Part shown: in pieces, positions 1-64,000 of the stretch
How positions within the stretch are numbered: position 1 is the stretch's first letter
Layout of the letters: each line of letters opens with the position of its first letter
From: Actinomycetota bacterium
GTDB lineage: Bacteria; Actinomycetota; Acidimicrobiia; Spongiisociales; UBA5794
Assembly (NCBI GenBank): GCA_030123765.1
Contig: JASJXX010000001.1
Coordinates: forward strand, 21,210-85,209
Direction: 5' to 3'
Length of the DNA: 64,000 bases
Notes under the pieces: generated by a model
What the model was told of the DNA's origin: nothing
Databases searched by the model: none
The model's input: the letters and a program-made list of their open reading frames with translations, nothing else
Program-made: the position numbers and the translations under genes

Positions 1-859
1 TCACCTTGAGATCCGTGCCCTTCGAGGCGAAAAGGCACGTGTAGAGTTTGCCTTCAGCCGAGAGACGTAGCCGCGTGCAGTCACCGCAGAACGGCTCGGA
101 CACCGAGGAGATGAATCCCACCTCGCCTCCTCCGTCGCTGAATCGGTATCGCTGCGCGACCTCTCCCCGATACGTCGGGTCGATGGGCTCAAGCTTCCAA
201 CGTTCCGAGATGATCTTGAGCAGCTCAACGGACGGAACAACCTCGTCGAGATTCCACGAGTTGGTGGTTCCCACGTCCATGAATTCGATGAACCGTACGG
301 TGTGGCCCGTCCCCCTGAAGTGTTCGAGGAGTGGCAGAACCTGGTCCTCGTTCCGGTTTCGGCGTACCACGGTGTTGATCTTGACCGGGTCGAGACCGAC
401 GTCGGAAGCAACGTCGATGGCTTCGAGAACTGTGGCCACAGGGACGTCCGTGTCGATCATCTCGCGAAACACGCTGTCATCGAGCGCGTCGAGGCTCACG
501 GTGACCCTGTCGAGCCCTGCCTCCTTCAGGCGTTCGGCTTCCCTCGCAAGGAGTAAGCCGTTCGTGGTCATGGCGAGGTCTTCGAGCTCGGTGAGGGAGG
601 ACAACATCCTGACAAGCCGATACGCCTTGGACCGCAGAAGCGGCTCACCTCCCGTGAGGCGGACCTTGCGGACACCGAGGTCGGTGGCGAGCCTCGTGAT
701 GCGCCGTATCTCGCCGTAACTCAGGATCTCGGCTCGTTCGAGGTAGGTGTGGCCGTCGTAGATCTCGCGAGGCATGCAGTAGCCGCAGCGGAAGCTGCAC
801 CGGTCGGTGACCGAGATTCGGAGGTCGCGCAGCGGTCGGCTGCGAGTGTCTGTGACCAT
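1..859 (-). CDS. moaA: GTP 3',8-cyclase MoaA (radical SAM), C-terminus runs off the window
   Basis: Found by manual translation of the minus strand starting at the ATG at 859. The product reads MVTDTRSRPLRDLRISVTDRCSFRCGYCMPREIY...LTGGEPLL...FIEFMDVGT..., with the CxxxCxxC radical-SAM motif and MoaA-typical blocks. It is absent from the ORF track only because no stop codon falls inside the window. Confidence 0.85.
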   Translation of the reverse strand, partial: MVTDTRSRPLRDLRISVTDRCSFRCGYCMPREIYDGHTYLERAEILSYGEIRRITRLATDLGVRKVRLTGGEPLLRSKAYRLVRMLSSLTELEDLAMTTNGLLLAREAERLKEAGLDRVTVSLDALDDSVFREMIDTDVPVATVLEAIDVASDVGLDPVKINTVVRRNRNEDQVLPLLEHFRGTGHTVRFIEFMDVGTTNSWNLDEVVPSVELLKIISERWKLEPIDPTYRGEVAQRYRFSDGGGEVGFISSVSEPFCGDCTRLRLSAEGKLYTCLFASKGTDLKV

Positions 860-895
860 CTCGTAACAATACTCCCTGATAGATCGTCACACCGC

Positions 896-2023
896 TCAAG
901 TAGCGAGAGCAAGGAACTCGCTGCGGGTACGCGCGTCGGATCGGAACGTCCCGCGCATCGCGCTGGTGACCATGCTGGACTCCTGCTTCTGGACGCCCCG
1001 CATCATCATGCAGAGATGTTTGCCCTCCATCACGACCCCCACGCCGTAGGGGGCGAGAATGTCCGCGAGGGCGTCCGCGACCTGGTTCGTGAGACGCTCT
1101 TGCACCTGCAATCTGCGAGCGAACACGTCCACGACGCGCGCTATCTTCGACAGTCCGATGATCTTCTCCTTGGGCAGGTACCCGATGGTCGCTTTCCCGA
1201 AGAAGGGGAGCATGTGATGCTCGCACATCGAGTAGTACTCGACGTCGCGTACGACGACCATCTCGTTCGCGCCCTCTGCGTCGAAGAGCGCTCCGTTGAC
1301 GACATCCTCAACCGAGGACGTGTATCCGCTGGTGAGGAAGTCCAACGCCTTGGCGACCCGCCGGGGCGTCCGCTGGAGCCCCTCACGGTCGGGATCCTCC
1401 CCGATCTCGATGAGCTGGTCGCGGACGATTGCTTCCAACCTGGGCGCGTACATGCCCTCCACGTCATCAAAGTCAGGGACGGCGCTGGTCGTGTACGGGG
1501 TTGAGAGCCTGATCGCCACGTGGGGAATGACCTGCGAATCTTCGGTGACCAGGGACTCCGCGATCTCGCTCGCGGTCCGCCCCGAAGTGGGGTGCACCCA
1601 CCGGGGAGCAATCTCGGCGATGGGGACGGCGATGTACGCTTCGCTCTCCGCGCCGGGGTCCGGGAGCGACCAGCCGTCGTACTCCTTCGCGAGGACACCG
1701 TAATAGATGACATCGAGGTCTACGGTGCGGGGCGCGCTCGGATCGCTCGAGCGTTGACGTCCGAGATCGTCCTCGATTCCGTGCAACCGCTCGCGTAGCG
1801 CCTCAGGGTCAAGCGTCGTCGTGACAAGAACCGCAGCGTTGTAAAAGTCAGGTGCGCCGGCGGGACCGCCAACAGACTTGCTCTCGTAACATGTGCTCAC
1901 TGTACGTACCGTTATGCCTGGCTGTCGGCGGAGATGCCGGATCGATTCCGGCAGGCACCGTTCCTTGTCCAGATTGGATCCCGCAAGGATGACGACCTCA
2001 ACCGGATCTTGGATAGGTGGCAT
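896..2023 (-). CDS. folK/folE: Bifunctional fusion of HPPK (N-terminal, ~1487-2023) and GTP cyclohydrolase I (C-terminal, ~896-1486)
   Basis: A single 375-aa ORF. The N-terminal half carries the HPPK motifs ([10 protein letters not shown]...[10 protein letters not shown]...). The C-terminal half carries the FolE motifs ([19 protein letters not shown]...[17 protein letters not shown]...RLQVQERLT). No stop codon separates the two halves. Confidence 0.8.
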
Positions 2024-2034
2024 CTTCCCTCCTT

Positions 2035-2400
2035 CTACGTGACCTGGTCAACGCGCGAACGCGTGATGGTAATCCCGACAGATCTAGCGTGGCGGAGAGC
2101 CCCGGGCTTCTCCACTCGCACCTCTACCTTCCCGACGCGCTCGTCGATGAGGCAGATGTCCGCTATCTCCTGAGTGAGGCGCTCGACGAGCATGGGCCTG
2201 CCCTCCTCGATGTGGGCAATGATCGCCTTGGTGATCGTGCGATAGTTGACGGCGTCCGCGATGTCATCTGACACCGCGGCGCGGGTCGTGTCTACCCACA
2301 GCGTCGCGTTGACGCGGATCTCCTGCTCGTTGACTCGCTCGTCAGAGTTGATGCCGATGATCCCTGATACGACGAGGTCGGTGATGTGAATGCGATCCAT
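2035..2400 (-). CDS. folB: Dihydroneopterin aldolase
   Basis: [37 protein letters not shown]...[18 protein letters not shown] is a FolB-like sequence of about 120 aa. The start was moved to the internal Met at 2400 (alternative 2433). The longer ORF in the track is a 5' extension. Confidence 0.8.
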
Positions 2401-2461
2401 GGGTACAACGGTAACTGAAAGATCGGCGTCCATGAACAGAACGACGCGATCCCCCGTGCGC

Positions 2462-3193
2462 CTATACCAGGTGGCCGCCTCCGTCCACACGGATAATCTC
2501 ACCGGTGATGAAGTCGTTCTCCAGCAAGAGAGCAACCGCGTCGGCAACAACCTGTGTGCCACCGACACGCGATAACGGCAGCTCGGCGGCGAGTTGCCCC
2601 GCATACCCATCACCCTCACCTGGCGGAGGCAGTATGACACCGAGAGCGACCGCGTTGACCCTGATGAGCGGTGCGAGGGAGAGAGCCGAGGCCCTGGTCA
2701 GCGTATCGATGCCGCCCTTCGCGAGCACATACGACAGGTGTTTACGATACGGCTTCGCCGTCCTGGCGTCCGTCACGTTCACGATCGCGCCACCGAGGCC
2801 CTCCGGTACCTGCCTTGCGAAAGCCTGAGTGAGGAGGAGCGGCGTCGCGAGCATCAGGTCCTGAGCGGCGCGGAACCCCTCGAGCGTCACATCTTCGATA
2901 GTGTCGAGAGGGAAACCCGACGCATTGTTCACAAGGATGGTCGGCGGTCCCAACGCGGCCGACGCAACATCGACCAGATGTCGGGCGATCTCAGGGTCGG
3001 AGAGGTCAAGAGATCCGATAGCCGCCACACCGCCCGCAGCGTTGATCTCGCGGTGAAGTGACTCAGCCTTGTCGGAGCTTTGGTGGTAGTGGATGAACAC
3101 GGCAGCACCCCGGCGTGCAAGCTCAGCGGAGATCGCACGCCCGACGCGCGCTGCCCCTCCGGTCACGATGGCTGTTCTTCCCGCAAGGTCCAT
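2462..3193 (-). CDS. Short-chain dehydrogenase/reductase, pteridine-reductase (FolM-like) candidate
   Basis: TAIVTGGAARVGRAI Rossmann motif plus an NNAS...YxxxK SDR signature. Sits at the head of the folB / folK::folE cluster. Start set at MDLAGRTAIVTGG (ATG at 3193). Confidence 0.7.
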   Translation of the reverse strand: MDLAGRTAIVTGGAARVGRAISAELARRGAAVFIHYHQSSDKAESLHREINAAGGVAAIGSLDLSDPEIARHLVDVASAALGPPTILVNNASGFPLDTIEDVTLEGFRAAQDLMLATPLLLTQAFARQVPEGLGGAIVNVTDARTAKPYRKHLSYVLAKGGIDTLTRASALSLAPLIRVNAVALGVILPPPGEGDGYAGQLAAELPLSRVGGTQVVADAVALLLENDFITGEIIRVDGGGHLV

Positions 3194-3247
3194 GCAACCA
3201 TCGTAGTGATCAAGCCCGCTGACTCGGATGCGCCTAAGCTCACCAGC

Positions 3248-3826
3248 GTGAGCAAGGAAGACCCGAAGCCGGGACGTTGGATACTCCCGATCGTCATCAC
3301 CGCGTTGATCGGGTTCACCTACGTCTTCGTGAACGCGCTCCCGGCGGCGGATGTCACGCCACCGGCGACCGCGGCGCGCCACGCCACGACGACAACGACG
3401 ACAACGATCCCGCAGACAACGACGTCAACAACGCTACCAATCGAGGTCCGGGCCTTCCTCCAGGAGCTCGACCGCTTCGAGAACATGGCGAGTGATCTTC
3501 AGAGTGAACTTGAAGACGTCAACACGAAGTGGGAGAACAGGGACATTCTCTTTAGCGCGGCAGATACAGGTTTCAGCGAGGTGAGAGAGGACGCTCAGGA
3601 CCTCGCCAACCAGATCGCCGCAGCCTCCGTCCCCGATCCGTTCACCACGGCGTGGCCTGACACCGTCGCGGCTTCCAAGGACCTCGTCGCGCAGCTGCAG
3701 ACAGTCATCGATGGACTCCGCGCACCGGACGACGGGACACTACGGCGGGCCGCCGTTGACAGCTACAGCGCGACGTCGGCAGCGTTCACCAAACAACTCG
3801 ACGTGGTCCGCGGGTTGACTCCGTAG
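3248..3826 (+). CDS. Hypothetical membrane-anchored protein with a poly-Thr linker
   Basis: GTG at 3248 avoids overlap with the SDR gene. One TM helix (WILPIVITALIGFTYVFV), a TTTTTTTIPQTTTSTT linker and a C-terminal domain of unknown type. Confidence 0.4.
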   Translation: MSKEDPKPGRWILPIVITALIGFTYVFVNALPAADVTPPATAARHATTTTTTTIPQTTTSTTLPIEVRAFLQELDRFENMASDLQSELEDVNTKWENRDILFSAADTGFSEVREDAQDLANQIAAASVPDPFTTAWPDTVAASKDLVAQLQTVIDGLRAPDDGTLRRAAVDSYSATSAAFTKQLDVVRGLTP

Positions 3827-3872
3827 CCGTCCGCAGCAGATCCCTCGAAGATCGTAGAAGTCGACGTGACGT

Positions 3873-4874
3873 CTACTCAGCCAGCTTGCTGCACACCGTC
3901 TCGGTGATCTTCGCTGCAACGAGGTAGGGGTCCGCGTTTGCGTTCGGGCGACGATCCTCGATGTAGCCCTTCTGATCCTGGTTGACCATCCACGGGATGC
4001 GCACCGAGGCGCCTCGGTCTGACACGCCGTACGAATACTCGGACCACGGCGCGGTCTCGTGCATGCCTGTCAAGCGGCTCTCGATGCCGGCGCCGTAGAC
4101 CGCTACGTGCTCATCAGGTTTCTCGCCGAGCGCCTCACACGCAGCAATGACTGGGTCCCAGCTCTCGCGCATCGCCTTCGTTGAGAAATTCGTGTGCATG
4201 CCAGCGCCGTTCCAATCGCCCTTGACCGGCTTGGGGTCCAGCGTTGCGGAGATCTCGTAGTCCTCTGCGATGCGATAGAGCAGCCAGCGAGCCAGCCAGA
4301 TCTCGTCGCCGATGGCGACCGTGTCGATCGGACCGATCTGGAACTCCCACTGGCCGATCATCACCTCGGCGTTCGTGCCTGAGATGGCAAGACCGGCCTC
4401 CATGCACGCCCACGTGTGCTCCTCAACGATGTCACGGCCCCATATCTCGTCCGCGCCGATGCCGCAGTAGTAGCCGCCCTGGGGCGCGGGGAAGCCGCCG
4501 ATCGGCCAACCATGCGGACGGCCATCCTTGAAGAACGTGTACTCCTGCTCCATGCCGAACCACGGCTCCTGATCTCCGTACTTCTCGAGGACGGCAACGG
4601 CGATAGCCCGCGTGTTCGTCTCATGCGGAGTCATGTCGACATTGAGCACCTCGCACAGGACAAGGATGTCGTTGCCGCCGCGGATCGGGTCGGGCACGAC
4701 CTTGACGGGGCGGAGCACGCAGTCGGATTTCTCTCCTGGCGCCTGCTCCGTCGATGAGCCGTCAAACGCCCATATCGGCTGCTCGGCGTCATCGGGGATC
4801 ACTTTCGTCTTGGATCGCAGTTTGGCGGTCGGCTTCTGACCATCGATCCAGATGTACTCGGCGCGATATGGCAT
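3873..4874 (-). CDS. glnII: Glutamine synthetase type II (eukaryote-like, 333 aa)
   Basis: MPYRAEYIWIDG...GIGADEIWGRDIVEEH...NGAGMHTNFST; the length and motifs are typical of GSII. Confidence 0.9.
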   Translation of the reverse strand: MPYRAEYIWIDGQKPTAKLRSKTKVIPDDAEQPIWAFDGSSTEQAPGEKSDCVLRPVKVVPDPIRGGNDILVLCEVLNVDMTPHETNTRAIAVAVLEKYGDQEPWFGMEQEYTFFKDGRPHGWPIGGFPAPQGGYYCGIGADEIWGRDIVEEHTWACMEAGLAISGTNAEVMIGQWEFQIGPIDTVAIGDEIWLARWLLYRIAEDYEISATLDPKPVKGDWNGAGMHTNFSTKAMRESWDPVIAACEALGEKPDEHVAVYGAGIESRLTGMHETAPWSEYSYGVSDRGASVRIPWMVNQDQKGYIEDRRPNANADPYLVAAKITETVCSKLAE

Positions 4875-4953
4875 CGTGTCTCGCTTTCAGCGGTGCTCTC
4901 TTCTCACCGGCACGCGGCGTGCCAGCTATCGTCCGACAGGATGGGCGGACGCG

Positions 4954-4991
4954 GTTTCACTGTAGTAAAGGGAGTGTGAACGCTCTGTTAC
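4954..4991. promoter_or_regulatory. Candidate GlnR operator: four pentamers at 11-bp phase (bottom strand GTAAC-n6-TTCAC-n6-TTTAC-n6-GAAAC)
   Basis: Read directly in the 187-bp divergent glnII/glnA2 intergenic region. The actinobacterial GlnR box is gTnAc-n6-GaAAc. glnR lies about 1.4 kb downstream. Confidence 0.5.
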
Positions 4992-5061
4992 ATCACCGAC
5001 CTGAGAGTGACCAGTCGCCCAAGAGTCAATACGATGGCAGCTACCGGACAGTGGAGAATGT

Positions 5062-6390
5062 ATGGAACGCCAGAAGGAGTATGTGCTCTCGACAGTGAAG
5101 GAGCGGGGTATCCGCTTCATCCGCCTGTGGTTCACGGACGTCCAGGGCTTCCTCAAGTCGTTCGCCATCACCCCCGCCGAACTCGAAGTCGCGCTCGATG
5201 AAGGCATGTCGTTCGATGGCAGCTCTATCGACGGGTTCGCCCGCACCCACGAGGCGGACATGCTCGCTAAGCCGGATCCCGCGACGTTCCAGATCCTCCC
5301 GTGGAGAAGTGGCGACGCTGGCGTGGCACGGATGTTCTGCGACATCGTCACCCCCGAGGGGGAGCCTTTCAGCGGTGATCCTCGCAACGTGCTGCGGCGC
5401 AACCTCGAGCGCGCCGCCGAGCTCGGTTACAGCTTCTACGTTGCACCGGAGATCGAGTATTTCTACTTCGAGGATTCGTCCGAAACCCCGAAGGTGCTCG
5501 ACAGGGGCGGCTACTTCGATCTCACGCCACTCGACGTCGCCCAGGAGTACCGGCGTTCCACGATCATGGCCCTTGAGGCGCTCGGCATCCCTGTGACGTT
5601 CAGCCACCATGAAGTCTCGCCATCCCAGCATGAGCTCGACCTTCGACACACGGACGCGCTCACGATGGCGGACAACATCATGACGACACGCCTCACGGTC
5701 AAAGAGGTCGCGATGGAGCACGGGATCTACGCGACGTTCATGCCCAAGCCGCTCGAGAAGTACGACGGGTCGGGCATGCATCTCCACCTCTCCTTGTTCC
5801 AGGGTGACGAGAATGCTTTCCACGACGAGGCGGGTGAGTACGGGTTATCGAAGGTAGCACACGGCTTCATTGCCGGTCTTCTCAAGCATGCTTCCGAGAT
5901 CACTGCCGTGACGAACCAGTGGGTCAACTCCTATAAGCGCCTTGTGAGCGGATTCGACGCCCCGACCTTCGAGACGTGGGCGAGGAACGATCAGAGCGCA
6001 CTCGTGCGCGTGCCCGCAACGAAGAAGGGGAAGATCGATTCGACACGGATCGAATTCCGCTCTCCCGACCCGGCGTGCAACCCTTACCTCGCACTCTCCG
6101 TGATCCTCGCCGCCGGCCTTGCCGGAGTCACGGGAGCCTACGAGCTGGCGCCCGAGGCCGGTTCGGACGTACTGAAGATGTCTACCGAGGAGCGGCGAGA
6201 AGCCGGGATCCGCCACATCCCGCACAGCCTCATCGACGCGATCACCCTCATGGAGGAGTCCGACCTGGTGCGCGATGCGCTCGGTGACCATGTGTTCTCC
6301 TGGTTCCTCAAGAACAAGCGACGTGAGTGGGCACGGTACGAGCAGCACGTGTCAGCGTACGAACTGAGGGAATTCCTACCGGTGTTGTGA
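5062..6390 (+). CDS. glnA2: Glutamine synthetase type I (GlnA2-like, 442 aa)
   Basis: MERQKEYVLSTVKERGIRFIRLWFTDVQGFLKSFAI...; the N-terminus closely matches GlnA2-type GSI, with the full GS catalytic-domain length. Confidence 0.9.
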   Translation: MERQKEYVLSTVKERGIRFIRLWFTDVQGFLKSFAITPAELEVALDEGMSFDGSSIDGFARTHEADMLAKPDPATFQILPWRSGDAGVARMFCDIVTPEGEPFSGDPRNVLRRNLERAAELGYSFYVAPEIEYFYFEDSSETPKVLDRGGYFDLTPLDVAQEYRRSTIMALEALGIPVTFSHHEVSPSQHELDLRHTDALTMADNIMTTRLTVKEVAMEHGIYATFMPKPLEKYDGSGMHLHLSLFQGDENAFHDEAGEYGLSKVAHGFIAGLLKHASEITAVTNQWVNSYKRLVSGFDAPTFETWARNDQSALVRVPATKKGKIDSTRIEFRSPDPACNPYLALSVILAAGLAGVTGAYELAPEAGSDVLKMSTEERREAGIRHIPHSLIDAITLMEESDLVRDALGDHVFSWFLKNKRREWARYEQHVSAYELREFLPVL

Positions 6391-7040
6391 TGTACGTAGC
6401 TCTCTATCCCGAATCGCCGTCCGCCTCTCTGACCGGGGCCCTCATCGGTGCGGGGTACCAACCGGTGCCGATCGCCGACGTTGCCGACGCCGGGCGGAAG
6501 GAGCCCTCCACCGGGTGGGCCGCCGCAGTCGTTGAGCTGGGCGACAACCCGGACATGGCGATCGCCGTTGCGAGAAAGCTGCGTGATGAGTACGACGTCC
6601 CTGTTCTCATCGTCGTCGACCGCACCCTGACGGGAGACCTGGCCGACAAGGACGGCTTCGATGACTTTCTCCTCACCCCCATCGACCAGGTAGAGCTGCG
6701 CATCAGACTGTCGAGGATCGGGGGGAGAGAGCTCGAAGCCACGGACGACCCTGTCCTGCGCTTCGGCGACCTCGAACTCAACACCGCCACTTATCAGGCG
6801 TACCTCGCGGGGAACCCCGTGGACCTCACCTACATGGAGTACGAGCTGCTGCGATTCTTCGTTGAGCACCCGAACCGAGTGTGGAGTCGCGAGCAGATCC
6901 TCTCCAAGGTCTGGGGCTACGACTACTTCGGAGGCTCACGCACCGTAGACGTCCACGTCAGGCGCCTCCGAGCCAAGCTGAGTGAGGAACGCGCCTCGTG
7001 GATCACGACCGTGCGGTCCGTCGGCTACCGCTTCGGATAG
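6390..7040 (+). CDS. glnR: OmpR-family winged-helix regulator, GlnR-like (atypical receiver domain)
   Basis: C-terminal YEYELLRFFVEHPNRVWSREQIL...TVDVHVRRLRAKL...VRSVGYRF OmpR/PhoB DNA-binding domain. ATG at 6390 overlaps the glnA2 stop (TGATG). Confidence 0.75.
   Translation: MYVALYPESPSASLTGALIGAGYQPVPIADVADAGRKEPSTGWAAAVVELGDNPDMAIAVARKLRDEYDVPVLIVVDRTLTGDLADKDGFDDFLLTPIDQVELRIRLSRIGGRELEATDDPVLRFGDLELNTATYQAYLAGNPVDLTYMEYELLRFFVEHPNRVWSREQILSKVWGYDYFGGSRTVDVHVRRLRAKLSEERASWITTVRSVGYRFG
6985..7037. repeat. Direct repeat copy 1 (~53 bp), covering the last 16 codons and stop of glnR
   Basis: tcgtggatcacgaccgtgcggtccgtcggctaccgcttcggatagcggaccc recurs at 7968-8020. Confidence 0.75.
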
Positions 7041-7130
7041 CGGACCCGTCGCCTGACAGCAAGAGATGAGACGAGTCACAGGCCGTCTTGGGATTCTCCA
7101 TGCGGTCCGATGCCAGCCGGGGGTTGCGAG

Positions 7131-7838
7131 TCAGTCGGCGTTCCCCGACTCGACGATCTCTGTCGCGAATTTGGATGCGCCTGCGATCACCCGCCCGGAT
7201 CCCAAAGCCGCTGCTGCAAAGGCGACCGACACGCCAGCCTCGACCCACGTCACGATGTCAGAGACACAGCTGCTCATGACAACGCCCGGCTTCGAAACGG
7301 AGCCGCCCGTCGACGTTCCGCTTGCGTCCCACATCCAGCCAGATTCCATACCTGTCTCGCCCAGAGGGAGTATCTGCACGGTGCCGTCCGCGTACGTGTC
7401 GATGCACCTCGGATCGAGGTGGACGAATAACACCATGAAAGCTGCAGCACCCAATACCCAGACTGCGACGACGGCGCCGAGCGCCCGAAGAATTCCCTCT
7501 GGCTTGCTCCTCGCGTACATCCAGAGCCACACGACGCCGAGCGGAATTATCACAGGGCTCAAGACCCACATGCCCAACCCCAGCGTGATCGAGAGAACAC
7601 CGGCGGCGGCGAATAGGTTCGGCCTCCCACGCATCGCGAAGAGAGCAAGCGTTGGGGGGATGCTGAGCAGCGCGACGAACGCTATGTCGCCTGCAAGGCT
7701 GAGAGACACGGGTATTTGGCTGCCGAGCGCTCTCAGAGTGACCGCCGCCGCCGCAACGACGTAGCCGAGTACAAGGGAGAGACGTGCAGCACGCCCGGCC
7801 ACCCGGACCTCCGAATTCTGCGCTGTGGGCATGAGCAA
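7131..7838 (-). CDS. Hypothetical polytopic membrane protein (235 aa) inside the repeat-flanked insert
   Basis: Several predicted TM helices. I recognise no conserved motif. Confidence 0.45.
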   Translation of the reverse strand: MLMPTAQNSEVRVAGRAARLSLVLGYVVAAAAVTLRALGSQIPVSLSLAGDIAFVALLSIPPTLALFAMRGRPNLFAAAGVLSITLGLGMWVLSPVIIPLGVVWLWMYARSKPEGILRALGAVVAVWVLGAAAFMVLFVHLDPRCIDTYADGTVQILPLGETGMESGWMWDASGTSTGGSVSKPGVVMSSCVSDIVTWVEAGVSVAFAAAALGSGRVIAGASKFATEIVESGNAD

Positions 7839-7967
7839 TCGTAGCGTTCACAGATCCAAGGACGATCCCAGCGACACCACAACTACCGCAGCACCAACCC
7901 GGGATAAAACACCTTCGTCGAACGGTGACACATCCTGCAGAACCAGATGCCGCGAGCACGGACGATC

Positions 7968-8020
7968 TGCTCGTGGATCACGACCGTGCGGTCCGTCGGC
8001 TACCGCTTCGGATAGCGGAC
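7968..8020. repeat. Direct repeat copy 2 (a duplicate of the glnR 3' end)
   Basis: Identical 53-mer to 6985-7037. The minus-strand ORFs ending at 7003 and 7978 share the C-terminal peptide ...GSAIRSGSRRTARS, which confirms the duplication. Confidence 0.75.
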
Positions 8021-8109
8021 CCATCGGCCGTCACTCCGAGCTGAGTTCTGAGATCTGTCGCACCCGTCGCGTACATTGACCATAGAGGACATGAGGAGAG
8101 GAACCGCGC

Positions 8110-8463
8110 ATGTCCAGTCTTGGAAAACGAAACGCCTTGTATGCTCGACTTGAGGAGGTACTCGGCCCAGAACACGCCGTCACTCTCATGAGCCACATCC
8201 CAACCGAAATCGACCTAGCCACCAAAGCCGACGTCGCTGCCTTGGGTGACCGGATCGACGCCCGGATAGACGGGATCGACGGCCGGTTCGAGCAAGTTGA
8301 GTCGCGCTTGGGTCGCCTTGAAGCCCACATGGTGCGATTCGACGACAAGCTCGACAGATTCCATGAAGCGCTCAGGGATCAGTCCCGCACGTACATGCTG
8401 ACAATGACCGGGGTGATGGCATCCTTCGCTGCGGTCATTATCGCGGCCGGCGTCCTCAACTGA
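8110..8463 (+). CDS. Hypothetical coiled-coil protein with a C-terminal TM anchor (117 aa)
   Basis: Heptad-like charged segment (RIDARIDGIDGRFEQVESRLGRLEAHMVRFDDKLDRFHEAL) followed by a hydrophobic tail. Confidence 0.4.
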   Translation: MSSLGKRNALYARLEEVLGPEHAVTLMSHIPTEIDLATKADVAALGDRIDARIDGIDGRFEQVESRLGRLEAHMVRFDDKLDRFHEALRDQSRTYMLTMTGVMASFAAVIIAAGVLN

Positions 8464-8464
8464 C

Positions 8465-8953
8465 TCAGCCACCCTCGAGCGTGTTCTCCGGGTGAATGCG
8501 ATGTTCGTAGTCGATGATCGGAGACTCATACGGACCGCTCATCAACGGCGACGAGATCAAGAAGTCGGCCGTTGACCGGTTGCACGCCATTGGAATGTTG
8601 TAAACCACGGCGATGCGCAAGAGCGCCTTCACGTCTACATCATGGGGTTGGGTCTGGAGCGGATCCCAGAAGAAGATGACGAGATCGATCTCGCCCTCCG
8701 CTATGCGAGCTCCGATCTGCTGATCTCCACCCAGTGGGCCGCTCTTGAACCGGGTGATGTCAAGATCGAGCTCGTCGGCGAGGATGCCTCCCGTCGTCCC
8801 GGTGGCGAAGAGGTCGTGCCCGGCAAGGACTTCCCTGTTGACTCTCGCCCATTGCAGCAGATCGGCTTTCCGATTGTCATGCGCGATGAGAGCGACGCGT
8901 TTCCGGTCGTGCATCACGCGCATCGGTACGTTTGGATCTTGGTTCTCAGCCAT
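8465..8953 (-). CDS. mgsA: Methylglyoxal synthase
   Basis: [17 protein letters not shown]...[11 protein letters not shown]...[12 protein letters not shown]...VIFFWDPL...[19 protein letters not shown]. Start set at MAENQ (ATG at 8953). Confidence 0.8.
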
Positions 8954-9126
8954 GGCCCTTCCGTTGTCGATGGCCGATTGATACCACGGTGAGACGAAGA
9001 ACAGTTGATCCCACGGTGAGTTTGGTGTAAAACTCACGCGCAGACGGCGTGCCAAGACCGGCCGTATCATGCAATCGCGAAACGGGAAACCGATCTACCG
9101 ATGAACATCTGGAAGGTGGTACGACG

Positions 9127-10095
9127 ATGAAAGCGATAGTCGTCTCCGAGCCGGGTGGGCCGGAGAAGCTCGTCCTCACCGAGGTGCGCGACCCGATCCC
9201 GGGCGACGACGAGATCCTCGTCTCTGCCATAGCTGCCGGCGTCAACTTCATCGACACCTACCACCGCAGTGGGCTCTACCCGATGGATCTCCCCTTCACG
9301 CCGGGTCTGGAGGGTGCCGGGACGATCCTCGCCGTCGGGCCTGGCGTAGCCGCGCATCGACCGGGCGACGTAATCGCGTGGACCCGGGCGGTCGGCTCGT
9401 ACGCAGAGAAGGTCGTTGTTCCCTGCGACCAGGCGATCCCACTCCCCGACAACATCTCCCCCTCGACCGCGGCAGCACTGCTGCTCCAGGGGATCACCGC
9501 CCACTACCTCGCGACCGACACCTTCCCGCTGAGAGAGGGCGACCGATGCCTGATCCACGCGGGTGCGGGCGGCGTCGGCCTCCTCCTCACCCAGATCGCC
9601 AAGATGGCTGGCGCAGAGGTCTTCACCACGGTCGGATCGCAGGAGAAAGCCCTGCTCAGTGCCGGCGCCGGGGCCGACCACGTGATCCTGTACAACGACA
9701 CAGACTTCAAAGAAGCAGTCGAGCAGATCACCGGCTCTCGGGCAATCGACGTGATCTACGACGGAGTTGGGGCGGCGACGTTCCTGAAAGGACTCGACCT
9801 GCTTCGTACCCGAGGGATGATGGTGACCTTCGGCAATGCCTCCGGACCGCCTCCAGACATCTCCCCCCTGGCCCTGGCAGGAAAAGGATCCCTCTTCCTC
9901 ACCAGACCGACAATGGCCCACTATGTGGCCACTCGTCCGGAGCTGCTGTCACGGACACGCGACCTCTTCGACTGGGTCGCCGAGGGCAGACTCGACGTGA
10001 GGATCGGCGCGGAGTTCGCTCTCGCCGACGCCGCCGAAGCCCATCGTGCCTTGGAAGGCCGAAGCACCACCGGTAAAGTTCTCATCAGACCGTAA
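9127..10095 (+). CDS. qor: NADPH:quinone oxidoreductase (zinc-free MDR family)
   Basis: MKAIVVSEPGGPEKLVL...IHAGAGGVGLLLTQIAK...GKVLIRP. Confidence 0.8.
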   Translation: MKAIVVSEPGGPEKLVLTEVRDPIPGDDEILVSAIAAGVNFIDTYHRSGLYPMDLPFTPGLEGAGTILAVGPGVAAHRPGDVIAWTRAVGSYAEKVVVPCDQAIPLPDNISPSTAAALLLQGITAHYLATDTFPLREGDRCLIHAGAGGVGLLLTQIAKMAGAEVFTTVGSQEKALLSAGAGADHVILYNDTDFKEAVEQITGSRAIDVIYDGVGAATFLKGLDLLRTRGMMVTFGNASGPPPDISPLALAGKGSLFLTRPTMAHYVATRPELLSRTRDLFDWVAEGRLDVRIGAEFALADAAEAHRALEGRSTTGKVLIRP

Positions 10096-10147
10096 GCCAA
10101 GCCGCCAGGACGCCGGAGTTGGCGACGGGGACCAACCCCAAGTCAGA

Positions 10148-10173
10148 AGGTCGTTCGGTGTGAATCACGACCT
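10148..10173. terminator. Candidate bidirectional hairpin between the convergent qor and lipoprotein genes
   Basis: AGGTCGT-12 nt-ACGACCT, a 7-bp stem. Confidence 0.3.
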
Positions 10174-10182
10174 GTCCCCCTG

Positions 10183-12201
10183 TTACCTGTCTCCGGAGAA
10201 CGGGATCCAGGCGACATCGTCCAGCGTATCCAGATCGGATGCCAGCACGCCCATCTCCGAGAAGGTGAAGAGCGTTCCGCCAATGACGAGTGATCGATTG
10301 ATCGGCGCCGTCCATCCGGAGCACTCCTCACAGCCCGGGTCATTGACGTTCGGGTGGCGGATCTCACCGATCTGTTTCACCCGCTGGGGCGTCGCGGTCA
10401 CGACGACGGCGCCGGAGAAGTGGTCGTCCTTGCCGGTCCGCGCGTCCCACGACCAACGCTGCAGCGGCAACACCGCGATGCCTTCGGGCGCCCACCACAG
10501 GAAAGCTCGGTGGTCCCACTCGGCACCTGAGTGCGCGTCGTCGAACGTGAGCTTGGCGACGCGCCTCGGGTCGTTCGGATCGGAGACGTCAAAGACAGAG
10601 ACCTGGGTGCCGAGCATGCGGCCCCCGCTAGTCGCGTCCTGCCCGACGCCGAGGAGGAGGTCCTCACCGATCGGGTGCAGATACGCCGAGTATCCGTTGA
10701 TCTTCAACTCGCCCTTGAGCTGCGGATCGGTCGGGTCAGAGAGGTCAACGACGTACAGAGGGTCGACCTGACGGAACGTCACGACGTACGCCTTCTCCTG
10801 GATGAAGCGCACGGCGTAGACCCGCTCGTTCTTCCCGAGACCATCGACCGATCCGACCTCGACGAGCTCACCCCCACGACGCTGCATCGTGACGACCGCT
10901 GTATCGGGGACGTCCGACGAGCCCCACCACGGGTTCTCATCCGTCACCACGACCCGCAGCGTCCCCTCGTACTCATCCATCGACCACTGCGAGAGCAGCC
11001 GGCCCTCAACCTCACCCGATGCGACGTACCTGGCGGTTCTAGGGTTCGTGAGGTCAAACATGTGGATCTGGGTCCACAGGGAGTCCCGAGCGTCATCCCC
11101 TTGGAAACTCGCGGCGGGCCACACCATCCACGGTGACGTCGCAACGTACAGGTTCTCAGGTGATGCGTACACGGTCTGGCCTTCAGCGAGGAGGCCGATG
11201 CTGTTGCCAGGCTCGAGGCCGCTGTCGAGATCGATGGAGAGGATCGTCATCATCGAGAGACCTGCGAACTCGGTGGGATACCCGACCTGGTCACAGCCGA
11301 GGATCGCACCGTCCGAAGTGGTTCCTGCTCGGTGATCTTTGAGGACGTACCACGGAACCCAGTTCTCGATTGTCGAGTCCTCGATCAGCTTCTTGTTCGC
11401 TTCGACCGCTCTCTGCTCTGCTCTGATCCCGCCTCCCTCGGGGAACGCCCAGTCGAAACCGATCGGTCCCGAACGAACAACAACGCGGATCGTGCCGTCG
11501 GCCATACGCGAAGAGAGGATCGTCCCATCTAGCGTGAGGGTGCGGACGGTCTCCATGGAGGAGGGGTCGGACACATCGACCTCAGAGAGGACGACCCGCT
11601 GACTGTGTCCAGGCGCGATCCGAGAGACAGCGCCGCTAAAAGCCGGCTCGATGGCGTATCCACCGCCTGAGGTCATGACGAGTAGCCGGTCACCGGAGAG
11701 GAAGAGCTGCTGGCCCCAGCCCTCAAGGCGGATCGAGGCGACGATCTCGGGGGCGCCGGACGCGTCGATCCAGAACAGACGGCCCTGAGCAACGACGAAG
11801 ATGCGCTCCCCGTCCGTCTTGACGATGTCAGGCTCATCGATGCCCGCGACCTGCACGTTCGTCCCCGAGTAGTCGACACCCTCAACGGGAGCAGCACTCA
11901 CCCTCGACCCGCCGCCATCAGCTGAGACAGACTCCTCCGTCGCGAAGGAGACGCCACTGCTGAAGGCACCGTACGAGTCGAGTCCGTACGGTCCCACCCG
12001 CTCGATCGCGTGACGCTTCACATAGTCGAGGAAGTCGCCGCATGAGTCGAAGGGCCGCAACGCCGCGGCGGCGAAAGCCCGCTCTCCCGTAGGTCCCCGG
12101 CTCTCAATCGGTCGAGTGGTGGTAGTCGTGGTGGTGGTTGTTGCGTTACATGCTGTGAGCACCAGCCCGAGGGCCACCATCGTGATCGTCATCCGTCGCA
12201 T
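10183..12201 (-). CDS. Secreted lipoprotein with a poly-Thr linker and a beta-propeller-type domain (672 aa)
   Basis: Signal peptide with lipobox LTAC, then TTTTTTTTT. The large remainder resembles the Beta_propel / COG4880 family. Confidence 0.65.
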   Translation of the reverse strand: MRRMTITMVALGLVLTACNATTTTTTTTTRPIESRGPTGERAFAAAALRPFDSCGDFLDYVKRHAIERVGPYGLDSYGAFSSGVSFATEESVSADGGGSRVSAAPVEGVDYSGTNVQVAGIDEPDIVKTDGERIFVVAQGRLFWIDASGAPEIVASIRLEGWGQQLFLSGDRLLVMTSGGGYAIEPAFSGAVSRIAPGHSQRVVLSEVDVSDPSSMETVRTLTLDGTILSSRMADGTIRVVVRSGPIGFDWAFPEGGGIRAEQRAVEANKKLIEDSTIENWVPWYVLKDHRAGTTSDGAILGCDQVGYPTEFAGLSMMTILSIDLDSGLEPGNSIGLLAEGQTVYASPENLYVATSPWMVWPAASFQGDDARDSLWTQIHMFDLTNPRTARYVASGEVEGRLLSQWSMDEYEGTLRVVVTDENPWWGSSDVPDTAVVTMQRRGGELVEVGSVDGLGKNERVYAVRFIQEKAYVVTFRQVDPLYVVDLSDPTDPQLKGELKINGYSAYLHPIGEDLLLGVGQDATSGGRMLGTQVSVFDVSDPNDPRRVAKLTFDDAHSGAEWDHRAFLWWAPEGIAVLPLQRWSWDARTGKDDHFSGAVVVTATPQRVKQIGEIRHPNVNDPGCEECSGWTAPINRSLVIGGTLFTFSEMGVLASDLDTLDDVAWIPFSGDR

Positions 12202-12306
12202 GCGTCAAATCCTCTCAGTCGTCGACACTGAGACGCACGGGGAGCACGATGTGGTTCCGGCAGATTCTGGCGTCCCCAGACAGACGCGGAGCGAAGTCGT
12301 GAGTAG

Positions 12307-14127
12307 CTATCTCCGCTTCGCGCGCTTGCGCTCAGAGTCAGTGAGGAGAAGCTTCCTGACCCGGATCGAGGACGGGGTGACCTCCACGAGTTCGTCATCC
12401 GCTATCCACTCGATCGCGACTTCAAGGGTGACGTCACGTGGCGGCCTGAGGTTGATGGCTTCATCCGTCGAATGTGTCCGAATGTTGGTGAGTTGCTTTC
12501 CCTTGGTCGGGTTCACCGTCATGGTCTCAGGACGGGAAGCCTCCCCGATGATCATCCCCTCGTAGACCTCGACGCCCGGCCCGATGAGGAGCTCACCGCG
12601 CTTCTGTAGATTGTCGAGGGCGAACCCTGTCGACGTGCCCCGCCTGTCAGCCACCATCGCTCCGCCCTGGCGGGTAGGGAGGTCGCCCACCCACGGGATC
12701 CATCCCTCGTGGCGCTGATGCATCAGCGCCGTGCCGCGAGTGACCGTGAGGAGGAGAGACCTGAGTCCGAGCAGACCTCGCGTCGGGGCCGTGAACGTCA
12801 CGATCGTCCGGCCCGAATCTCCCGGCCTGAGTTCGGTGACGCGGCCCTTACGGGGAGCCACAACCTGGGTAACCGCACCAACATACTGCTCGGGTACATC
12901 GACCGTCACGCGCTCGACAGGCTCGTGCTTGACGCCGTCGATCTCCCTGACGATTACCTCAGGCCGGCTGACCTGAAGCTCGAAACCTTCACGTCGCATC
13001 GACTCGATCAGCACGCTGAGTTGCAATTCGCCGCGACCCGCTACCTCGGTCATCTCAGGAGACGACGTCTCAGCGATCCGGATCGATACGTTGCCGAGCA
13101 CTTCGCGTTCAAGACGGTCACGGATCTGGCGCGACGTCACGAATGTGCCCTCGGTGCCTGCCAGGGGAGACGTGTTGACACCGAACGTCATGCGCAGCAC
13201 CGGCTCGTCTACCTCGAGCCGCGGCAGGACTTCGATCGTCTCGGTGTCGGAGAACGTGTCGCCGATCCCGACATCGGGGAAACCAGCGACGACGAAGAGG
13301 TCGCCCGCTTGACGCTCATCGACGTTCTCCCTCCCGAGGTTCGCGAACCCCATGAGAGTGCCAATCTTCCGCACGATCGGAGGCTTGCCGTCGCCCTTTA
13401 GGAGCGCGACTCTCTCTCCTGCACGGAGTGTGCCTCTGATGACGCGCCCGATCGCGAGGCGTCCGAGATAGTCCGACGCATCGAGATTCGTCACGAGAGC
13501 TTGAAGCGGTGCGTCAGGATCGCCTTGTGGCGCCGGGAGTGCGTGGACGATTGCGTCGAGCACGGGACCGAGCGTGTCAGATGGCCCTGGCACGCCTATG
13601 CCTTCGATCGCCAGTCCTTTGCGCGCGATGACAGAGAGGATGGGGAACTCGATGTGGTGGTCTTCCGCTTCGAGGTCGAAAAACAGTTCGTATATCTCGT
13701 CCACGACCTCAGCGGTGCGAGCATCGGAGCGGTCAACCTTGTTCACCACTACGACGGCAGGGAGATGGCGCTCAAGAGCCTTAGAGAGCACATACCGCGT
13801 CTGGGGCATCGGCCCATCGGCCGCATCGACGAGAAGGAGGACACCGTCAACGAGCGCGAGCGCCCGCTCAACCTCGCCACCGAAGTCGGCGTGGCCGGGT
13901 GTATCAACCAGGTTGATCTTCGTCCCCTTCCACCCAATCGAAGCGGCCTTCGCGAGGATCGTGATGCCCCGCTCGCGTTCCTGGTCGCTTGAATCCATGA
14001 CGCGATCGACGGGTCGCTCATGGTCGGCGAAGACACCTGCGACGCGCAGCATGGCGTCGACGAGCGTCGTCTTGCCATGGTCGACGTGCGCGATGAGCGC
14101 GACATTGCGCAGAGAGAGGGAGGGCAT
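12307..14127 (-). CDS. typA: Translational GTPase TypA/BipA
   Basis: NVALIAHVDHGKTTLVD...DTPGHADFGGEVER...NKVDR; 606 aa with the EF-G-like domain layout. Confidence 0.95.
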   Translation of the reverse strand: MPSLSLRNVALIAHVDHGKTTLVDAMLRVAGVFADHERPVDRVMDSSDQERERGITILAKAASIGWKGTKINLVDTPGHADFGGEVERALALVDGVLLLVDAADGPMPQTRYVLSKALERHLPAVVVVNKVDRSDARTAEVVDEIYELFFDLEAEDHHIEFPILSVIARKGLAIEGIGVPGPSDTLGPVLDAIVHALPAPQGDPDAPLQALVTNLDASDYLGRLAIGRVIRGTLRAGERVALLKGDGKPPIVRKIGTLMGFANLGRENVDERQAGDLFVVAGFPDVGIGDTFSDTETIEVLPRLEVDEPVLRMTFGVNTSPLAGTEGTFVTSRQIRDRLEREVLGNVSIRIAETSSPEMTEVAGRGELQLSVLIESMRREGFELQVSRPEVIVREIDGVKHEPVERVTVDVPEQYVGAVTQVVAPRKGRVTELRPGDSGRTIVTFTAPTRGLLGLRSLLLTVTRGTALMHQRHEGWIPWVGDLPTRQGGAMVADRRGTSTGFALDNLQKRGELLIGPGVEVYEGMIIGEASRPETMTVNPTKGKQLTNIRTHSTDEAINLRPPRDVTLEVAIEWIADDELVEVTPSSIRVRKLLLTDSERKRAKRR

Positions 14128-14166
14128 ATCAGAAGGGTACAGGTATCGGGCGCCAGGTGTCAGGCA

Positions 14167-15123
14167 TCAGGCGTGCTCGGGTTCGATGGAACCCATCAGA
14201 CCGGCGTTGTAATCGTCGAAGGCCTTGTAGATCTCGGCCTTCGTGTTCATCACGAACGGCCCGTACCGGACGACCGGCTCACGCAGCAGCTCCGCGATGC
14301 CAACGAGCATCTCGACACCCTCCCCTCCTGCCTCAAAGGCTATGGCACCCGGCTCGGCGTCGAAGAAGACCGAGTCGCCTTCGATGACGGCGTGCTGTGA
14401 GGGGAGGATCGTGGCATCTCCGCCGAAGACATAGAGGAACGCGATCTGATCACTCGGAGCATCGAGCACGGTGCTCGCACCGGGCCGAAGCGACACATGG
14501 ACGTAGGTGACCGGGAGGAACGTCTCTGCGGCGCCCTGAGTGCCGTACGCCTCACCGGCGATCACCACAGCCTGGCCTCCACCGATGTCGACGACGGGTA
14601 TGCGGTCCCTCGTGAGGTCCTGATATCGCGGTCGGTGCATCTTGGCTGCCTGGGGTAGGTTCACCCAGAGTTGGAAACCGTGCACACGCCCGCCGTTGCG
14701 AAGGATCTTCTCTGTCGGCAGTTCTGAATGGACGATCCCCGCGCCTGCGGTCATCCACTGGACCTCACCGGGGTGGATCACACCACGATTGCCGACAGAG
14801 TCGGCGTGTTCGATCTCACCGTCGAGGAGGTAGGTGACGGTCTCGAAGCCGCGGTGTGGGTGATCGGGTGCACCTCTGGCCTCGCCCGGAGCGTTCTCCG
14901 TCGGCCCGATCTCGTCGAGGAGAAGGAACGGGCCGTAATGGTCGACAGAACTTGTGGGGAACGGCCGTCTCACAGCGAAACCGGCTCCCTCGAGAGCACG
15001 GATCGAAGGGATCACCGCGGTGGGCGTTCGCGAGGCAGTGGACGTGTGCACAGTGATGGCATAACAACCGGGTCCGCACGATATTCCGTCGGCCGCTGTG
15101 TGCGGCCGCGAAATACTACGCAC
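14167..15123 (-). CDS. Pirin-family protein (cupin), start uncertain
   Basis: GPFLLLDE...HPHRGFETVTYLLDGEIEHADS...GDVQWMTAG motifs. Confidence 0.75.
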   Translation of the reverse strand: MRSISRPHTAADGISCGPGCYAITVHTSTASRTPTAVIPSIRALEGAGFAVRRPFPTSSVDHYGPFLLLDEIGPTENAPGEARGAPDHPHRGFETVTYLLDGEIEHADSVGNRGVIHPGEVQWMTAGAGIVHSELPTEKILRNGGRVHGFQLWVNLPQAAKMHRPRYQDLTRDRIPVVDIGGGQAVVIAGEAYGTQGAAETFLPVTYVHVSLRPGASTVLDAPSDQIAFLYVFGGDATILPSQHAVIEGDSVFFDAEPGAIAFEAGGEGVEMLVGIAELLREPVVRYGPFVMNTKAEIYKAFDDYNAGLMGSIEPEHA

Positions 15124-15164
15124 GCAGCGAGCGTTGCACCTCTGCGGTCAAAGAAAGGAACGCG

Positions 15165-15563
15165 ATGTCAGACTGGAATGTGGGAGTCGTCGACGAATTC
15201 AGGGCGAACGAGGGTCGGGTGGGAGGCATGTTCGAGGGAGCACCGCTCCTGATCCTCCACACGATCGGGGCACGGAGCGGACTCGACCGCGAGACGCCGC
15301 TGATGTATCTCTCGCTCAACGAACGGCTCTACGTATTCGCATCCAAAGCCGGTGCAGACACGCATCCCGACTGGTACCACAACGCCAAGGCCAACCCGTC
15401 GGTCTCCATCGAGATCGGCACGAACACGATCACCAAGACAGCCGTTGAACTCGACCGTGCCGAACGGGACACCATCTTCTCTGAGCAGGCGAGCCGGTTC
15501 CCCCAGTTTGACGAGTACGCGGCCGGAACCGACCGCGTGATCCCCGTCATCGAACTGAAGTAA
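15165..15563 (+). CDS. Deazaflavin(F420)-dependent nitroreductase-family protein (DUF385, Ddn-like)
   Basis: 132 aa; ...GAPLLILHTIGARSGLDRETPLMY...YVFASKAGADTHPDWYHN... is typical of this family. Confidence 0.75.
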   Translation: MSDWNVGVVDEFRANEGRVGGMFEGAPLLILHTIGARSGLDRETPLMYLSLNERLYVFASKAGADTHPDWYHNAKANPSVSIEIGTNTITKTAVELDRAERDTIFSEQASRFPQFDEYAAGTDRVIPVIELK

Positions 15564-15592
15564 CCCCCGAACCCCGCGCCAGAACGAACGGG

Positions 15593-17128
15593 TCAGCCGA
15601 AGTCGATGCCCTGGGCGAGGGGGAGTTCCTTCGACCAGTTGATCGTGACCGTCTGACGCCGCATGTAGACCTTCCAGGAATCCGACCCGGATTCGCGTCC
15701 GCCGCCAGTCTCTTTCTCCCCCCCGAACGCTCCACCGATCTCAGCCCCTGAGGTGCCGATGTTGACGTTCGCTATGCCGCAGTCGGACCCCTCTGGTGAG
15801 AGGAAGAGCTCGGAGTTCCGCACAGAGTCCGTGAAGATGGCGGACGACAGGCCCTGGGGGACACCGTTCTGGACAGTGATCGCTCCCTCGACCGAGTCGA
15901 TCTCGATGATGTACATGATGGGCCCGAACGTCTCGGTCTGAACAATTGGAGCGTCGGCAGGGATCTTTACGATTATCGGTTCGAGGAAGAAACCCGTCCG
16001 GTCGGGCTCGCCCCCTCCGACAAGCAGCTCACCACCCTGCTCAAGTGCAATGGCGAGAGCAGCCTTCGTCGTGTCAACCGCAGCCTGGTCCACGAGCGGC
16101 CCGACCAGTGTGTCCTCGTCGAGGGGGTCTCCCAGCCGGATCTGACTGAACGCTCCAACGAGGCGGTCCGAGAGTTCGTCCATGACATCTTTGTGGACGA
16201 GGAGCCTGCGCAGGGATGTGCAGCGCTGGCCGGTCGTGCCCGCAGCGGAGAAGAGCGTCGCCCGGACCACCATGTCGAGGTCGGCGTCATCCATCACGAT
16301 GATGGCATTGTTCCCTCCGAGCTCCAGGAGCGAGCGACCGAGCCGCTTCGCAACCTCGGTACCGATCTGGCGACCCATCCGAACTGAACCGGTTGCGGAG
16401 ATGAGCGGCAGTCGTACATCACTGACCATCGCTGCACCGACGGGATCAACGCGGCCCACGGTCAGGTTGAAGACGGCCTCGAATCCGGAGCCCTCCATCA
16501 CGCCGTGGACGATGTTCGTGACGGCGACGGCGCTGAGGGGAGTCACATGGGACGGTTTCCAGATCATCGTGTCTCCGCAGACGGCGGCGAGGAGCGCGTT
16601 CCAGGACCAGACGGCTACCGGGAAATTGAAGGAGGAGATGATCCCGATCGTGCCGAGGGGTTGCCACTGCTCGTACATCCTGTGGCGCGGCCTCTCGGAT
16701 GCGATCGTGAGTCCGTAGAGCTGTCTCGAGAGGCCGACGGCGAAGTCGGCGATGTCGATCATCTCCTGGACTTCACCCTCGCCTTCAACCCGGATCTTCC
16801 CCGTCTCCATCGAGACAAGGGCGCCGAGCGGCTCCTTGTATTCACGCAGAGCGTTGCCAATCAGCCGAACGTAGTTGCCGCGCTCGGGGGCAGGGATCAC
16901 TCGCCACTCGATGAAAGCCGCCTGGGCTGCCGTGACGGCTGCTTCATAGTCGGAGGCGTCTGCCTCGCGCACGGTTCCGATCACCTCTTCGGTCGTCGGA
17001 TCTACCGACGCGACCAGAGATCCGTTCCCTTCGAGCCAGCCGCCGGCGTACACACCTGACGACTCCGGGTCGACACCGAGTGCTGTGAGAACTGCGTCGC
17101 GTTTCATCTGAACTCCTTCGTTCCTCAT
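15593..17128 (-). CDS. Aldehyde dehydrogenase family 7 (piperideine-6-carboxylate / aminoadipate-semialdehyde dehydrogenase-like)
   Basis: ELGGNNAIIV and GQRCTS catalytic motifs with ALDH7-like blocks. An alternative start exists at 17107 (MKRDAVL). Confidence 0.85.
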   Translation of the reverse strand: MRNEGVQMKRDAVLTALGVDPESSGVYAGGWLEGNGSLVASVDPTTEEVIGTVREADASDYEAAVTAAQAAFIEWRVIPAPERGNYVRLIGNALREYKEPLGALVSMETGKIRVEGEGEVQEMIDIADFAVGLSRQLYGLTIASERPRHRMYEQWQPLGTIGIISSFNFPVAVWSWNALLAAVCGDTMIWKPSHVTPLSAVAVTNIVHGVMEGSGFEAVFNLTVGRVDPVGAAMVSDVRLPLISATGSVRMGRQIGTEVAKRLGRSLLELGGNNAIIVMDDADLDMVVRATLFSAAGTTGQRCTSLRRLLVHKDVMDELSDRLVGAFSQIRLGDPLDEDTLVGPLVDQAAVDTTKAALAIALEQGGELLVGGGEPDRTGFFLEPIIVKIPADAPIVQTETFGPIMYIIEIDSVEGAITVQNGVPQGLSSAIFTDSVRNSELFLSPEGSDCGIANVNIGTSGAEIGGAFGGEKETGGGRESGSDSWKVYMRRQTVTINWSKELPLAQGIDFG

Positions 17129-17178
17129 CCTTGCGTAACTGAGTCCCGCCTCACGGTCGTGAGTCGCGCAAGGTACGG

Positions 17179-17559
17179 TTAGCGGGCAGCGATACTCTCG
17201 ATCTCGACGAGGAATCCGCCCGGGAGCGCTCCGGCCTGAATCGTAGAACGAGCCGGGCGTGACTCTCCAACGTACTCGCCGTATACCTCGTTGACCGTTG
17301 GATAGTCAGCAATGTCCGCCACGAAGATCGTGGTCTTGACAATGTCGTCGAAGGTGAGGCCTACGTCACGAAGGACCCCACCAATGTTCTGCATCACCTG
17401 ATGAGTCTGTGCAGCGACGTCACCCTCGACGGGATCGCCTGTTGCAGGGACGAGAGCCACCATCCCCGACAGGAACACGAATCCGTTGGCTTCGGTGACG
17501 ATGCTGTACGGGCCGAGAGGAGCCGGGCCGCTCGGCGCGTCATGGATGGTCTTGGGCAT
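17179..17559 (-). CDS. ridA: RidA/YjgF-family reactive-intermediate deaminase
   Basis: 126 aa; PAPLGPYSIVTEANGFVFLSG...TTIFVADIADY... Confidence 0.85.
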   Translation of the reverse strand: MPKTIHDAPSGPAPLGPYSIVTEANGFVFLSGMVALVPATGDPVEGDVAAQTHQVMQNIGGVLRDVGLTFDDIVKTTIFVADIADYPTVNEVYGEYVGESRPARSTIQAGALPGGFLVEIESIAAR

Positions 17560-17665
17560 GTGGCATCCTCAATCTGTCGCGTGGCGTTCACACAGATTGT
17601 GGCAGAAGTGAGAGCGGAGACTTCGAATTCTGAGTCTTCGCAGAGAGCGTCGGCGGGCGATCAGG

Positions 17666-18019
17666 TCAGCTGAAGCTCTTGCCACAGCCGCAGGTGCCCG
17701 AGACATTGGGATTCTCGATCGCGAACCCGGCCCCGGCCAATCCGTCGTCCTTGAAATCGACGATCGCGCCCGTGACCATCGATACGCTCGCGGCATCGAC
17801 CACGACCTTGACCCCGTCGGTCTCATTCACGATGTCCGACGGATCGATTGCAGAATCGAAGAACATGTCGTACGCGTACCCTGAGCAGCCTGACCGCTTC
17901 ACTCCGACGCGCAGAGCCATGTCTTTGTCACCTTCAGAAGCGATGAGCTCCTTGACCTTTGCAGCAGCGCTTGAGGTCAGTGTGACACCTTGCAGCTGAG
18001 CGATGTTGGGAGAAGTCAT
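17666..18019 (-). CDS. Fe-S cluster assembly A-type carrier (IscA/ErpA/HesB family)
   Basis: C-terminal SGTCGCGKSF motif. Start set at MTSPNI (GGAGG five nt upstream). The track's longer ORF is a 5' extension. Confidence 0.8.
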   Translation of the reverse strand: MTSPNIAQLQGVTLTSSAAAKVKELIASEGDKDMALRVGVKRSGCSGYAYDMFFDSAIDPSDIVNETDGVKVVVDAASVSMVTGAIVDFKDDGLAGAGFAIENPNVSGTCGCGKSFS

Positions 18020-18127
18020 TCGGGCCTCCGTCGTCATGAGTGTGTTCCGACCACCATGATAGTGGAATCTCTCGGATTTTACCACGAAACGTTTGCGGGA
18101 CGTCGACGTCCCGATACTCTTCACCTC

Positions 18128-19243
18128 ATGGTCACAGCAGCTGAGATTCGGGTCGCGCTCGCCAATGTGATCGATCCTGAACTCCACACCGACATCGTTG
18201 ACCTTGGCATGGTGGGGGAGATCGTGATCACCGATCGTGATGTCGAAGTTGGGATCGCGCTTACGATCGCCTCATGCCCGATGCGCGGCCAGATCGAAGC
18301 CGATGTGGAGCGGCGGGTTGCGTCGCTTCCCGGGGTCGACAAGGTGACGATCGCCATGTCGGTCATGTCCCAGGAGCAGCGCTCAACGCTCATGGAGCGG
18401 GCCCGCAAGCGAGCACGCGAGACCGCAAAGCCCACAGCCGTCTCACCGTCGACTCGCGTGATCGCAGTCAGCAGTGGAAAGGGCGGCGTAGGCAAGTCGT
18501 CCTTGAGCGTCAACCTCGCTCTCGCCATCACCAATCTCGGCCACAGCGTCGGACTCCTCGACGCGGATATCTGGGGCTTCTCAGCTCCCCGGATGCTCGG
18601 TGTTGTAGAGACACGGCTCAACGCGAACGCAGACCGCAAGATCGTTCCGACCGAGGCATACGGCATTCATCTCGTGTCGACGGGTCTCCTGCTTGAGAAC
18701 GAGGAGACGGCGCTCATGTGGCGAGGCCTGATGTTGAGCAAGGCGGTAGAGCAGTTCCTCAACGACGTGGCATGGCCCTCCGACCTCGGCTATCTCGTTA
18801 TCGACATGCCTCCCGGCACAGGTGACGTCCAGATGGCGCTCGCCCGGCTACTCCCCCAGGCTGAGATGGTTGTGGTCACCACACCCCAGATCGCCGCTCA
18901 GAAGGTCGCGTCAAGAGTCGCGGACATGGCCCGCAGATCGCACATGCCGATCATCGGCGTGGTCGAGAACATGGCTGGCTTCACGACAGAGGACGGCACC
19001 CGCCACGACATCTTCGGATCTGGCGGGGGAGCATCGCTCGCCAACGACCTCGGCGTTGAGCTGCTCGGGTCGATCCCCATCGATCCAGACGTCGCTTCCG
19101 GGGGTGACTCGGGTGACCCGGTCGTGATTGCGCAGCCCGAGGGCTTCGCAGGGGCAGCGATCATCGCAATCGCGGCGCGTGTCGTCGAGATCCTGCCTCC
19201 CCTCCAGCTCGACTCCTGCATCGGGCGCCTCAGCGCGCTGTGA
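18128..19243 (+). CDS. apbC: Mrp/ApbC-family Fe-S cluster carrier ATPase
   Basis: N-terminal DUF59-like segment, Walker A SGKGGVGKSS and a CxxC motif. Start at MVTAAEIRVAL. Confidence 0.85.
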   Translation: MVTAAEIRVALANVIDPELHTDIVDLGMVGEIVITDRDVEVGIALTIASCPMRGQIEADVERRVASLPGVDKVTIAMSVMSQEQRSTLMERARKRARETAKPTAVSPSTRVIAVSSGKGGVGKSSLSVNLALAITNLGHSVGLLDADIWGFSAPRMLGVVETRLNANADRKIVPTEAYGIHLVSTGLLLENEETALMWRGLMLSKAVEQFLNDVAWPSDLGYLVIDMPPGTGDVQMALARLLPQAEMVVVTTPQIAAQKVASRVADMARRSHMPIIGVVENMAGFTTEDGTRHDIFGSGGGASLANDLGVELLGSIPIDPDVASGGDSGDPVVIAQPEGFAGAAIIAIAARVVEILPPLQLDSCIGRLSAL

Positions 19244-19400
19244 GCGGAGACCTGACTCCCTCCAACAGCCCCCTCGCCCTTGATCGAGACCGCCCACACC
19301 CTCCCCACAGCAATCAACAGCCTGTGCAGCCCGGGGGGAGGACCAGAGTCTCCAAGAATCCCAGGGCGCACCGGACCATGACTCAGGAGGGCGGCGTGCC

Positions 19401-20627
19401 CTATCCGCAGAGGGCCTTCACGAGAGGGTAGGGATTCACCCAGTCGCCACCGGGTGGGGCATACTCGAAGTGGAGATGCGGCAACCAGTTCGGTGAGTTC
19501 CCGCTCGAACCGTTGTAGCCAACAACGTCCCCGACGGTCACTGACGTCCCTCTAGAAATGTCGGCAGCGAGCGCTTCAAGATGTGCGTAGTAGTAGCGGC
19601 TCCCGGATACACCCGTCAGATGGATCGTGATCCCACCGAGCGTGCTGTTGGATGTGCGGGTGATCACGCCGGACTCGATGGCGACGAGCGGCGCGTTCCG
19701 CGCAGCCATCATGTCGACACCCCTGTGGCTCCGGCCGCCGGATCTCGGCGCGCCCCAGGTGTCTGAGAAGCTCGTTGCGGCATTGACCGGACACGCCCTG
19801 TCGTGAGTGATGGCCGGCGGTAGCGGAGCCTGGGTCGTGGTTGTCGTAGATGCCACCGTTGTCGTCGTCGTGTCGCCGCTGCTCATGGTGGTGGTCGTGG
19901 TGGTCGTGGTCGTGGTCGGGATGGTCGTCGGAACGGTCGTGGTCGTCGTTGTTGTCGTAGCCCGTCGCGCGGCCGCTGCCGCGGCTCTTCTTGCGGCCTC
20001 CTCGCGGCGCAGGCGCTCCTCCTCAGCCTTCAGGCGCTTCTCTTCCTCCTGTCGCTCGAACGCGACCGCCATGGCGTTGTAGGCAGCGTCAGCGCTCTCG
20101 AGTTGGGTGAGGATCTCATGAGTGAGGCCACCTATCTCCTCCACGAGCACCTCCTGGGCTCGCAAGGACTGATCCAGGTCGGCCCGGTGCGCAACGTGGA
20201 GAGCTTCGACGGATTCAAGACCCCGTAGGAGTGCAAGATCTCGCTCGTTCGCAACTTCGTAGTATCGAGCCTGGACGGGGAGGTCGGTGAATGTCCGGGC
20301 CGTGAACACTCGCTCGGTTCCCAGCGGGCCGCCGGCCATGTATCGAGCAACGACGAGCGCCTCGACCTCGGACCGCTTCGTGCCGATCTCCTGCTCAAGG
20401 CGGGATACGGACCGCGACAGCTCCAAGATCCGTTCCCTGGCCAGGGTCTCGCTCGCGACGGCCGCCTCGAAACGTGCGGTGATCTCCTCAAGGGAGGCGG
20501 AGACTCCGCGGCGCGCCGCGAGAGCCGAAGCGACGTCCTGTTCGGTGATCTCACCCGATGTCTGTGCATATACGGGCGAAGCGAACGCGACGATCAGCAC
20601 CAGGGCGGCGGCGAATCGATTACGCAT
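19401..20627 (-). CDS. Secreted M23 (LytM-type) metallopeptidase with an N-terminal coiled-coil and a poly-Thr linker
   Basis: Signal peptide, a long coiled-coil, T-rich linker, then CP...WGAPRSGGRSHRGVD...YYYAHL...HLH of the M23 domain. Paralog of 46589-47680. Confidence 0.8.
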   Translation of the reverse strand: MRNRFAAALVLIVAFASPVYAQTSGEITEQDVASALAARRGVSASLEEITARFEAAVASETLARERILELSRSVSRLEQEIGTKRSEVEALVVARYMAGGPLGTERVFTARTFTDLPVQARYYEVANERDLALLRGLESVEALHVAHRADLDQSLRAQEVLVEEIGGLTHEILTQLESADAAYNAMAVAFERQEEEKRLKAEEERLRREEAARRAAAAAARRATTTTTTTTVPTTIPTTTTTTTTTTMSSGDTTTTTVASTTTTTQAPLPPAITHDRACPVNAATSFSDTWGAPRSGGRSHRGVDMMAARNAPLVAIESGVITRTSNSTLGGITIHLTGVSGSRYYYAHLEALAADISRGTSVTVGDVVGYNGSSGNSPNWLPHLHFEYAPPGGDWVNPYPLVKALCG

Positions 20628-20634
20628 AGCTCCC

Positions 20635-21408
20635 CTAACTCAGGTGAACCTCTGTATCTTCCTCCGCCATGCCCGATGCAAACACTACCGCGCCATCGCG
20701 AGAAAGCTTGGTCAACTGCACTCCAACCTGGTGGACCGCTGCACGGCGCAGGTCTCGAGGGATCTCCGCATAGACGACATCGACCACGTCACCGATGGTT
20801 CCGGCGCCGCTTCCGACGGCGGCAACTATCTGGCGCTCGCGTTCCAGCCGGTGCTCGATGTACCCGCTGATGGCCAGACCAGCATCATCCATTGCGTCGC
20901 CGTGACCCGGCTCGATCCTCCCAACGCCGAGATCCTGCACCAGATACAGGCTCTCGAGATACGCCGTCGCGTCCTCAATGATCACGGTGGAGCCGCCCAT
21001 GATGTGATCTCCGGTGAACAGGGTGTCACCCCATCGAAAACAGAGGTGGTCCGGTGTGTGGCCGGGTGTGTGGACCGCGAGTATCTCGCTGTCACCAAAC
21101 GAGACCTCGGCTCCGTCTGAGAGGGTGCAATCGGGGACGAAGTCGGGACCCGGCCCGTACCCGTACACCGGCACGTTGAGCGTCCCGGCGAGAGAGTTCG
21201 CGAGAGGGGCGTGGTCGGGATGGGTGTGTGTCACAACCACGCCGACAGCCGTCCGCTCTCCGATCGCTGCCACGATCGCTGCGGCGTGCACCTCGATGAT
21301 CGGTCCAGGGTCGAGGACCAGCACCTCTGATTCACTCGCGAGCAGATACGTGTTCGTGCCCGGGCCCGTGTACAAGCCTGGATTCGGGGCGAGGATGCGC
21401 TCGATCAT
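20635..21408 (-). CDS. MBL-fold metallo-hydrolase
   Basis: THTHPDH motif; 257 aa. Confidence 0.75.
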   Translation of the reverse strand: MIERILAPNPGLYTGPGTNTYLLASESEVLVLDPGPIIEVHAAAIVAAIGERTAVGVVVTHTHPDHAPLANSLAGTLNVPVYGYGPGPDFVPDCTLSDGAEVSFGDSEILAVHTPGHTPDHLCFRWGDTLFTGDHIMGGSTVIIEDATAYLESLYLVQDLGVGRIEPGHGDAMDDAGLAISGYIEHRLERERQIVAAVGSGAGTIGDVVDVVYAEIPRDLRRAAVHQVGVQLTKLSRDGAVVFASGMAEEDTEVHLS

Positions 21409-22181
21409 GGCCGGTATCTCATCTCTGCGGGGACACGCCCACCCTCCGCAACGACGGCGGAGAGACGCTGGAGGAGCGTCGGGTCATGCTGATCGGGGCC
21501 TGCCTCCTCGAAGCCTTCGTCCTCAGGCAGGAGGATCCTCGCCTCACCATCACCCACGAACAGGCGCGGCTGGATCGGCGGCACGATGTCAAGGAGTCGA
21601 AGCCGATCCGCAAGGGCGCCGGTGGTTGGCTCTGACGCCAGGAGATGCAACGTCTTCTTCGTGGGGAACGGCAGAACCCAGTCACCTACATCCTCCTTGT
21701 GCAACGCGTCGATCGGCGCGACCCATGCAAGATCGATGAGCTCGTCACCGTCCACGATCGGCTCCGCATCGGAGCCGACGACGACCAGGAAGAACCGCGT
21801 GTCGAACCGGATAGGGAACACCTCGGGAGTGACCCAGTTCGAGAAATACAGGAGCGAGTCCTGATCGAGCGTGTATTCGGATGCTTCGACCGCGTCGAAC
21901 GCATCTTCGGCGAGGGGCGCGGACACAGTTCCGTCAACGGTGAGCCAGAGACCGGTCTCCTCGATGAGCTCTCGCAACGCCGCGACCCTCCACTCGGAAT
22001 CTGCTCTGTTCCCGCCGAAGGACGGCGGAGCTTGGGCGTCCTCCTCATCCACAGCGCCCCCGGGAAAGACCCAGACACCGGGCATGAATCGAGCAGTCAG
22101 AGCCCTCCGGACCATCAACACCTCAATGCCAGCGCTCTCCCTCACGACACACACTGTTGAAGCACGCCGCAGGGAGGGCAT
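21405..22181 (-). CDS. NUDIX hydrolase
   Basis: NUDIX box GGAVDEEDAQ...REL.EETGL. ATG at 22181 overlaps the fxsA stop (TGATG). The 500-aa ORF in the track is a spurious 5' extension across fxsA. Confidence 0.7.
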   Translation of the reverse strand: MPSLRRASTVCVVRESAGIEVLMVRRALTARFMPGVWVFPGGAVDEEDAQAPPSFGGNRADSEWRVAALRELIEETGLWLTVDGTVSAPLAEDAFDAVEASEYTLDQDSLLYFSNWVTPEVFPIRFDTRFFLVVVGSDAEPIVDGDELIDLAWVAPIDALHKEDVGDWVLPFPTKKTLHLLASEPTTGALADRLRLLDIVPPIQPRLFVGDGEARILLPEDEGFEEAGPDQHDPTLLQRLSAVVAEGGRVPAEMRYRP

Positions 22182-22558
22182 CAGATGATCACGCCTCGCG
22201 AGTGACGGCGGTTGAGATACCCGACTCTGATCGCCTCGCGGACGCCGGGTACGAGCAACGCGAACCCAACCAGATCCGTAAGGAATCCCGGGGTGAGGAG
22301 CAGCGCTCCCGCAACAAGGATCATTGCCCCGTGGACGACGGACGCCGTCGGGATCTGCCCCTGGCTCACCTTGGTTCTGATGCTCTCCAGCACGAACCTG
22401 CCCTGCTTCGCGACGAAGGAGGATCCCAGAGCAGCGGTAACGACGACGATCACGATCGTAGGGCCGATGCCGATCCAGTTGCCCACGTAGAAGAACAGCA
22501 CGATCTCGACGATCGGCACAACAACGAAAGCCACGAACAGCCAGCTTCGCACCCGCAT
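22181..22558 (-). CDS. fxsA: FxsA-family inner-membrane protein
   Basis: LFVAFVVVPIVEIVLFFYVG...LLLTPGFLTDLVGFALLVP matches FxsA motifs. Start is uncertain. Confidence 0.6.
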   Translation of the reverse strand: MRVRSWLFVAFVVVPIVEIVLFFYVGNWIGIGPTIVIVVVTAALGSSFVAKQGRFVLESIRTKVSQGQIPTASVVHGAMILVAGALLLTPGFLTDLVGFALLVPGVREAIRVGYLNRRHSRGVII

Positions 22559-22643
22559 GACAGGAACGTAGTACGCATCGCGTACCACGGGGTACAAGAC
22601 GCTTCGGTCCAGCGAAGGGCTGCGGGTGTTTATCCTGCTCCGA

Positions 22644-23987
22644 ATGGACCTGCGTGATCTGCCCTCCGTAACGACCCTCGCCGACGACATCGCGAGAGGA
22701 TCCACTCTCCCTCGACCTGTCATCACCCAGGTGTGCCAGGAAGCGATCGACCAGACGCGCGAAGCGATTCAATCCGGCAGGGATGCCGATGCCGGAGCTC
22801 TGGCGGCCGCAGCACTCGCCGACATCGAGGCAGCACGTCCGCGCTCGGTTATCAACGCAACGGGTGTGCTCCTCCATACGAACCTCGGCAGGGCCCGTGT
22901 GAGCCACTCCGTCGCCGCCGCGTCCTCGACGATCCAGTCAGCGGCGAGCAACGTCGAGATCGACCTACGCACCGGCCGAAGATCTAGCCGCTCCACGTAT
23001 CTGCGAGTCCTGCTCCCTGTCGTCACCGGGTCCGAGGACGGATTCGCGGTGAACAACAACGCCGGTGCTCTATTGCTCGCGCTCGCTTCCATCCCCGGTC
23101 AAGCCAGACAAGTAGCAGTATCACGAGGCGAGCTCATCGAGATCGGTGGCTCTTTCCGCCTCCCCGATCTCATGGCTGCAAGTGGCGTACAACTCGTCGA
23201 AGTCGGCACTACGAATCGGACGCGCCTCTCCGACTACGCGGCGGTCGCCGCTTCGGTCGATGCGCTACTGAAGGTCCACCCCTCCAATTACCGGGTCGAG
23301 GGTTTCCAGGAGGAAGCGAGCTACGCCGATCTCGCCGAGCTCGCCCACTCCCACGGCATCCCGTTCCTCGCGGACGTGGGAAGCGGCCTCATCGACGAAG
23401 CCGCTCCGTGGCTAGCAGACTCCGACCGCCGCTGGCTGGCGGGCGAGCCGGGCGTCAAACAGACGATTGCAGATGGTGCCGACCTCGTCCTGTTCTCCGG
23501 CGACAAGCTGCTTGGTGGCCCCCAAGCAGGCATCATCGTCGGCACACACGACGCTGTTGAGCGGGCCGCGCGCCACCCGATCGCACGAGCCGTGCGGCTC
23601 GACGGCTCGCGTATCGCTGCTGTCGCGGCGACGCTCGAGAGCTACGCGCATCATCGCGTTGACAACCTCCCGTTCTGGGCGATGGCCGGCGCGAGCGTCA
23701 CCGACATCAATGAGCGGGCACACGAGGTGATCCGCGGTCTGTCTCCGGGCATACGCATCGTCGACGGGCGCTCCATCCCCGGTGCGGGATCGGTCCCCGG
23801 CGCGACCATCCCCACGAAACTGATCGAGCTACCCGGTCCAGCGGACGGTATGTGGTCGGGGTTGGCGGCCTGCGAACCACCCGTCATCGCGAGCCGTCGC
23901 GAGGCGCACACACTTCTCGACCTGCGATCGGTGCTCCCGGATGACGACGCGAACGTCGCCGCCGCTCTCCGAAGAGTTTTGAGCTGA
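22644..23987 (+). CDS. selA: L-seryl-tRNA(Sec) selenium transferase
   Basis: DLRDLPSV...VINATGVLLHTNLGRA...SGDKLLGGPQAGIIVG...; the length and motifs are typical of SelA. Confidence 0.85.
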   Translation: MDLRDLPSVTTLADDIARGSTLPRPVITQVCQEAIDQTREAIQSGRDADAGALAAAALADIEAARPRSVINATGVLLHTNLGRARVSHSVAAASSTIQSAASNVEIDLRTGRRSSRSTYLRVLLPVVTGSEDGFAVNNNAGALLLALASIPGQARQVAVSRGELIEIGGSFRLPDLMAASGVQLVEVGTTNRTRLSDYAAVAASVDALLKVHPSNYRVEGFQEEASYADLAELAHSHGIPFLADVGSGLIDEAAPWLADSDRRWLAGEPGVKQTIADGADLVLFSGDKLLGGPQAGIIVGTHDAVERAARHPIARAVRLDGSRIAAVAATLESYAHHRVDNLPFWAMAGASVTDINERAHEVIRGLSPGIRIVDGRSIPGAGSVPGATIPTKLIELPGPADGMWSGLAACEPPVIASRREAHTLLDLRSVLPDDDANVAAALRRVLS

Positions 23988-23988
23988 C

Positions 23989-25758
23989 GTGCCGATCGTT
24001 GGCACGGCAGGTCACGTCGACCACGGCAAGTCAACGCTCGTTCAGGCACTCACGGGCCGAGACCCGGACCGGTGGGCGGAGGAGAAGGAGCGCGGCCTGA
24101 CGATCGACCTCGGTTTCGCCTGGACCGAGATCGAAGGCATCGACGTCGGGTTCGTGGATGTGCCGGGACATGAGCGCTTCATCAAGAACATGCTCGCCGG
24201 TGTCGGAGGCATCGACTGTGCCCTCCTCGTAGTTGCGGCCGACGGTGGATGGATGCCCCAGACAGAGGAGCACGCGGCGGTACTCGACCTGCTCGACACC
24301 AGGGCCGGCGTCATCGCTCTCACCCGAATCGACCTCGTCGATGACGACACGCGAGAACTCGCAGCGCTCGAGATCATGGAGGAGACCGCCGGAACGGTGC
24401 TCGCGGACTGGCCGATTGTGCCCGTGTCCCCCATCACGGGGGAGGGTCTTGATGAGTTGCGCGCGCAGCTGGCTACAGCCCTCGGCCGTCACAAGCCGCT
24501 GGTGGCCGGACCGCTGCGCATGTGGATCGACCGGTCCTTCACGATCAGCGGCGCGGGGGTCGTCGTCACGGGAACCGTCTCAGGCGGTCGGATCGCCATC
24601 GGAGACGAGGTTGCGATCCTCCCAGGAGGCCGCTCTGACCGCGTCAGGGGCCTCCACCATCACGACCATGCGGTCGATGAAGCCAGCGCGGGATCACGAA
24701 CGGCGATCAACCTCCAGTCTTCCTCGCTCACCGATGTGCCTCGTGGGACCTTGATCTGCACACCGGGGACGATCGCGGAGACCGGGCGCATCCTCACGAC
24801 CATCGAGCCGGCACGCGGCTTCGATGAAATTCCTCCACGCGGCGCCTTCCACGTCCACCTCGGAACGGCACACATTCCGGTCCAGATCAGGCAGCTTCAC
24901 GACTCCAACGCGTACATGCTCACCCTCTCAGACGTGCTCCCCGTAGCCATCGGTGATCGATTCATCCTACGCGACACCGGCCGGAGAGCAGTCGTCGGCG
25001 GCGGTCGGGTACTCGACCCACGACCCGCGGATCGAGTCTCGATGGAGACGATCGAACTTCTCGCAGGATCCCTCGACCGTCCAGTGCGCGACGTGGCGGA
25101 TGCCCTCCTCACCGTGCGCGGGATCACCCGCGCAGACGACCTGGCAGAGGCGGCAGGGGGAGTGGCTCCGTCCTGCGGAACGCGCGCGGGACCACTCATC
25201 ATCTCCGAAGCAGCGATCGCCGACATCGCTCTGCGCATTACCGACATCGTCGGGAGATATCACGACGCGCATCCGCTTCGCCCAGGAATGGCAAAGCCAG
25301 AAGTCGCCACCCGGATCGGTTTGGACCTCGCTGTGATCGAGGCCACGGTTCGAGAGTCGGAGAGCCTTCGCGAGTCGAACGGGTCCATTCATCTCGTCGA
25401 CTTCGTCAACGCTCTGACACCCCAGCAGGAGTCAACATGGGAGAGGGTACGATCCGACCTCGAAGCATCGTACGACGTACCGAGGATGGGCGTCATCGAC
25501 CTGGACTCTGAGCTGCTTCATGCGCTGGTACGGCGCGGTGACCTCATCCAGGTAGCGCCCGACCTCGTCTTCACCCAACGTCAGGTCAACAGCCTCACCC
25601 AACGTCTCGGCGAACTCCCTGAGGGCTTCACGGTCTCGCAGTTCAAGGAGGCGTTCGGCATGACCAGGCGCCAGGCGATACCCACACTCGAGTGGCTCGA
25701 CAAGTCGGGGTGGACCCGAAGGTCAGGAGACGGCAGGTCCCTCAGACGACGGACGTAG
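23989..25758 (+). CDS. selB: Selenocysteine-specific elongation factor
   Basis: IVGTAGHVDHGKSTLV...DVPGHERFIKNM...; an EF-Tu-like GTPase with a long C-terminal winged-helix extension (589 aa). It is separated from the selA stop by 1 nt. Confidence 0.85.
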   Translation: MPIVGTAGHVDHGKSTLVQALTGRDPDRWAEEKERGLTIDLGFAWTEIEGIDVGFVDVPGHERFIKNMLAGVGGIDCALLVVAADGGWMPQTEEHAAVLDLLDTRAGVIALTRIDLVDDDTRELAALEIMEETAGTVLADWPIVPVSPITGEGLDELRAQLATALGRHKPLVAGPLRMWIDRSFTISGAGVVVTGTVSGGRIAIGDEVAILPGGRSDRVRGLHHHDHAVDEASAGSRTAINLQSSSLTDVPRGTLICTPGTIAETGRILTTIEPARGFDEIPPRGAFHVHLGTAHIPVQIRQLHDSNAYMLTLSDVLPVAIGDRFILRDTGRRAVVGGGRVLDPRPADRVSMETIELLAGSLDRPVRDVADALLTVRGITRADDLAEAAGGVAPSCGTRAGPLIISEAAIADIALRITDIVGRYHDAHPLRPGMAKPEVATRIGLDLAVIEATVRESESLRESNGSIHLVDFVNALTPQQESTWERVRSDLEASYDVPRMGVIDLDSELLHALVRRGDLIQVAPDLVFTQRQVNSLTQRLGELPEGFTVSQFKEAFGMTRRQAIPTLEWLDKSGWTRRSGDGRSLRRRT

Positions 25759-25996
25759 CGAGCACACGCCGACGCTCTGTCTCGGTGAGCCCACCCCAGA
25801 TTCCGTATGGCTCCCTGATCTGGAGCGCGTACCTACGGCACTCGATGGCGACCGGACAGACCTGACACACGGCTTTCGCCCTCACCTCGCGGCGCTGCCT
25901 CTCGTCCTTGCGTTCCTGAACACTCGGCGCGAAGAAGAGATGGGAGTGGTTGCCGCTGCACAGAGCAACGGGCTGCCAGGAACGATCTGGGGACAT
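25742..25996 (-). CDS. whiB: WhiB-family transcription factor
   Basis: Four Cys (C...CQVCPVAIEC) plus the GIWGGLTETERRR motif. It overlaps the selB 3' end by 17 nt in convergent orientation. Confidence 0.75.
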   Translation of the reverse strand: MSPDRSWQPVALCSGNHSHLFFAPSVQERKDERQRREVRAKAVCQVCPVAIECRRYALQIREPYGIWGGLTETERRRVLATSVV

Positions 25997-26109
25997 CAGG
26001 AAATGCCTTTCATCTGTTCTGTGGTTGTCACGGGCGACCAGCACAATCGCATGAAGACCAAACATAACCACAGAAACCCAGATCCGCCAGGGAAACTCTG
26101 AAACGTCGA

Positions 26110-27420
26110 TCAGCTTTCTTCGCGACCTGCCGTCACAACCGGATCGACCTCAAGGACGAGCCCCGTAACTCCGACAACTGCCACCGCCGCACCCGGCATG
26201 ATCTGAACACCCCGATCCGCCGTTGCACGCCATCGGGCACCGTCGACGAGTACGACTCCTTCTGGATCAAGGAGCGAGACCGCGAGGCATCGCTTACCGA
26301 TCAGTTCCTCTCGCCCGACCGTCGGGGTAGCGAACCTGCCTCGCACCACCGTCGTCAGCGAGTACCAGATTAAGATGACGGACGCCCCCGCGGCGAGAAG
26401 CACCATCCATCCCCGTGGCGGGTACGCGGGCCGGCTCGTTGTAAACGTGAAACCTGCGACGAGCACAAGGAACGTGCCGAGAATCGCCCGCCAATCGACC
26501 CGGTTCTGGGCGAAGCCCCAGACGAGAATCCCGATGCCTGCGAAGGTGAGGGCGATGGCCGGCCACCAGATCGGGAGCGTGGCAAGACCGTACCCCGACA
26601 GCACGAGTGCGAGTGCGGCAACGCTGGCCATGAGACCCCTGCCCGCGGCATAGAACTCGAACACGGCGAACGCCAGGCCGAGGACCAGGAAGAGAAACGC
26701 TGTCTCTGGGCGGGCGCCGAGACGCAGGAACTGGTCAAGGAGCCCCGGCTCGATGAACTTGATAGTGCGAGTCGACACGATGAAGTCCTCTCCATCCACG
26801 GTCTCGATGCGTGCCGTGGAGAGTTCCCACGTCTCGTTGCCGCGGTGAACGACGCTTCCGTCGAGCGACAGGATGAGTTGGCCGAGAGCTGGATCCATCC
26901 TGTCTACGAATCCGGGAATCGTAGGGTCATCGACCGTGACCGTTGTGAACCTGTGAGCGAGGATCTCCACTCCCCCAAGGAGGGCCTCACGACCATCCCC
27001 TGATCGTACGGGGGGGGCGTTCCCTCCCCCGCGCTGAACCACGGGATCGAGATATCCGACCCGTGACCCAGGTGCTGCCGAGCGGATGTCCGCGTGGTTG
27101 GCCAGATAGGCGGCGCCACCGAAGGCAACGGCCCGGTGGGGACCGATCCAGGAGACAACAGGTGCAGAAGCCTCGAGAACCGCCTGGTACAGCGTTGCGA
27201 TGCTGCCGGAGGAGACACCGGGGCTGTCAATCATGAGAATGTAGAAGTGGGCCTTCTCGGTGCGAATTGTGTCGACCACGTAGTCGATCAATCGCTGATC
27301 CATCGGATCGCCAACCTCGATGACGACGATCGGGTCATCCTCCGTCCCGGCGAACGCCAGAGTGGGAGCGGCGAGCAGCGCGCAGAGAGGGAGAAGGAGA
27401 AGAATCAGGCGGAGGCGCAT
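26110..27420 (-). CDS. NfeD-family membrane-bound ClpP-class serine protease (long form, 436 aa)
   Basis: Signal peptide, ClpP-like N-terminal domain, multi-TM middle region and a C-terminal OB-fold. Confidence 0.7.
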   Translation of the reverse strand: MRLRLILLLLPLCALLAAPTLAFAGTEDDPIVVIEVGDPMDQRLIDYVVDTIRTEKAHFYILMIDSPGVSSGSIATLYQAVLEASAPVVSWIGPHRAVAFGGAAYLANHADIRSAAPGSRVGYLDPVVQRGGGNAPPVRSGDGREALLGGVEILAHRFTTVTVDDPTIPGFVDRMDPALGQLILSLDGSVVHRGNETWELSTARIETVDGEDFIVSTRTIKFIEPGLLDQFLRLGARPETAFLFLVLGLAFAVFEFYAAGRGLMASVAALALVLSGYGLATLPIWWPAIALTFAGIGILVWGFAQNRVDWRAILGTFLVLVAGFTFTTSRPAYPPRGWMVLLAAGASVILIWYSLTTVVRGRFATPTVGREELIGKRCLAVSLLDPEGVVLVDGARWRATADRGVQIMPGAAVAVVGVTGLVLEVDPVVTAGREES

Positions 27421-27509
27421 CCCGAGAGGGTACCAACTCGCCGCACGCCAGATGGCACGTCACCGGTCTCGCGCTGTGCGTACCCCGCACTCCGTACTAC
27501 GTTCTCCCC

Positions 27510-27878
27510 ATGCCCACAATTCTTCTCGTCACCGACAGACAGACCACCCTCGATCAAGTTCACGTCGCGCTCGCAGCGCCAGGCATAAGCGTGCTTGACC
27601 ACTCAGATTCCGATACCGCAGCGGCAACTGCCTACGCCGAGGGCGTCGACGCCGTAGTCGTCGACATGCACGTCGGTTCGATGGGGGGTATGGCCGTGAC
27701 GAGGGCGGTGCGCGCCGAAGCGGCGCACGGTGAGCCTGGAATTCCTGTGACCATCCTCCTGGACCGCGCTGCCGACGCGTTCCTGGCCCGCAGAGCCGGT
27801 GCAGCACACTGGGTGCTCAAAGGCTCTCCAGCCTCGGAGCTGCGGGCCGCAGTGGCACATGTCGAGTCGGACACCTGA
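27510..27878 (+). CDS. Stand-alone response-regulator receiver domain (CheY-like)
   Basis: ILLVTD...[12 protein letters not shown]...; 122 aa with no output domain. Confidence 0.6.
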
Positions 27879-27930
27879 CCGCAAGGCAGGAACCGATAGA
27901 GGAGCTATACACTCCCCGCCATCGGGACGT

Positions 27931-28007
27931 GGCGCAGCTTGGTAGCGCGCATCGTTCGGGACGATGAGGCCGTCGGTTCGAATCCGACCGTCCCGACCAA
28001 GCCCCTC
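27931..28007 (+). tRNA. tRNA-Pro (anticodon CGG)
   Basis: Folded by hand. Acceptor CGGGACG/CGTCCCG, D-stem GCGC/GCGC, anticodon stem CATCG/CGATG with loop TTCGGGA, T-arm GTCGG-TTCGAAT-CCGAC, discriminator A and an encoded CCA. Confidence 0.85.
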
Positions 28008-28032
28008 CAGTGATGGAGGGGCTTTCATCATC

Positions 28033-28815
28033 TCACGTGCCTGTGAACAACGGGGGGCGCTTCTCGATGAACGCCGAGATGCCCTCGTAAAAGTCTTGCG
28101 TGCCACCGGCGGCCATGATCGCCTCACCCTCGGCCACCATCTGCCCGAACGGGTCCGCGGGGAGAGCGGAACGAATCAGCTCGCGTGCCTGGACGTACGC
28201 GAGCGTCGGACCGGCGGCCAGCTTCTTTGCAAGCATCATCACCTCTTCTTCAAGCTGTTCATCGGCAACGACCCGGTTGACGAGCCCGAGGGTGAGTGCC
28301 TCGTGCGAGCTCACGCGACGATTCGTGAGAATCATCTCCATTGCCACGCGTGTGCCCACGAGTCGCGGGAGGAAGTAAGTGCTTGAAGCATCTGGAGAGA
28401 CGCCGATCCCCGTGTATGCCATGGTGAAGAAGGCAGATTCGGCGGCGACAGCGAGATCCGTCGCCATCGCCAGACCCATGCCTGCACCTGCTACGACGCC
28501 GTTGATCGCCGCAATCGTTGGGAACGGGGCGTCGAGCAGCCTCGTCACAGCGCCATGGAGCCCGTTGAGGACGGCCTGCATGACTTGATCCGGATCGTCT
28601 CTGTTGTCGTAGAAGGACTGCACGTCACCCCCGGCGCAGAAGCCCCTCCCCGTGCCGGTGAGTATCAGCACCCGGATCGAGTCATCTGCGGACAATTGCG
28701 CGAGCACGCCATCGAACTCGGACGCCATGTCCGCACTCAGGGCGTTCATAGATGCGGGGTCGTTCAACCGAACAGTTGCGACCCCAGCGGTGGTTGTGAC
28801 AGCGATCTGACCCAC
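28033..28815 (-). CDS. Enoyl-CoA hydratase/isomerase (crotonase fold)
   Basis: FCAGGDV and other crotonase motifs; 260 aa. Confidence 0.85.
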   Translation of the reverse strand: MGQIAVTTTAGVATVRLNDPASMNALSADMASEFDGVLAQLSADDSIRVLILTGTGRGFCAGGDVQSFYDNRDDPDQVMQAVLNGLHGAVTRLLDAPFPTIAAINGVVAGAGMGLAMATDLAVAAESAFFTMAYTGIGVSPDASSTYFLPRLVGTRVAMEMILTNRRVSSHEALTLGLVNRVVADEQLEEEVMMLAKKLAAGPTLAYVQARELIRSALPADPFGQMVAEGEAIMAAGGTQDFYEGISAFIEKRPPLFTGT

Positions 28816-28843
28816 GGAAACCTCCAGATGTGTGTCATGCCTG

Positions 28844-29872
28844 CTACTCCACGAGTAGTTCGGCGAGTTGTACGGCGTTGAGTGCCGCGCCTTTCCTCAG
28901 GTTATCCCCCACTACAAAGAGGCTGATACCTCCCCGATGTCCCACAGTCTCACGGAGGCGTCCGATCAAGACGTCGTCGATGCCTGCCGAGTCGATCGGG
29001 GTTGGCACCTTCGTATCGTCCCACAGTTGGGTACCCGGCGCCGAGCCGAGCACAGCGACCGCTTCATCAAGGTCTACCGGACGATCGAACCACATGGATG
29101 CGGCGATGCCATGGCCGACCATCACGGGCACGCGCACGCAGGTCGGCTCGACCGCAATGTCGTCACGACCAAGGATCTTGCGGGTCTCGTTGACGAGCTT
29201 CAACTCCTCATCGGTGTAACCCGTTGCGGTGAGGGAACCTGCCAGCGGCACGACGTTGTACGCGATGGGTCGGGCGTAGAGATCACCTTCCGGCTCCTCC
29301 CATCGCCCGCAGATGAGGCCCTCTATATTCCCGGCGAAGTGGTCGAACTCGCTCGCGAGTTGTGCCATCCCGGTCTGGCCTGACCCCGAGACGCTCTGAT
29401 AGGTCGTTGCGATCAACGTCCGCATGCCGGCAACCTTATGGAGGGGTGCCACAGCCATCATGGCGACCATGGTCGTGCAGTTGGGGTTTGCAACGATTCC
29501 TGCGTGATCGAAGATCGCGTCGTCGTTGACCTGGGCGACCACGAGCGGAACGGAATCCTCCATTCGGAACGCAGACGAGTTGTCGATCACCGTTGCCCCG
29601 CACGACACGAAACGCGGAGCATGAGCAAGGGAGCGGGCGCCGCCGGCAGAGAAGAGCACGATGTCAACATCCCTGGCATCTGCGCTCGCCAGGTCCTCTA
29701 CCTCGACACTCCCCCACTTCGTGTCGATGACCCTGCCAGCAGATCGTGCGGAGGAGATGAGGCGGAGGTCGGTGAGGGGGAACCCTCGATCCTCTAAGAT
29801 TGCAAGCATCGTGGTGCCGACCGCGCCTGTCGCCCCGACGATCGCAACCCGGGGCTCGCGATAGGTCTTCAC
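28844..29872 (-). CDS. asd: Aspartate-semialdehyde dehydrogenase
   Basis: [11 protein letters not shown]...NPNCTT...SGSG; 342 aa. Confidence 0.9.
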
Positions 29873-31092
29873 CCGGTCGACTCCCCTCCGAGACCAAGGC
29901 CTTCATGAAGGGCGGAGACAGCCTCCACGATCTTGTCCCCAGAGATGACACATGAGATGCGGATCGGTGAAGTCGAGATCATCTGGATGTTGATTCCGTG
30001 ATCGGACAAGATTCTGAACATCCGCGACGCAGTGCCCGACTCGGTCTTCATACCGAGTCCGACGACCGACACCTTCGCTATCTCACGGTCGACGCTCACA
30101 CCACCCGCGTCAACCGCCTCAGCAACCACCTCAGCCTGAGCCTGGGCTACATCGATCATCGCAAGAGGGACGGTGAAGCTGATATCGGTGAATCCGTCCT
30201 GCGAGACATTCTGAACGATCATGTCGACGGTTATACCGGCATCGGCGAGGGGCTCGAAGAGCGACGCGGCGACTCCCGGCGTGTCGGGAACCCGATAGAC
30301 GGTGAGCTTCGCCTCGGAGTCGTCATGAGCGATTCCGCGCACTACTGGCTGTTCCATCGTTTCCTCCTTGACCCATGTTCCGTCTCCGTCATGGAATGAC
30401 GAACGAACATGAATCGGGATATTGAATCTCCGTCCGAACTCCACCGACCTCGGCATGAGAACCCCCGCACCGGCAGACGCGAGTTCAAGCATCTCTTCGA
30501 AAGAGACCTCGTCGAGCTTCGTCGCACTCGGAACGACCCTCGGATCGGCGGTGTATACGCCGTCAACGTCGGTGTAGATCTCGCAGTGATCAGCCGAGAG
30601 CGCTGAGGCGAGCGCGACTGCCGTTGCGTCCGACCCACCGCGCCCGAGAGTCGTGACATCCTTAGATCCCGGGTCCACTCCCTGGAATCCGGCGACGATC
30701 ACGACCTCTCCCCTGTCGAGACCGTCGCGGACACGATCTGCTCGAATCTCGACAATCTCGGCCTGGCCGTGCCTCCCCGTTGTCAGGATGCCGGCCTGTG
30801 ACCCGGTGAGGCTCGTAGCAGGAACGCCGAAATCTGCGATAGCCATCGCGACGAGAGCCATGGTGACCCGCTCCCCCGCCGTGAGCAGCATGTCGAGCTC
30901 CCTTGGATGGGGATTCTCCGACACCTCCGCTGCGAGCTCAAGAAGCTCATCCGTGCTCCTGCCCATGGCGCTCACAACAGCAACGACTCCACTGCCGTTT
31001 TTGTAGGTATCAACGACACGCCGGGCAACATCGCGGATTCTGTCGGCGTCTGCCACCGACGTGCCACCGTACTTCTGAACCACCAGTGCCAT
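29869..31092 (-). CDS. lysC: Aspartate kinase
   Basis: [13 protein letters not shown]... with paired C-terminal ACT domains. Overlaps asd by 4 nt (the ask-asd operon). Confidence 0.9.
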
Positions 31093-31139
31093 GGCGCGGC
31101 ATTGTAGGTGTAGCCGTAGACATCCCATACCATCCCGCG

Positions 31140-31871
31140 ATGCAGACGACCCGCATCCTTGCCGCAACACTCGCCGGAGCCCTCACTCTCGCCGCGTGTG
31201 GCGGAGCCGGGAGTGGCCCGACCACGACCGACACCGCGCGCTCCCCGGGAACAACTGTGTCTCTTGAGACCGTGCCCTCGGACTACGTCGGTTATCTGCA
31301 TCAGCCCACTGCCTGTGGCGCCACCCAACCCGAACCGGCCGTCGAGATGAAATTCGACGCACCGGGCGATGCTGGCATCACGGGGCCCACAGTTGTCACC
31401 CTGCACACCTCCTGTGGCACCATCGAGATCCAGCTCGATCCCGCCGCGGCTCCCGAGACCGTCAACTCGTTCGTGTTCCTCGCCGAGGCCGGGTTCTTCG
31501 ACGGTACGGTCGCGCACAGAGTGGTCCCAGGGTTCATGGTGCAGGTAGGGGATCCAACCGCAACCGGGATGGGGGGACCCGGATACAGCATCCCGGACGA
31601 ATTCCCGGCCCCGGGCACGTCCTACGTCCGTGGCGTCGTGGCCATGGCGAACGCAGGGGCCGGAACCACGGGGAGCCAGTTCTTCATCATGCTCGCCGAC
31701 GCAGATTGGCTCCCTCCCCAGTACACGATCTTCGGATACGTGACCTCAGGCATCGAGACACTCGACCTCATCGCCGCAGTGCCACTCGGCAGAAACCCGA
31801 ACAGTCCTGACCCGAACGCATCGACACCGCTCGAATCGATCTACATCGAGTCCGTGACCGTTGAGCGGTAG
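31140..31871 (+). CDS. Cyclophilin-type peptidyl-prolyl isomerase, lipoprotein
   Basis: Lipobox [14 protein letters not shown]...GDP...GGPGY...FFI cyclophilin motifs. Confidence 0.8.
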
Positions 31872-31880
31872 ACTGAAGTC

Positions 31881-32048
31881 ATGAGCCGTGAGAAACGAGC
31901 ACGCCAGCGGGCGAACCGCGAACTGAAGGTCGCTGCAGAGCAGAAACGCGATCTGCGTAAGCGACGCTTCTCCATTGTGAAGAGATACACCGTGTACGCG
32001 TTCATCTTCGGAGCCGCGATCGTTGGACTCAAGCTGATCAGCGGCTAG
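31881..32048 (+). CDS. Possible small membrane protein (55 aa), not in the ORF track
   Basis: MSREKRARQRANRELKVAAEQKRDLRKRRFSIVKRYTVYAFIFGAAIVGLKLISG: a basic N-terminus followed by one TM helix. It exactly fills the gap between the PPIase and PHP genes. Confidence 0.3.
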   Translation: MSREKRARQRANRELKVAAEQKRDLRKRRFSIVKRYTVYAFIFGAAIVGLKLISG

Positions 32049-32051
32049 CCG

Positions 32052-32915
32052 GTGCGAGTAGACCTCCACCTCCATTCAACGTCATCCGATGGTGCGGACA
32101 CACCCGACAGGGTGATGCAGCTCGCTGCAGAAGCAGATCTCTCCCACGTCGCCCTGACCGACCATGACACGCTCGACGGAATCGAACAAGCCCGCAACGA
32201 AGCTGACAGGCTCGGTCTCGGGTTCATCTCGGGCGTCGAGCTCTCCGTGGATCACGACGGCATCAACATGCACATGCTCGTCTACTTTCTCGAACCGGGC
32301 GATGGCCCACTGCAATCGCGTCTCGAGTCCCTCCGTGAAGGCCGCAACGATCGCAACATCCGGATCGTAGAGAAGCTCAATGGCCTCGGGTACGGGATAA
32401 CGATCGACGATGTGCACCGCCATGCGGCCGGGCCGTCGGTAGGCAGGCCCCACATCGCCGACGCGCTGATCGAGCGGGGGTACATCGCGTCGAGGGACGA
32501 AGCCTTCGACGATCTTCTCCGCAGCGGAGGAGCCGCCTATGTGGAACGGGTCCGGCTCAGCGCAACCGACACGATCCGCCTGGCCCGTGCATCTCACGCA
32601 GTCCCCGTGATCGCACATCCCGTCACGATGGGCCTCACGCGACAGGGCTACAGCGACACCTTCAGATCGCTCACGAACCTCGGTCTTGGCGGGATCGAAG
32701 CCCACCACCCGATGCACGACCTCGAGCTGAGGGAACACCTCTCAGGCCTCGCGAGCGCGCTCGGCATCGCTGCGACCGGCGGGTCCGACTATCACGGCGT
32801 CGCGAAACGCATCTACCGCGTTGGCACAGGCACAGGTGATCTCGCGGTACCGGCATCCGCAGTTGAACAGCTATACGAACAACAACGTCGGGCAACGGAT
32901 ACGCTCTCGCTCTAG
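32052..32915 (+). CDS. PHP-domain metal-dependent phosphoesterase (TrpH/YciV-like)
   Basis: VDLHLHSTSSDG...ALTDHDT... Confidence 0.8.
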   Translation: MRVDLHLHSTSSDGADTPDRVMQLAAEADLSHVALTDHDTLDGIEQARNEADRLGLGFISGVELSVDHDGINMHMLVYFLEPGDGPLQSRLESLREGRNDRNIRIVEKLNGLGYGITIDDVHRHAAGPSVGRPHIADALIERGYIASRDEAFDDLLRSGGAAYVERVRLSATDTIRLARASHAVPVIAHPVTMGLTRQGYSDTFRSLTNLGLGGIEAHHPMHDLELREHLSGLASALGIAATGGSDYHGVAKRIYRVGTGTGDLAVPASAVEQLYEQQRRATDTLSL

Positions 32916-32957
32916 TCACACAGCGCATCGCGTCGAGTCGCGTACCGAGGAGTACCC

Positions 32958-34253
32958 ATGTTCGCAGTGCCCACGAGAGCGCCGATCCCGTATGACGACA
33001 TTCGCTGGCCCTACAACACGATCAGGGCAGCCGGAGCGTTGCTCTTCATCGTGGGCGTTCTCTCGTGGTCGCTCTCTGCTGACGGCGAGAGGATCACACT
33101 CATCGCGATCCTCCCCGCTGGAATGGTGTTCCTTGACGCCCTCCGTCGGCGCAGTCGTGGATCAAACGCGCTTGCCACCGAGATCATCGGGGTGACAGCG
33201 ATCGGCCTTGCGCTCGTTCTGCGGGGTCCGTCCGACGGAATCCATGGGCTCGCGATCATCTGGGTGCTTGTCTCCACAAGCCTGATACTGCCCCTCCGAC
33301 AGGCTGCGGCGCTCGTGATGTACATGATCGCGTGGTCCGTCACGACGAGTGTTCTCTATGTGTCCACCGATCTGACGTTCGTCGGCATCATCGAAGGCTC
33401 TCGTGCCGAAGCCGGCATCGATCGTATAACAGCCATCGCGTTCGTCGTGACGACGACGGTCGTCATGCTCGGCGCCGCACGGGCTGTGCTGCGATCACAG
33501 GACAAGCACGCAGAGGCACTCGCTCAGGAACGCCGCGCGGTTGAGCTCAAGAACGAGTTCGTCTCGATGGTGAGCCACGAACTGCGCACGCCGCTCACCG
33601 GCCTTGCCGGCTTCACCGAGACACTCGCCGACTCATGGTCTGTGCTCCCACCGGAGGAAGTCGACGAATTCCTCAGGATCATGCTTCGCGAGAATGAGCA
33701 TCTCTCGAGTCTCGTCGAAGACATTCTGGTGATACCTCGACTCGAGGCGGGACAGATTCGAATGCATACTGAGGACTTCGACCTCGCCACAGACGTCCAT
33801 ACCGTCGCCTCGTTGATCTTCGGAACAGGCGCGTACTCGGTTGCGATCCCCGCCAACATCGTCGTGAGGGCCGACCGAACCCGGCTCAGGCAGATCCTGC
33901 GCAACCTGCTTGAGAACGCCAAGAAATACGGCGGCGACGAGGTGCTCATCGAGGGGGAGTTGTCTGGGTCATCCCTGTACACGGTCGTCGTGTCGGACAA
34001 CGGATCTGGCATCATGGAGGAGGACCAGGAACGAATCTTCCAGCAGTTCGAGCAGCTCTCCTCAGGCAGCGCTCGCCTTCAGCAGGGCGTCGGCCTCGGC
34101 TTGCCGATCGCGCGGAAGCTCGCAAAAGCGATGGGGGGAGACCTCTGGTACGAGGACCGATTCCCCGTCGGATCCCGGTTCTGCTTCTCGGTCACCGTCG
34201 TCGACGACGAGGACACACCAGAGGCAGAGATTGCGGAACACACGCACACGTAG
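32958..34253 (+). CDS. Membrane sensor histidine kinase (orphan)
   Basis: N-terminal TM helices, H-box SHELRTPL and an HATPase_c domain (GLGLPIARKLA). Confidence 0.8.
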   Translation: MFAVPTRAPIPYDDIRWPYNTIRAAGALLFIVGVLSWSLSADGERITLIAILPAGMVFLDALRRRSRGSNALATEIIGVTAIGLALVLRGPSDGIHGLAIIWVLVSTSLILPLRQAAALVMYMIAWSVTTSVLYVSTDLTFVGIIEGSRAEAGIDRITAIAFVVTTTVVMLGAARAVLRSQDKHAEALAQERRAVELKNEFVSMVSHELRTPLTGLAGFTETLADSWSVLPPEEVDEFLRIMLRENEHLSSLVEDILVIPRLEAGQIRMHTEDFDLATDVHTVASLIFGTGAYSVAIPANIVVRADRTRLRQILRNLLENAKKYGGDEVLIEGELSGSSLYTVVVSDNGSGIMEEDQERIFQQFEQLSSGSARLQQGVGLGLPIARKLAKAMGGDLWYEDRFPVGSRFCFSVTVVDDEDTPEAEIAEHTHT

Positions 34254-34271
34254 CGGGTAATCTGTCAAGCT

Positions 34272-34682
34272 GTGCTGACCTACAACATCCATCATGTCGC
34301 AATTGCGGTCGAGAACCTCGACGATGCCATCGCCGGGTTCAAATCTCGATACAACGTCACTCCGATCTCGCGTGAGACGGTTCACGACCAGGGTGTCACG
34401 GAAGCGATGATCCCCATCGGCGGTTCGTACGTCCAACTGCTCGAGCCGCTCTCCCAAGAGTCACCCGTGGGCCGCTTTCTGAGTCAGAACGGCGAAGGGA
34501 TGCACCACATCGCGTTCGCCGTCCACGACATCGAGAGCGCCCTGGCGCATCTCAAGGAGACCGGAGCGAGACTCATCGACGAGACGCCGCGCGTCGGCGG
34601 CGGCGGTCACCGGATCGCTTTCGTCCATCCGAATGATCTCGCAGGCACGCTCATGGAACTCGTCGAGGTCGAACATGACTGA
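34272..34682 (+). CDS. mce: Methylmalonyl-CoA epimerase (VOC/glyoxalase fold)
   Basis: HHVAIAV...GMHHIAFAV; 136 aa. Confidence 0.75.
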   Translation: MLTYNIHHVAIAVENLDDAIAGFKSRYNVTPISRETVHDQGVTEAMIPIGGSYVQLLEPLSQESPVGRFLSQNGEGMHHIAFAVHDIESALAHLKETGARLIDETPRVGGGGHRIAFVHPNDLAGTLMELVEVEHD

Positions 34683-34896
34683 ATACATAGCAATCACCGG
34701 GGGTGCGGGCCCGCAAGAGACAGCCGCCATCACCGCGGTCGTCGCGATGATCGAGGCTGGAGAGCGCGCGGCTCAGGCCGTGCGTCCCAAGCCGATCCAC
34801 CAGAGCCAGTGGGTCGATGCGGGCCGCTCTGCCATCCACCGGGCGCCTCTCCGCGCGTCTGACAAGGACAGAGGCTCTCTGCTACCACCCCCCTGA
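34675..34896 (+). CDS. Possible acyl-CoA carboxylase epsilon subunit (73 aa)
   Basis: MTEYIAITGGAGPQETAAITAVVAMIEAG resembles the AccE/PccE motif. Overlaps the mce 3' end by 8 nt. Confidence 0.4.
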   Translation: MTEYIAITGGAGPQETAAITAVVAMIEAGERAAQAVRPKPIHQSQWVDAGRSAIHRAPLRASDKDRGSLLPPP

Positions 34897-34982
34897 ACCG
34901 CGAGGCAGCACGATCTCCGGCTGGCGGATCGCGCTAAGCGGATGACGATTAACATCGGGCTGTCGCCAACAGATGAGGACCC

Positions 34983-36161
34983 ATGGACCCTGTGATCTGT
35001 TCCATCGCACGAACTCCTATCGGTCGCTTCAGCGACGTGTTCGCCCCTCTGAGCGCAACGGACCTCGGCGGGGTCGCCATTGCGAGTGCACTCGAGCGAT
35101 CAGGTCTCGCCCCCGACGGGGTCGACGAGGTTCTCTTCGGCCATGTCATCCAGGCGGGCCAGGGTCAGATAACCGCCCGCCAGGCTGCGGTGAAGGCAGG
35201 CATCCCGATGTCGGTGCCAGCGACGACGATCAACAAGGTCTGCCTCTCTGGCCTCACCGCGATCCAGGAGGCGGCCAACCACGTTCGGCTCGGTGAGTCC
35301 AAATTCGTTGTTGCCGGCGGGATGGAGTCGATGACGAACGCTCCCTATCTGCTCCCGGAGGCGCGTGCGGGCTACCGCTTCTCGGACGCGACTGTGGTAG
35401 ATGCGCTGACACACGACGGCCTGTTCTGCGCGTTCGACTCATGCATGATGGGCGCATCCTCCGATCGCAGAAACAGCGAACTCGATATCGATCGAGCGAC
35501 ACAGGACGCCTGGTCGGCAACATCGCACGCTCGCGCCCACGCCGCGACTGAGTCAGGCGCCTTCGCGGACGAGATCACGCCGGTGGAGGTGCGCCAGCGA
35601 CGAGGCGACCCCATCGTCGTCACCACCGATGGAGGGATCAGGCCCGACACGACACGTGAGACCCTCGGCAGACTTCGGCCCGTTTTCGATCCGGACGGAA
35701 CGATCACCGCGGGGAACGCGAGCCAGATCTCGGACGGAGCTGCGGCACTCGTCGTCGCGGATAGGCTCGCCGCGGAAGCCGCAGGCTTGTCGATCATCGC
35801 TGAGATCGTTTCGTACGGTCAGGTTGCTGGCCCGGACGCCACGCTCCACGAGCGACCTGCCGAAGCCCTCAGGCTTGCCCTCAAGCGGGCCTCGCTCGAT
35901 GTGCACGATCTCGATCTGCTTGAGATAAACGAAGCCTTCGCCTCCGTGGCGATCTGGTCGACGCAGATGCTCGGGATCGATCACGACAAGGTCAATGTCC
36001 ATGGAGGTGCAGTCGCCCTCGGTCATCCACTCGGCGCTACGGGAGCACGCATCGTCGTGACACTCATCAGCGCACTCCGACGCACGGGCGGGCGCCTCGG
36101 GGGTGCAGCGCTGTGTGGCGGCGGCGGCCAAGGCGATGCTCTGATTGTGAGGATGGTGTGA
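34983..36161 (+). CDS. Acetyl-CoA C-acetyltransferase (thiolase II)
   Basis: Thiolase signatures (NKVCLSGL..., C-terminal GGGQG); 392 aa. Confidence 0.9.
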   Translation: MDPVICSIARTPIGRFSDVFAPLSATDLGGVAIASALERSGLAPDGVDEVLFGHVIQAGQGQITARQAAVKAGIPMSVPATTINKVCLSGLTAIQEAANHVRLGESKFVVAGGMESMTNAPYLLPEARAGYRFSDATVVDALTHDGLFCAFDSCMMGASSDRRNSELDIDRATQDAWSATSHARAHAATESGAFADEITPVEVRQRRGDPIVVTTDGGIRPDTTRETLGRLRPVFDPDGTITAGNASQISDGAAALVVADRLAAEAAGLSIIAEIVSYGQVAGPDATLHERPAEALRLALKRASLDVHDLDLLEINEAFASVAIWSTQMLGIDHDKVNVHGGAVALGHPLGATGARIVVTLISALRRTGGRLGGAALCGGGGQGDALIVRMV

Positions 36162-36162
36162 C

Positions 36163-37149
36163 ATGCCAGTAGCCAGCTACCTACCTGAACGGAACCTCGC
36201 CCTCGAACTGGTGCGTGTCACCGAGGCTGCGGCGATCTCCGCAGCTCGCGAGCAGGGGCGGGGCGACAAGGAAGCCGTCGACCAGGCCGCCGTCGATGCG
36301 ATGCGCCAGGTGCTCGCGCGCACAGATCTCGATGGTGTCGTCGTCATCGGAGAAGGGGAGAAGGACGACGCCCCGATGCTCTACAACGGCGAGATCGTCG
36401 GGAACGGCCGGCCTCCCCTCGTCGATGTCGCGGTCGACCCCGTCGACGGCACGCGCCTGACGGCCGAGGGTCGCGGGAGCGCTCTGGCTGTGATCGCGCT
36501 CGCCGAGCGGGGATCGATGTACTCCCCCGGAAGCCTCGTCTACATGGACAAACTTGCAGTTGGTGAGGATGCAGCGGGCACCGTAGACATTGAGGCACCC
36601 GTCAGCTTCAACCTCCACCAGGTCGCGAAGGCGAACGGCAAGGAAGTCAGCGAAGTCACGGCCGTGATCCTCGACCGCCCCCGAAACGCGGCCTACATCC
36701 AAGCGGTTCGCAAAGCAGGGGCACGGATCTCGCTCATCGGCGACGGTGACATCCAGGGAGCCATCACCACGGCCATCCACGGAAACGGCATCGACATCAT
36801 GTTCGGTATCGGTGGGTCACCTGAGGCGGTGACGGCTGCCTGTGCGATGGCTGCGCTGCGGGGTGAGATCCAGTGCAAGCTCTGGCCCCGCGACGACACA
36901 GAGCGCGAGTACGCCAGACAGAACGACCTTGACCTCAACCAGGTGCTCACGACCAGGGACCTCGTGAACTCCGACAACACGTTCTTCGCTGCCACCGGTG
37001 TCACGACCGGAGCTCTGCTGAGAGGTGTCCGCTTCGGGGGTATCCATACGTCAACGCACTCGGTGATCATGCGATCCCAGTCCGGCACCATTCGATTCGT
37101 TGAAGCCGACCATCGTGTCGAGTGGGTCAAGGGTGAGATCAACGCGTGA
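36163..37149 (+). CDS. glpX: Class II fructose-1,6-bisphosphatase
   Basis: Strong GlpX-like sequence over the full 328-aa length. Confidence 0.9.
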   Translation: MPVASYLPERNLALELVRVTEAAAISAAREQGRGDKEAVDQAAVDAMRQVLARTDLDGVVVIGEGEKDDAPMLYNGEIVGNGRPPLVDVAVDPVDGTRLTAEGRGSALAVIALAERGSMYSPGSLVYMDKLAVGEDAAGTVDIEAPVSFNLHQVAKANGKEVSEVTAVILDRPRNAAYIQAVRKAGARISLIGDGDIQGAITTAIHGNGIDIMFGIGGSPEAVTAACAMAALRGEIQCKLWPRDDTEREYARQNDLDLNQVLTTRDLVNSDNTFFAATGVTTGALLRGVRFGGIHTSTHSVIMRSQSGTIRFVEADHRVEWVKGEINA

Positions 37150-37158
37150 CGGAACGCG

Positions 37159-37752
37159 TCAGAGTTCCTGGCGACCTACCAGGGCCCTCCCCAGGGTCAC
37201 CTCATCTGCGTAATCGAGGTCACCGCCCACGGGCAGGCCGCTCGCGAGTCTGGACACCTTCACGCCGTGCGGCTTGAGAAGCTGCGCCAGATACATGGCA
37301 GTCGTGTCACCCTCAACCGTCGGATTCGTTGCGGCGATGACCTCAACAATGCCCTCATCTCGTATCCGGATCTCAAGCTCGCGCATCCTGAGCTGGTCGG
37401 GGCCGATGCCGGCGATCGGTGACATCGCACCGCCAAGAACGTGATACCGGCCCTTGAACAACTGTGTACGCTCGATGACAGGAATGTCCTGGGCCCGCTC
37501 GACGACGCAGATCATGGAGGGATCCCTCCGGACATCCCGGCAGATCGAACACTCTGCCTCTGCTGTCACGTTGAAGCATCTGTCACACAACCGGATCGTG
37601 GAGCGCATCTCGGTGATCGCGTCCGCCAGCCGAATCGCGTCCACTTCGTCTGCATTGAGGAGGTGAAACGCGAGTCGCTGCGCGCTCTTCTGTCCCACAC
37701 CGGGAAGCCGGGAGAATTCGTCGATCAGTCTCTGGACCGGTGGCTCGAACAT
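37159..37752 (-). CDS. recR: Recombination protein RecR
   Basis: [17 protein letters not shown], a C4 zinc finger and a Toprim domain. Confidence 0.9.
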
Positions 37753-38102
37753 CAGCCGAGCATACCGCCGAGATCCACGCCGCCGGCAAGGTTCCCCAAG
37801 GAGCTCTCCGCATCTGCGCGCATCGCAGCCAGCGCCTGATTTACGGCGGCGACCACGAGGTCACCTGCGATCTCCGGATCATCCGGATCCAGGACCGAAG
37901 CGTCAAACTCGACAGAGACGAGTTCACCGCTGCCACGAACAACAGCCTTGACGACGCCGCCACCTGCCGTTCCCTCAAACGTCTTGCCGGCGAGAGCTTC
38001 CTGGGCAGTCATCATCTGCTGCTGCATGGCACGGGCCTGTTCCATGAGCTGGTGCATATCTTCGGGCATTTTGGGCATATCGGAAGAGTACAGGGCTGAC
38101 AC
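37752..38102 (-). CDS. ybaB: Nucleoid-associated protein YbaB/EbfC
   Basis: [12 protein letters not shown]...[25 protein letters not shown]. Its stop overlaps the recR start. Confidence 0.85.
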
Positions 38103-38146
38103 CCCGGACAGCGCCCAATGTCGTATGTCCTATCTCGCGATTACTG

Positions 38147-39892
38147 TTGCCTGCAATGCAATATCAGGCTCTCTACCGCAAGTACCGGCCCCAGCGTTTC
38201 GATGAGGTCATCGGACAGGACCACGTAACAGCAACGCTTGCGCGCGAGGTCATCGAGGACAAGGTTGCCCACGCGTATCTCTTTACCGGACCACGAGGTA
38301 CGGGTAAGACGACGTCGGCCCGCCTCCTCGCCAAATCCATCAACTGCCCGAACCGGGCAGAGGATGGCGAACCGTGCAACGAGTGTGCTTCCTGTGAGGG
38401 GATCACCGCCGGTACGTCTATGGACGTCATCGAGTTGGACGCCGCATCACATAACAAAGTCGAAGACATCCGCGAAATTCGGGTGAACGTCAGCACAGTC
38501 GCCTCGGCAGATGGCGCGAAGCGGGTGTACATCCTCGATGAGGCGCACATGCTCTCACGTGCTGCGAGCAACGCCCTCCTCAAGACGCTTGAGGAACCCC
38601 CTCAGCATGTCGTATTCGTGCTCGCCACCACCGAGCCATACAAACTTCTCGACACGATCCGGTCACGAACCCAACGATTCGACTTCCATCCCATCGCGTC
38701 TGAGACGCTGATCGGCTACCTCGCAACCATCGCGGAGAACGAAGGATTCACCGTCGAGCATCAGGCGCTCGGCACGATCGCGAGTCACGCGGGTGGATCG
38801 GTCCGCGACGCGCTGAGCCTCCTCGAACAGGTAGCTGCACTCGGCCGGGGGGAGGTCTCGAGTTCCGGCGTGTACCGGACCCTCGGGATCGCCGACCAGG
38901 AGAGCTACGGACAGTTGCTTGACCTCATTGCAGCAGGCGACGCGGCAGGGGGGATCACCCTCATCGCGGAGCTCGCTGCACAGGGGACCGACCTCCGGCG
39001 TTTCGTCGGCGACGCAATCGCATATCTGCGGGGTGTCTTCCTTGCTCAGTACGCGGCGAACATCGACGAGATCGTGAACGAACCAAGAGAGACGATCGAG
39101 GAGTGGCAGCGACGCGCCACAACGATCTCAAGCAGTGAGGTTCTCCGTGCGGTCGACGAACTCTCCACCGCCCTGGCACTGCTCCGGGAGGGGCGCGAGG
39201 AGCGCCTTGTCGTCGAACTCGCCATCCTTCGCCTTACACGGCCAGAGACCGTTCCGAACCTTGAATCGGTGACAGTGCGCCTCGACCGTCTCGAGCGGCA
39301 GGTACACGACATGGCGCGAAGCACCGTTGCACCGAAGCCGTCTGAACCCGCGCGCACGACCCCACAACAGAAGGACCAGGAGCCGGACCGCCCCTTCACC
39401 GAGAACGTCACCGAAGTGCCCGACGACAACGATGATGCACGGGCGACGGATGACCCGCCGCCGACCGCCGATGACAGAGAGCCGCAAGCCACCTTCACGC
39501 TCTCGGACTTCGAACAGGCGTGGCCCGCAATTGTGGCACGGATCCGCCAGGATATCGGACCCCGTAGGCACGCTCTGCTCAAGGAAGCGCGTCCTGCGGC
39601 AGTCGAGCGCGGTGTGGTCATGTTTGAGGTCGCTGCACACATGCACTTCCACCTCGAGCAGCTCAAGGCGGACGCGGAGATCTCCGAAGCGATCGCCGCC
39701 GCGGGGATGGACAGCCTCGGTCAGACTGTGACTGTCTCGTTCCGCTCGGCAGACGCTCAACCTGCCCTGGCTGTCGACGTCGTGGACCGCGCACCCGACA
39801 AGGACGATCTCGCAATTGCGAGCGACGGCGGGTCCGATGATCCCGAGAAGACTGTGCTCGACATTCTCGGTGGAGAGATCGTAGGCGACTGA
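38147..39892 (+). CDS. dnaX: DNA polymerase III subunits gamma/tau
   Basis: YRPQRFDEVIGQ...GPRGTGKTT..., a C4 zinc module, then a low-complexity tau linker. Confidence 0.9.
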   Translation: MPAMQYQALYRKYRPQRFDEVIGQDHVTATLAREVIEDKVAHAYLFTGPRGTGKTTSARLLAKSINCPNRAEDGEPCNECASCEGITAGTSMDVIELDAASHNKVEDIREIRVNVSTVASADGAKRVYILDEAHMLSRAASNALLKTLEEPPQHVVFVLATTEPYKLLDTIRSRTQRFDFHPIASETLIGYLATIAENEGFTVEHQALGTIASHAGGSVRDALSLLEQVAALGRGEVSSSGVYRTLGIADQESYGQLLDLIAAGDAAGGITLIAELAAQGTDLRRFVGDAIAYLRGVFLAQYAANIDEIVNEPRETIEEWQRRATTISSSEVLRAVDELSTALALLREGREERLVVELAILRLTRPETVPNLESVTVRLDRLERQVHDMARSTVAPKPSEPARTTPQQKDQEPDRPFTENVTEVPDDNDDARATDDPPPTADDREPQATFTLSDFEQAWPAIVARIRQDIGPRRHALLKEARPAAVERGVVMFEVAAHMHFHLEQLKADAEISEAIAAAGMDSLGQTVTVSFRSADAQPALAVDVVDRAPDKDDLAIASDGGSDDPEKTVLDILGGEIVGD

Positions 39893-40068
39893 AGTATGCG
39901 GCTCGGAATCGACCTTGACGGCGTCGTCGCCGTGCTACTCATCGACGCGATGTCCGGTGCCGTGCGACGAAGGATCATCACCGGTCAGCCTTCGCGGAGC
40001 CTGATCGCCAGGTGGATGACGGCGATCACCGGTATCCATCGTCGTCCACGTCTCGCAACGAAGGAATC

Positions 40069-41070
40069 ATGAGTGAATTCGTGCTCCGCACCCGCGAAAT
40101 TGCGGAGGAGCGCGAGGCACTAAACCTGGCGCCTGGGGCGACGATGTCATCCGCAACACGGGGCAGGGCTGTCCCCGAGGACCTGGATCCGTGGTGGACA
40201 CCCTTCGAGCGCGATCGCGACCGAATCTTGCACTCTAAGGCTTTCAGGCGCCTCAAGCACAAGACCCAGGTGTTCATGAACCCCGAAGGCGACCACTTCG
40301 TCACCCGGATGACGCACACGCTCCAGGTGACCCAGATCGGCGGAGCCATCGCCACGGCGCTCTCCCTGAACGTGACCCTCACCGAGGCTGTCTGCCTCGG
40401 ACACGACGTGGGCCACTCTCCTTTCGGACACACAGGAGAAGATGCCCTCTCAGAATTTGTTGACGGGGAGTGGCTGCACTCGGACCAGTCCGTTCGCATC
40501 TTTGAAGTACTCGAGCCGCTGAACTTGACACATGAGGTTCTTGAAGGGATCAGGACGCACCCATGGAGGGTCAAGCAGCAAGCGACCACCCCTGAGGGTC
40601 GCATCGTGCGGTTCGCCGACCGCATCGCCTACCTCGCCCACGACGCGCTCGACGCACTGCGCGCAGAGATCCTCGTGCCTTCGATGTTCCCTGACTCGGT
40701 GATGCGGGCGTTCGGCGAGCCGGGGAGGGAGTGGGTGTCGACGATGGTCCAGTCGGTGATCGATGAGTCGCATCGTAAGGATGCGATCGCGATGGAACCG
40801 GCAACTCTCGAGGCGATGCACACGCTTCGGACCTTCATGTTCGCGGCCGTGTACCTGCGTCCTTCAGCAGAGTCACAACGCCGACGGGCACAACAGATCG
40901 TCCGCGACCTGGTGACGTACTACCTCGAGCATCTCGACGAACTACCCGAGAGTTACCGCCACGACACGGCAGACGGCCTCACCCAGGTGATCGACTACGT
41001 CGCGGGGATGACGGACAGGTACGCGATCCGCAGCCACGACGAACTTTTCAGGCCGAGGCTCTTCTCGTAA
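40069..41070 (+). CDS. dGTPase-like HD-domain triphosphohydrolase
   Basis: HSKAFRRLKHKTQVF...HTLQV..., HD motif GHDVGHSPFGH. Confidence 0.85.
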   Translation: MSEFVLRTREIAEEREALNLAPGATMSSATRGRAVPEDLDPWWTPFERDRDRILHSKAFRRLKHKTQVFMNPEGDHFVTRMTHTLQVTQIGGAIATALSLNVTLTEAVCLGHDVGHSPFGHTGEDALSEFVDGEWLHSDQSVRIFEVLEPLNLTHEVLEGIRTHPWRVKQQATTPEGRIVRFADRIAYLAHDALDALRAEILVPSMFPDSVMRAFGEPGREWVSTMVQSVIDESHRKDAIAMEPATLEAMHTLRTFMFAAVYLRPSAESQRRRAQQIVRDLVTYYLEHLDELPESYRHDTADGLTQVIDYVAGMTDRYAIRSHDELFRPRLFS

Positions 41071-41153
41071 GGCCTCCGCGGTTCCGTATAGAGAGGGGCG
41101 CCGTGCCCCCCGGAGTCCGTCCGGCGGGTGCTCTGACGACTCCTCTCGATATC

Positions 41154-41175
41154 CACTATAGTGATAGTGTTATCA
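41154..41175. promoter_or_regulatory. AT-rich Fur-family-like palindrome (CACTAT-AGTG-ATAGTG overlapping TGATAGT|GTTATCA) upstream of the Fe3+ transporter operon
   Basis: Read directly. Its half-sites resemble Fur/PerR-type GATAAT/ATTATC elements. It sits in an AT-rich island about 40 bp upstream of the substrate-binding-protein gene. Confidence 0.35.
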
Positions 41176-41212
41176 GGTCACCCTTACTAAAATCCGAAGG
41201 CTTGCCTACTTA

Positions 41213-42292
41213 ATGTGGAGGTCAGATATCTTGTCCGTTCGCGCCGCTATCCCGATCCGCTCCGCCCTCCTGCTCGTCGGAGCAGCGCTTCTCTTCACCG
41301 CTTGCGGTGGCTCAGCCGACACCCCGCCCGGAGAAGCAGAATCCACTTCTACACGCGACTCTGAACAAGTCGTGTACGTCTACTCCGGCCGCCACTACGG
41401 GCTGATGGAACCGGCGTTCATCCAGTTCACGCAGGAGACAGGCATCAAGGTGCGCTTCACCTTCGGCAAAGAAGCGGAGCTGCACGAGCGCCTCCTGGCT
41501 GAGGGACGATTCACCCCCGCCGATCTTCTCTTCACCGTCGACGCGGGAAATCTCTGGCTCGCCGCCCGGGACGGATTGCTGCAGCCGATCGAATCCGAGA
41601 TCCTCACGAGCAACATCCCGGTACACCTGCGAGACCCCGAGAACCAGTGGTTCGCTCTCTCGGTGCGCGCCCGAACCATCATGTACAGCACCGAGCGAGT
41701 TGACCCGGACGAACTCTCCACCTATGAGGACCTCGCCGACCCCAGGTGGCAGGGTCGACTCTGCCTGCGCCCTTCGACCAAGGTGTACACCCAGTCCATC
41801 GTTGCCAGCCTGATCGCTGCCCACGGCGAGACCGAGGCCGAAAGCATCGTCGCCGGATGGGTAGCGAACGAGCCCGTCTACATCGATAGCGACACTCGCA
41901 TCCTCAAGGCGCTGGAAGCCGGCGAATGCGATGTGGCCATCGCAAACACCTACTACCTGGGCCGCATCCTCAACGAGAACCCGGACTTTGCCGTCAAGCT
42001 CTTCTGGGCGAATCAGGACGACAGGGGGGTCCATGTCAACATCAGCGGAGGTGGGGTGACCACCCACGCCCGCAATGTGGAGAACGCCATTCGACTGCTG
42101 GAGTGGCTGAGCGGTCCCGGCCAGAACCTGTTCGCGGACGGAAACTTTGAGTACCCGGCCAACCCGGACATAGAGCCACACCCCCTCCTCTCCAGTTGGG
42201 GCTCTTTCAAAGAAGATTCGGTCTTCGCTAACGAGTTCGGTCGTCTCCAGGCCGACGCGCTCAGGCTGCTCGACCGCACCGGTCACGAGTAG
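41213..42292 (+). CDS. fbpA: Fe(3+) ABC transporter substrate-binding lipoprotein (FbpA/AfuA family)
   Basis: Lipobox FTAC; a type-2 periplasmic-binding-protein fold typical of ferric-binding proteins. Confidence 0.75.
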   Translation: MWRSDILSVRAAIPIRSALLLVGAALLFTACGGSADTPPGEAESTSTRDSEQVVYVYSGRHYGLMEPAFIQFTQETGIKVRFTFGKEAELHERLLAEGRFTPADLLFTVDAGNLWLAARDGLLQPIESEILTSNIPVHLRDPENQWFALSVRARTIMYSTERVDPDELSTYEDLADPRWQGRLCLRPSTKVYTQSIVASLIAAHGETEAESIVAGWVANEPVYIDSDTRILKALEAGECDVAIANTYYLGRILNENPDFAVKLFWANQDDRGVHVNISGGGVTTHARNVENAIRLLEWLSGPGQNLFADGNFEYPANPDIEPHPLLSSWGSFKEDSVFANEFGRLQADALRLLDRTGHE

Positions 42293-42303
42293 CGGAGGCA
42301 GCA

Positions 42304-44034
42304 ATGACCGAGACCGCTCCGCACCCCGAGTCCTCCCCCAAGCCTCTCCGACAGAGGCTCGGGGGAGGACCGGCGTTGACGCTCCTCATCGCTACGCTTT
42401 TGGCCCTGCCGCTGGGTGTCGTAGTGGTCGCGATGCTCACACCGACCGTCGACGTGTGGCAGCACATATGGGCTACCCGCCTGCCCGAGATGCTCACCAA
42501 CACCGCGATCCTGGTGCTCGGGGTGGGTACGGGGACCGCGGTGCTCGGCACGGGCCTCGCGTGGCTCGTAGTGGCATACCGGTTCCCCGGGCGGGCACTT
42601 TTCCGCTGGCTCCTCATCCTGCCACTCGCTATGCCTACCTATGTGCTGGCCTTCGTATTCATGAGTACATTCGACTTCGCTGGTCCGGTACAATCGGCTC
42701 TCAGAGCGTGGTTCGGTCCCGATGTGTGGTTCCCCGATGTGCGCTCGGGTACCGGAGTAATCATCGTCATGACCCTCGTTCTCTATCCCTACGTCTACCT
42801 CCTGGCCCGCGCCGCCTTCCACGAGCAGTCCGCTGTCACCTTCGAGGCTGCACAGACCCTGGGCGACAGTCGCCGAGCAGCGTTCTTCCGGGTAGTTCTT
42901 CCGCTGGCGCGACCATCAATCGCTGCCGGCCTCACCCTGGCCCTGATGGAAGCATTGACCGACATCGGCGCCGTGCGATTCCTCAACTTTCCCACGATCA
43001 CCGACGGCATCTTTCGCGTCTGGCTCGGGATGGGGGAACGCAACGCGGCAGTGGAACTCGCCGGCGTCCTCTTGCTCTTCGCCCTGGTCGTCATCCTCTT
43101 CGAACGCCGGATGCGCGGTCGCGCCCGGTACTACCAGGCGGGTGGCCGCGACCGCGGGATCGTCCCGGTCCAACTCTCGGGCAGGGCCGCGTGGCTCGCA
43201 ACGGGTGCGTGCACTCTCGTGCTCGGAGCCGCCTTCTTCCTCCCCGTGTCGCGACTCGTGGCATGGGTCGTGACGGAGATGGCAAAGGGGGCGCCGGGGG
43301 TCTTCGATGCGCTCTACTGGGGATTCGCACGCAACAGCCTGATGCTCTCGGGCGCAGCAACCGCGGTCGCGGTGAGCGTGGCCCTCATCCTCGCCAACGG
43401 CGTACGCTTGAGCAAGGGGCGGTCGGTCAGACTCGGAGTTCGGTTGGCGACAATGGGTTATGCGATGCCGGGTGCAGTAGTCGCCTTCGGTGTCCTGGTT
43501 CTCCTATCGAGCGTGGACCACGCCTTGAACGGCCTGTCACAACAGTTCTGGGGTGTCGATGTCGGCCTCCTGCTGACCGGAACCGCCGTCGGTCTGATCT
43601 ACGCCTATGTCGTGCGATTCATGGCCGTCGGCTACTACAGCGTGGAGGCGAGCCTGGAGAAGGTCACCCCTAGCATGGATGACGCGGCGAGGACACTGGG
43701 AGCGTCATCTTCGAGAGTGCTCCGACGCATCCACCTCCCGCTGGTTCGTGTCGGTATGTTCACCGGGGCGACGCTGCTGTTCGTCGACATGATGAAGGAG
43801 CTACCGATCACGCTACTCCTCCGCCCTTTCGGCTACGACACCCTCTCCGTCTGGGTCTGGCAGATGGCGTCAGAGTCACTGTGGGCCAGTGCCTCCCTGC
43901 CAGCCCTCACCATCGTGGTTACCGGACTGATCCCCGTCGTGCTGCTGAGCCACGTCGCTACTTCGACGCGCTCTACCAAACCTCTCCCTACCGGCACCAC
44001 AACGCAGCTGGCTGACTCCGTGGAGGCTCTCTGA
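42304..44034 (+). CDS. fbpB: Fe(3+) ABC transporter permease (duplicated transmembrane domain, 576 aa)
   Basis: Two tandem BPD_transp_1-type permease domains. Confidence 0.8.
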   Translation: MTETAPHPESSPKPLRQRLGGGPALTLLIATLLALPLGVVVVAMLTPTVDVWQHIWATRLPEMLTNTAILVLGVGTGTAVLGTGLAWLVVAYRFPGRALFRWLLILPLAMPTYVLAFVFMSTFDFAGPVQSALRAWFGPDVWFPDVRSGTGVIIVMTLVLYPYVYLLARAAFHEQSAVTFEAAQTLGDSRRAAFFRVVLPLARPSIAAGLTLALMEALTDIGAVRFLNFPTITDGIFRVWLGMGERNAAVELAGVLLLFALVVILFERRMRGRARYYQAGGRDRGIVPVQLSGRAAWLATGACTLVLGAAFFLPVSRLVAWVVTEMAKGAPGVFDALYWGFARNSLMLSGAATAVAVSVALILANGVRLSKGRSVRLGVRLATMGYAMPGAVVAFGVLVLLSSVDHALNGLSQQFWGVDVGLLLTGTAVGLIYAYVVRFMAVGYYSVEASLEKVTPSMDDAARTLGASSSRVLRRIHLPLVRVGMFTGATLLFVDMMKELPITLLLRPFGYDTLSVWVWQMASESLWASASLPALTIVVTGLIPVVLLSHVATSTRSTKPLPTGTTTQLADSVEAL

Positions 44035-45098
44035 TGGTCGACAGAGCCACAACTTCGGCGACGGCCGGTGACCCGGTCCTCTCTCTGACGGCAGTCACCA
44101 AGCGTTTCGGAGACGTAGTAGCAACCGTTGACCTCTCGCTCGATGTAGTCGCCGGAGAGGTGCTGGTGATCATAGGGCCGAGCGGCTGTGGCAAGACGAC
44201 CCTGCTGCGGCTCGTCGCCGGTGTCGAGACACCCGACGCCGGGCGGATCGAGCTCCAGGGGCGCACCGTGTACGGACCCGACGGTGTGGTGCCGCCGGAG
44301 AAACGGTCGGTGGGCCTCGTCCCCCAGGATTACGCCCTCTTCCCTCACATGACAGTGGCTGCCAACGTGGGCTTCGGACTCACACGACGCGACCGGCGGG
44401 ACCGAGCAGAGCGAGTAAGCGAAGTGCTCGAGCTCGTGCAACTGGCAGACCTCGCTGAGCGCTACCCGCACGAACTCTCCGGCGGCGAGCAGCAGCGCAT
44501 CGCCCTGGCTCGCAGCCTCGCTCCCGACCCCGCGCTCATCCTCTTCGACGAACCGTTCTCCAACCTGGACCAGGCACTGCGATCCGACGTTCGCTCAGAG
44601 ACACGACGCATCATCGAAGCTTCGGGAACGACCGCCATCTTCGTCACCCATGACCAGGAAGAGGCCTTCAGCCTGGCCCATCGGGTAGCGGTCATGCTCG
44701 ATGGAAGCATCCACCAGATCGGTGCTTCATCCGACGTGTACCTACGCCCCGCCAGTCGGCGGGTTGCGGAATTCCTCGGGGACGCGAATTTCCTACCGGG
44801 ACGAATACACAACGGGTACGTCAAGTGTGAGCTGGGAACCCTTCCCGTCCTCGCCGATTTCGACGGCCCGGCCGACGTGATGGTCCGGGCGGAGAACCTC
44901 CAGATCTCGCTGTCAGAGGGTGTCCCCGCGGAGGTGGTGAGCGGGGAGTTCTACGGCCACGATCAGGTAACCGTGGTGCGCACTTCGACCGGGAGGATGT
45001 TCAGAATACGATCCCTCGTGAACCTCGACGTGAGTCCGGGCCAGCAAGTGCGCATCAAGGTGGGTGGGGACGTCGTCGCATACCCGGCCGACAACTAA
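44034..45098 (+). CDS. fbpC: Fe(3+) ABC transporter ATP-binding protein
   Basis: Walker A GPSGCGKTT, LSGGEQQR signature and a C-terminal TOBE-like domain. Confidence 0.85.
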   Translation: MVDRATTSATAGDPVLSLTAVTKRFGDVVATVDLSLDVVAGEVLVIIGPSGCGKTTLLRLVAGVETPDAGRIELQGRTVYGPDGVVPPEKRSVGLVPQDYALFPHMTVAANVGFGLTRRDRRDRAERVSEVLELVQLADLAERYPHELSGGEQQRIALARSLAPDPALILFDEPFSNLDQALRSDVRSETRRIIEASGTTAIFVTHDQEEAFSLAHRVAVMLDGSIHQIGASSDVYLRPASRRVAEFLGDANFLPGRIHNGYVKCELGTLPVLADFDGPADVMVRAENLQISLSEGVPAEVVSGEFYGHDQVTVVRTSTGRMFRIRSLVNLDVSPGQQVRIKVGGDVVAYPADN

Positions 45099-45141
45099 CG
45101 CACCCTCCTCGCTCTCTGCTCGAGCAGGCCCAGAGCAAGGT

Positions 45142-45804
45142 TCACAGCCCGAGAGAGCTCTCGGTCCACAACGCCTCTTCCACCCTCCACTCGGGCTGCT
45201 CCCCCCATCGCTCCTCGTACACGACATCATGGACCGGAGCGCGTTCTGCGAGACCCCAACGGCCGAGCGGGTACCCGCAAGGGATCGCCGCCGCGTTCTG
45301 CCACCCCTTGTCGAGAGGAACGCCGAGCAGGTCGGCAACCTCGGTCTGCTTGAACATGCCAAGCAACGTCGTGAGGGTGGTTCCCACACCGTGGCCCCTC
45401 GCTGCGAGCATCATGCTCCACACCCCCGGAAAGATTGAAGCACCGGACGGGTCGTTGCGGTTGTAGACAAGCACGACAAGCGGTACCCGGTGGAAGTTGT
45501 CGGCGAGCCACTGTGAGGACGACAGTACCCGCAGCGTCGTCTCATCACCGCGATCGAGCGCGGCCTCCCTCGCTCCCTTGTAGAACGTCTCGTTGAGCTC
45601 CACCCACGCCTCGGCGTAGAGGACGCCGAGCTCCCTTACCGTTGACCGATCGGTGACAGTCAGCCAGCGCCAGTTCTGCGAGTTGCCACCCGATGGCGAT
45701 CGGATGGCTGCATCGAGCATCGACTGCACGACGTCAGGGGGGACGGGTTCGGAGGAGACCCGGCGCATCGCGCGCGTTGTGTACAAGGCTTCATTGAGAT
45801 CCAT
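45142..45804 (-). CDS. Nitroreductase-family protein
   Basis: LDAAIRSPSGGNSQNWRWLTV... nitroreductase-fold motifs. Confidence 0.8.
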   Translation of the reverse strand: MDLNEALYTTRAMRRVSSEPVPPDVVQSMLDAAIRSPSGGNSQNWRWLTVTDRSTVRELGVLYAEAWVELNETFYKGAREAALDRGDETTLRVLSSSQWLADNFHRVPLVVLVYNRNDPSGASIFPGVWSMMLAARGHGVGTTLTTLLGMFKQTEVADLLGVPLDKGWQNAAAIPCGYPLGRWGLAERAPVHDVVYEERWGEQPEWRVEEALWTESSLGL

Positions 45805-45813
45805 TGTGTCAAC

Positions 45814-46224
45814 CTAGCCAACAATGGCGGCAACGACGCCGAGGAGAACCAGGTTGACCGCGCTCCACGCCACACAGAAGACTCCGTAAGACCGCAGCCA
45901 CGTACGCCACATGCCGCTTCGTCGGGCAATGACGCTCCCCACGATGTACCAGATCGGCGCGCTAGTAGCTATCCCGAAGACGAGCACCGTGAATCGGGTC
46001 ACATCGATGAAGGGGAAAGAGAGAACCCACGCCGTCGGCAGAGCAATCAGGAGGAGAACCGCACCGGCAATACTCGCAGCGAAGTCCCCCATGTCTCCCC
46101 CTGACCGAAAACCGACAGAGAGCGCAGCGACTACGAGGACGAACGGGAACATCAGGCCTAGCACTCCACCTAGGCCGGGAGCCACGTTCTGGCGCCGGCG
46201 AGCGAACGACACATTCTGTCTCAC
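45814..46224 (-). CDS. Hypothetical membrane protein (136 aa, about four TM helices)
   Basis: Hydrophobicity only. Confidence 0.45.
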   Translation of the reverse strand: MRQNVSFARRRQNVAPGLGGVLGLMFPFVLVVAALSVGFRSGGDMGDFAASIAGAVLLLIALPTAWVLSFPFIDVTRFTVLVFGIATSAPIWYIVGSVIARRSGMWRTWLRSYGVFCVAWSAVNLVLLGVVAAIVG

Positions 46225-46286
46225 GGTGTGACAGGGTAGTTAGAACAGCACTGCCAGCGGCTGTAGCATCGCCCCACGGAGGTCAC

Positions 46287-46505
46287 ATGACGGATTCAAT
46301 CGACAACGGAGTGATCAAGATCATCGAGATCACGGGTGTCTCCACCACCAGCTTCGACGACGCCCTCAACCACGTCGTAGCGAAGGCTTCGGAGAGCATC
46401 AAAGGGATCACCTCACTCGAAGTCACGCGGCAGACCGCAACGGTTCGCGACGGCAAGGTTGCTCGATACGAGTTGACTGCCAAACTGTCATTCGTGGTCC
46501 GCTAG
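46287..46505 (+). CDS. Dodecin (small flavin-binding protein)
   Basis: 72 aa; IKIIEITGVSTTSFDDALNHVVAKASESIKGITSLEVTRQ...DGKVARYELTAKLSF fits the dodecin fold consensus. Confidence 0.7.
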   Translation: MTDSIDNGVIKIIEITGVSTTSFDDALNHVVAKASESIKGITSLEVTRQTATVRDGKVARYELTAKLSFVVR

Positions 46506-46588
46506 ACGTCGACCAGATCCAACCTGGTCCCGGACGACATCGCTCCCCCGGCACGGCCGTGGCAGCGGCGCTAGGGTGCTGCTATTGC

Positions 46589-47680
46589 ATGCGATATCTG
46601 CGATTCTCCCGCTCCCTGATCCCGCTGCTTCTGCTTGCACTGGTCGCAGTGGCGCCACTACCCGCGTCGGCTCAATCAAAGGGCGCAGTCAATAAGGCGA
46701 AGGCGGCCGAAGATCAGGCATTCGTCGTACTTCGAGAAGCAGACGCTGAACTCGAGGCTGGCGTCGAGAAGATGGATCGCATCGAAGGGAGGATCCACAC
46801 GCTGAATTGGCGTATGGAGAGACTCGGCACAGCCGTCACCGAGTACGGCGATAGTGTCACGAACCTGAAGGCTCGGGCACGATTTCTTCTCATCGAGGCA
46901 TACACCTCGGGCGGCCGCAATCTCGTTACTTCGGCGTTCTCCTCATCATCTATCCAGGACCTCATCACATCCCGGGCACTCTACGACGAAGCCGCAGCCC
47001 GCAATCTCAGCCATCTCGACCAGCTCGCTGCCGTCAGCAGACAGATGGAACGGCTCTCCGCTGAGCTCGCAATAAAGGAGACTGAAGTGGACCGGCTCCG
47101 TGTCGAGCACAGGGAAGTAGTCGAGTACCTCGCCGAGGTGCACGCGAGAGCATCCAAGATCCATGCGACGGCGAAGGCGAAGTATCGATCGGCGTACGCG
47201 AAGTACAGGACGGAACGTGCCAGAGCGGCGGCGGCGGCCGCGGCGAGAGCATCGGGAGCAGCGGCGGGGATACCCAACCAGACCAGGGGTGTCGTCTGCC
47301 CGGTGGCGGGGTCGAATTACTTTGGAGACTCATGGGGGGATCCAAGATCGGGGGGCAGAACGCACAAGGGCACGGATCTGATGGCCAGATACAACACCCC
47401 TCTCGTCGCAATGAACTCAGGGACGGTACGGCTCAATCGTCAGAGGCTGGGCGGGATCCAGATCTACGTATATGGGACAGACGGCATCACGTACTACTAC
47501 GCGCACCTCTCCAAGTGGGTGCACGGCATGAGGTCGGGCGATCATGTCTCGAAGGGGCAGGTCATCGGATACGTCGGCGACTCAGGGAATGCAAGAGGGG
47601 GAGCTCCACACCTCCACCTCGGAATAATCGCGGGCGGCATCCACGTGAACCCTTACCCGACCGTACGACGCGTCTGCTGA
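46589..47680 (+). CDS. Secreted coiled-coil M23 metallopeptidase (paralog of 19401-20627)
   Basis: Signal peptide and a coiled-coil, then CPVAGSNYFGDSWGDPRSGGRTHKGTDL...YYYAHL...HLHLG. Confidence 0.8.
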   Translation: MRYLRFSRSLIPLLLLALVAVAPLPASAQSKGAVNKAKAAEDQAFVVLREADAELEAGVEKMDRIEGRIHTLNWRMERLGTAVTEYGDSVTNLKARARFLLIEAYTSGGRNLVTSAFSSSSIQDLITSRALYDEAAARNLSHLDQLAAVSRQMERLSAELAIKETEVDRLRVEHREVVEYLAEVHARASKIHATAKAKYRSAYAKYRTERARAAAAAAARASGAAAGIPNQTRGVVCPVAGSNYFGDSWGDPRSGGRTHKGTDLMARYNTPLVAMNSGTVRLNRQRLGGIQIYVYGTDGITYYYAHLSKWVHGMRSGDHVSKGQVIGYVGDSGNARGGAPHLHLGIIAGGIHVNPYPTVRRVC

Positions 47681-47776
47681 CAGTCTCGTTGGACCGCTGG
47701 GACGGTCGAATCGCATCTTTGATTCATTAGCTTTATACTCATGATTCAGGTTTGACGCAGTCCTTGGGAAGGCGCT

Positions 47777-50572
47777 ATGTCGGAACGATGGATATACGCA
47801 TTTGATGACATCGACGCTGCTATGGAGCGCTGCGACGGCGACTGGGACAGGGTGCGGGGCCTCCTCGGAGGCAAGGGAGCGAACCTTGCCGACATGATCC
47901 GCCTCGGGATCTCCGTACCACCGGGCCTCACGATCACTTCTGAGGCCTGCACGGAGTATCTGGCGAACGACCACGGAACCCTGCCAGACGGTCTCCTCGA
48001 AGAACTCGCGACGGCGCTGCGAACCGTTGAAGACATCACAGGCAAGAAGCTCGGTGATCCGAGCAACCCGCTGCTGGTGTCATGCCGGAGCGGCTCCAAG
48101 TCCTCGATGCCCGGGATGATGGACACCGTTCTCAACATCGGGCTCAACGACGACGTAGCCCACGGTATGGCGGAGCTCTTCGACGATCGTCACTTCGCAC
48201 TCGACTCCTACCGCAGGCTGATCCAGATGTTCGCCTCTGTCGTGATGGGCGTCCCGGATGAAGCGTTCGAGACGGTGCTCAGAGCGAACCGCCGCACGCG
48301 CGACGTCGCGAGCAACAGCGACCTCCCCGATGACGACCTCGAACGCGTCGTCGAGGAGTTCAAGGAGATCTTCCGGAATCATGTCGGGCGCGATTTCCCG
48401 ACAGATCCCATAGAGCAGTTGACCATGACCGTGCGCGCCGTCTTCCGATCCTGGAACGGCAAGCGCGCGATCGCGTACCGGGCTGCGGCTGGAATCCCTG
48501 ATGATCTCGGTACTGCCGTGAACGTGCAGGCGATGGTCTTCGGCAATACAGGCCCGGAGTCGGCAACCGGCGTGGTTGTCTCGCGTAGTGCAACGACCGG
48601 GGCGCCAAAGATGGTCGGCGACTTCCTCATCAATGCTCAGGGAGAGGACGTCGTGGCCGGCATACGGCAGACGAGCACGATCGAGGAGTTCAGCCGGGTG
48701 ATGCCCGAACTCCACGCTGAGCTGGAGCAGCACGCCCGCACCCTTGAGCGGCACTACCGCGATGTGCAGGACATCGAGTTCACAATCGAGCGTGGCAAGT
48801 TGTGGCTGCTTCAGACCCGAAACGCTAAACGCACCGCTCAGGCAGCGGTCCGCATCGCCGTCGACCTCGTATCCGAGGGCGTCATCACCAGGGAGGACGC
48901 CCTCAAGCGCGTCACTCCCGAACAAGTCGAGTTCTTTCTGCATCCTCAGTTCGACGCGAGAGCCAAACGAGCGGCCATCGACGAAGGTCGAAAACTCACC
49001 GAGGGGCTCAATGTCTCGCCTGGTGCGGCCGTCGGCATCATTGCGCTCGATGCCGACCTCGCGGAGCAGTGGGCGAGCGAGCGCGACGAACCGATCATCC
49101 TCGTACGTCCAGAGACCAAACCGGACGACATCCATGGAATGCTTGCATCAGCGGGAGTCCTCACTTCCAGCGGCGGCCGCACAAGCCACGCCGCCCTCGT
49201 CGCACGACAGTTCGGCAAGCCTGCGGTGGTTGGCGCGCAGGAGATCGAGGTGAAAGCCGAAGCCCGGATGATCATGGTCGGATCACGAGCGATCAGAGAG
49301 GGTGATTGGATCTCCCTCGACGGATCGACGGGTGAGGTGTTCCTCGGTCAGATCGAGACGTCTCTCCCTGAGTTCGACGATCCGTGGCTCATGACCCTTC
49401 TGACGTGGGCGGACGAGATCCGTGAACTTGACGTCTGGACGAACGCGGACCACCCGGCCGACGCTGTGCGGGCCTTCACATTCGGCGCGAACGGGATCGG
49501 CCTGTGCCGCACGGAGCACATGTTCTTCGCCACAAATCGCCTGCCGATCGTCCAACGGATGATCATGGCGTCGGACGACGACGAGAGGCGTGAGGCGCTC
49601 AGCGAGCTTCTGCCTCTCCAACGGTCAGACTTCGCGGGGTTGTTCCGGGCGATGGACGGGAAACGGGTCATCATCCGCCTGCTCGACCCGCCGCTCCATG
49701 AGTTCCTCCCGAACCAGGACGACCTGATGCGCAAGACCACGGATCTCAAGATCGGGTTGATGAAGGCCGGCGACCTGGCCGAAGTCAACGCGTTGGTTCG
49801 CGAGCTGGAGGAGGCGGAGCACATCCTCAGGGGCGTCGAAGCACTCCACGAGTCGAATCCCATGCTCGGCCTGCGCGGTGTCCGCCTCGCGATCCTGATC
49901 CCGGATCTTCCCGAGATGCAGATCAGGGCGATCTTCGAGGCGACGTTGCAGGTACTCGAGGAGGGTGTGGTGCCGAAGCCCGGCATCATGATCCCGCTCA
50001 CAAGCGACGCGGCCGAGCTCACACCACTCAAAGAGATCGTCGAACGCATGGCGGACGAAGTCCTCGGCGATCGTAAGGATGACGTTGACTATGCGTTCGG
50101 GACGATGATCGAGACACCCCGCGCTGCGCTAACGGCTGGGGCCCTTGCCGAGACAGCGGAGTTCTTCTCCTTCGGAACGAACGACCTGACCCAGATGACG
50201 TTCGGAATCAGCAGGGACGACGCGGAGAAAGCTTTCCTGATCGATTACCTCAAACTCGGCGTGTTCACGGACAACCCGTTCGAAACGCTTGACCGGGAGG
50301 GCGTCGGATCACTGATCCGATCTGCGGTTGCTGCAGGGCGGAGCGCCAGACCCGACATCCACATCGGCATCTGCGGCGAGCACGGCGGCGACCCGGCTTC
50401 TATCGCTCTCTTCGACGAGATCGGCATCGACTACGTCAGCTGCTCACCACTGCGGGTACCTGTCGCAAGGCTCGCCGCAGCCCAAGCGGTGCTCAACCGT
50501 TCTGGTAAGATCACTGTCAGCGTGAATACGCACGCAGGACCGGTTGAAGGAGTGGCGCCAGGCACCGGTTGA
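47777..50572 (+). CDS. ppdK: Pyruvate, phosphate dikinase
   Basis: 931 aa; GGKGANLAEM-type N-terminus, a phospho-His domain and a PEP-utilising TIM barrel. Confidence 0.95.
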   Translation: MSERWIYAFDDIDAAMERCDGDWDRVRGLLGGKGANLADMIRLGISVPPGLTITSEACTEYLANDHGTLPDGLLEELATALRTVEDITGKKLGDPSNPLLVSCRSGSKSSMPGMMDTVLNIGLNDDVAHGMAELFDDRHFALDSYRRLIQMFASVVMGVPDEAFETVLRANRRTRDVASNSDLPDDDLERVVEEFKEIFRNHVGRDFPTDPIEQLTMTVRAVFRSWNGKRAIAYRAAAGIPDDLGTAVNVQAMVFGNTGPESATGVVVSRSATTGAPKMVGDFLINAQGEDVVAGIRQTSTIEEFSRVMPELHAELEQHARTLERHYRDVQDIEFTIERGKLWLLQTRNAKRTAQAAVRIAVDLVSEGVITREDALKRVTPEQVEFFLHPQFDARAKRAAIDEGRKLTEGLNVSPGAAVGIIALDADLAEQWASERDEPIILVRPETKPDDIHGMLASAGVLTSSGGRTSHAALVARQFGKPAVVGAQEIEVKAEARMIMVGSRAIREGDWISLDGSTGEVFLGQIETSLPEFDDPWLMTLLTWADEIRELDVWTNADHPADAVRAFTFGANGIGLCRTEHMFFATNRLPIVQRMIMASDDDERREALSELLPLQRSDFAGLFRAMDGKRVIIRLLDPPLHEFLPNQDDLMRKTTDLKIGLMKAGDLAEVNALVRELEEAEHILRGVEALHESNPMLGLRGVRLAILIPDLPEMQIRAIFEATLQVLEEGVVPKPGIMIPLTSDAAELTPLKEIVERMADEVLGDRKDDVDYAFGTMIETPRAALTAGALAETAEFFSFGTNDLTQMTFGISRDDAEKAFLIDYLKLGVFTDNPFETLDREGVGSLIRSAVAAGRSARPDIHIGICGEHGGDPASIALFDEIGIDYVSCSPLRVPVARLAAAQAVLNRSGKITVSVNTHAGPVEGVAPGTG

Positions 50573-50691
50573 CAATCGACTCCAAGATCCAGCCGCACCG
50601 TCTAATCGTGCCTTCCCTTGATGCGACGGTGCGGCTGCCTCCTTCCAGCCTACGAGCGTGTTATCGGATACCTCGAAGGTTGACGACTACG

Positions 50692-51894
50692 ATGCCCGCC
50701 ATGCGCGACGAAGGAGGCTCGGTGCCAGAAGAACAGGCAACGCCAGCGTCAGAACCCCCCGACAGGATCTCGCACACGGTGACGATTCGCCTCGACCCGC
50801 GATCCGTCTGGCAGATGATCGGTGCGATCCTGATCACGATGCTCGCCCTCTGGCTCGCAGGCGCCGCGAGCCGTCTACTCGTCGTACTCGCCATGTCGTT
50901 CTTCTTCAGCCTCGCTCTCCAACCCGCCGTCCTCTGGCTCACCACCAAGTACCGATGGCGCCGGGGGACCGCCGTGGGTGTCATCTATCTCATCGGGATC
51001 GCCATCGTCGTCTTGATGCTCGCCCTCCTCATCCCCGCCCTGGTGGAACTCGCACACGCGATCAGCCTCCAGGCGTCGGGGTGGATTACGAATGTGGCCC
51101 TCTGGCTCGAGAAGATGTTCGGGATCACGATCTCAGACTCCGCCACGGTGCGTGCGTGGGGAGACAACTTCAGCAACGATGTCATTGCATGGGCTCAAGG
51201 CGGCGGGCTCGGGAGCGTCTTCGGCATCGCGCGCTCCGGACTGGGTCTCGTCTTCGACATGGCAACGATCGCTATGTTCACCTTCTATTTCACCGCCGAT
51301 GCGAAGCGGCTTCAGAACGCGGTCCTCGGTCTCGTCAGGCCAGAGAACCAGCACCGCGTCGGCTGGACCTGGGATCAGGCTGTCATCCAGACGGGTGGAT
51401 ACTTCTACTCACGGCTCGTCCTCATGACTATCAACGGTCTCGGCTTCTTCATCACGATGGTGCTCGTCGGCGTGCCCGCCACCATCTCGATCCCACTCGC
51501 ACTGATCGGTTCGTTCATCGCCACTTTCATCCCCGCGATCGGGAGTTACATCGGCTCCGCGGTCCCGATAGCCCTGACACTCGGCCTCGCAGGCGCGACG
51601 CCTGCGCTCATCGTGCTCGCCTACGCGATCGTGTATCAACAGATCGAGAACTACTGGCTGGGTCCGAAGATCTCCGCCAGGACCATGCCGCTCAACGGTG
51701 CGGTCGCGTTCGGCGCTGCGTTAGCCGGGGGCACCATTGCCGGACCGATCGGTGCGTTCGTCGCACTCCCTGTGGCGGCACTCGCCACCGCCCTCGTATC
51801 AAACTTTGTCAACCATTACGAGGTGGAGTACACATTCGCGTACGGCGAGGTCGTTGTTGGTGAGGAGAGCTCCTCCGAACAATCTGATCCGTGA
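50692..51894 (+). CDS. AI-2E-family transporter (PerM/YhhT-like)
   Basis: Eight TM segments with an AI-2E-family pattern. Start at MPAMRDEGG. Confidence 0.8.
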   Translation: MPAMRDEGGSVPEEQATPASEPPDRISHTVTIRLDPRSVWQMIGAILITMLALWLAGAASRLLVVLAMSFFFSLALQPAVLWLTTKYRWRRGTAVGVIYLIGIAIVVLMLALLIPALVELAHAISLQASGWITNVALWLEKMFGITISDSATVRAWGDNFSNDVIAWAQGGGLGSVFGIARSGLGLVFDMATIAMFTFYFTADAKRLQNAVLGLVRPENQHRVGWTWDQAVIQTGGYFYSRLVLMTINGLGFFITMVLVGVPATISIPLALIGSFIATFIPAIGSYIGSAVPIALTLGLAGATPALIVLAYAIVYQQIENYWLGPKISARTMPLNGAVAFGAALAGGTIAGPIGAFVALPVAALATALVSNFVNHYEVEYTFAYGEVVVGEESSSEQSDP

Positions 51895-51972
51895 CGAAGA
51901 GCGATCCCGGATGGTTCCGAGCCAGGCTCTTCGGCCTCCGCTGGTCTGCATAGACTCAGGTCGGAAGGTGAC

Positions 51973-53163
51973 ATGAACGCTCGATTCCTTGAACACCTGG
52001 CCGGCCAGACCGATGAGATCCGTGACGCCGGGCTCCACAAGTCCGAACGGGTCCTGGCCTCGCCCCAGGACGCGACGATCCGCCTCGCCGACGGCACTGA
52101 GGTGATCAACTTCTGCGCGAACAACTATCTGGGACTCGCGAACGACATCCGTCTAGAGGACGCCGCTGTCCGAGCGGTGAGAGCGCACGGCTACGGAATG
52201 GCCTCAGTGCGTTTCATCTGTGGGACCCACGAAGTTCACAAGCAACTCGAGCGTGACATCAGCGCGTTCCTGAAGACCGGGGACACGATCCTCTACTCGT
52301 CGTGCTGGGATGCGAACGGTGGGCTCTTCGAGACGGTGCTCGGACCTGAGGACGCCGTCATCTCGGACTCTCTGAACCACGCCTCGATCATCGACGGCAT
52401 CCGCCTGTCAAAAGCAGCCAGGTATCGGTACGCCAACAACGACATGGAGGATCTCGCCCGCAAGCTTGACGAGGCCAGGAACGCACGGTTCAGACTGATC
52501 GCGACCGATGGCGTCTTCTCCATGGATGGCACAATCGCCAACCTGCCGGCAATCTGTGACCTTGCCGACGAACACGACGCGATGGTGATGGTCGATGACT
52601 CGCACGCCGTCGGATTCATCGGCGAACAGGGTGGGGGCACCCCCGACCACTGGGGCGTCCAGGATCGTGTGAACATCATCACCGGAACCTTCGGCAAGGC
52701 GCTCGGAGGGGCTTCGGGCGGTTACACCTCCGGTCACAAGGAGATCGTCGACCTTCTGCGCGAGAGATCCCGTCCGTACCTGTTCTCGAACTCGCTCGCC
52801 CCCATGATCGCCGCGGCGACGATCGAGGCTCTCGGCCTGCTGCGCGAGTCTGACGATCTACGCATCCGACTCGCTGCGAATGCAGTTCGGTTCCGCTCCG
52901 GAATGGAGGCCGCAGGGTTCACCCTCCTGGGGGAGGGCCATCCGATCATCCCGGTGATGCTCGGGGACGCGAAGCTCGCAACGGAGATGGCTGACCGGCT
53001 TCTCGCTGAGGGTGTGTACGTAATCGGCTTCTCGTTCCCTGTGGTCCCGCGGGGCGGAGCACGTATCCGGACCCAGATGTCCGCGGCACACACGCTGGAG
53101 CACATCGAGACGGCTATCGCAGCGTTCGTGAAGGTCGGACACGAACTCGGCATTGTCTCGTGA
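51973..53163 (+). CDS. kbl: Glycine C-acetyltransferase (2-amino-3-ketobutyrate CoA ligase)
   Basis: PLP-dependent alpha-oxoamine synthase family motifs (...TFGKALGG...); 396 aa. Confidence 0.9.
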
Positions 53164-54188
53164 TGCGAGCACTCGTCAAGGCCAGGCCGGAGCCGGGACT
53201 GTGGATGGAGGAGATCCCGATTCCGCGCGTCGGTCCGAACGACGTTCTCATCAAGGTGACCAAGACGTCTATCTGTGGCACCGACCTCCACATCGTCGCG
53301 TGGGATGAGTGGGCTCGCGAAACCGTCCCTGTCCCCATGACCCTCGGCCACGAATACGTCGGCGTCGTAGCGGAGGTCGGCGCCGAAGTCGAGGGCATCG
53401 AGGTGGGGCGGCGCGTCTCGGGCGAGGGCCACATCGTGTGCGCACGCTGCCGCAACTGCCAGGCGGGCCGGAGGCACCTGTGCATCAACACGGTTGGCGT
53501 AGGGATCGACCGCCCGGGTGCTTTCGCAGAGTATGTCGCTATCCCGGGATCGAACGTGCAGCCGATCCCGGACGGCATCGCTGACGACATCGCGAGCATC
53601 CTCGACCCTCTCGGAAACGCGGTACACACAGCACTCCAATTCGATCTCGTCGGCGAGGACGTCCTCATCACCGGGTCCGGCCCGATCGGGATGATGGCCG
53701 TTGCCATCGCACGTCACGTAGGGGCGCGGTTCATCGTCGTGACCGACGTGAACGACTACAGACTCGAGCTCGCAGAGACGATGGGGGCGGACAGAGAATT
53801 GAACGTCACGAGAGACTCCGTGGCCGACGTGATGGATGATCTCGGAATGAAGGAAGGCTTCGACGTTGGACTTGAGATGTCCGGTGATCCCGCTGCGCTG
53901 CACGACATGATCACCACGATGAACAACGGGGGCAAGATCGCTCTCCTGGGCATCCCCCCGAAGCAGGCGCCGATCGATTGGAACGACATCGTGTTCAAGG
54001 GGTTGACGCTCCAGGGCATCTACGGAAGACGGCTGTTCGAGACCTGGTACAAGATGCTCGCAATGCTTCAGACAGGGCTCGATGTCTCTCCGGTGATCAC
54101 CCACCACTTCGCGGCAGAGGAGTACGAGGACGCGCTCGATGTCATGCAGTCAGGCGACACTGGCAAGGTCATCCTCGACTGGACCTAG
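53160..54188 (+). CDS. tdh: L-threonine 3-dehydrogenase
   Basis: Zn-dependent MDR motifs (GHEYVG..., GSGPIG); overlaps kbl by 4 nt. Confidence 0.9.
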
Positions 54189-54232
54189 CGACGGGTGACC
54201 GGTGACGGGCGGCAGTGTCGTAGCCTTGAGGC

Positions 54233-55075
54233 GTGGGCCGACGTTTCGTCATCCGCGATGCCTCGCGAGTTGGAACCGACATCGTCCGGCTCGTCGTTGA
54301 GGCGCCACGAGTCGCTCGGCACGCCCGGCCGGGGCAGTTCGTGATCGTCCGTTCCGGTGAACACGGTGAGCGTATCCCCCTCACTAGTCGCAGCACCGAC
54401 GCTGCCGAGGGAACGATCACCCTCATCGTCCAGGCAGCTCGCAGCACACCACGAACAAGATCAATCAGAAGGGCGCAGGAGACCACTTCAGGGATGTGCT
54501 GGGACCGCTCGGCACTCCATCCCACATCGAACGATTCGGTACCTGCGTCCTCGTCGCCGGAGGAATCGGAGCGGCGATCGTTCTCCCCGTAGCCGAGGCT
54601 CTCGCGGAGGCGGGGTACGTTGCCATCGGCATCGTGGGGGTCCGCGACAGTGAACACCTGGTCCTCCTCGACGAGATGCGTGCCGCGTGCAACGAGGTGA
54701 TCGTGACGACGGACGACGGGTCTGAGGGCCTGCACGGCCTTGTGACCGACGCCCTCGTAACTCTCATGGCGGAGACCGCCATCGACTATGTGTTTACCGC
54801 AGGACCGATCCCAATGATGCAAGCTGTCGCCGAGCGGACGCGTCAAGACGCCATCGCCACCGTTGCGAGCCTGAACCCTCTCATGGTCGACGGCACCGGC
54901 ATGTGCGGCGGGTGCAGAGTGACCATCAACGGTGCATCGAAGTTCGCTTGTATCGACGGCCCCGAAATCGATGCACACGATGTCAACTTCGCGTTGCTCG
55001 GTACGCGAACCGGGGCGTACCTCTCCTTTGAATCCTGCAAGCTCGATGAGGCGGTCGAGGCTCTGGATGCCTGAA
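54233..55075 (+). pseudogene. Frameshifted nfnA/sudB/pyrK-like ferredoxin-NADP reductase small subunit
   Basis: The N-terminal part (RFVIRD...PGQFVIVR...ERIPLT...GTITLIVQ) is in one frame. The remainder (GDHFRDVLGPLGTPSHI...GGIGAAIV...GTGMCGGCRV 2Fe-2S motif) is in a different frame from about 54440. Confidence 0.6.
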
Positions 55076-55557
55076 CGCACGAAGCGCGAGCGCATGAAGA
55101 TGGAGCGCACCGCCGTTCCGAGACAGAGATGCCAGCTCGGAGCGAGGAGATCGCCCACGCCCTGGAAGAGGGCGTCCACATCCGCTTCCTCATCGCCCCA
55201 ACATCATTCAACGGCGCAGAGGGGTGGCTCTCGAGTGTCACGATCCAGAAGATGCAGCTCGGAGAGCCCGACGCCGACGGGCGAGCGCGGCCGGATCCGA
55301 TCCAGGGCGCGTTCGAGACAATCGACGCAGACGTAGTCGTTGTCGCCATCGGCAACGCGCCGAATCCTCTCCTCACGAAGTCCACGCCAGCCCTCACAAC
55401 GAGCCCGTGGGGCACGATCGAGATCAACGAGGAGACAGGCCTCACATCGATCCCCGGCGTGTTCGCCGGGGGCGACATCACAACCGGCAGCGCAACCGAG
55501 GTCCTTGCTCTCGCTGCGGGACGCCGCGCCGCGGCTGCTATCGATGACTATCTCTGA
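55067..55557 (+). pseudogene. Remnant of a GltD/NfnB/SudA-like large subunit with an internal deletion
   Basis: A GltD-type N-terminus MPERTKRERMKME... at 55067 overlaps the upstream stop (ATGCCTGA). It then jumps, in a different frame, to the C-terminal ~145 residues (...RRSETEMPARSEEIAHALEEGV...MQLGEPDADGRARP...GVFAGGD...IDDYL). Confidence 0.55.
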
Positions 55558-55590
55558 GCTGCCTGGGGAGGAGACTCCCGACAGCTGACA

Positions 55591-56085
55591 TCACATCACG
55601 AACGGGATTATCCGCCACGCGACCTCAGAGCGGTACGCCCGATAGCCCTCGACGCGCACGACGAGCATCTCTTCCTCCCTCTCCGTCTTCGCCATGAAGA
55701 AAACGAGAAACGTCGCGGATACCAGCAGCACCGCTGGATTGGCGTAGGCGAGCCCGACCCCGAGGGTGAAGATGACGACGCCCGAGTACATGGGGTGACG
55801 CACATGACGGTACGGACCAGAGTCGATGAGCTGCGCGTTCTCGACGGGCCGCGGAAGCGGAGACACCACCCCTCCATGCGCGACCAGTGCCCAGAGCGCA
55901 ACACCCGCACCACCGACACCGATCACGACACCCACCATCCGGGCGAAGATGAGGCCGGGAACTTCGTTCAATGTGTCGCCAAAGACCACGGCGAAGACGA
56001 AGAGGGCGAAGATCACACCCTGGACAACAACCCACCCGATCTCCCGCTCCATATATGAGTCGATACGACTCATATTTTCTGGCAC
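55591..56085 (-). CDS. Isoprenylcysteine carboxyl methyltransferase (ICMT/PEMT)-family membrane methyltransferase
   Basis: ...LIDSGPYRHVRHPMYSGVV...EEEMLV... The true start is probably Met12 (56052), because the first 11 codons are encoded by the HAIR palindrome. Confidence 0.7.
   Translation of the reverse strand: MPENMSRIDSYMEREIGWVVVQGVIFALFVFAVVFGDTLNEVPGLIFARMVGVVIGVGGAGVALWALVAHGGVVSPLPRPVENAQLIDSGPYRHVRHPMYSGVVIFTLGVGLAYANPAVLLVSATFLVFFMAKTEREEEMLVVRVEGYRAYRSEVAWRIIPFVM
56053..56075. promoter_or_regulatory. HspR-associated inverted repeat (HAIR) upstream of clpB
   Basis: ATATGAGTCGATACGACTCATAT, a perfect 10-bp-arm palindrome with the TGAGT-N7-ACTCA core, about 70 bp upstream of the clpB start. 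Confidence 0.6.
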
Positions 56086-56142
56086 GGGCTACGCTTTCCT
56101 GTGGGCATAGGATGTAGTATCCCACGAGGACGCGTGAAACTC

Positions 56143-58734
56143 ATGAATATCAATATATTCACCGAACGGAGCAAGCAAGCCGTGCTCCACGCACGCGACA
56201 CCGCTGCTGAACGCCGTCACCAGTATGTGCACCCCGAGCATCTCCTTGAGAGCCTGCTCGCCCAATCCGACGGCATCATCTACCCGATCCTGGCGAAGCT
56301 GGGTGTGCACGTCACCGACGTTCAACGGCCGAACGAAGCTGCGCTCGACGCGATGCCGACCATGTACGGCGGGAACGAGGTCGCATTCGCCCAGGATGCA
56401 CTCGATCTCCTCAGCACCGCCGAACTCGAGATGAAGGCGTTGCACGACACCTACGTATCCATCGAGCACGTCCTCATCGCGCTCGCGAACTCCCCCTCGT
56501 CAACAGGTGACACCTTACGCGAGGCTGGCGTCACAAAGGAGAGCATTCTCACAGCCCTCACGGAGGTACGCGGCTCCCAACGCGTCACCAGCCAGAACCC
56601 GGAGGACACCTTCGCCCCGCTCGAGCAGTTCGGCCGCGACCTCACCCAGGACGCTCGAAACGGCAAGCTCGACCCGGTCATCGGGCGTGACGACGAGATT
56701 CGCCGTGTCATACAAGTGCTCTCACGCCGGAAGAAGAACAACCCCGTGCTGATAGGCGAGCCAGGTACGGGAAAGACAGCGATAGCCGAAGGCCTCGCGC
56801 AGCGCATCGCCGACGGCGACGTACCCGAGAGCCTGAAAAACTGCAGATTGATCTCACTCGACATCGGGGCGATGGTTGCAGGCGCCAAGTTCCGCGGCGA
56901 GTTCGAGGAGCGCCTCAAGGCCGTGCTCAGCGAGATCAAGGCGTCGGAGGGGCGCATCATCACTTTCATCGACGAGATGCACACCATCGTCGGTGCCGGC
57001 GCCGCTGAGGGATCGATGGATGCCTCGAACATGTTGAAGCCGATGCTCGCCCGCGGTGAGCTGCGCATGATCGGAGCCACCACGCTCGACGAATTCCGCA
57101 AATACATAGAGAAGGATCCCGCCCTCGAACGGCGTTTCCAGCCCGTGCTCGTCGAACCGCCAACCGTCGATGAGACGATCGGAATCCTTCGAGGCCTCAA
57201 GGAGCGCTACGAGATACACCACGGGGTACGCATCACCGACGCTGCCCTGATCGGCGCCGCGGTCCTCTCCGACCGGTACGTGACGGGTCGTCACCTTCCG
57301 GACAAAGCGATCGACCTCATCGACGAATCGGCATCGAAGCTCAGGATCGAGATCGACTCGATGCCTGATGAGATCGATGAACTCGAGCGGCGCCGCCGCC
57401 AGTTCGAGATCGAGCGCCAGGCACTCTCCAAGGAGGAGGACAAGACGTCGCAGGAGAGACTCGCCGCAATTGAGAAGGAACTCGCCGACCTCGGCGAAGA
57501 GCTCGACGCGCTCACGGCACACTGGCAGCTTGAGAAAGATCTGATCGGCAAGATCCGCTCGACCAAGGAACAGATCGAGGAGGGTCGGACGGAAGCCGAA
57601 CGTGCTGAACGCGAGGGCGACCTTGAGAAGGCAGCCGAGCTCCGCTACAGCACGCTCCCCACCCTTCAACAGCAACTTACGACAGGGCAGGTAAAGCTCG
57701 ATGAGCTCCAGGTGAATCTAAAGATGCTGAAGGAAGAAGTGGACGAGGAGGACGTTGCCGAGGTCGTGAGCCGCTGGACCGGCATTCCGGTCTCCAAGCT
57801 GATGGAGGGAGAGATGCACAAGCTCGTGCGCCTCGAAGAGCACCTTCACAAGCGTGTCATAGGACAGGACGATGCCGTGTCTGCAATATCGAACGCCATT
57901 CGGCGGTCGCGGGCGGGGCTCTCCGATCCCAACCGCCCGATCGGTTCCTTCCTCTTCCTCGGACCGACCGGCGTTGGCAAGACCGAGCTAGCGAGAGCGC
58001 TCGCTGAGTTCCTCTTCGACGACGAACGCGCGATGGTTCGCCTCGACATGTCTGAGTACATGGAGAAGCACTCGGTGAGCCGCCTGATCGGAGCACCGCC
58101 CGGGTACGTCGGCTACGACGAGGGTGGACAACTCACGGAGGCCGTGCGTCGCAGACCGTACTCGATCGTCCTGCTCGACGAGGTCGAGAAGGCGCACCCG
58201 GAGGTGTTCAACGTGCTGCTTCAGTTACTCGACGACGGACGATTGACCGACGGGCAGGGCCGCACCGTCGACTTCACGAACACCGTTCTCGTGATGACGT
58301 CGAACCTCGGGTCAGAGCTGATCACCGCTGACTCTCCGGAAGATGTGATCGAAGCGAGGGTGTTGGAGGCAGTCAAGGAACACTTCAGGCCTGAGTTCCT
58401 GAACCGAGTGGATGACACAATCGTGTTCCACCGCCTCTCGAAGGATGACCTGCGCCAGATCGTCGCGATCCGATTCGCTGAACTGCAGCGTCGGCTCGCC
58501 GACCGCAAGGTCGACGTTGAACTCACCGAGAACGCGATCGACTGGCTCACCGACCATGGCTACGACCCGGTGTACGGCGCTCGACCACTGAAGCGCCTCC
58601 TCCAATCTGCCGTGGCTGACCCCCTTGCGATGAGGATTCTCAGCGGCGACCTCCCGGAGAACTCGAAGGTCACCATCGACACCTCCGAACACGGCCTCGC
58701 TTTTCTCTCTCCCTCTCGCGGGAGCAACGGCTGA
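56143..58734 (+). CDS. clpB: ATP-dependent chaperone ClpB
   Basis: Two AAA+ modules ([18 protein letters not shown]), a coiled-coil middle domain and a Clp N-domain. Confidence 0.95.
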
Positions 58735-58750
58735 TCCCAGCAGAGTCGGA

Positions 58751-58784
58751 GAGGGCCCCAAGAGCCTCCCTTCTTCAATTTTCG
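58751..58784 (+). terminator. Weak terminator-like GC hairpin followed by a T-rich tract after clpB
   Basis: GAGGGC-cccaaga-GCCTC followed by ccttcttcaatttt. Confidence 0.3.
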
Positions 58785-58957
58785 CAGTATGGCCACAGTC
58801 GTCGTTAGCGTCTCCGCCGACAGAGCGCTCATCAAGAGCGGTTGAGGGACGGGCCCTGTGAAACCGCAGCAACCGGTGACATCGCCATCCGGCGACGAGC
58901 ACGGGGCGGAGGGAAGCTCGTCTCGTGGCAGGATGGCTTCGGGACCGGAGCGGTGCG

Positions 58958-59695
58958 ATGATGCTCGAACTCGCCTCCGTCTCCCTGCGCTATCCGAACG
59001 GCCACCACGCCATCGAGGGAATCAACCTCTCTGTGCCCGCGAGGTGCATCGTGGTCATGATCGGGGTGAGCGGATGCGGCAAGAGCACACTGCTGCGTCT
59101 GGTGGCCGGCCTTGAGCAGCCAACGTCGGGGACGGTCTCGGTCGCCGGTGAGATCGTCGACCGTCCTACCCGCCATGTCGGTTTCGTATTCCAGGAACCC
59201 CGGCTCATGCCCTGGCTGACAGTCTCGGAGAACGTCACCTTCGGGTTGGCGGACCGCCCGAGGAAGGAGCGGGATGCCGTCGCAGCCCGCGTCCTCGACC
59301 GGATCGGGCTCGCGGACTTCGGGCGTGCTCTCCCCAAGCAGCTCTCGGGGGGTATGGCCCAACGCGTCGCCCTTGCTCGTGCGCTCGTCGGCGACCCGGA
59401 GGTGCTGCTGCTCGACGAGCCATTCAATGCGCTTGACGCGCTCACCCGATCGGACCTTCAACAACATCTGCTCGACCTGTGGGCCGTCGACCACCGAACG
59501 ATGCTGCTCGTCACTCACGATATCGACGAGGCGCTCAGGCTCGCCGACACCATCGTGGTTCTCGCCGGTCAGCCGGGCCGTATCGTCGACCAGGTCGACA
59601 TCGACGACCCCCGACCGCGGGATCTCACATCTGAGAGATTGGCATCGATTCGTCGCTGGGTAATCGCCGGGCTATCGGTGACCCCCAAGACCTGA
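58958..59695 (+). CDS. ABC transporter ATP-binding protein (NitT/TauT-type), orphan
   Basis: Walker A GVSGCGKST, LSGGMAQRVALARAL. No permease gene is adjacent. Confidence 0.8.
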   Translation: MMLELASVSLRYPNGHHAIEGINLSVPARCIVVMIGVSGCGKSTLLRLVAGLEQPTSGTVSVAGEIVDRPTRHVGFVFQEPRLMPWLTVSENVTFGLADRPRKERDAVAARVLDRIGLADFGRALPKQLSGGMAQRVALARALVGDPEVLLLDEPFNALDALTRSDLQQHLLDLWAVDHRTMLLVTHDIDEALRLADTIVVLAGQPGRIVDQVDIDDPRPRDLTSERLASIRRWVIAGLSVTPKT

Positions 59696-59764
59696 CCTCT
59701 CCGCGCCCGCGGAATCTCGAGACGAAACGTAGAAACGCGGAAGGTCGTCGTATGCTGCGGCTCC

Positions 59765-60709
59765 ATGTTGAGAGTCACTGCCGCTGCGGCAGCGTTGGCA
59801 GTCTTTGCATCTGCGTGCACCTCGTCTGCTGCCGCGCCCACGACCACCGTGGAAGCGGCGACAGCCACCCTCACGCCGCTCACCACGCTTGTGACGCTCA
59901 CCCCGGTGACTCCGACCACCTCGACTACGGGGCCGCCATCCACGACAACGACCCGTCCCGTCCCCGAGAACGAGTGCGAGGTCGCGTCCGTCGCCGGTGT
60001 TGACGGTTACGCCCAGGGATGCACCGTGCTTGGTATCGAAGTGCTCGCCGCAGCCGGGGTCGACCCTGAGGCGATCCGTCAGCTGGCCGATCGGGTGCAC
60101 GGCATGCTCGTGAACCGACCAGAGTACGCGGCAGCGATCGCGAGCCATCCGATCGGTGTGCGGGTGATAGGCGCGGATCAACGCATCACCGACCTTCCCG
60201 AGTTCACGCGCATCTACTTCCATCATCCCGGCACCGACTGGCACAGACTTGGACGTTCATTCCCTGGCACCGAGCTCATTCCGTACGCTGCAGGGGCTGC
60301 GGAGAACCTGCTGTGCAGCGACATAGACCGCTTCGAGGGTGAGGACAACTTCCTTCGTGCGTTCGCCATCACGATCAGACGCTACGCGATGGCGGCGGTC
60401 GACACCGCTACCTCAAGGGCGATCGAGCAGGCCTACAGCATCGCCATCGCCGAAGGCAAGTGGACGAACACGCTCGCGGAGATCAACTCCGAGCAGTACT
60501 GGGCGGAAGGGGTCCAGAGCTTCTTCGACGCGAACCTCCAGGACGACGCCCAGGAACGCAAGCCGATCTCCTCCCACAACCACGTCAACACGAGGGAGGA
60601 GCTACGCACGTACGACCGGGCACTATGGGAGATCGCAGTGTCCGTGTTCGGCGACGCGGAGTGGCGCCCAGGATGCGGTGCTCTCATCTCATCGGAAGCA
60701 ACTTCGTAG
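59765..60709 (+). CDS. Hypothetical secreted lipoprotein with a Thr/Pro-rich linker
   Basis: Lipobox ASAC and a T/P-rich linker. I recognise no C-terminal domain. Confidence 0.45.
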   Translation: MLRVTAAAAALAVFASACTSSAAAPTTTVEAATATLTPLTTLVTLTPVTPTTSTTGPPSTTTTRPVPENECEVASVAGVDGYAQGCTVLGIEVLAAAGVDPEAIRQLADRVHGMLVNRPEYAAAIASHPIGVRVIGADQRITDLPEFTRIYFHHPGTDWHRLGRSFPGTELIPYAAGAAENLLCSDIDRFEGEDNFLRAFAITIRRYAMAAVDTATSRAIEQAYSIAIAEGKWTNTLAEINSEQYWAEGVQSFFDANLQDDAQERKPISSHNHVNTREELRTYDRALWEIAVSVFGDAEWRPGCGALISSEATS

Positions 60710-60840
60710 AAGCCGTCTGCTCAGGACTGCGAGGGAAGTATTATCGCAGTACGCGAGAGGGCCGAACGGCTCGCGGAGTGGTCGAACCCGCAGTTCAACC
60801 TCGGAGTGGGTATCAGCAGCGCAATGAAGGGAGCAGTCGA

Positions 60841-61398
60841 GTGGCAGATCTGACCGACCCCGACCCGAGTCGTCCCATATGGACATTCTGGCTCGGACTC
60901 ACAGCAATCGTCGCCCTCGTTGCCGCCGTTGCCCTGTTCGCGCCACGCGACGAGACCGTGAACACAGGCGGATGGGCGGCGTTGTGGTTCCTTGCAGCCG
61001 CAGTGCTCGCCATCGGTGAGATGCTGACGGCTGGTTTCTTCCTGCTCCCCTTTGCAGCGGGCACAGCAGCTGCAGGTGTCCTTGCGCTGCTGTCGATCGG
61101 CGTAGCGCTCCAGATCATCACCTTCATAGTCGTCTCCATCGTGGCGCTCTGGCTGATGCAGCGATTCGCGACGAAGGACTTCCACGGGGAGCTCCTCCCG
61201 GTAGGTGCCGCCAGATATGTTGGAACGACAGTCCTCGTGATCGAGCCCGTCAGCAGGCTGCAGGGCACCGGCATGGTGAGACTCGGGATGCAGGATTGGA
61301 GAGCCACGACGGACGGCGACGAGGAGATCCTTCTGGACGCCGAGGTAAGGGTCGTCGAAGTCAGAGGAGCGCGCCTCGTCGTCGAGCCACTCGAGTAA
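60841..61398 (+). CDS. NfeD-family protein, short form (membrane anchor plus OB-fold)
   Basis: GTG start with GGGAG 8 nt upstream; TM helices and a C-terminal beta-rich NfeD-like domain; directly upstream of the SPFH gene. Confidence 0.65.
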   Translation: MADLTDPDPSRPIWTFWLGLTAIVALVAAVALFAPRDETVNTGGWAALWFLAAAVLAIGEMLTAGFFLLPFAAGTAAAGVLALLSIGVALQIITFIVVSIVALWLMQRFATKDFHGELLPVGAARYVGTTVLVIEPVSRLQGTGMVRLGMQDWRATTDGDEEILLDAEVRVVEVRGARLVVEPLE

Positions 61399-61434
61399 GA
61401 AGCACGAAACGTCAACCACAGAGGAAGGAGCATC

Positions 61435-62343
61435 ATGGCAGGACCGATCGTTCTGATCCTGATCTTCGTATTGGTCATCTACGTTGCGATGGCAGTCAGG
61501 ATCATCCAGCAACACGAACTGGGGCTCTCCGAGAGATTCGGGAGATACCGCTTAACGCTCGAGCCGGGATTCAACATGATCGTCCCGTTCATCGACAAGG
61601 TACAGAAGGTCGACATGCGCGAGCAGGTCGTCGACGTGCCCCCACAAGAGGTCATCACCAAGGACAATGTCGTTGTGACGGTTGATGCCATCGTCTACTA
61701 CCAGGCGACCGATCCGGTCAAGCTCAAGTACAACGTTGTCAATTTCATCATCGCAGCAACCAAACTCGCTCAGACGAACCTGAGGAACGTCATCGGTGAC
61801 ATGGACCTCGACGCGGCGCTGACGTCACGTGAAGTCATCAACACCGAGCTCCGAGCCATCCTGGACGAAGCGACCGACGTCTGGGGCACAAGAGTCGTGC
61901 GTGTGGAGATCCAGCGGATCGACCCGCCGGACGACGTCACAGAAGCGATGCACCGCCAGATGAAGGCCGAGCGTGACCGCCGTGCCGCCGTCACGGCGGC
62001 GGAGGGCGAGAAGCGCGCTGCCATCCTCACGGCCGAGGGCGTGAAGCAGTCTCAGATCCTCAATGCTGAAGGTAAGGCGCAGGCCATCAAAGAAGTCGCA
62101 GATGCCGATGCTTACGAGAAAGAGATCGTTGCCGAAGGTGAGGGCCGCGCCATTGAGCGAGTCTTCGGTGCAATCCATGCCGGGAATCCGACCCCTGACC
62201 TCATCGCCATCGAGTACCTCAAGGCGCTCGTCGGAATCGCGAATGGAGAAGCAACGAAGATCTTCCTCCCCCTGGAAGCGACCGGAATCCTCTCGAGCAT
62301 CGGAGCGATCGGGGAGTTGTTCACCGATTCAAAGGACGAGTAG
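61435..62343 (+). CDS. SPFH/band-7 (stomatin/prohibitin-like) protein
   Basis: N-terminal TM helix, SPFH core and an Ala/Glu-rich coiled-coil tail. Confidence 0.85.
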
Positions 62344-62360
62344 CGGCAATACGACGCATG

Positions 62361-62407
62361 GACTTCGTCGAGTTCGATACCGGAGATGCCGGGAACTCGA
62401 CGAAGTT
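62361..62407. terminator. Strong bidirectional hairpin (14-15 bp stem, 17-nt loop) between the convergent SPFH and lgt genes
   Basis: ACTTCGTCGAGTTC ... GAACTCGACGAAGT, perfectly complementary arms. Confidence 0.5.
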
Positions 62408-62451
62408 CTGCCCCATCTTCAGGTACAACGGTGCAGCGGTTCAGTGGTGTG

Positions 62452-63291
62452 CTACACCTGAGGTGACACGAAGATCGGTTCGCCGACGAGGGTGCGCTCC
62501 TCGGCGCGCTTCTGCATCCACCAGATCCAGGCGATACCGCCGACGAGCGCTGCAACTGAGATCCAGCCATTGCGGCTGATCCCGAGCAGTCGGAACGTCG
62601 TGTCTGTGCGCAGCAGCTCCATTATGAACCGGATAAAGCTGTACATCACGATGTACACACCGATCGAAGCACCCTTTGCGAGCCTACCCCGCTTCTCGAG
62701 CCACAGGACAACAGGCACGATGATGAGCACGTTCCACATCGACTCGTACAGAAATGTCGGGTGGAAGGTCTCGAACTGCTCGTAACCGACGGGACGACGA
62801 GCCGGGTTGATGATGATCGCCCAGGGCAGATCTGAGGGTGTTCCGAAGAGCTCCTGGTTGAAGTAGTTCCCCCACCGTCCGAACCCCTGCGCCAACGGTA
62901 TGCCGAGAGCAGCAGCGTCAGCAAACCCGAAGACGTCCCCCGCCCGCTTGTTGACGAGATAGATGACGATGAGCGCCCCGAAGAGGAGCCCTCCGTAGAA
63001 GGCGAGGCCACCCTCCCATATGAAGAACACTGCCCAAGGTCGCCCTTCGAACCGATGCGTGTGGGTGACGACGTACCCGACCCTCGCCCCGACGAACCCG
63101 ATGACGACCGCCCAGATAGCGACCGATTCGAGGAGCTCGCCGCTGCCTCCGAACCGCTCGTACCGTTTCCTGGCAACGACGATGGCGACGATCACGCCGA
63201 TCGCGATGAAGATGCCGTAGAAGTGGATCGTGAGCGGGCCGATCTCGAGAACGTTCTGTGCCGGTGACGGGATAGCGCCAAACAGGTTCAC
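62452..63291 (-). CDS. lgt: Prolipoprotein diacylglyceryl transferase
   Basis: ...GGLAFYGGL...GRWGNYFNQE... Lgt signature motifs; 279 aa. Confidence 0.9.
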   Translation of the reverse strand: MNLFGAIPSPAQNVLEIGPLTIHFYGIFIAIGVIVAIVVARKRYERFGGSGELLESVAIWAVVIGFVGARVGYVVTHTHRFEGRPWAVFFIWEGGLAFYGGLLFGALIVIYLVNKRAGDVFGFADAAALGIPLAQGFGRWGNYFNQELFGTPSDLPWAIIINPARRPVGYEQFETFHPTFLYESMWNVLIIVPVVLWLEKRGRLAKGASIGVYIVMYSFIRFIMELLRTDTTFRLLGISRNGWISVAALVGGIAWIWWMQKRAEERTLVGEPIFVSPQV

Positions 63292-63491
63292 GCGCTTCGC
63301 TCCTCAAGCTCGCCAGCCGATTCTGCCCTGCACATGATTTCATCCTGGTAATGGCCCACAGGCACGCTCCTTCTCCGCCGGGATACTACGGCTCTACACC
63401 GCTATCCGGTTGGTGGGGAGAGACGGTGTAGCCTGTCCCACGCTGGCTGGCAACCGGAAGGTCGCCTCACATATTCCACAAGAGAGGCCGC

Positions 63492-64000
63492 ATGGACACC
63501 AAACAACGAGCTCAGGACAAGTTTTCCAGCCACGAGGCTGAGCTGCGCGAATTGTCGAGATGGATGTACGACAACCCTGAGGTCGGATACGAGGAGTTCA
63601 TGACGTCCAGGCGATACGTCGACATGCTCTCCACGAACGGGTTCGACGTCGAGTACCCGGTGTACGGCCTCGATACCGCGTTCGCGGCCCGCATCGGGTC
63701 TTCCGGGCCCGAGGTCGTCATCTGCGCGGAGATGGACGCCCTGCCCGAGGTAGGGCACGCGTGCGGACATAACATCATCGGTGCGGCGGCCCTCGGCGCA
63801 GGCCTGGCCCTCGCCCCCCTCGTCAATGACCTGGGGATCAGGCTGACGGTACTCGGGACGCCTGCCGAGGAGGCGCTCGGCGGCAAGGTCGACCTCATCA
63901 AGGCAGGCGCGTTCGAGGGTGTAGCAGCAGCGATGATGGTCCACCCCGCGACGAAGGACATCGTTGATCCTGAGTTCCTCGCTGTCCGGCACGTCGACGT
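63492..64000 (+). CDS. M20-family amidohydrolase/peptidase (hippurate-hydrolase-like), 3' end outside the window
   Basis: ...CAEMDALPEVGHACGHN... metal-binding motif. ATG at 63492 and no stop inside the window. Confidence 0.7.
   Translation, partial: MDTKQRAQDKFSSHEAELRELSRWMYDNPEVGYEEFMTSRRYVDMLSTNGFDVEYPVYGLDTAFAARIGSSGPEVVICAEMDALPEVGHACGHNIIGAAALGAGLALAPLVNDLGIRLTVLGTPAEEALGGKVDLIKAGAFEGVAAAMMVHPATKDIVDPEFLAVRHVD

Follow-up and report, generated by a model that had tools for sequence, protein, structure and literature searches.

In Lactococcus lactis and other Lactobacillales, a bifunctional FolKE is encoded within a folKEPQC cluster (PMC1971073). A fusion of HPPK with GTP cyclohydrolase I (GCH-I) is thus not new, the folKE type of Lactococcus being already known, and the fusion reported here is in itself of modest interest because such fusions have been described. 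Together with FolM, FolX, formerly thought to be restricted to Gammaproteobacteria (PMC3405516), makes tetrahydromonapterin; folM is frequently found in clusters with folE (PMC5587915, PMC5041015), and folM-folE operons have been documented (PMC5587915). The FolE-FolX-FolM route has been attributed to Escherichia coli, Pseudomonas and Burkholderia (Pribat et al. 2010, as reported in PMC5041015 and PMC5587915); as described there, it makes no use of an HPPK-family protein, and no enzyme has been assigned to its dephosphorylation step.

Second folK copies clustered with folB are known as FolK2, an example being ACIAD2407 of Acinetobacter baylyi (PMC4814558; earlier PMC1971073). This FolK2 is non-essential and does not complement E. 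coli ΔfolK, and Acinetobacter was treated as an exception in the same paper (PMC4814558). In Xylella fastidiosa, the folM-like gene PD0677 lies among pterin-branch genes and was predicted to have a role in pterin, not folate, metabolism (PMC1971073, Figure 5D); this account is limited to Proteobacteria and includes neither a fusion nor an analysis of the HPPK active site. PTR1 and FolM share the signature TGX3RXG, which replaces the SDR motif TGX3GXG (PMC1971073).

The locus analysed here is encoded on the minus strand of a 64,000-nucleotide stretch of Acidimicrobiia DNA, referred to as the window, and has the following features:

2462..3193, minus strand: SDR of 243 aa, of the PTR1/FolM (pteridine reductase) type, heading the cluster
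2035..2400, minus strand: FolB-family gene of a FolX-like branch, 121 aa, Pfam FolB 101.8 bits
2026..2033, minus strand: Shine-Dalgarno-like AAGGAGGG, read from the sequence, in the 11-bp spacer between the FolB-family stop and the fusion ATG
896..2023, minus strand: HPPK-family::GTP cyclohydrolase I fusion, one 375-aa ORF, stop codon at 896-898
1529..2002, minus strand: HPPK-family domain of the Asp115 ('PDP') clade, aa 8-165
1448..1528, minus strand: inter-domain linker, aa 166-192
899..1447, minus strand: GTP cyclohydrolase I (FolE) domain, aa 193-375
1..859, minus strand: moaA (GTP 3',8-cyclase), 5' part, truncated by the window edge

The layout and coordinates agree with the order SDR-folB-folK::folE given in the original prediction, and moaA does lie immediately downstream, as was also claimed. 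The SDR, the FolB-family gene and the fusion are separated by gaps of 61 and 11 bp, and moaA starts 36 bp past the fusion stop on the same strand. The sequence upstream of the fusion ATG reads GAAGGAGG, and the FolB-family start ATG at 2400 agrees with the starts of its homologues (MELDRI...). Source annotations call the fused gene "GTP cyclohydrolase I" or folK, and its neighbour folB. A search of positions 1-5200 revealed neither a riboswitch (THF, THF-II and Moco types included) nor a sigma-70-like promoter nor an intrinsic terminator. The moaA product passes TIGR02666 (336.7 bits, cut-off 284.05) and carries the radical-SAM CxxxCxxC as CSFRCGYC, its C-terminal end lying beyond the window. 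The gene adjoins the fusion at loci L001-L008, L010-L012, L097 and L098, L009 being too short to show it, and no further Moco genes follow it at these 13 loci. Among the module loci compared, linkage to moaA is confined to Acidimicrobiia.

The single ORF holds Pfam HPPK (PF01288) at aa 12-140 (87.9 bits, cut-off 25.7) and GTP_cyclohydroI (PF01227) at aa 197-373 (251 bits, cut-off 27), and passes both NCBIfam folK TIGR01498 (86.5 vs 54.1 bits) and folE TIGR00063 (245.9 vs 181.6 bits). The ORF limits and the two sets of profiles therefore confirm that one 375-aa ORF spans FolK and FolE, and the junction peptide quoted for it is found in the translation; the profile alignment proposed as a check places both halves above the cut-offs. 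In an AlphaFold monomer model, the fused protein forms two folded domains, with linker pLDDT below 50 at aa 174-191. A read-through artefact had been allowed for, that is, a sequencing or assembly error concealing a missed stop codon or frameshift between folK and folE. The occurrence of folK and folE as adjacent, separate genes in different frames in three other phyla would suit such an error, which is nevertheless hardly credible. Fused proteins from four independent data sources (JGI, ENA, NCBI and Logan assemblies) fall into at least 120 listed clusters of 66-100% identity, every one of which has both Pfam domains; lengths among the clusters listed range from 345 to 399 aa, with 114 of 120 at 370-376 aa. 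Moreover, members of the fused family share a conserved linker protein sequence, with Y177 invariant and P176, R180, D184, F185 and D186 each reaching at least 90%, and the third-position GC of the ORF (0.79) is within the range of the adjacent genes. As the fused gene is conserved across many independent assemblies and kept in 14 Acidimicrobiia loci, the artefact can be set aside. The full-length fusion is encoded by 12 genomes labelled Acidimicrobiia or a broader rank; one of these fusion-bearing genomes, L007, is binned as Gemmatimonadales.

The FolKE of an Enterococcus faecium plasmid (L095) has the same architecture, a single chain of about 350-375 aa with HPPK at the N-terminus and GCH-I at the C-terminus, and a FolB-family gene precedes the fusion in both cases. 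However, it is only 32% identical overall to the window fusion. Its HPPK half retains His115, Arg121 and Phe123 (VPHPEAFNRLF), the first two of which correspond to Asp122 and Glu128 in the window, and its cluster also contains folP, a NUDIX gene and the gene of a FolC-like ligase, all three absent from the window. The fusions of Acidimicrobiia and of Lactococcus/Enterococcus probably arose independently.

The GCH-I half is fully canonical in its residues, all those for catalysis and zinc binding being present in the alignment. The zinc ligands C110, H113 and C181 of E. coli FolE correspond to C267, H270 and C338, the catalytic residues H112, S135, Q151, E152 and H179 to H269, S292, Q308, E309 and H336, and K136, R139 and R185 to K293, R296 and R342. 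The best Foldseek match of this domain is Thermus thermophilus GCH-I (1WM9, 64% identity), and its fold in the monomer model agrees with the decameric T. thermophilus and human enzymes. Given the complete set of catalytic and zinc residues, the GCH-I half should turn GTP into 7,8-dihydroneopterin triphosphate.

The changes found in the HPPK half affect a defined part of the active site. In the ternary complex of E. coli HPPK, His115 and Arg121 contact the ATP gamma-phosphate. A literature search on these two residues returned only a docking paper, concerned with the contact of Arg121 with a gamma-phosphate oxygen; in Staphylococcus aureus HPPK, Arg121 is reported to make this contact (PMC5879566). 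The window protein lacks the PH...R.F motif that holds both ligands, with His115 replaced by Asp122, Tyr116 by Pro123 and Arg121 by Glu128; Phe123 is replaced by Tyr130, and Trp89 by Ser. The Mg2+ ligands Asp95 and Asp97 (D102 and D104), the catalytic Arg82 and Arg92 (R89 and R99) and the pterin ligand Asn55 (N62) are all retained, as are Glu77 (E84) and Arg84 (R91). In the fused family, most of D102, D104, R89, R99 and N62 are invariant (D104 at least 90%); 44 of 46 sequences carry Asp or Glu at position 122, and the residues commonly seen at position 128 do not include Arg. Of the true bifunctional enzyme suggested in the original prediction, only half is thus borne out by the residues: the GCH-I half is complete, and the HPPK half lacks two conserved ATP-phosphate ligands, a loss of the kind that the prediction itself had named as speaking against it. 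Like A. baylyi FolK2, the window's HPPK homologue lies beside a FolB-family gene and has altered active-site residues; A. baylyi FolK2 lacks R92 and F123, whereas the window protein keeps R92, has Tyr at 123 and lacks H115 and R121.

Relatives of this type were gathered by profile protein search and contig look-ups. The Asp115-type HPPK clade is near-monophyletic in a neighbour-joining tree, in which 69 of 71 Asp115 sequences group together with a single His115 sequence. Arg121 is retained in 32% of the clade, against 93% of the His115 set; Phe123 is replaced by His in 65% and Gln74 by Arg in 80%, while E77, R82, R84, R92, D95, D97 and N55 are found at 93% or more and aromatics are kept at positions 53 and 123. 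The Arg74 of most members could compensate for the lost Arg121; in this respect the window protein, with His at position 74, is unlike them. Most members of the clade stand alone or are fused to FolB, not to GCH-I, and no HPPK-DHPS fusion occurs among the 120 matches listed for the clade profile.

The FolB-family partner is closer to FolX than to the solved aldolases. It shares 42% identity with E. coli FolX (86 bits) and 34% with E. coli FolB (70 bits), and its best matches among solved structures are the FolX entries 4AEY (87.5 bits) and 1B9L (77.8 bits), with aldolase structures scoring lower (3O1K 68.6, 2O90 62.6 and Mycobacterium tuberculosis 1NBU 53.9). Similarly, E. coli FolX outscores E. 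coli FolB for the partner in 16 of 16 loci tested. The protein falls short of the NCBIfam FolX cut-off (NF008418, 110.3 vs 152 bits) but passes that of folB (TIGR00525, 81 vs 72.15 bits), and it has KPGA, as in FolB, where FolX has K(P/L)HA, together with the catalytic residues common to FolB. Its likeness to FolX may reflect ancestry rather than epimerase function.

A FolM-like SDR had been placed at the head of the cluster, and the motifs agree: the protein carries TGGAARVG, corresponding to TGX3RXG, and YVLAK, corresponding to YxxxK. The scores are less clear-cut, as the FolM and pteridine reductase equivalog cut-offs are missed. Besides matching Pfam adh_short and adh_short_C2, the SDR has PRK09134 (210.8 bits) and the pteridine reductase PRK09135 (177.8 bits, cut-off 288) as its top NCBIfam models, both below their equivalog cut-offs, scores 100.3 bits against 249 for the dihydromonapterin reductase PRK06483, and is 26% identical to E. 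coli FolM. The TGX3RXG signature is present in 13 of the 14 reductases checked, that of the window included, and the adjacent SDR is missing at three Acidimicrobiia loci. As in the tetrahydromonapterin pathway, GCH-I, a protein of the FolX branch and a TGX3RXG reductase are encoded together; unlike the proteins of that pathway, those of the window miss the NCBIfam FolX and FolM equivalog cut-offs. As with PD0677 of Xylella, the TGX3RXG reductase has folE, folB and folK-type genes as its neighbours.

The canonical actinobacterial order folE-folP-folB-folK, to which the cluster had been compared, is seen in Arthrobacter sp. ERGS1:01 (L096) as ftsH-folE-folP-folB-folK. There too GCH-I, FolB-family and HPPK-family proteins are encoded in one cluster, but as separate genes, in a different order and with folP, and the Arthrobacter FolK is of the His115/Arg121 type (LPHPRAAERAF), unlike the HPPK half of the window. 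The locus is thus no rearrangement of the canonical operon. Arthrobacter FolB fails to detect the window's FolB-family gene (no tblastn match at E<=1). Dihydropteroate synthase (folP) is absent from the cluster, as predicted: neither E. coli nor Arthrobacter FolP gives a significant tblastn match in the 64-kb window, and neither finds one in 88 related loci (10 kb either side of each match). The E. coli FolC query gives no match in the window, and no pterin-4a dehydratase, FolE2 or RibD_C is found in the window or in the Acidimicrobiia loci; that neither a pterin-4a dehydratase nor a hydroxylase is seen in the window is a difference from the tetrahydromonapterin setting. Adjacency to folP was dropped as a strong discriminator, and the lack of a nearby folP is weak evidence, because two His115-type HPPK control genes are also solitary and E. 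coli folK is not near folP.

Outside Acidimicrobiia, the core pair of a FolX-like protein and an Asp115-type HPPK recurs across phyla, usually with GCH-I (FolE or FolE2) and a reductase, and folP was never found near it in the loci examined. In Luminiphilus, Planctomycetota and Hydrogenedentota, folK and folE occur as separate genes in the order SDR-FolB-folK-folE; the Acidimicrobiia fusion thus unites neighbours that other phyla encode separately. The order is FolB-HPPK-FolE2-SDR in Caldilinea and FolB-HPPK-FolE-RibD_C at locus L091, which shows the module recurring with non-homologous replacements. Pterin-4a-carbinolamine dehydratase is encoded near the pair twice: a Geobacteraceae contig has Pterin_4a-...-FolE-SDR-FolB-HPPK, adjoining THF-dependent glycine cleavage genes, and in Aggregatilinea lenta some 6 kb separate Pterin_4a-FolE-SDR from FolB-HPPK. 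A tblastn search of plasmids with the whole fusion recovered the Enterococcus cluster and one from Vibrio, which PGAP names folK-folX-folE-folM; with the HPPK domain alone, only homologues below 37% identity were found. In the Vibrio FolK, too, both His115 and Arg121 are missing, and the HPPK sequences compared that match it best come mostly from the Asp115 clade.

We consider, with a probability of about 0.5, that the co-oriented genes of the SDR, the FolX-like protein, the HPPK-like::GCH-I fusion and MoaA constitute an operon-like module for pterin metabolism that stands apart from the canonical folate operon. The earlier suggestion of a pterin pathway not committed to folate gains genuine though indirect support, from the FolX-like partner, the TGX3RXG signature and the folP-less recurrence in other phyla and, in related form, on the Vibrio plasmid. 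In such a module, the 7,8-dihydroneopterin triphosphate made from GTP by the GCH-I half would be epimerised or cleaved in its side chain by the FolX-like protein. The HPPK-like domain, presumably attached to every subunit of an oligomeric GCH-I through the conserved linker of about 27 residues, may catalyse a Mg2+-dependent phosphoryl or pyrophosphoryl step with the pterin so formed, and reduction of the 7,8-dihydropterin to its tetrahydro form would fall to the PTR1/FolM-type reductase. Rather than dihydropteroate, the module would most likely yield an unconjugated reduced pterin akin to tetrahydromonapterin or hydroxymethylpterin. Several points speak against this reading: to our knowledge, a DHPS-type enzyme is the only established fate of hydroxymethyl-dihydropterin diphosphate, no pterin-4a dehydratase accompanies the genes in the window or the Acidimicrobiia loci, and three of those loci have no adjacent SDR.

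Mammalian GCH-I is regulated by feedback through GFRP, and the HPPK-like half could likewise be a non-enzymatic pterin-binding sensor controlling the attached GCH-I. The loss of the gamma-phosphate ligands with retention of N55 and the aromatics at 53 and 123 in the pterin pocket, the tethering through a conserved linker and the failure of A. baylyi FolK2 in complementation (PMC4814558) would fit, but we find this improbable: D95, D97, E77, R82, R84 and R92, conserved at 93-100%, serve Mg2+ and phosphate chemistry rather than pterin binding, and the clade members are mostly stand-alone or FolB-fused proteins rather than fusions with GCH-I. The main, though less favoured, alternative is that the genes form an ordinary pterin branch of folate synthesis, with FolE, a FolB aldolase of unusual lineage, a functional HPPK variant, the FolM-type SDR serving as DHFR, and folP and folC elsewhere. 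The HPPK-like and FolB-family proteins do pass the folK and folB equivalog cut-offs, and all residues for Mg2+-dependent pyrophosphoryl transfer are conserved; both observations run counter to the module reading, and the conserved Mg2+, arginine and pterin ligands reveal clear purifying selection. FolM can reduce dihydrofolate and is the sole candidate DHFR in some genomes, and at L091 a RibD_C family protein takes the place of the reductase, Pfam01872 proteins resembling FolA-type DHFR (PMC1971073). Furthermore, a single folB-clustered folK, necessarily active, is present in 20-25% of genomes (PMC4814558). The clade contains FolB::HPPK fusions, as canonical folate pathways do, the Geobacteraceae copy lies beside THF-dependent genes, and canonical HPPK genes are often distant from folP too.

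Against the folate branch stand the Asp and Glu in place of the two gamma-phosphate contacts, a partner that is consistently FolX-like and undetected by an actinobacterial FolB, and the lack of HPPK-DHPS fusions among the matches listed. The pterin-4a-carbinolamine dehydratase near the module at two loci serves tetrahydropterin cofactors, not folate, and the Vibrio plasmid copy resides in a host presumed to have its own chromosomal folK, folB and folP, as Vibrionaceae generally do. A more radical and rather doubtful proposal is that the Asp115-type proteins are not HPPKs, their pterin, Mg2+ and arginine machinery having been redirected to some other phosphate chemistry on a pterin derived from GTP. 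A candidate would be the Mg2+-dependent release of phosphate or pyrophosphate from dihydroneopterin or dihydromonapterin triphosphate. Were this so, the candidate reaction would supply the unassigned step of the tetrahydromonapterin route (FolE-FolX-FolM), four consecutive steps would be encoded by the four genes, and the GCH-I fusion would amount to Rosetta-stone evidence. It would also explain many of the so far unexplained second folK copies, present in about 14% of bacterial genomes (PMC4814558).

As a few residue changes in a well-studied active site define the clade sharply, mutagenesis and complementation should be straightforward. With the present folK, folB and GCH-I annotations, metabolic reconstructions would assign an ordinary pterin branch of folate synthesis to these uncultured Acidimicrobiia, Chloroflexota and Planctomycetota. 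If the module instead represents a separate reduced-pterin pathway, calls of folate prototrophy for such lineages would need re-checking, and the long-noted duplication of folK would gain a concrete candidate function that can be tested.

The first 3,193 nt of the window hold four co-oriented genes, separated in gene order from SDR to moaA by gaps of 61, 11 and 36 bp:

2462-3193, minus strand: short-chain reductase (SDR), Pfam adh_short
2035-2400, minus strand: FolB-family gene, Pfam FolB
896-2023, minus strand, preceded by GAAGGAGG: fused HPPK::GCH-I ORF, 375 aa
from 859, minus strand, truncated by the window edge: moaA, NCBIfam moaA equivalog passed

Pfam places HPPK (aa 12-140) and GTP_cyclohydroI (aa 197-373) in one ORF, and the NCBIfam equivalog models folK, folE and moaA are all satisfied by this ORF and moaA, which bears out the cluster and the coordinates of the original prediction. 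No terminator-like or sigma-70-like sites and no Rfam elements were found in window 1-5200.

A read-through or assembly artefact, one of the options initially raised, is excluded by the conservation of the fused gene across independent assemblies and MAGs. At least 120 protein clusters among those listed, drawn from JGI, ENA, NCBI and Logan assemblies, are 66-100% identical to the fusion; nearly all are 370-376 aa long, and both Pfam domains are present in every one. Scanning one genome per species yielded 12 MAGs with the full-length fused gene (61-69% identity), the majority labelled Acidimicrobiia or Acidimicrobiaceae, which puts the window in the Acidimicrobiia. The order FolB-family gene, fusion, moaA is found in 11 of these 12 loci, the remaining one (L009) being too short for moaA to show, and the SDR lies upstream in 5 of the 11 and also in L009. 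Three MAGs, two labelled Acidimicrobiia and one assigned to Gemmatimonadales by binning (L007, L008 and L010), have the other three genes without an upstream SDR, indicating that the reductase is not an obligatory neighbour; what flanks the cluster on the opposite strand in L008 and L010 is a gene for a histidine kinase or for a large repetitive protein.

The HPPK/GCH-I fusion as such is of an already known kind, as Lactococcus lactis has folKE within a folKEPQC cluster (PMC1971073). An Enterococcus faecium Inc18 conjugative plasmid (NZ_CP034948.1, record 94997-99772), identified by searching plasmids, carries a near-complete folate cluster, folT-folB-folKE-(FolC-like ligase)-folP-NUDIX, from which it follows that folate biosynthesis is mobile in enterococci. 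The E. faecium FolKE is only 32% identical to the window fusion, and its HPPK half carries the canonical VPHPEAFNRLF motif, whereas that of the window has Asp122 and Glu128 instead.

In the HPPK half, the E. coli residues Asn55, Glu77, Arg82, Arg84, Arg92, Asp95 and Asp97 are kept as N62, E84, R89, R91, R99, D102 and D104, respectively; His115, Tyr116, Arg121 and Phe123 are changed to Asp122, Pro123, Glu128 and Tyr130. In the ternary complex of E. coli HPPK described by Blaszczyk et al. in 2000, the ATP gamma-phosphate is reportedly held by His115, Tyr116 and Arg121. Contact of Arg121 with the gamma-phosphate is also described for Staphylococcus aureus HPPK (PMC5879566). The proposal of a bifunctional enzyme is borne out for the GCH-I half, with its zinc and catalytic residues complete, and is put in doubt for the HPPK half, whose altered gamma-phosphate ligands are the type of outcome that the original prediction had named as refuting.

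When the HPPK domain was run in an exhaustive HMMER search against 1.84 billion representative proteins, Asp occupied position 115 in about half of the best 150 matches. A neighbour-joining tree grouped 69 of 71 Asp115 sequences in one clade, together with a single His115 sequence; judged from sequence, the Asp115 state marks a clade and not a degenerate copy. Arg121 is retained in 32% of the clade versus 93% of the His115 set, Arg117 is replaced by Asp or Glu, position 123 (Phe) is His in 65% and position 74 (Gln) is Arg in 80%, whereas E77, R82, R84, R92, D95, D97 and N55 are conserved at 93-100%. This combination of a conserved core with altered gamma-phosphate residues indicates that selection kept pterin binding and the Mg2+/phosphate chemistry but reshaped the pocket for the gamma-phosphate. 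It argues against a dead HPPK domain; the reaction may still be that of HPPK or may be a different one.

Alignment of the GCH-I half with E. coli FolE shows a complete set of zinc and catalytic residues, and the domain is 64% identical to Thermus thermophilus GCH-I. An AlphaFold model of the fusion, built on 46 family members, has two confident folded domains with a low-confidence segment (aa 174-191, pLDDT below 50) between them, within a linker (aa 166-192, window 1448-1528) predicted to be disordered. Across the fused family this linker has the conserved sequence STPYTTxA..DFDDV, with Y177 invariant and conservation of 90% or more at each of P176, R180, D184, F185 and D186; a linker that is conserved yet disordered suggests a docking or regulatory role. 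Stand-alone FolE genes 62-66% identical to the window GCH-I domain occur at ten loci, mostly in Gemmatimonadota (L029, L035, L037, L039, L044, L045, L064, L069, L071 and L048, the last a Longimicrobium MAG). Each is followed immediately 3' by an SDR with 27-40% identity to that of the window, and these loci may represent a different pairing of GCH-I with a reductase.

The cluster is also found in other phyla. SDR, FolB-family gene, folK and folE lie in the window's order in Luminiphilus (Gammaproteobacteria), a Planctomycetota MAG and a Hydrogenedentota MAG, where folK and folE form two ORFs, each in its own frame; the cluster is thus older than the fusion. In all three, FolK has Asp in place of His115. 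Searching with a profile of 52 Asp115-type sequences added members in Caldilinea, Anaerolineales, Aggregatilinea and Geobacteraceae, FolB being the only fusion partner among the matches listed; fusions of the HPPK-family domain to GCH-I and to DUF488 came from another search. The arrangements on individual contigs were as follows.

Gene order around further HPPK-family genes
L089, Caldilinea: FolB-HPPK-FolE2-SDR
L091, metagenome contig: FolB-HPPK-FolE-RibD_C
L092, Geobacteraceae: Pterin_4a-Pyr_redox-FolE-SDR-FolB-HPPK
L088, Aggregatilinea lenta: Pterin_4a-FolE-SDR about 6 kb from FolB-HPPK
L090, metagenome contig: FolB::HPPK fusion adjoining FolE2
L087 and L093, metagenome contigs: FolB-HPPK pairs alone

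That the non-homologous FolE2 can stand in for FolE, and a RibD_C reductase for the SDR, argues for a functional module of four activities. Genomes with the module include GCA_002418265.1 (Acidimicrobiia), the CAWDDT01 MAG, GCA_003569045.1 (Aggregatilinea lenta) and GCA_026003635.1 (Caldilinea). A further copy, folK-folX-folE-folM by its PGAP gene names, lies next to PHA synthesis genes on the 519-kb plasmid pTHAF190c_b of Vibrio sp. THAF190c (record 44132-46475); plasmids of V. fortis and V. pelagius have similar clusters. The FolK of pTHAF190c_b has Arg at position 115 and Tyr at position 121, and its best matches within the HPPK collection are for the most part members of the Asp115 clade.

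Compared with E. coli proteins, the FolB-family protein of the window matches FolX (42% identity, 86 bits) better than FolB (34%, 70 bits), and among solved structures it is more similar to FolX (4AEY and 1B9L) than to the aldolases, M. tuberculosis FolB included. The FolB of the canonical Arthrobacter operon ftsH-folE-folP-folB-folK gave no match to it, and the FolX score exceeded the FolB score in 16 of 16 loci tested. However, the protein passes the NCBIfam folB cut-off and misses that of FolX, and for this reason its function is not readable from sequence. The SDR has the motifs TGGAARVG and YVLAK, the former fitting the PTR1/FolM signature TGX3RXG (PMC1971073), which was present in 13 of 14 sequences checked, the window's included; it falls below every NCBIfam equivalog cut-off. 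Divergent from the SDR, ORF 3080-3826 (plus strand) encodes a hydrophobic, putatively membrane-spanning stretch and a Thr-rich stretch, has no Pfam or NCBIfam match and is conserved in place at five fused loci (L002, L003, L004, L006 and L012; 34-60% identity).

Taken together, we consider it about an even chance (roughly 0.5) that the cluster is a reduced-pterin module separate from the folate operon, in which the HPPK-family member would carry out a phosphate-handling step in a pathway resembling the FolE-FolX-FolM one that leads to tetrahydromonapterin (PMC5041015, PMC5587915). The FolX-like partner, the PTR1/FolM reductase and the remodelled HPPK active site point in this direction, as do the two pterin-4a dehydratase neighbours (L088 and L092), the Vibrio plasmid copy and the folB-clustered folK2 of Acinetobacter baylyi, which does not complement E. 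coli delta-folK (PMC4814558).

[quoted passage not shown] It draws on the folK and folB equivalog scores, the conserved HPPK catalytic core and the FolB::HPPK fusions within the Asp115 clade; moreover, hydroxymethyl-dihydropterin diphosphate has no known fate except a DHPS-type enzyme. No folP was found within 10 kb at any locus examined, which is weak evidence, given that two His115-type HPPK genes taken as controls are also solitary and that E. coli folK is far from folP.

The position of moaA directly after the fusion is conserved in Acidimicrobiia loci, and the gene is absent from the module in other phyla. Its NCBIfam score marks it as a canonical MoaA. At the Acidimicrobiia loci, L097 and L098 among them, it is not followed by further Moco genes. 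Its linkage to the fusion may mean that two pterin pathways, both consuming GTP, are expressed together.

The pterin cluster is adjoined by a GSII-type glutamine synthetase gene (3873-4874, minus strand) and glnA (5062-6390, plus strand), near an ORF (6327-7040, plus strand) whose homologues have a Trans_reg_C domain; this block (3873-7040) is also upstream of the cluster in L004, L012, L097 and L098. Farther along the window, a SAM riboswitch (RF00162, 58826-58901, plus strand; 46.9 bits, gathering score 44.4) lies directly 5' of ORFs for an ABC-transporter ATPase (58925-59695) and a lipoprotein (59765-60709), and 58826-60709 is probably a methionine uptake operon. At 22626-25758 (plus strand), selA (Pfam SelA, 342 bits) is followed by a selB-like GTPase gene; ARAGORN found no tRNA-Sec in the 64 kb, the sole tRNA being tRNA-Pro (27923-27999). 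Of three short consecutive ORFs at 54233-55557 (plus strand), one has a DHODB_Fe-S_bind domain and one, of 142 aa, matches Pyr_redox_2 over positions 190-282 alone; the three together resemble a GltD- or sulfide-dehydrogenase-like gene pair that is split, truncated or frameshifted.

The literature searched contains no earlier account of GCH-I joined to an HPPK domain of the Asp115 clade within a conserved FolX-like/PTR1-like module. Second folK copies in bacteria are unexplained (PMC4814558), and the Asp115-clade module offers a testable lead on them.

Follow-up and report, generated by a model that had tools for sequence, protein, structure and literature searches.

The described systems closest to the element discussed here are the GlnR boxes of Streptomyces coelicolor, whose consensus, gTnAc-n6-GaAAc-n6-GtnAC-n6-GAAAc, is given for glnII, glnA and amtB in later accounts of the original work (Tiffert 2008, as cited in PMC10704036 and PMC3561978). 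These three genes form the classical GlnR core regulon (PMC3561978), and all of them are activated by GlnR in the species studied. Box consensi vary with the species, that of S. venezuelae being GTnAC-n6-GTnAC (PMC10704036), so that a strict alternation of a and b boxes is not universal; the A at the fourth position of the box, instead, is described as irreplaceable for GlnR binding (Wang 2015, as cited in PMC10704036). A GlnR operator has its 5-nt boxes 6 nt apart, mostly as two adjoining 22-bp units, hence four binding sites, and the boxes usually read in the coding-strand sense of the controlled gene.

Regarding the position of the boxes, those of S. coelicolor glnII fall between -66 and -9 relative to the mapped transcription start (PMC2691820), and the structure of the Mycobacterium tuberculosis GlnR-RNA polymerase complex has four DNA-binding domains arranged head to tail around the -35 position, on a scaffold that extends from -64 to +13, with the b2 site downstream of -35 (PMC10235972). 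As for the protein, canonical GlnR keeps an Asp that is not phosphorylated (D50 in S. coelicolor and Amycolatopsis mediterranei, D48 in M. smegmatis), and this residue is required for the stability of the dimer and for activity. How GlnR senses nitrogen is still unsettled even in the well-studied species (PMC10704036), and our literature search found no GlnR work on the class Acidimicrobiia.

The DNA analysed here, referred to as the window, is a 64-kb stretch from an uncultured member of this class, with a G+C content of 62-64%; the genomes nearest by GlnII, with up to 87% identity, belong to uncultured Acidimicrobiia. Between the divergent genes of two glutamine synthetases, the bottom strand at 4954-4991 reads GTAAC, TTCAC, TTTAC and GAAAC, separated by the spacers agagcg, actccc and tacagt, each of exactly 6 nt; all four boxes have A at position 4. 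The original prediction had described four pentamers at exact 11-bp phasing on the bottom strand, and the direct reading confirmed it. A search with the four-box pattern, allowing up to three mismatches, returned this single site in the window, with 0.00 sites expected from 100 shuffles; in addition, a 38-nt position weight matrix (PWM), constructed from 64 orthologous sites, assigned 47.1 bits to the operator and -8.8 bits to the runner-up among ~128,000 window positions, a gap of 56 bits. The features of the locus are collected in Table 1.

Table 1. Coordinates of the genes, predicted promoters and operator boxes at the glnII/glnA-glnR locus of the window
Feature	Position	Strand	Remarks
glnII, glutamine synthetase type II, 333 aa	3873..4874	-	NF041605 625.6 bits (cut-off 500)
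Predicted -10 hexamer of glnII, CATCCT	4938..4943	-	starts 10 nt after box 4
Predicted four-box operator, 38 nt	4954..4991	-	GTAAC-n6-TTCAC-n6-TTTAC-n6-GAAAC towards glnII, 11-bp phasing; from PWM and orthologs
Box 4, GAAAC (promoter-proximal, b2-like)	4954..4958	-	predicted ~-27 to -23
Box 3, TTTAC	4965..4969	-	predicted ~-38 to -34, over the usual -35 position
Box 2, TTCAC	4976..4980	-	highest conservation of the four; flanking G and A (GTTCACA) also kept
Box 1, GTAAC (distal)	4987..4991	-	predicted ~-60 to -56, relative to glnII
Predicted glnA-glnR promoter	5007..5035	+	-35-like GTGACC 5007-5012, 17-nt spacer, -10 TACGAT 5030-5035; predicted start ~5042
GSI-alpha glutamine synthetase, 442 aa ("glnA2")	5062..6390	+	TIGR00653 456.8 bits (cut-off 429)
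GlnR-like orphan OmpR/PhoB-family regulator, 216 aa	6390..7040	+	nearest solved relatives GlnR; Trans_reg_C

Regarding the type of the boxes, GTAAC belongs to type a and GAAAC to type b, while TTCAC and TTTAC are a-like; TTCAC corresponds to nTnAC and not to GaAAc, thus the order is a-a-a-b instead of the textbook a-b-a-b. The a-b-a-b architecture initially attributed to the site holds for the spacing of the four boxes and less clearly for their alternation, and the description of the match as near-textbook was overstated, having TTCAC in the place of GaAAc at box 2. Similarly, the site had been placed with its centre at 70-80 bp from both start codons; these figures apply to its edges, located 79 nt from the ATG of glnII and 70 nt from that of glnA, while the centre is ~98 bp from the glnII start and ~90 bp from the glnA start. 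Of the genes on the two sides, glnII was confirmed by its NF041605 match (3873-4874, bottom strand), whereas the name glnA2 is a guess: the enzyme is a type I glutamine synthetase by TIGR00653, and the protein is of the GSI-alpha type, its best solved relatives being the archaeal and Bacillus-type glutamine synthetases (E 1e-130), with M. tuberculosis GlnA1 at 1e-66.

As for its conservation, 65 of the 80 Acidimicrobiia genomes compared (GlnII 69-87% identical) have the operator, and in these the orthologous four-box element is found ~90-145 nt 5' of the glnII start; in the other 15 related genomes of the 80, an operator-like site upstream of glnII is missing. The matrix has the boxes G[A/T]AAC, TTCAC, G[T]nAC and G[A]AA[C/T], and the A at position 4 is invariant in each of them in all 64 orthologs. 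Box 1 is G[A/T]AAC, with A4 and C5 both at 64/64 and the adjacent A6 also conserved. Box 2 is nearly fixed (T12, T13 and A15 64/64, C14 and C16 63/64), and so are its flanks (G11 and A17, 62/64 each). Box 3, TTTAC in the window, is GTTAC in the nearest relatives, and box 4 has its G in 62 of the 64 orthologs and the following AA in all 64. The third spacer, instead, carries ~0-0.4 bit per position and varies freely while the boxes stay conserved. When ~600 kb of related loci were scanned with the matrix, the positions above threshold were solely the sites upstream of glnII. The divergent glnII/glnA-glnR arrangement is kept in 47 of the 65 site-bearing genome loci; in the other 18 the operator is still upstream of glnII though glnA and the regulator gene are not adjacent, which indicates that it is part of the glnII promoter and no accident of the intergenic region.

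The promoter itself was defined by comparison, both -10 elements of the locus having been identified by alignment of related sequences. In 125 distinct site-bearing promoters, anchored on box 4, A at +12 was present in 113 and T at +16 in 109, which corresponds to a CAnnnT (extended) -10-like hexamer placed exactly 10 nt past box 4, with C as the first base in most orthologs; T at +8 (73/125) and G at +9 (87/125) show that TG often precedes the -10 element. With the hexamer set at -12 to -7 for the numbering of the boxes, transcription of glnII is predicted to start near 4932, and the fixed n10 distance sets the operator at ~-60 to -23 of the promoter, with box 2 predicted at -49 to -45. The glnII promoter had no recognisable -35 element, and a consensus promoter scan of 4800-5150 under a strict rule gave no match. 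The repeats are on the coding strand of glnII. Given the predicted start, the span of -60 to -23 has the same geometry as the activation complex solved for GlnR and RNA polymerase.

Other classes of element were also considered. An Rfam search of 4700-5200 gave no match, and a reading of the element as RNA was rejected because it is upstream of the predicted transcription start. RNAalifold returned no consensus on the glnII leader, whose variable hairpins, folded sequence by sequence, were out of register in the MAFFT alignment. An AmtR-type or otherwise palindromic operator was rejected as well, since the repeats are direct and phased at 11 bp.

The window held no second operator by the PWM scan, nor any amtB or PII/glnK gene by tblastn with a metagenome AmtB query and an approximate Escherichia coli PII query; the regulon was therefore examined in public metagenome contigs. 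These were scanned for AACANNNNGTTCACANNNNNNNNAYNNNNNNGWAAY, which returned 120 loci; 45 of them were low-scoring chance matches, mostly on AT-rich contigs, and were set aside. Among the 75 high-scoring sites, 53 are upstream of glnII, eight precede a 474-aa GSI-beta glnA (TIGR00653, 651 bits), one precedes the ammonium transporter gene amtB (TIGR00836, E 7e-63), and 13 have another or an unknown gene downstream. The GSI-beta glnA promoters have the same n10 spacing, followed by a TAnAAn hexamer. Four of the eight glnA sites are divergent from a GSI-alpha glnA, and at three of these four the regulator gene was detected too; at three others neither a GSI-alpha glnA nor a regulator was detected alongside, purA being the divergent gene in two, and the last is on a contig too short for context. 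As for amtB, the probability of one co-oriented chance match among the ~60 matches not associated with glutamine synthetase genes is ~0.02 by the author's estimate, which takes about one amtB per few thousand genes. Occurrence of the motif at other nitrogen genes was a check set beforehand, and the motif was indeed found at GSI-beta glnA and at amtB, on other contigs.

The candidate regulator is encoded in the same locus, and its start codon overlaps the stop codon of glnA (TGATG at 6390), hence the two genes are translationally coupled; the next gene beyond it is convergent, according to public gene calls. The proposal that 6390-7040 encodes GlnR is supported by its best solved relatives, which are the GlnR proteins of Saccharopolyspora erythraea and M. 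tuberculosis (126, 124.5 and 111 bits), with MtrA next at 80 bits; a profile search with 40 orthologs gave 141, 130 and 125 bits for GlnR versus 92, the GlnR structures being PDB 8HIH and 8HML/8HIG. The full-length protein is 34% identical to known GlnR, and its DNA-binding domain, which matched Trans_reg_C with 98 bits, is 53% identical to that of S. erythraea GlnR. Of the 14 GlnR residues listed as contacting DNA (PMC10235972), 12 are identical, the differences being K153 to M and N214 to S, and four of the six residues contacting the RNA polymerase beta-flap are the same as in M. tuberculosis GlnR. All 40 Acidimicrobiia orthologs have an identical recognition helix, in agreement with the conserved DNA motif. 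Foldseek against the PDB recognised a two-domain OmpR/PhoB fold and did not separate GlnR from PhoP, PrrA and MtrA; the assignment to GlnR was thus made by the sequence-based ranking. No GlnR model appeared among the best 25 of the 39 NCBIfam families matched; the top name, NblR, was rejected for naming, its score being far below the cut-off.

The N-terminal domain of the regulator is more unusual. Its match to Pfam GlnR_1st (PF21695), the one family recognised there, was 13.5 bits, under the cut-off of 27; of the 40 orthologs, 23 gave weak matches to the same family, with a best E of 1.7e-5, and PF00072 gave no match in this set of 40. The AlphaFold model has a receiver-like alpha/beta fold in this region, predicted with confidence (pLDDT about 90). 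The phospho-acceptor position is Glu49 (VVELG) and is occupied by E, Q, V or D in the orthologs, and the positions of the conserved receiver Thr and Lys are Val and Thr, respectively. No histidine kinase was found near the regulator by a domain search of the ORFs within ~7 kb. The receiver being degenerate and its Asp replaced, the protein is best called a divergent regulator of the GlnR lineage.

Taken together, we consider it probable, at roughly four in five, that the 38-bp element serves as operator in a glnII promoter dependent on GlnR, as the original prediction of a GlnR operator next to glnII proposed; its conservation, the promoter geometry, the regulon and the regulator all back this assignment. 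The mechanism would follow the canonical action of GlnR at glnA, glnII and amtB in Streptomyces and Mycobacterium: four copies of the regulator encoded at 6390-7040 would line up head to tail on the four direct repeats, in the coding-strand orientation of glnII, and would cover ~-60 to -23, filling the place of the missing -35 element. So placed, they would bring RNA polymerase to CATCCT, the weak -10, and glnII would be activated under limiting nitrogen; we infer the binding, the activation, the nitrogen signal and the transcription start from the comparisons above. The same complex, 15 nt upstream of the -35 of glnA-glnR, may also modulate this second transcription unit.

The readings that compete with a GlnR operator differ in how much of the evidence they can accommodate. 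A chance arrangement, or a non-functional remnant, has a negligible probability, as the general frequency of AC dinucleotides and nothing else speaks for it, against the 0.00 expected sites, the 56-bit gap between the operator and its runner-up, and a conservation that extends to 65 genomes and more than 60 metagenome contigs while the spacers vary; a chance origin of the operator is excluded. More can be said for an operator of the PHO type, whose main binder would be a PhoP/PhoB-like protein or another member of the OmpR family such as MtrA: GTTCACA in unit 2 has six of the seven bases of the Streptomyces PHO core GTTCACC, at glnA and glnII of S. coelicolor the region bound by PhoP overlaps with the GlnR boxes (PMC2691820), MtrA binds GlnR boxes according to work cited in PMC10704036, and a near-identical four-box site, with the same n10 to its -10, is located upstream of pstS on metagenome contig L200. 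Given this pstS site and the GTTCACA unit, sequence alone does not separate GlnR-type from PhoP-type operators. PHO boxes, however, are made of repeated GTTCACC-type units, and here a single unit out of four is PHO-like; the element is thus short of the two or more GTTCACC-type units, placed at pho-regulon genes, by which a PHO box is recognised. Moreover, 62 of the 75 high-scoring sites precede glnII, glnA or amtB and one precedes a pho gene, that of pstS, on a contig with a different gene content, and in most genomes a GlnR-like regulator with the DNA-contact residues of GlnR is encoded in the same locus. The set of target genes and the co-located GlnR-like gene favour GlnR over PhoP, and a PHO-type operator is quite improbable; a secondary competition by PhoP or MtrA at the operator is possible. 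Similarly improbable is that the operator serves repression, with the regulator sitting over the -35 region, blocking RNA polymerase and keeping glnII off. Coverage of -60 to -23 would indeed occlude a -35 element, and GlnR represses some of its targets in other actinobacteria, yet the glnII promoter has no recognisable -35 to occlude, and its -10 is weak, with C first in most orthologs. A missing -35 and a weak -10 are typical of activator-dependent promoters, and this combination makes repression unlikely. The genes glnA, glnII and amtB are, besides, activated by GlnR in the species studied, four of the six beta-flap contacts of the regulator are identical, and in the GlnR structure (PMC10235972) this geometry serves activation.

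A further possibility is compatible with the operator acting at glnII and represents an extension of it, namely that the bound GlnR-like protein would also control the divergent GSI-alpha glnA-glnR genes, with autoregulation of the regulator; this control of both synthetases from one site, raised in the original prediction, is conceivable, if on balance doubtful. The operator is inside the 187-bp intergenic region shared by glnII and glnA, the arrangement persists in 47 of 65 loci, and the GSI-alpha/regulator pair keeps the operator in four metagenome loci where a GSI-beta glnA replaces glnII. The glnA -10 also keeps its distance from box 1: where glnA is divergent, 50 of 78 loci have a TACGAT-like hexamer at 38-40 nt from that box, compared with two of the 55 loci without a divergent glnA. 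This spacing nevertheless drifts by +/-1 nt, versus the fixed one on the glnII side, and the orientation of the direct repeats is opposite to that of the GSI-alpha glnA. With respect to the predicted glnA promoter, the operator spans ~-88 to -51 in reverse orientation and the -35-like hexamer starts 15 nt beyond it; overlapping neither the -35 nor the -10, it is unlikely to act by simple repression of glnA. In addition, this gene has a near-consensus TACGAT -10 of its own and a -35-like hexamer at 17-nt spacing, and its promoter is thus not activator-dependent in appearance. An improbable proposal, drawn by analogy, goes one step further and regards the synthetase and the GlnR-like regulator as a self-contained nitrogen-sensing module, in which contact with the feedback-inhibited GSI-alpha enzyme would set the state of the regulator. 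In Bacillus, the feedback-inhibited state of glutamine synthetase controls the MerR-type GlnR and TnrA; here, the loss of the phosphorylation-site residues, with no kinase within ~7 kb and no PII in the window, suggests that contact with GSI-alpha could set the activity of the regulator. If such a module exists, the shared operator would close an autoregulatory loop on glnA-glnR and drive glnII, glnA and amtB.

In conclusion, the element at 4954-4991 is a predicted GlnR-type operator of known kind, in a class for which our literature search found no earlier description of it. It would bring a deep branch of the Actinomycetota within the range of the GlnR system, with the four boxes, the b2 position between -35 and -10 and the core glnII/glnA/amtB set, and it suggests that the hallmark Asp is dispensable for GlnR. 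The usual co-transcription with a GSI-alpha synthetase suggests a route by which a signal could reach the orphan regulator, and the 38-nt matrix is ready for the prediction of nitrogen regulons in metagenome-assembled genomes.

Compared with the GlnR boxes of S. coelicolor, those of the window share the number and size (four boxes of 5 nt), the 11-bp phasing, the coding-strand orientation and the A at position 4; the proximal GAAAC is also common to both, being the best conserved box (GAAAc) in S. coelicolor, as are the location upstream of glnII, glnA and amtB and the coverage of the -35 region. Unlike in S. coelicolor, the Acidimicrobiia box 2 is TTCAC with conserved flanks, in an a-a-a-b order, and the regulator gene is in the same locus, with predicted co-transcription with a glutamine synthetase. 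The M. tuberculosis GlnR-amtB complex (PDB 8HIH; PMC10235972), in which four head-to-tail DNA-binding domains occupy a1-b1-a2-b2, has a b2 box between -35 and -10, as predicted here for box 4, and the span of -60 to -23 in the window fits this arrangement; in contrast with M. tuberculosis GlnR, the receiver of the window regulator is far more divergent, and the Asp that stabilises the dimer is replaced by Glu. With the Streptomyces PHO boxes (PMC2691820) the element shares the 11-nt direct repeats and the GTTCACA of unit 2, but it has one PHO-like unit, and the genes that carry the site belong to nitrogen assimilation and not to phosphate scavenging. The glnRA operon of Bacillus subtilis offers an analogy, a nitrogen regulator co-transcribed with a GSI-alpha enzyme and an operator that adjoins the operon, whereas the window regulator is of the OmpR/PhoB family, unrelated to the MerR-type GlnR, and the gene order is glnA and then glnR. 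Local to the Acidimicrobiia site are the a-a-a-b order with its dominant GTTCACA, a regulator without the hallmark Asp and the co-transcription of this regulator with a GSI-alpha synthetase.

Regarding the glnII leader, which follows a predicted transcription start near 4932 on the bottom strand, its hairpin begins a few bases downstream of that start. Hairpins of 7-9 bp occurred at the equivalent place in orthologous glnII leaders, with differing sequences, and the mean folding z-score was -0.99 for the leaders (n = 95) versus +0.47 for coding-region controls. The hairpin region had no match in Rfam; 3' of the hairpin, immediately ahead of the glnII start codon, lies the conserved element CCGCTGAAAGCGAGGAAC.

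As for the GlnR-like regulator encoded at 6390-7040, the residues of the phosphorylation site are gone from its receiver domain, the acceptor Asp being replaced by Glu49, the conserved Thr by Val and the conserved Lys by Thr. None of the 40 regulator orthologs matched the Pfam Response_reg model, and the N-terminal domain was confidently predicted to have a receiver-like fold. The regulator gene is paired with glnA, and about 47 of the 80 related genomes keep this pairing; the regulator's start codon overlaps the stop codon of glnA, and this overlap suggests that the two are translationally coupled. At its other end, the final 14 codons of the regulator gene, its stop codon and the 8 bases beyond make up a direct repeat, and the ∼920 bp between the two copies hold a bottom-strand ORF for a membrane-like protein of 235 aa. 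No DNA similarity to this segment was found in any related locus; repeat and segment together resemble a lineage-specific insertion that entered the regulator gene at its 3' end and regenerated the gene end. Elsewhere in the window, the ORF that joins folK and folE domains may encode HPPK fused to GTP cyclohydrolase I, or else it combines two genes that were read as a single ORF.

Features located in the window and on the other contigs (L-numbered) compared with it
Feature	Position	Strand	Details
folK-folE ORF	896-2023	-	single ORF, 375 aa; folK domain aa 10-140, then folE domain aa 197-373
Leader hairpin	4906-4926	-	predicted glnII leader; 9 bp, CTGGCACGC ... GCGTGCCGG
Stop/start overlap, glnA and regulator	6388-6392		TGATG
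Direct repeat	6995-7047 and 7970-8022		exact, 53 nt; copies 975 bp apart
Four-box site near-identical to that of the window	L200:1684-1721	-	upstream of pstS; GTAACacagcgTTCACactcctTTAATctccctGTAAC, then n10, then TAAGCT
Related four-box sites	L142:160-197, L093:358-395, L193:1156-1193		TTAAC..TTCAC..GTGAY/GTAAT..GTAAY
High-scoring site	L158:97-134		45.8 bits

In Candidatus Actinomarina and its relatives (loci L077-L080, ∼30-34% G+C), the regulator gene is directly divergent from glnII, with glnA absent between them. Upstream of glnII, two of these four loci (L077 and L078) have a three-box remnant, GAAACaattatTTAATaattctGTAAC, and L079 and L080 have the first two boxes only, GAAAC-n6-TTAAT.

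Four-box sites also occurred ahead of other genes. Those of L142, L093 and L193 (contigs of 55-57% G+C) lie 40-60 nt upstream of genes for homologous secreted proteins of ∼237 aa with a C-terminal membrane-anchor-like tail; L142, scanned against NCBIfam as their sole representative, gave no match. The L158 site is directly followed by an apparent internal coding frame of a membrane protein, devoid of a start codon, and this contig may be chimeric. Finally, the gene downstream of the L200 site was identified as pstS by TIGR00975 (386 bits), on a contig of 59% G+C with otherwise different gene content; this site probably serves as a PHO-type operator in a different organism.

Follow-up and report, generated by a model that had tools for sequence, protein, structure and literature searches.

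A 975-bp presence/absence polymorphism bounded by a 53-bp duplication of the glnR 3' end in a metagenome-assembled Actinomycetota genome

A genuine presence/absence polymorphism of 975 bp lies at the 3' end of the glnR-like regulator gene of an uncultured marine Actinomycetota lineage; its breakpoints are set by a 53-bp duplication of the glnR tail, and GlnR itself is left intact. The variable unit (7048-8022) consists of 922 bp of unique DNA, which hold a single membrane-protein gene, followed by the second copy of the 53-bp glnR tail. We analysed this locus within a 64-kb window (the whole stretch of DNA under study, to which all positions refer), which is part of a 97.6-kb contig from an NCBI metagenome-assembled Actinomycetota genome (proteins MDK1017806-08). 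The features of the locus are collected in Table 1. The explanation that we favor, tentatively and with somewhat less than even confidence, is that the unit is a non-autonomous islet, akin to a cis-mobilizable element and produced by Campbell-type recombination with the glnR tail as an att-like site, and that it was precisely lost by way of its repeats.

Table 1. Features of the glnR locus in the 64-kb window
Feature	Position	Strand	Remarks
glnA, type I glutamine synthetase	5062..6390	+	Pfam Gln-synt_C 7e-118 and Gln-synt_N; upstream neighbor
glnR-like OmpR-family regulator, 216 aa	6390..7040	+	Trans_reg_C 4e-28; NCBI protein MDK1017806.1
Direct repeat copy 1, attL-like	6995..7047	+	glnR tail, stop codon, 7 nt
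Unique inserted segment, 922 bp	7048..7969		83-bp left spacer, membrane-protein gene, 137-bp right spacer
Cargo gene, 233-aa polytopic membrane protein	7131..7832	-	Only credible gene in the insert
Direct repeat copy 2, attR-like	7970..8022	+	Displaced non-coding glnR-tail copy
Native DNA downstream of glnR	8023..8045	+	Weakly resembles, in register, the insert left end 7048-7070
p117, coiled-coil protein with C-terminal membrane anchor	8110..8463	+	Right-hand neighbor

The duplicated glnR end and the empty site

The regulator gene begins with an ATG that overlaps the glnA stop codon, and a type II glutamine synthetase gene is present upstream on the opposite strand. In our Pfam search, the regulator showed an OmpR-type C-terminal domain (Trans_reg_C) and no Response_reg match to a receiver domain; among solved structures, it was closest to the OmpR-family regulators 8hig and 8hih (1e-35), entries that we take to be GlnR. 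The name glnR, which denotes the actinobacterial OmpR-type nitrogen regulator with its atypical receiver domain, is therefore reasonable, given (i) the OmpR-type domain, (ii) the similarity to 8hig and 8hih, and (iii) the linkage to glnA, which adjoins the regulator gene in 79 of 80 related loci. To the right of the unit, p117, which matched no protein family, is followed by genes for a methylglyoxal synthase (MGS), a quinone reductase (QOR), and a beta-propeller protein (10183-12201), with an aldehyde dehydrogenase (ALDH) block from 15593 onward. The long open reading frames (ORFs) of the window were all assigned to housekeeping functions, by Pfam or by inspection.

The two copies of the repeat, CTCGTGGATCACGACCGTGCGGTCCGTCGGCTACCGCTTCGGATAGCGGACCC, are identical at 53 of 53 positions (6995-7047 and 7970-8022), which bears out the perfect 53-bp glnR 3'-end duplication described in the earlier note. 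Each copy comprises one nucleotide of the preceding codon, the last 14 full glnR codons (SWITTVRSVGYRFG), the stop codon, and 7 nt, rather than the last 16 codons as first described. The geometry also required correction, in that the copies had been placed 983 bp apart and the segment between them at 7038-7967; the measured start-to-start spacing is 975 bp, and the segment occupies 7048-7969 (922 bp). With up to three mismatches allowed, the 53-mer has exactly two matches in the 64-kb window, whereas 100 dinucleotide-preserving shuffles yielded none; the search for the 53-mer that the earlier note proposed was covered for the window, where there is no further copy. Moreover, a word-7 BLAST search with the glnR 3' region detected no third or degenerate copy of the tail, and no tandem array, in the window. 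Because the last 14 codons and the stop codon lie in copy 1, the GlnR protein is unaltered by the insertion. Copy 1 is invariant in all strain contigs that cover it, and the glnR tail is strongly conserved among relatives.

The Logan contig L086 (SRR28295998, 1714 bp), which originates from another sample and is 99.7% identical to the window, carries the empty site: it passes from glnR (6888-6994) through a single repeat into 8023-9576, with nothing between, and p117 follows glnR directly, starting 88 nt past the repeat. This is the arrangement that the earlier note had predicted for an unoccupied locus, with glnR joined directly to the post-insert DNA, which resumes at 8023. In addition, contig L089 (megahit, k=141), assembled from the same sample as the occupied contig L084, begins exactly at 7970, as expected of the branch point at which the occupied and the empty paths merge. 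The empty site is represented by one k=31 Logan contig (L086) and one contig end (L089). Since homologous recombination between the repeats can remove the unit precisely, the empty allele may be either ancestral or derived, and a secondary precise deletion between the repeats is equally possible.

The repeat forms a loop in the assembly graph at k=31, and the window comes from a metagenome-assembled genome; the structure might accordingly reflect a wrong walk through the repeat node, or an empty site and an unrelated circular molecule collapsed into one. We consider such an artefact extremely improbable. Contigs L083 and L084 (the latter megahit, k=141) run from glnA via glnR and the repeat into the insert, while L090 (megahit, k=141, 4.5 kb) holds, from the other side, the beta-propeller gene, QOR, MGS, p117, the repeat, and the whole insert, and enters copy 1. 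As k=141 exceeds the 53-bp repeat length, both the glnR-repeat-insert junction (L084) and the insert-repeat-p117 junction (L090) must exist in reads. Further, L101, an independent scaffold of 4058 bp from a different sample, spans the whole structure (6695-10752, 99.46% identity) in the order glnR-repeat-insert-repeat-p117-MGS-QOR. With the junctions crossed in four independent assemblies, two of them at k=141, we rejected the assembly explanation; the concern that the second repeat copy could itself be artefactual is settled by the L084 and L090 contigs together with the spanning L101. Consistent with this, the Logan unitigs L001 and L002 are 982 bp in length (30+922+30), as assembly at k=31 breaks exactly within the repeat, and the 982-bp insert unitig is present in 16 Logan samples, so that the repeat bounds the insert on both sides wherever the insert is seen.

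Variation among strains and among related genomes

The occupied form resides on two flanking haplotypes, namely that of the window and that of L090 and L101, while the empty form has a variant at position 6971 in common with the occupied contigs L083 and L084. From this distribution of haplotypes, presence or absence of the unit does not simply track strain divergence. The insert and its flanks also differ in how far they diverge. In L083, only 4 of 2148 positions of the glnA-glnR flank differ from the window, as opposed to 28 of 376 positions of the insert. The L083 insert allele is mosaic: over the ∼90 sequenced nucleotides nearest its 5' end, it shares 96% identity with the homolog found in a second species of the same study. 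Of 97 residues of its cargo protein, 13 are changed, most of them in the ectodomain. The pattern is the opposite in L101 and L090, whose inserts differ from the window at one position each (1/922 in L101), whereas 19 and 15 differences, respectively, fall within ∼460 bp of the p117-MGS region. These opposite patterns indicate that cargo and flanks have had decoupled histories, which points to recombinational exchange at the locus and is compatible with any enzyme.

The relatives of this GlnR come nearly all from Acidimicrobiia metagenome-assembled genomes (MAGs), many of them marine or hydrothermal. Where GlnR is 70% identical, glnR is followed either by the ALDH block or by the beta-propeller gene and then the ALDH block. 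The membrane-protein gene, p117, the methylglyoxal synthase gene, and the quinone reductase gene (7048-10182) are absent from all 80 related loci, a comparison from which it follows that gene content 3' of glnR varies among genera. The duplicated glnR tail was likewise found in none of the 80 related, species-level genomes.

The cargo, the junctions, and the possible origin of the unit

The insert had been said to encode only a 235-aa membrane protein at 7131-7838. It is indeed the sole credible gene there, although those limits correspond to a TTG start in the ORF list; from the ATG at 7832, the gene spans 7131-7832 and encodes 233 residues. Its GC content by codon position (0.63/0.53/0.74) is typical of the genome, whereas the long ORFs that overlap it have the wrong codon-position pattern. 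A match to the Rfam Glutamine-II family inside the ORF was below threshold and was judged to be due to chance. The protein has ∼6 helices, a small Cys-containing beta ectodomain, and a C-terminal helix; it has no match in Pfam or NCBIfam and belongs to a family of unannotated membrane proteins (287 clusters), with nine homologous clusters sharing a conserved motif. The cargo is thus a conserved, expressed-looking membrane protein, and its exposed loop, which contains Cys, differs from strain to strain.

Elsewhere, homologs of the cargo occupy a conserved context, beside genes for a CLP1_P-type ATPase, an acetyl-CoA synthetase, two small proteins, and an MFS transporter, or, in one other lineage, beside an enoyl-CoA hydratase gene, and we found no repeats flanking them in other lineages. 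This different conserved context, free of flanking repeats, implies that the cargo gene was relocated to its present position. In one related MAG, in which the beta-propeller gene follows glnR, the homolog lies on another contig. The protein was absent from viral contigs, phages, and plasmids, and the JGI metagenomes gave only two distant matches. It is an ordinary chromosomal gene family, one member of which has moved to the glnR tail. Homology to the 72% identical homologs covers the ORF and ∼15 nt before the start codon and ends at the stop codon, so that the flanks of the insert are uninformative as to origin.

The two edges of the duplication are asymmetric. Its upstream edge (7969|7970) is sharp, in that 6935-6994 and 7910-7969, aligned in register, agree no better than shuffled sequences do, and we rejected the presence of degenerate glnR sequence upstream of copy 2, the similarity there being at shuffle level. 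Downstream of the two copies, the first 23 positions agree at 14 (shuffle p ∼6e-4, for a length chosen post hoc). Such asymmetry is expected if the incoming DNA carried the glnR end and a little downstream sequence, and it is compatible both with a surrogate gene end borne by an element and with a linear fragment from a related strain.

According to the islet explanation, one reciprocal Campbell-type crossover would have joined the chromosomal glnR tail to an identical 53-bp tail on circular DNA, with the repeats acting as attL and attR. The element would thereby supply a surrogate glnR end, keeping GlnR intact, while the original end would be displaced to 7970-8022. The unit is classed as non-autonomous because no recombinase lies inside it; it might be what decay has left of a larger integrative element, or a cassette that relies for its movement on an enzyme encoded elsewhere. 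Precise loss through the 53-bp repeats, by the same enzyme or by RecA, would leave a single-copy site such as that in L086. We infer a circular intermediate, a role for a site-specific recombinase, and the direction of change (gain or loss). What speaks for the islet are the perfect repeat, both junctions at k=141, the empty site together with the start of L089 at 7970, the repeat-bounded insert, the asymmetric edges, the relocated cargo, the decoupled history, and the existence of a described class of elements with attL and attR but no integration genes.

The lack of several signatures of mobile DNA, on the other hand, counts against it. We detected no integrase, transposase, or recombinase in the insert or among the ORFs of the 64-kb window; the insert has room for one gene only, and the earlier statement that no integrase is present holds. 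The sole tRNA in the window is 20 kb away from the locus. The two insert ends have no arm-type repeats in common above chance and no terminal inverted repeats (7 of 40 positions match with one end reverse-complemented), no inverted repeat was found within the insert or between its ends, and dyad symmetry in the repeat extends to 6 bp at most. The predicted RNA and DNA folds of the repeat were unremarkable, being no more stable than those of shuffles, and no consensus sites resembling sigma-70 promoters or intrinsic terminators were found. A foreign composition of the insert was also rejected: the comparison of GC and codon usage proposed in the earlier note showed no difference in GC or GC3 between the insert and its flanks. 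The repeat is absent from JGI metagenome contigs and viral contigs, and a degenerate glnR-tail pattern is absent from the viral contigs. Taken against the islet, then, are the lack of a recombinase, of a nearby tRNA, of arm or inverted repeats, of compositional contrast, of a third repeat copy, of recurrence in the 80 relatives, and of matches to mobile DNA, together with a size (975 bp) far below that of described decayed elements. Of the site-specific integration geometry first proposed, what stands is an insertion that regenerates the glnR terminus, with its empty site; the signatures of a recombinase are absent.

The main rival to the islet draws on several of the same observations. It posits that linear DNA of a closely related strain entered the locus once, by homology-facilitated illegitimate recombination; we regard this as a serious contender but unlikely. 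Events of this type have one junction inside homology and one illegitimate junction, the latter usually with a few bases of microhomology. A homologous crossover on one side (in glnR or in p117-big672) would be paired with an illegitimate joint within the glnR tail (7969|7970); as a by-product, the 53 bp from this joint to the end of homology would be duplicated, with no att site or recombinase; and the later presence/absence pattern would reflect ordinary homologous exchange among strains or repeat-mediated deletion. The abrupt boundary at 7969|7970, with no similarity upstream of it, is as expected at an illegitimate joint, and the absence of a recombinase and of arm sites or inverted repeats, the lack of a second case among 80 relatives, and a host-like composition, which is expected of a donor from the same lineage, all agree with such an event. 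The varying content of the glnR-ALDH region among relatives and the mosaic strain haplotypes further imply that recombination is active here. Such recombination is on record for several bacteria and has been put forward to explain similar arrays of displaced genes (PMC5361080, PMC3240628). However, the donor arrangement that it predicts, an insert beside glnR or beside other DNA and without the second repeat, was never seen: the insert is repeat-ended on both sides in 16 samples, and every longer contig shows the insert-repeat junction. Illegitimate recombination, moreover, usually yields deletions or replacements, not duplications, which also counts against it.

Very doubtful, in our assessment, is capture of the fragment at a staggered double-strand break, in which nicks 53 nt apart in the glnR tail would leave overhangs that are filled in, and the 922-bp fragment would be end-joined between them, with a duplication of 53 bp that resembles a target-site duplication as the outcome. 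Perfectly identical copies, the sharp upstream edge of the duplication, and the lack of a recombinase or terminal repeats would suit this mechanism, and many Actinomycetota possess Ku/LigD end joining. Yet (i) the in-register similarity past the repeat, at 14 of 23 positions, is not expected of a fill-in duplication, (ii) the fragment would, by chance, have to comprise a single complete gene and its flanks, no more and no less, and (iii) a divergent cargo allele in a near-identical background is not explained; we also know of no system that gives 53-bp duplications of this kind.

A more active version of the islet, in which the 975-bp unit is a minimal non-autonomous cassette that leaves the chromosome as a circle and returns to the glnR tail by means of a recombinase encoded elsewhere in the genome, seems to us improbable.

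Relation to described elements and significance

Cis-mobilizable elements (CIMEs) are decayed integrative elements that have kept attL and attR and lost their integration and transfer genes (PMC5704250), and 15 Dehalococcoides ssrA genomic islands without an integration module have been proposed as a CIME-like class (PMC3146451). Of the described kinds of element, CIMEs come closest to the glnR unit, which, with its repeats as putative att sites, keeps attL and attR and has no integration or transfer genes. In both cases, a conserved single-copy gene has its 3' end duplicated as direct repeats and is reconstituted, there is no recombinase inside, the cargo is strain-specific, and other strains have a single-copy site. 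The glnR unit differs in that (i) it comprises only 975 bp and one gene, whereas described examples are kilobases long; (ii) no cognate integrase or intact sister element was found at the glnR tail among the 80 relatives or in viral and JGI metagenome contigs; (iii) the glnR tail shows no tandem accretion; and (iv) the target is a protein-coding regulator gene. Its repeat measures 53 bp, as compared with 20 bp in the Dehalococcoides ssrA islands.

Other elements integrate into the 3' end of a gene and provide it with a surrogate end, as do SCC and pseudo-SCC elements at rlmH/orfX, ICESt1 and ICESt3 at fda, and prophages 21 and e14 at icd. The glnR unit resembles the SCC, ICESt1, and prophage 21 type in its duplicated gene end, its preserved coding sequence, and an identity block that is sharp on the element side, but these elements encode or borrow specific recombinases, and none is identifiable at the glnR unit; in addition, the duplicated glnR block is perfect and longer than the SCC repeats. 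Among the hallmarks of an autonomous integrative element (genomic island, ICE, AICE, or prophage), the locus has target-duplicating repeats and an empty site, and it lacks an internal recombinase.

[quoted passage not shown] As in these arrays, DNA has been added beside a conserved anchor gene, with a displaced resident fragment downstream and no recombinase needed. In contrast to them, the glnR fragment is only 53 bp and perfectly identical, the locus records one event and no array, and glnR is not part of a polymorphic toxin system. With insertion sequences (ISs), MITEs, and integron cassettes, the unit has in common its small size and a content of one gene or none. We rejected a transposon, IS, or MITE, as terminal inverted repeats are lacking and the target-site duplications made by transposases (2-15 bp) are several-fold shorter than the 53-bp duplication; an integron gene cassette was rejected for the lack of an attC-like palindrome and of an integron integrase.

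As it stands, the unit is an ordinary small repeat-bounded indel and no new kind of system, a tidy structure of known type in a poorly studied lineage. With occupied and empty alleles in near-identical strains, the glnR-tail locus is a clean natural marker that can be used for studying strain dynamics and recombination, and a small, conserved, unannotated membrane-protein family is now tied to a strain-variable locus, the exposed loop of the protein differing from strain to strain. Provided that the repeats function as att sites, single genes could enter and leave a fixed chromosomal site without a linked recombinase, the 3' end of glnR serving as the landing pad. Were the unit an actively excising and re-integrating cassette, no att-bounded integrative unit described so far would be as small, and none would have been described before from uncultured marine Acidimicrobiia-like Actinomycetota; strains would then exchange different alleles of the membrane-protein gene at the glnR tail.

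Alleles of the membrane-protein gene and its relatives

Two contigs that match this locus differ from the window in the membrane-protein gene of the insert (the cargo gene). In contig L083, the allele is mosaic and sits in a background where glnA-glnR matches the window at 99.8% identity; one portion of the allele shares 96% identity with the homolog at locus L095, which comes from another species in the same study. Across 97 residues, this allele shows 13 amino-acid changes, one of them at the Trp of the VTW motif, a nearly invariant residue. Contig L102, which has low coverage (1.15), matches the cargo gene at 96.9%, and continues past the match into unrelated sequence with an ORF on the opposite strand. 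Either L102 is chimeric, or it holds a cargo allele that was truncated or rearranged, with a breakpoint near 7398.

In the lineage represented by L091 and L095, the cargo homolog lies beside ATPase/acetyl-CoA-synthetase genes, and a palindromic sequence upstream of it resembles an operator. In some genomes, homolog and neighbors are separated by an inserted DUF7387-HicA toxin-antitoxin-like pair together with additional small ORFs; locus L097 lacks these insertions.

Coordinates of the features described (window numbering unless a locus or contig is named)
Feature	Position	Strand
Sub-threshold Glutamine-II aptamer match	7377-7428	-
Small ORF at the right end of the insert	7947-8015	+
Mosaic cargo allele	L083:2150-2524 (= 7048-7423)	
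Low-coverage contig with a cargo match	L102:1-822 (match to 7920-7398)	
Insertions at cargo homolog loci	L091:1907-2337; L095:2119-2319	
Strain polymorphism hot spot	8319-8780	
p117, methylglyoxal synthase, NADPH:quinone reductase	8023-10182	
Beta-propeller gene	10183-12201	
Short repeats/palindromes	L021:6698-6715 and 12380-12436; L035:6725-6753	
selA- and selB-like genes	22626-25758	
tRNA-Pro	27923-27999	

Minor features of the insert and window

An ATG at the right end of the insert reads into the displaced glnR tail in the same frame, which predicts a 22-codon ORF, MPRARTICSWITTVRSVGYRFG, closed by a stop. The coding strand of the membrane-protein ORF contains, over the most conserved protein motif, a match to the Glutamine-II riboswitch aptamer at 19.9 bits (E=0.089), below the Rfam gathering score of 33; the match is probably due to chance, though curious given glnA and glnR nearby. 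Elsewhere, selA- and selB-like genes were recognized by eye in translations, a tRNA-Pro is present, and ARAGORN reported no tRNA-Sec within the window.

Variation and gain of DNA downstream of glnR

A hot spot of strain polymorphism covers the 3' half of the gene for the coiled-coil protein p117 and the methylglyoxal synthase gene, where the window shows 15-19 differences in about 460 bp from L088, L090, and L101, whereas the neighboring 922-bp insert has only one differing position. L089 carries still another haplotype here.

In two relatives (L021 and L035), short repeated or palindromic sequences (16-29 nt) sit just 3' of the glnR stop, with a second occurrence about 5.7 kb off in L021. They do not consist of glnR coding sequence and may be REP-like or terminator elements.

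The block comprising p117, methylglyoxal synthase (NF003559, 4e-64), and NADPH:quinone reductase was, like the insert, not found near glnR in any of 80 relatives, and in related loci L008 and L009, the gene immediately after glnR is the beta-propeller gene, which succeeds this block in the window. Therefore, the space after glnR has gained DNA more than once.

Follow-up and report, generated by a model that had tools for sequence, protein, structure and literature searches.

A selA-selB operon without neighbouring selC or selD in 64 kb of an uncultured Acidimicrobiia chromosome

The stretch of DNA analysed here, referred to as the window, comprises 64,000 nucleotides (62.7% GC) and contains a selA gene followed directly by selB, preceded by a candidate promoter element. 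These features, all on the same strand, are as follows:

22631..22636, + strand: TATCCT, candidate -10 (TANNNT) box, separated from the selA ATG by 7 nt
22644..23987, + strand: selA, L-seryl-tRNA(Sec) selenium transferase, 447 aa from a conserved ATG, stop codon TGA at 23985-23987
23989..25758, + strand: selB, selenocysteine-specific elongation factor, 589 aa, GTG start, stop codon TAG

At the junction between the two genes, ...AGC TGA c GTG CCG..., the spacing is exactly 1 nt, and selA and selB form an intact, translationally coupled pair. A first-pass annotation of this DNA had described a complete selA-selB operon with 1-nt spacing, and the coordinates, gene identities, equivalog scores and our own reading of the junction all agree with that description.

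The assignment of SelA is based on a score of 406 bits against the equivalog profile TIGR00474 (NCBIfam, cut-off 267.9), with positions 1-454 of 455 covered, and on 341.9 bits against PF03841 (Pfam). The ATG at 22644 is conserved in 11/11 relatives, described below; a GTG at 22626 is a possible alternative start that is not conserved. Residues 3-447 align with Aquifex aeolicus SelA (3w1h, E 4.9e-82) and the N-terminal tRNA(Sec)-binding domain is present, residue 3 pairing with residue 5 of full-length 3w1h, so that the alignment is not confined to the N-terminally truncated construct 3w1i. The motifs NLGRA, SGDKLLGGPQAG and PIARAVR are retained. A set of 8 homologues shows no variation at K288 (in SGDKLLGGPQAG) or at R83, R315 and R318, the arginines within NLGRA and PIARAVR. 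With the A. aeolicus structure as a guide we take K288 in GDKLLGGPQAG to be the PLP-binding lysine, and R83, R315 and R318 are presumably the arginines of the selenophosphate site. A protein with these features would be expected to convert Ser-tRNA(Sec) to Sec-tRNA(Sec).

SelB, in turn, scores 322.8 bits against TIGR00475 (NCBIfam, cut-off 242.25) over positions 2-581 of 581, and the runner-up family, aIF2-gamma, reaches 145 bits, which is under its own cut-off. Pfam places GTP_EFTU, Beta-barrel_SelB and SelB-wing_3 domains along the chain, the last of these (PF09107, 52.7 bits) at residues 542-584, establishing that the C-terminal winged-helix extension is present. Residues 3-586 align with residues 2-606 of ribosome-bound E. 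coli SelB (5lzb_z, E 1.7e-75), and in this alignment the motifs GHVDHGKS, DVPGHE, WIDRSF and GSRTAINL and the last winged helix, RRQAIPTLEWLDKSGWTRR, are matched. We take the IDR motif and the downstream Arg to be Sec-pocket residues and the C-terminal winged helix to be the part of the protein that binds the SECIS element. One could imagine that SelA and SelB now serve a purpose unrelated to Sec, for example some other tRNA-dependent conversion of an amino acid, in a lineage that makes no selenoproteins. This is a logical possibility for which we found no direct support, and we regard it as the least probable of all the readings considered here, given that both proteins score over their equivalog cut-offs and that the selenophosphate and PLP residues, like the winged helix that binds SECIS, are conserved just as in the characterised enzymes.

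Upstream of selA, a spacer of 84 nt separates the gene from fxsA. In 12/12 genomes (the window and 11 Acidimicrobiia relatives) the selA ATG is preceded, at a distance of 6-8 nt, by a TANNNT hexamer, for which the background frequency at a random position is 0.9%, and in none of the 12 is there a Shine-Dalgarno-like motif within 17 nt of the ATG. Leaderless transcripts are known in actinobacteria. Because the TANNNT box lies so close to the start codon and a Shine-Dalgarno sequence is missing, the selAB mRNA is probably leaderless. A sigma-70 promoter scan of selAB returned nothing; the consensus used is of the E. coli type and the result has no bearing on the leaderless reading. We also considered a SECIS-like leader upstream of selA, as in autoregulation of the E. 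coli type. The single-sequence fold of the fxsA-selA spacer has z = -2.9, but the structure is not conserved, RNAalifold finding no consensus base pairs in the spacer across 11 genomes, and this candidate was rejected. Leaderless expression, if confirmed, would exclude feedback through a SECIS-like leader of the E. coli kind, and co-transcription with selC in the mycobacterial manner would likewise not apply, there being no selC upstream. It would in itself be a small, lineage-specific detail.

The search for selC, selD and selenoprotein genes in the window was negative throughout. The sole tRNA in the 64 kb is tRNA-Pro(CGG) at 27923-27999, called both by ARAGORN and by Rfam at its gathering threshold, as the first-pass annotation had it; the only other Rfam match at gathering thresholds is a SAM riboswitch. 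ARAGORN finds no tRNA-Sec in the window (as a control, it does call tRNA-SeC in three of the comparison loci, L035, L042 and L043), Rfam relaxed to E <= 10 across the 64 kb adds only noise and gives no tRNA-Sec match, and neither strand of the window contains a YTTCARN anticodon loop with a closing stem of at least 5 bp. Nor can selC lie in the fxsA-selA spacer, since 84 nt is too short for it. Among the ~60 ORFs that cover the window Pfam and NCBIfam identify no AIRS/SelD-domain protein and no molybdopterin formate dehydrogenase or member of another known selenoprotein family. A tblastn search of the window at E <= 10 with a verified SelD as query (L043 7247-8287, 380 bits vs TIGR00476) is also without a selD match. 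The earlier statements that no tRNA-Sec accompanies selAB and that selD is missing from the window thus hold over the entire stretch, that is, over 22 kb upstream and 38 kb downstream of the operon. The window ORFs without a Pfam match lie at 48-719, 3080-3826, 7066-7764, 59765-60709 and 63402-63992.

Every pair of same-frame ORFs separated by TGA was read through, and 56 genes were also extended past the TGA at either end. The first-pass annotation had reported no pair of ORFs divided by an in-frame TGA. Taken literally this is incorrect, as four same-frame pairs abut at a TGA (at 3059, 37147, 51892 and 55072), although what was meant stands in that none of the four is a selenoprotein candidate. 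At 3059 the upstream half is an Arg-rich antisense reading of a minus-strand ORF; at 37147 a complete GlpX is followed by the antisense of recR; at 51892 a PerM-like permease and a Kbl-like ligase are two separate genes; and at 55072 SudB-like and GltD-like fragments meet without a redox Sec motif. No CxxU/UxxC-type motif and no coding signal on both sides of the TGA was seen at any junction or in any extension of the 56 genes. The intergenic regions were also scanned for ORFs that contain a TGA, have coding-type GC3 and are followed by a hairpin; all that emerged were leaders of genes, antisense frames and one complete YbaB gene, confirmed by Pfam and ending in an ordinary TGA stop; the strict GC3 scan had a single return, at 19804, an antisense Thr-run artefact. 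HesB-like selenoproteins being known, the IscA/HesB-family gene at 17666-18187 was examined as a candidate, and was set aside as it has a normal CGCGKSFS-stop end and no start codon before its 5' TGA. We conclude that the 64-kb window contains no credible selenoprotein gene, in the sense of one with a SECIS hairpin downstream of an in-frame UGA, and the possibility raised at the outset, that a Sec gene within the window had been missed, finds no support in either the TGA read-throughs or the gap scan.

A small selenoprotein gene of the kind reported for Actinomarina, or a non-canonical, allo-tRNA-like selC, might nonetheless have been overlooked. Small selenoproteins that lack homologues escape standard gene callers (bioRxiv 10.64898/2026.04.03.716425), several of the window's ORFs have no Pfam match and, as described above, four ORF pairs meet at a TGA. 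Against this, the junctions, the extensions and the gap scan with its GC3 and hairpin requirements yielded no candidate, and for selC the window holds no stem-loop with a UCA anticodon and Rfam is negative at E <= 10, so that we consider an overlooked gene of either type very unlikely.

How unusual, then, is a selAB operon whose partners are not at hand? Emphasis on the missing selC and selD in the first-pass annotation implied that their absence is significant. Our comparisons do not support this. In E. coli K-12, used as a control, the 49 kb centred on selAB contain no selC, selD or selenoprotein gene. A SelA search, with one genome retained per species, provided 48 selA loci for comparison; selC is found within 10 kb in 3/48 and selD in 7/48, both numbers being lower bounds with some loci ending early at contig ends, and selC and selD are correspondingly unlinked in 45/48 and 41/48. 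The literature points the same way: selD is seldom contiguous to selAB (Romero et al., PMC1273633); selC is distant in E. coli, as opposed to the clustered selD-selC-selAB-fdhA arrangement of mycobacteria (2026 study, PMC13449736); and in complete genomes of Actinomarinales, which belong to the Acidimicrobiia, selA, selC and selD are dispersed, with ~5 selenoproteins predicted in each (bioRxiv 10.64898/2026.04.03.716425). Because unlinked selC and selD are common, as the E. coli control, the 48 loci and the literature (PMC1273633) make clear, selAB without nearby selC or selD is an ordinary and already known layout, the common dispersed one in bacteria.

The 11 closest of the 48 loci come from uncultured Acidimicrobiia/Acidimicrobiaceae-type MAGs (among them CAZWMX01, JBDLJV01, BTQL01, QMQC01, JASJYA01, CAZDIQ01 and CBDUOH01), with sequence identities to the window of 60-72% for SelA and 52-68% for SelB. 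The gene order is the same in the window and in 11/11 of these relatives: IscA, Mrp, M23 peptidase, MBL hydrolase, NUDIX, FxsA, selA and selB, followed on the 3' side by WhiB, NfeD, response regulator, tRNA-Pro, enoyl-CoA hydratase, Asd and Ask. Each of selA and selB is recovered in the relatives as a single full-length HSP, copies cut by a contig end excepted. The selA of L004 (QMQC01000024.1) carries an in-frame TGA at codon 57, the sole in-frame stop among the selA and selB genes of the 11 relatives. It may be an assembly error or a true nonsense or UGA codon, and in some lineages loss may have taken place. Nei-Gojobori dN/dS values for selA and selB are ~0.09-0.16, with dS saturated (>1), comparable to those of the flanking MBL and NUDIX genes; pairs with L004 were left out, their values being distorted by the internal TGA. 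For pairs that include the window pN/pS is ~0.39 for SelA/SelB vs 0.25-0.33 for housekeeping neighbours, so that conservation is somewhat weaker in SelA and SelB than in the genes around them. No tRNA-Sec or SelD is found within +/-10 kb of selAB in any of the 11 related MAG loci.

These data bear directly on whether selAB are relics, carried transiently in a lineage that lacks selC and/or selD and makes no selenoproteins. In favour of such an interpretation one can cite the lack of selC, selD and selenoprotein genes in the 64 kb studied here and of partner genes within +/-10 kb in the 11 relatives, as well as the premature TGA in the L004 selA. There is a parallel, too, in Helicobacter pylori, for which an orphan SelA is discussed (PMC4607533). 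However, unlinked selC and selD are the norm, and selA and selB are full length across species-level lineages that are only 52-72% identical at the amino-acid level, with the L004 selA alone stopped. Over such divergence (dS saturated, >1) frameshifts and a relaxed dN/dS would be expected of relics, while we obtain dN/dS ~0.1 and invariant catalytic and SECIS-binding residues. We therefore hold it to be most improbable that the genes are relics, neither more nor less so than that a Sec gene was overlooked in the window. Because they are uninterrupted in the relatives, L004 selA excepted, and evolve with dN/dS ~0.1, selA and selB are, by these sequence comparisons, maintained genes and not relics.

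Taken together, the evidence leads us to conclude with high confidence that the locus is a functional, canonical selAB operon on an uncultured Acidimicrobiia chromosome, for which selC, selD and the selenoprotein genes would be located elsewhere in the genome. The first-pass annotation had likewise taken the trait to be completed outside the window, and our results support that interpretation. Transcription from the TANNNT box, which lies 7 nt ahead of the selA start codon, would yield a leaderless mRNA, and the two genes, embedded in a stable housekeeping block that extends from IscA through Ask, would be translated in a coupled fashion. SelA, a PLP enzyme, would use selenophosphate to turn Ser-tRNA(Sec) into Sec-tRNA(Sec), which the GTPase SelB, with GTP, would hold via its EF-Tu-like domains; binding of the C-terminal winged helices of SelB to a SECIS hairpin would then deliver Sec to an in-frame UGA. 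As in E. coli, the rest of the trait would be encoded at other sites: selC, selD, and selenoprotein genes along with the SECIS elements that belong to them. Observed directly are the identity and integrity of the two genes, their conserved motifs and synteny, purifying selection on both, and the lack of partner genes in the window; the enzymatic activities, a leaderless transcript and the presence of selC, selD and selenoprotein genes at other sites are what we infer. Completeness of the trait is deduced from selection on selAB, the search for Sec partners having covered the window and +/-10 kb in 11 relatives.

It follows that this uncultured lineage of Acidimicrobiia very probably uses selenocysteine, a result that changes no concept and whose practical value lies in annotation, Sec-aware gene calling being advisable for the source genome. 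More far-reaching interpretations can be formulated. A family-level lineage of Acidimicrobiia might keep selAB under purifying selection without selC and/or selD, which, if true, would imply a role independent of Sec, or else an unconventional tRNA or selenium donor; we judge this to be extremely unlikely. A milder version, in which a complete trait serves uncatalogued small selenoproteins, with a leaderless mRNA and regulation that follows neither the E. coli nor the mycobacterial model, strikes us as no less doubtful. We prefer the functional, canonical operon with dispersed partners, and it is useful to place it beside the systems that are known.

In the selAB operon of E. coli (b3591-b3590) the order is also selA then selB with tight coupling, through a 4-nt overlap there as opposed to a 1-nt gap here, and both proteins are full length and can be aligned end to end with ours. 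In both organisms a stretch of ~50 kb leaves selC, selD and all selenoprotein genes outside. The neighbouring genes are unrelated, and whereas in E. coli a SECIS-like leader bound by SelB represses selAB (PMC13449736), the 84-nt spacer in the present case has no conserved structure.

The mycobacterial or Solirubrobacterales-type cluster has the phylum Actinomycetota in common with our window, and its selA and selB are orthologous to those studied here, SelA being 39% identical to that of L043, a Solirubrobacterales chromosome with a compact selD-selC-selB-selA arrangement. Clusters of this type have selC directly beside selA or selB, an adjacent selD (PMC13449736; L042, L043), and fdhA nearby. 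Here, by contrast, the spacer upstream of selA is bounded by fxsA and the window includes neither selC nor selD.

A third system is the Sec machinery of the Actinomarinales, which belong to the same class as our window. There, selA, selC and selD are scattered over the chromosome, and the whole lineage has kept the trait (bioRxiv 10.64898/2026.04.03.716425). The order is nevertheless a different one, with genomes of ~1.1 Mbp, set against the 62.7% GC of the DNA analysed here, and the Actinomarinales selB is reported to be divergent and under the KofamScan threshold, whereas our SelB is well over the TIGR00475 cut-off. The window is thus an instance of the dispersed form, in a class, Acidimicrobiia, for which that form is already documented.

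The minus-strand gene fxsA, which adjoins selA, and an orphan response-regulator gene on the plus strand at 27510 carry the same upstream motif, CGTACTACGTT, in each case preceded by GTACCCCG:

22565-22575, before fxsA (-), CGTACTACGTT
27493-27503, before the gene at 27510 (+), CGTACTACGTT

The core of the motif is the palindrome CGTA-N-TACG, and at both genes it is separated from the ATG by exactly 6 nt. Two occurrences are observed against 0.17 expected, and the 10-mer at the fxsA site is conserved in 6 relatives. CGTACTACGTT is probably either a common -10 region of leaderless mRNAs or an operator.

The selA of one relative, L004 (QMQC01000024.1, from the Actinobacteria bacterium B3_G11 MAG), contains an in-frame TGA at codon 57 (L004 nt 207-209), placed in a poorly conserved N-terminal linker at a position that is Ala in the window's SelA; the remainder of the ORF is uninterrupted and 71% identical. 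A mistake in the assembly could account for this TGA, as could a nonsense mutation or read-through. In L043 (8323-9957), a locus on the Solirubrobacterales chromosome OY969580.1, selD, selC, selB and selA form a compact cluster in which the listed SelB ORF overlaps selC and matches the SelB equivalog profile TIGR00475 only over positions 2-351 of 581; the L043 SelB may be a short form whose C-terminal SECIS-binding region is divergent or reduced.

Within the window, a TGA separates two abutting ORFs that share a frame:

54388-55557 (+), ORF pair with the TGA at 55072-55074

The upstream ORF is a SudB/PyrK-like fragment with NAD_binding_1 and DHODB_Fe-S_bind domains and without the FAD-binding N-terminus. 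The downstream ORF corresponds to a GltD/SudA-like Pyr_redox_2 protein of which just the C-terminal ∼140 aa are present. The two ORFs look like the decayed remains of a sudBA-type ferredoxin:NADP oxidoreductase pair. A Pfam search of the overlapping minus-strand ORF (54169-55179) gave no match.

Several predicted secreted proteins or lipoproteins, an M23 peptidase and a beta-propeller protein among them, contain long poly-threonine runs (TTTTTTTT...):

19401-20627 (-), poly-threonine protein
10183-12201 (-), poly-threonine protein
3080-3826 (+), poly-threonine protein

The sole match of the first TGA scan, at 19804, is an artefact, being the antisense of one such run.

The ATPase gene of an ABC transporter (58925-59695) is immediately preceded by a riboswitch:

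58826-58901 (+), SAM (S-box) riboswitch, 46.9 bits against a gathering score of 44.4

The next ORF (59765-60709) is without a Pfam match, and the locus presumably represents a methionine-related uptake system.

Finally, two glutamine synthetase genes are divergent neighbours:

3873-4874 (-), short glutamine synthetase, 333 aa, with a partial Gln-synt_C match of 71.6 bits
5062-6390 (+), full-length type I glnA

The 333-aa protein is similar to the short GSII-type enzyme.
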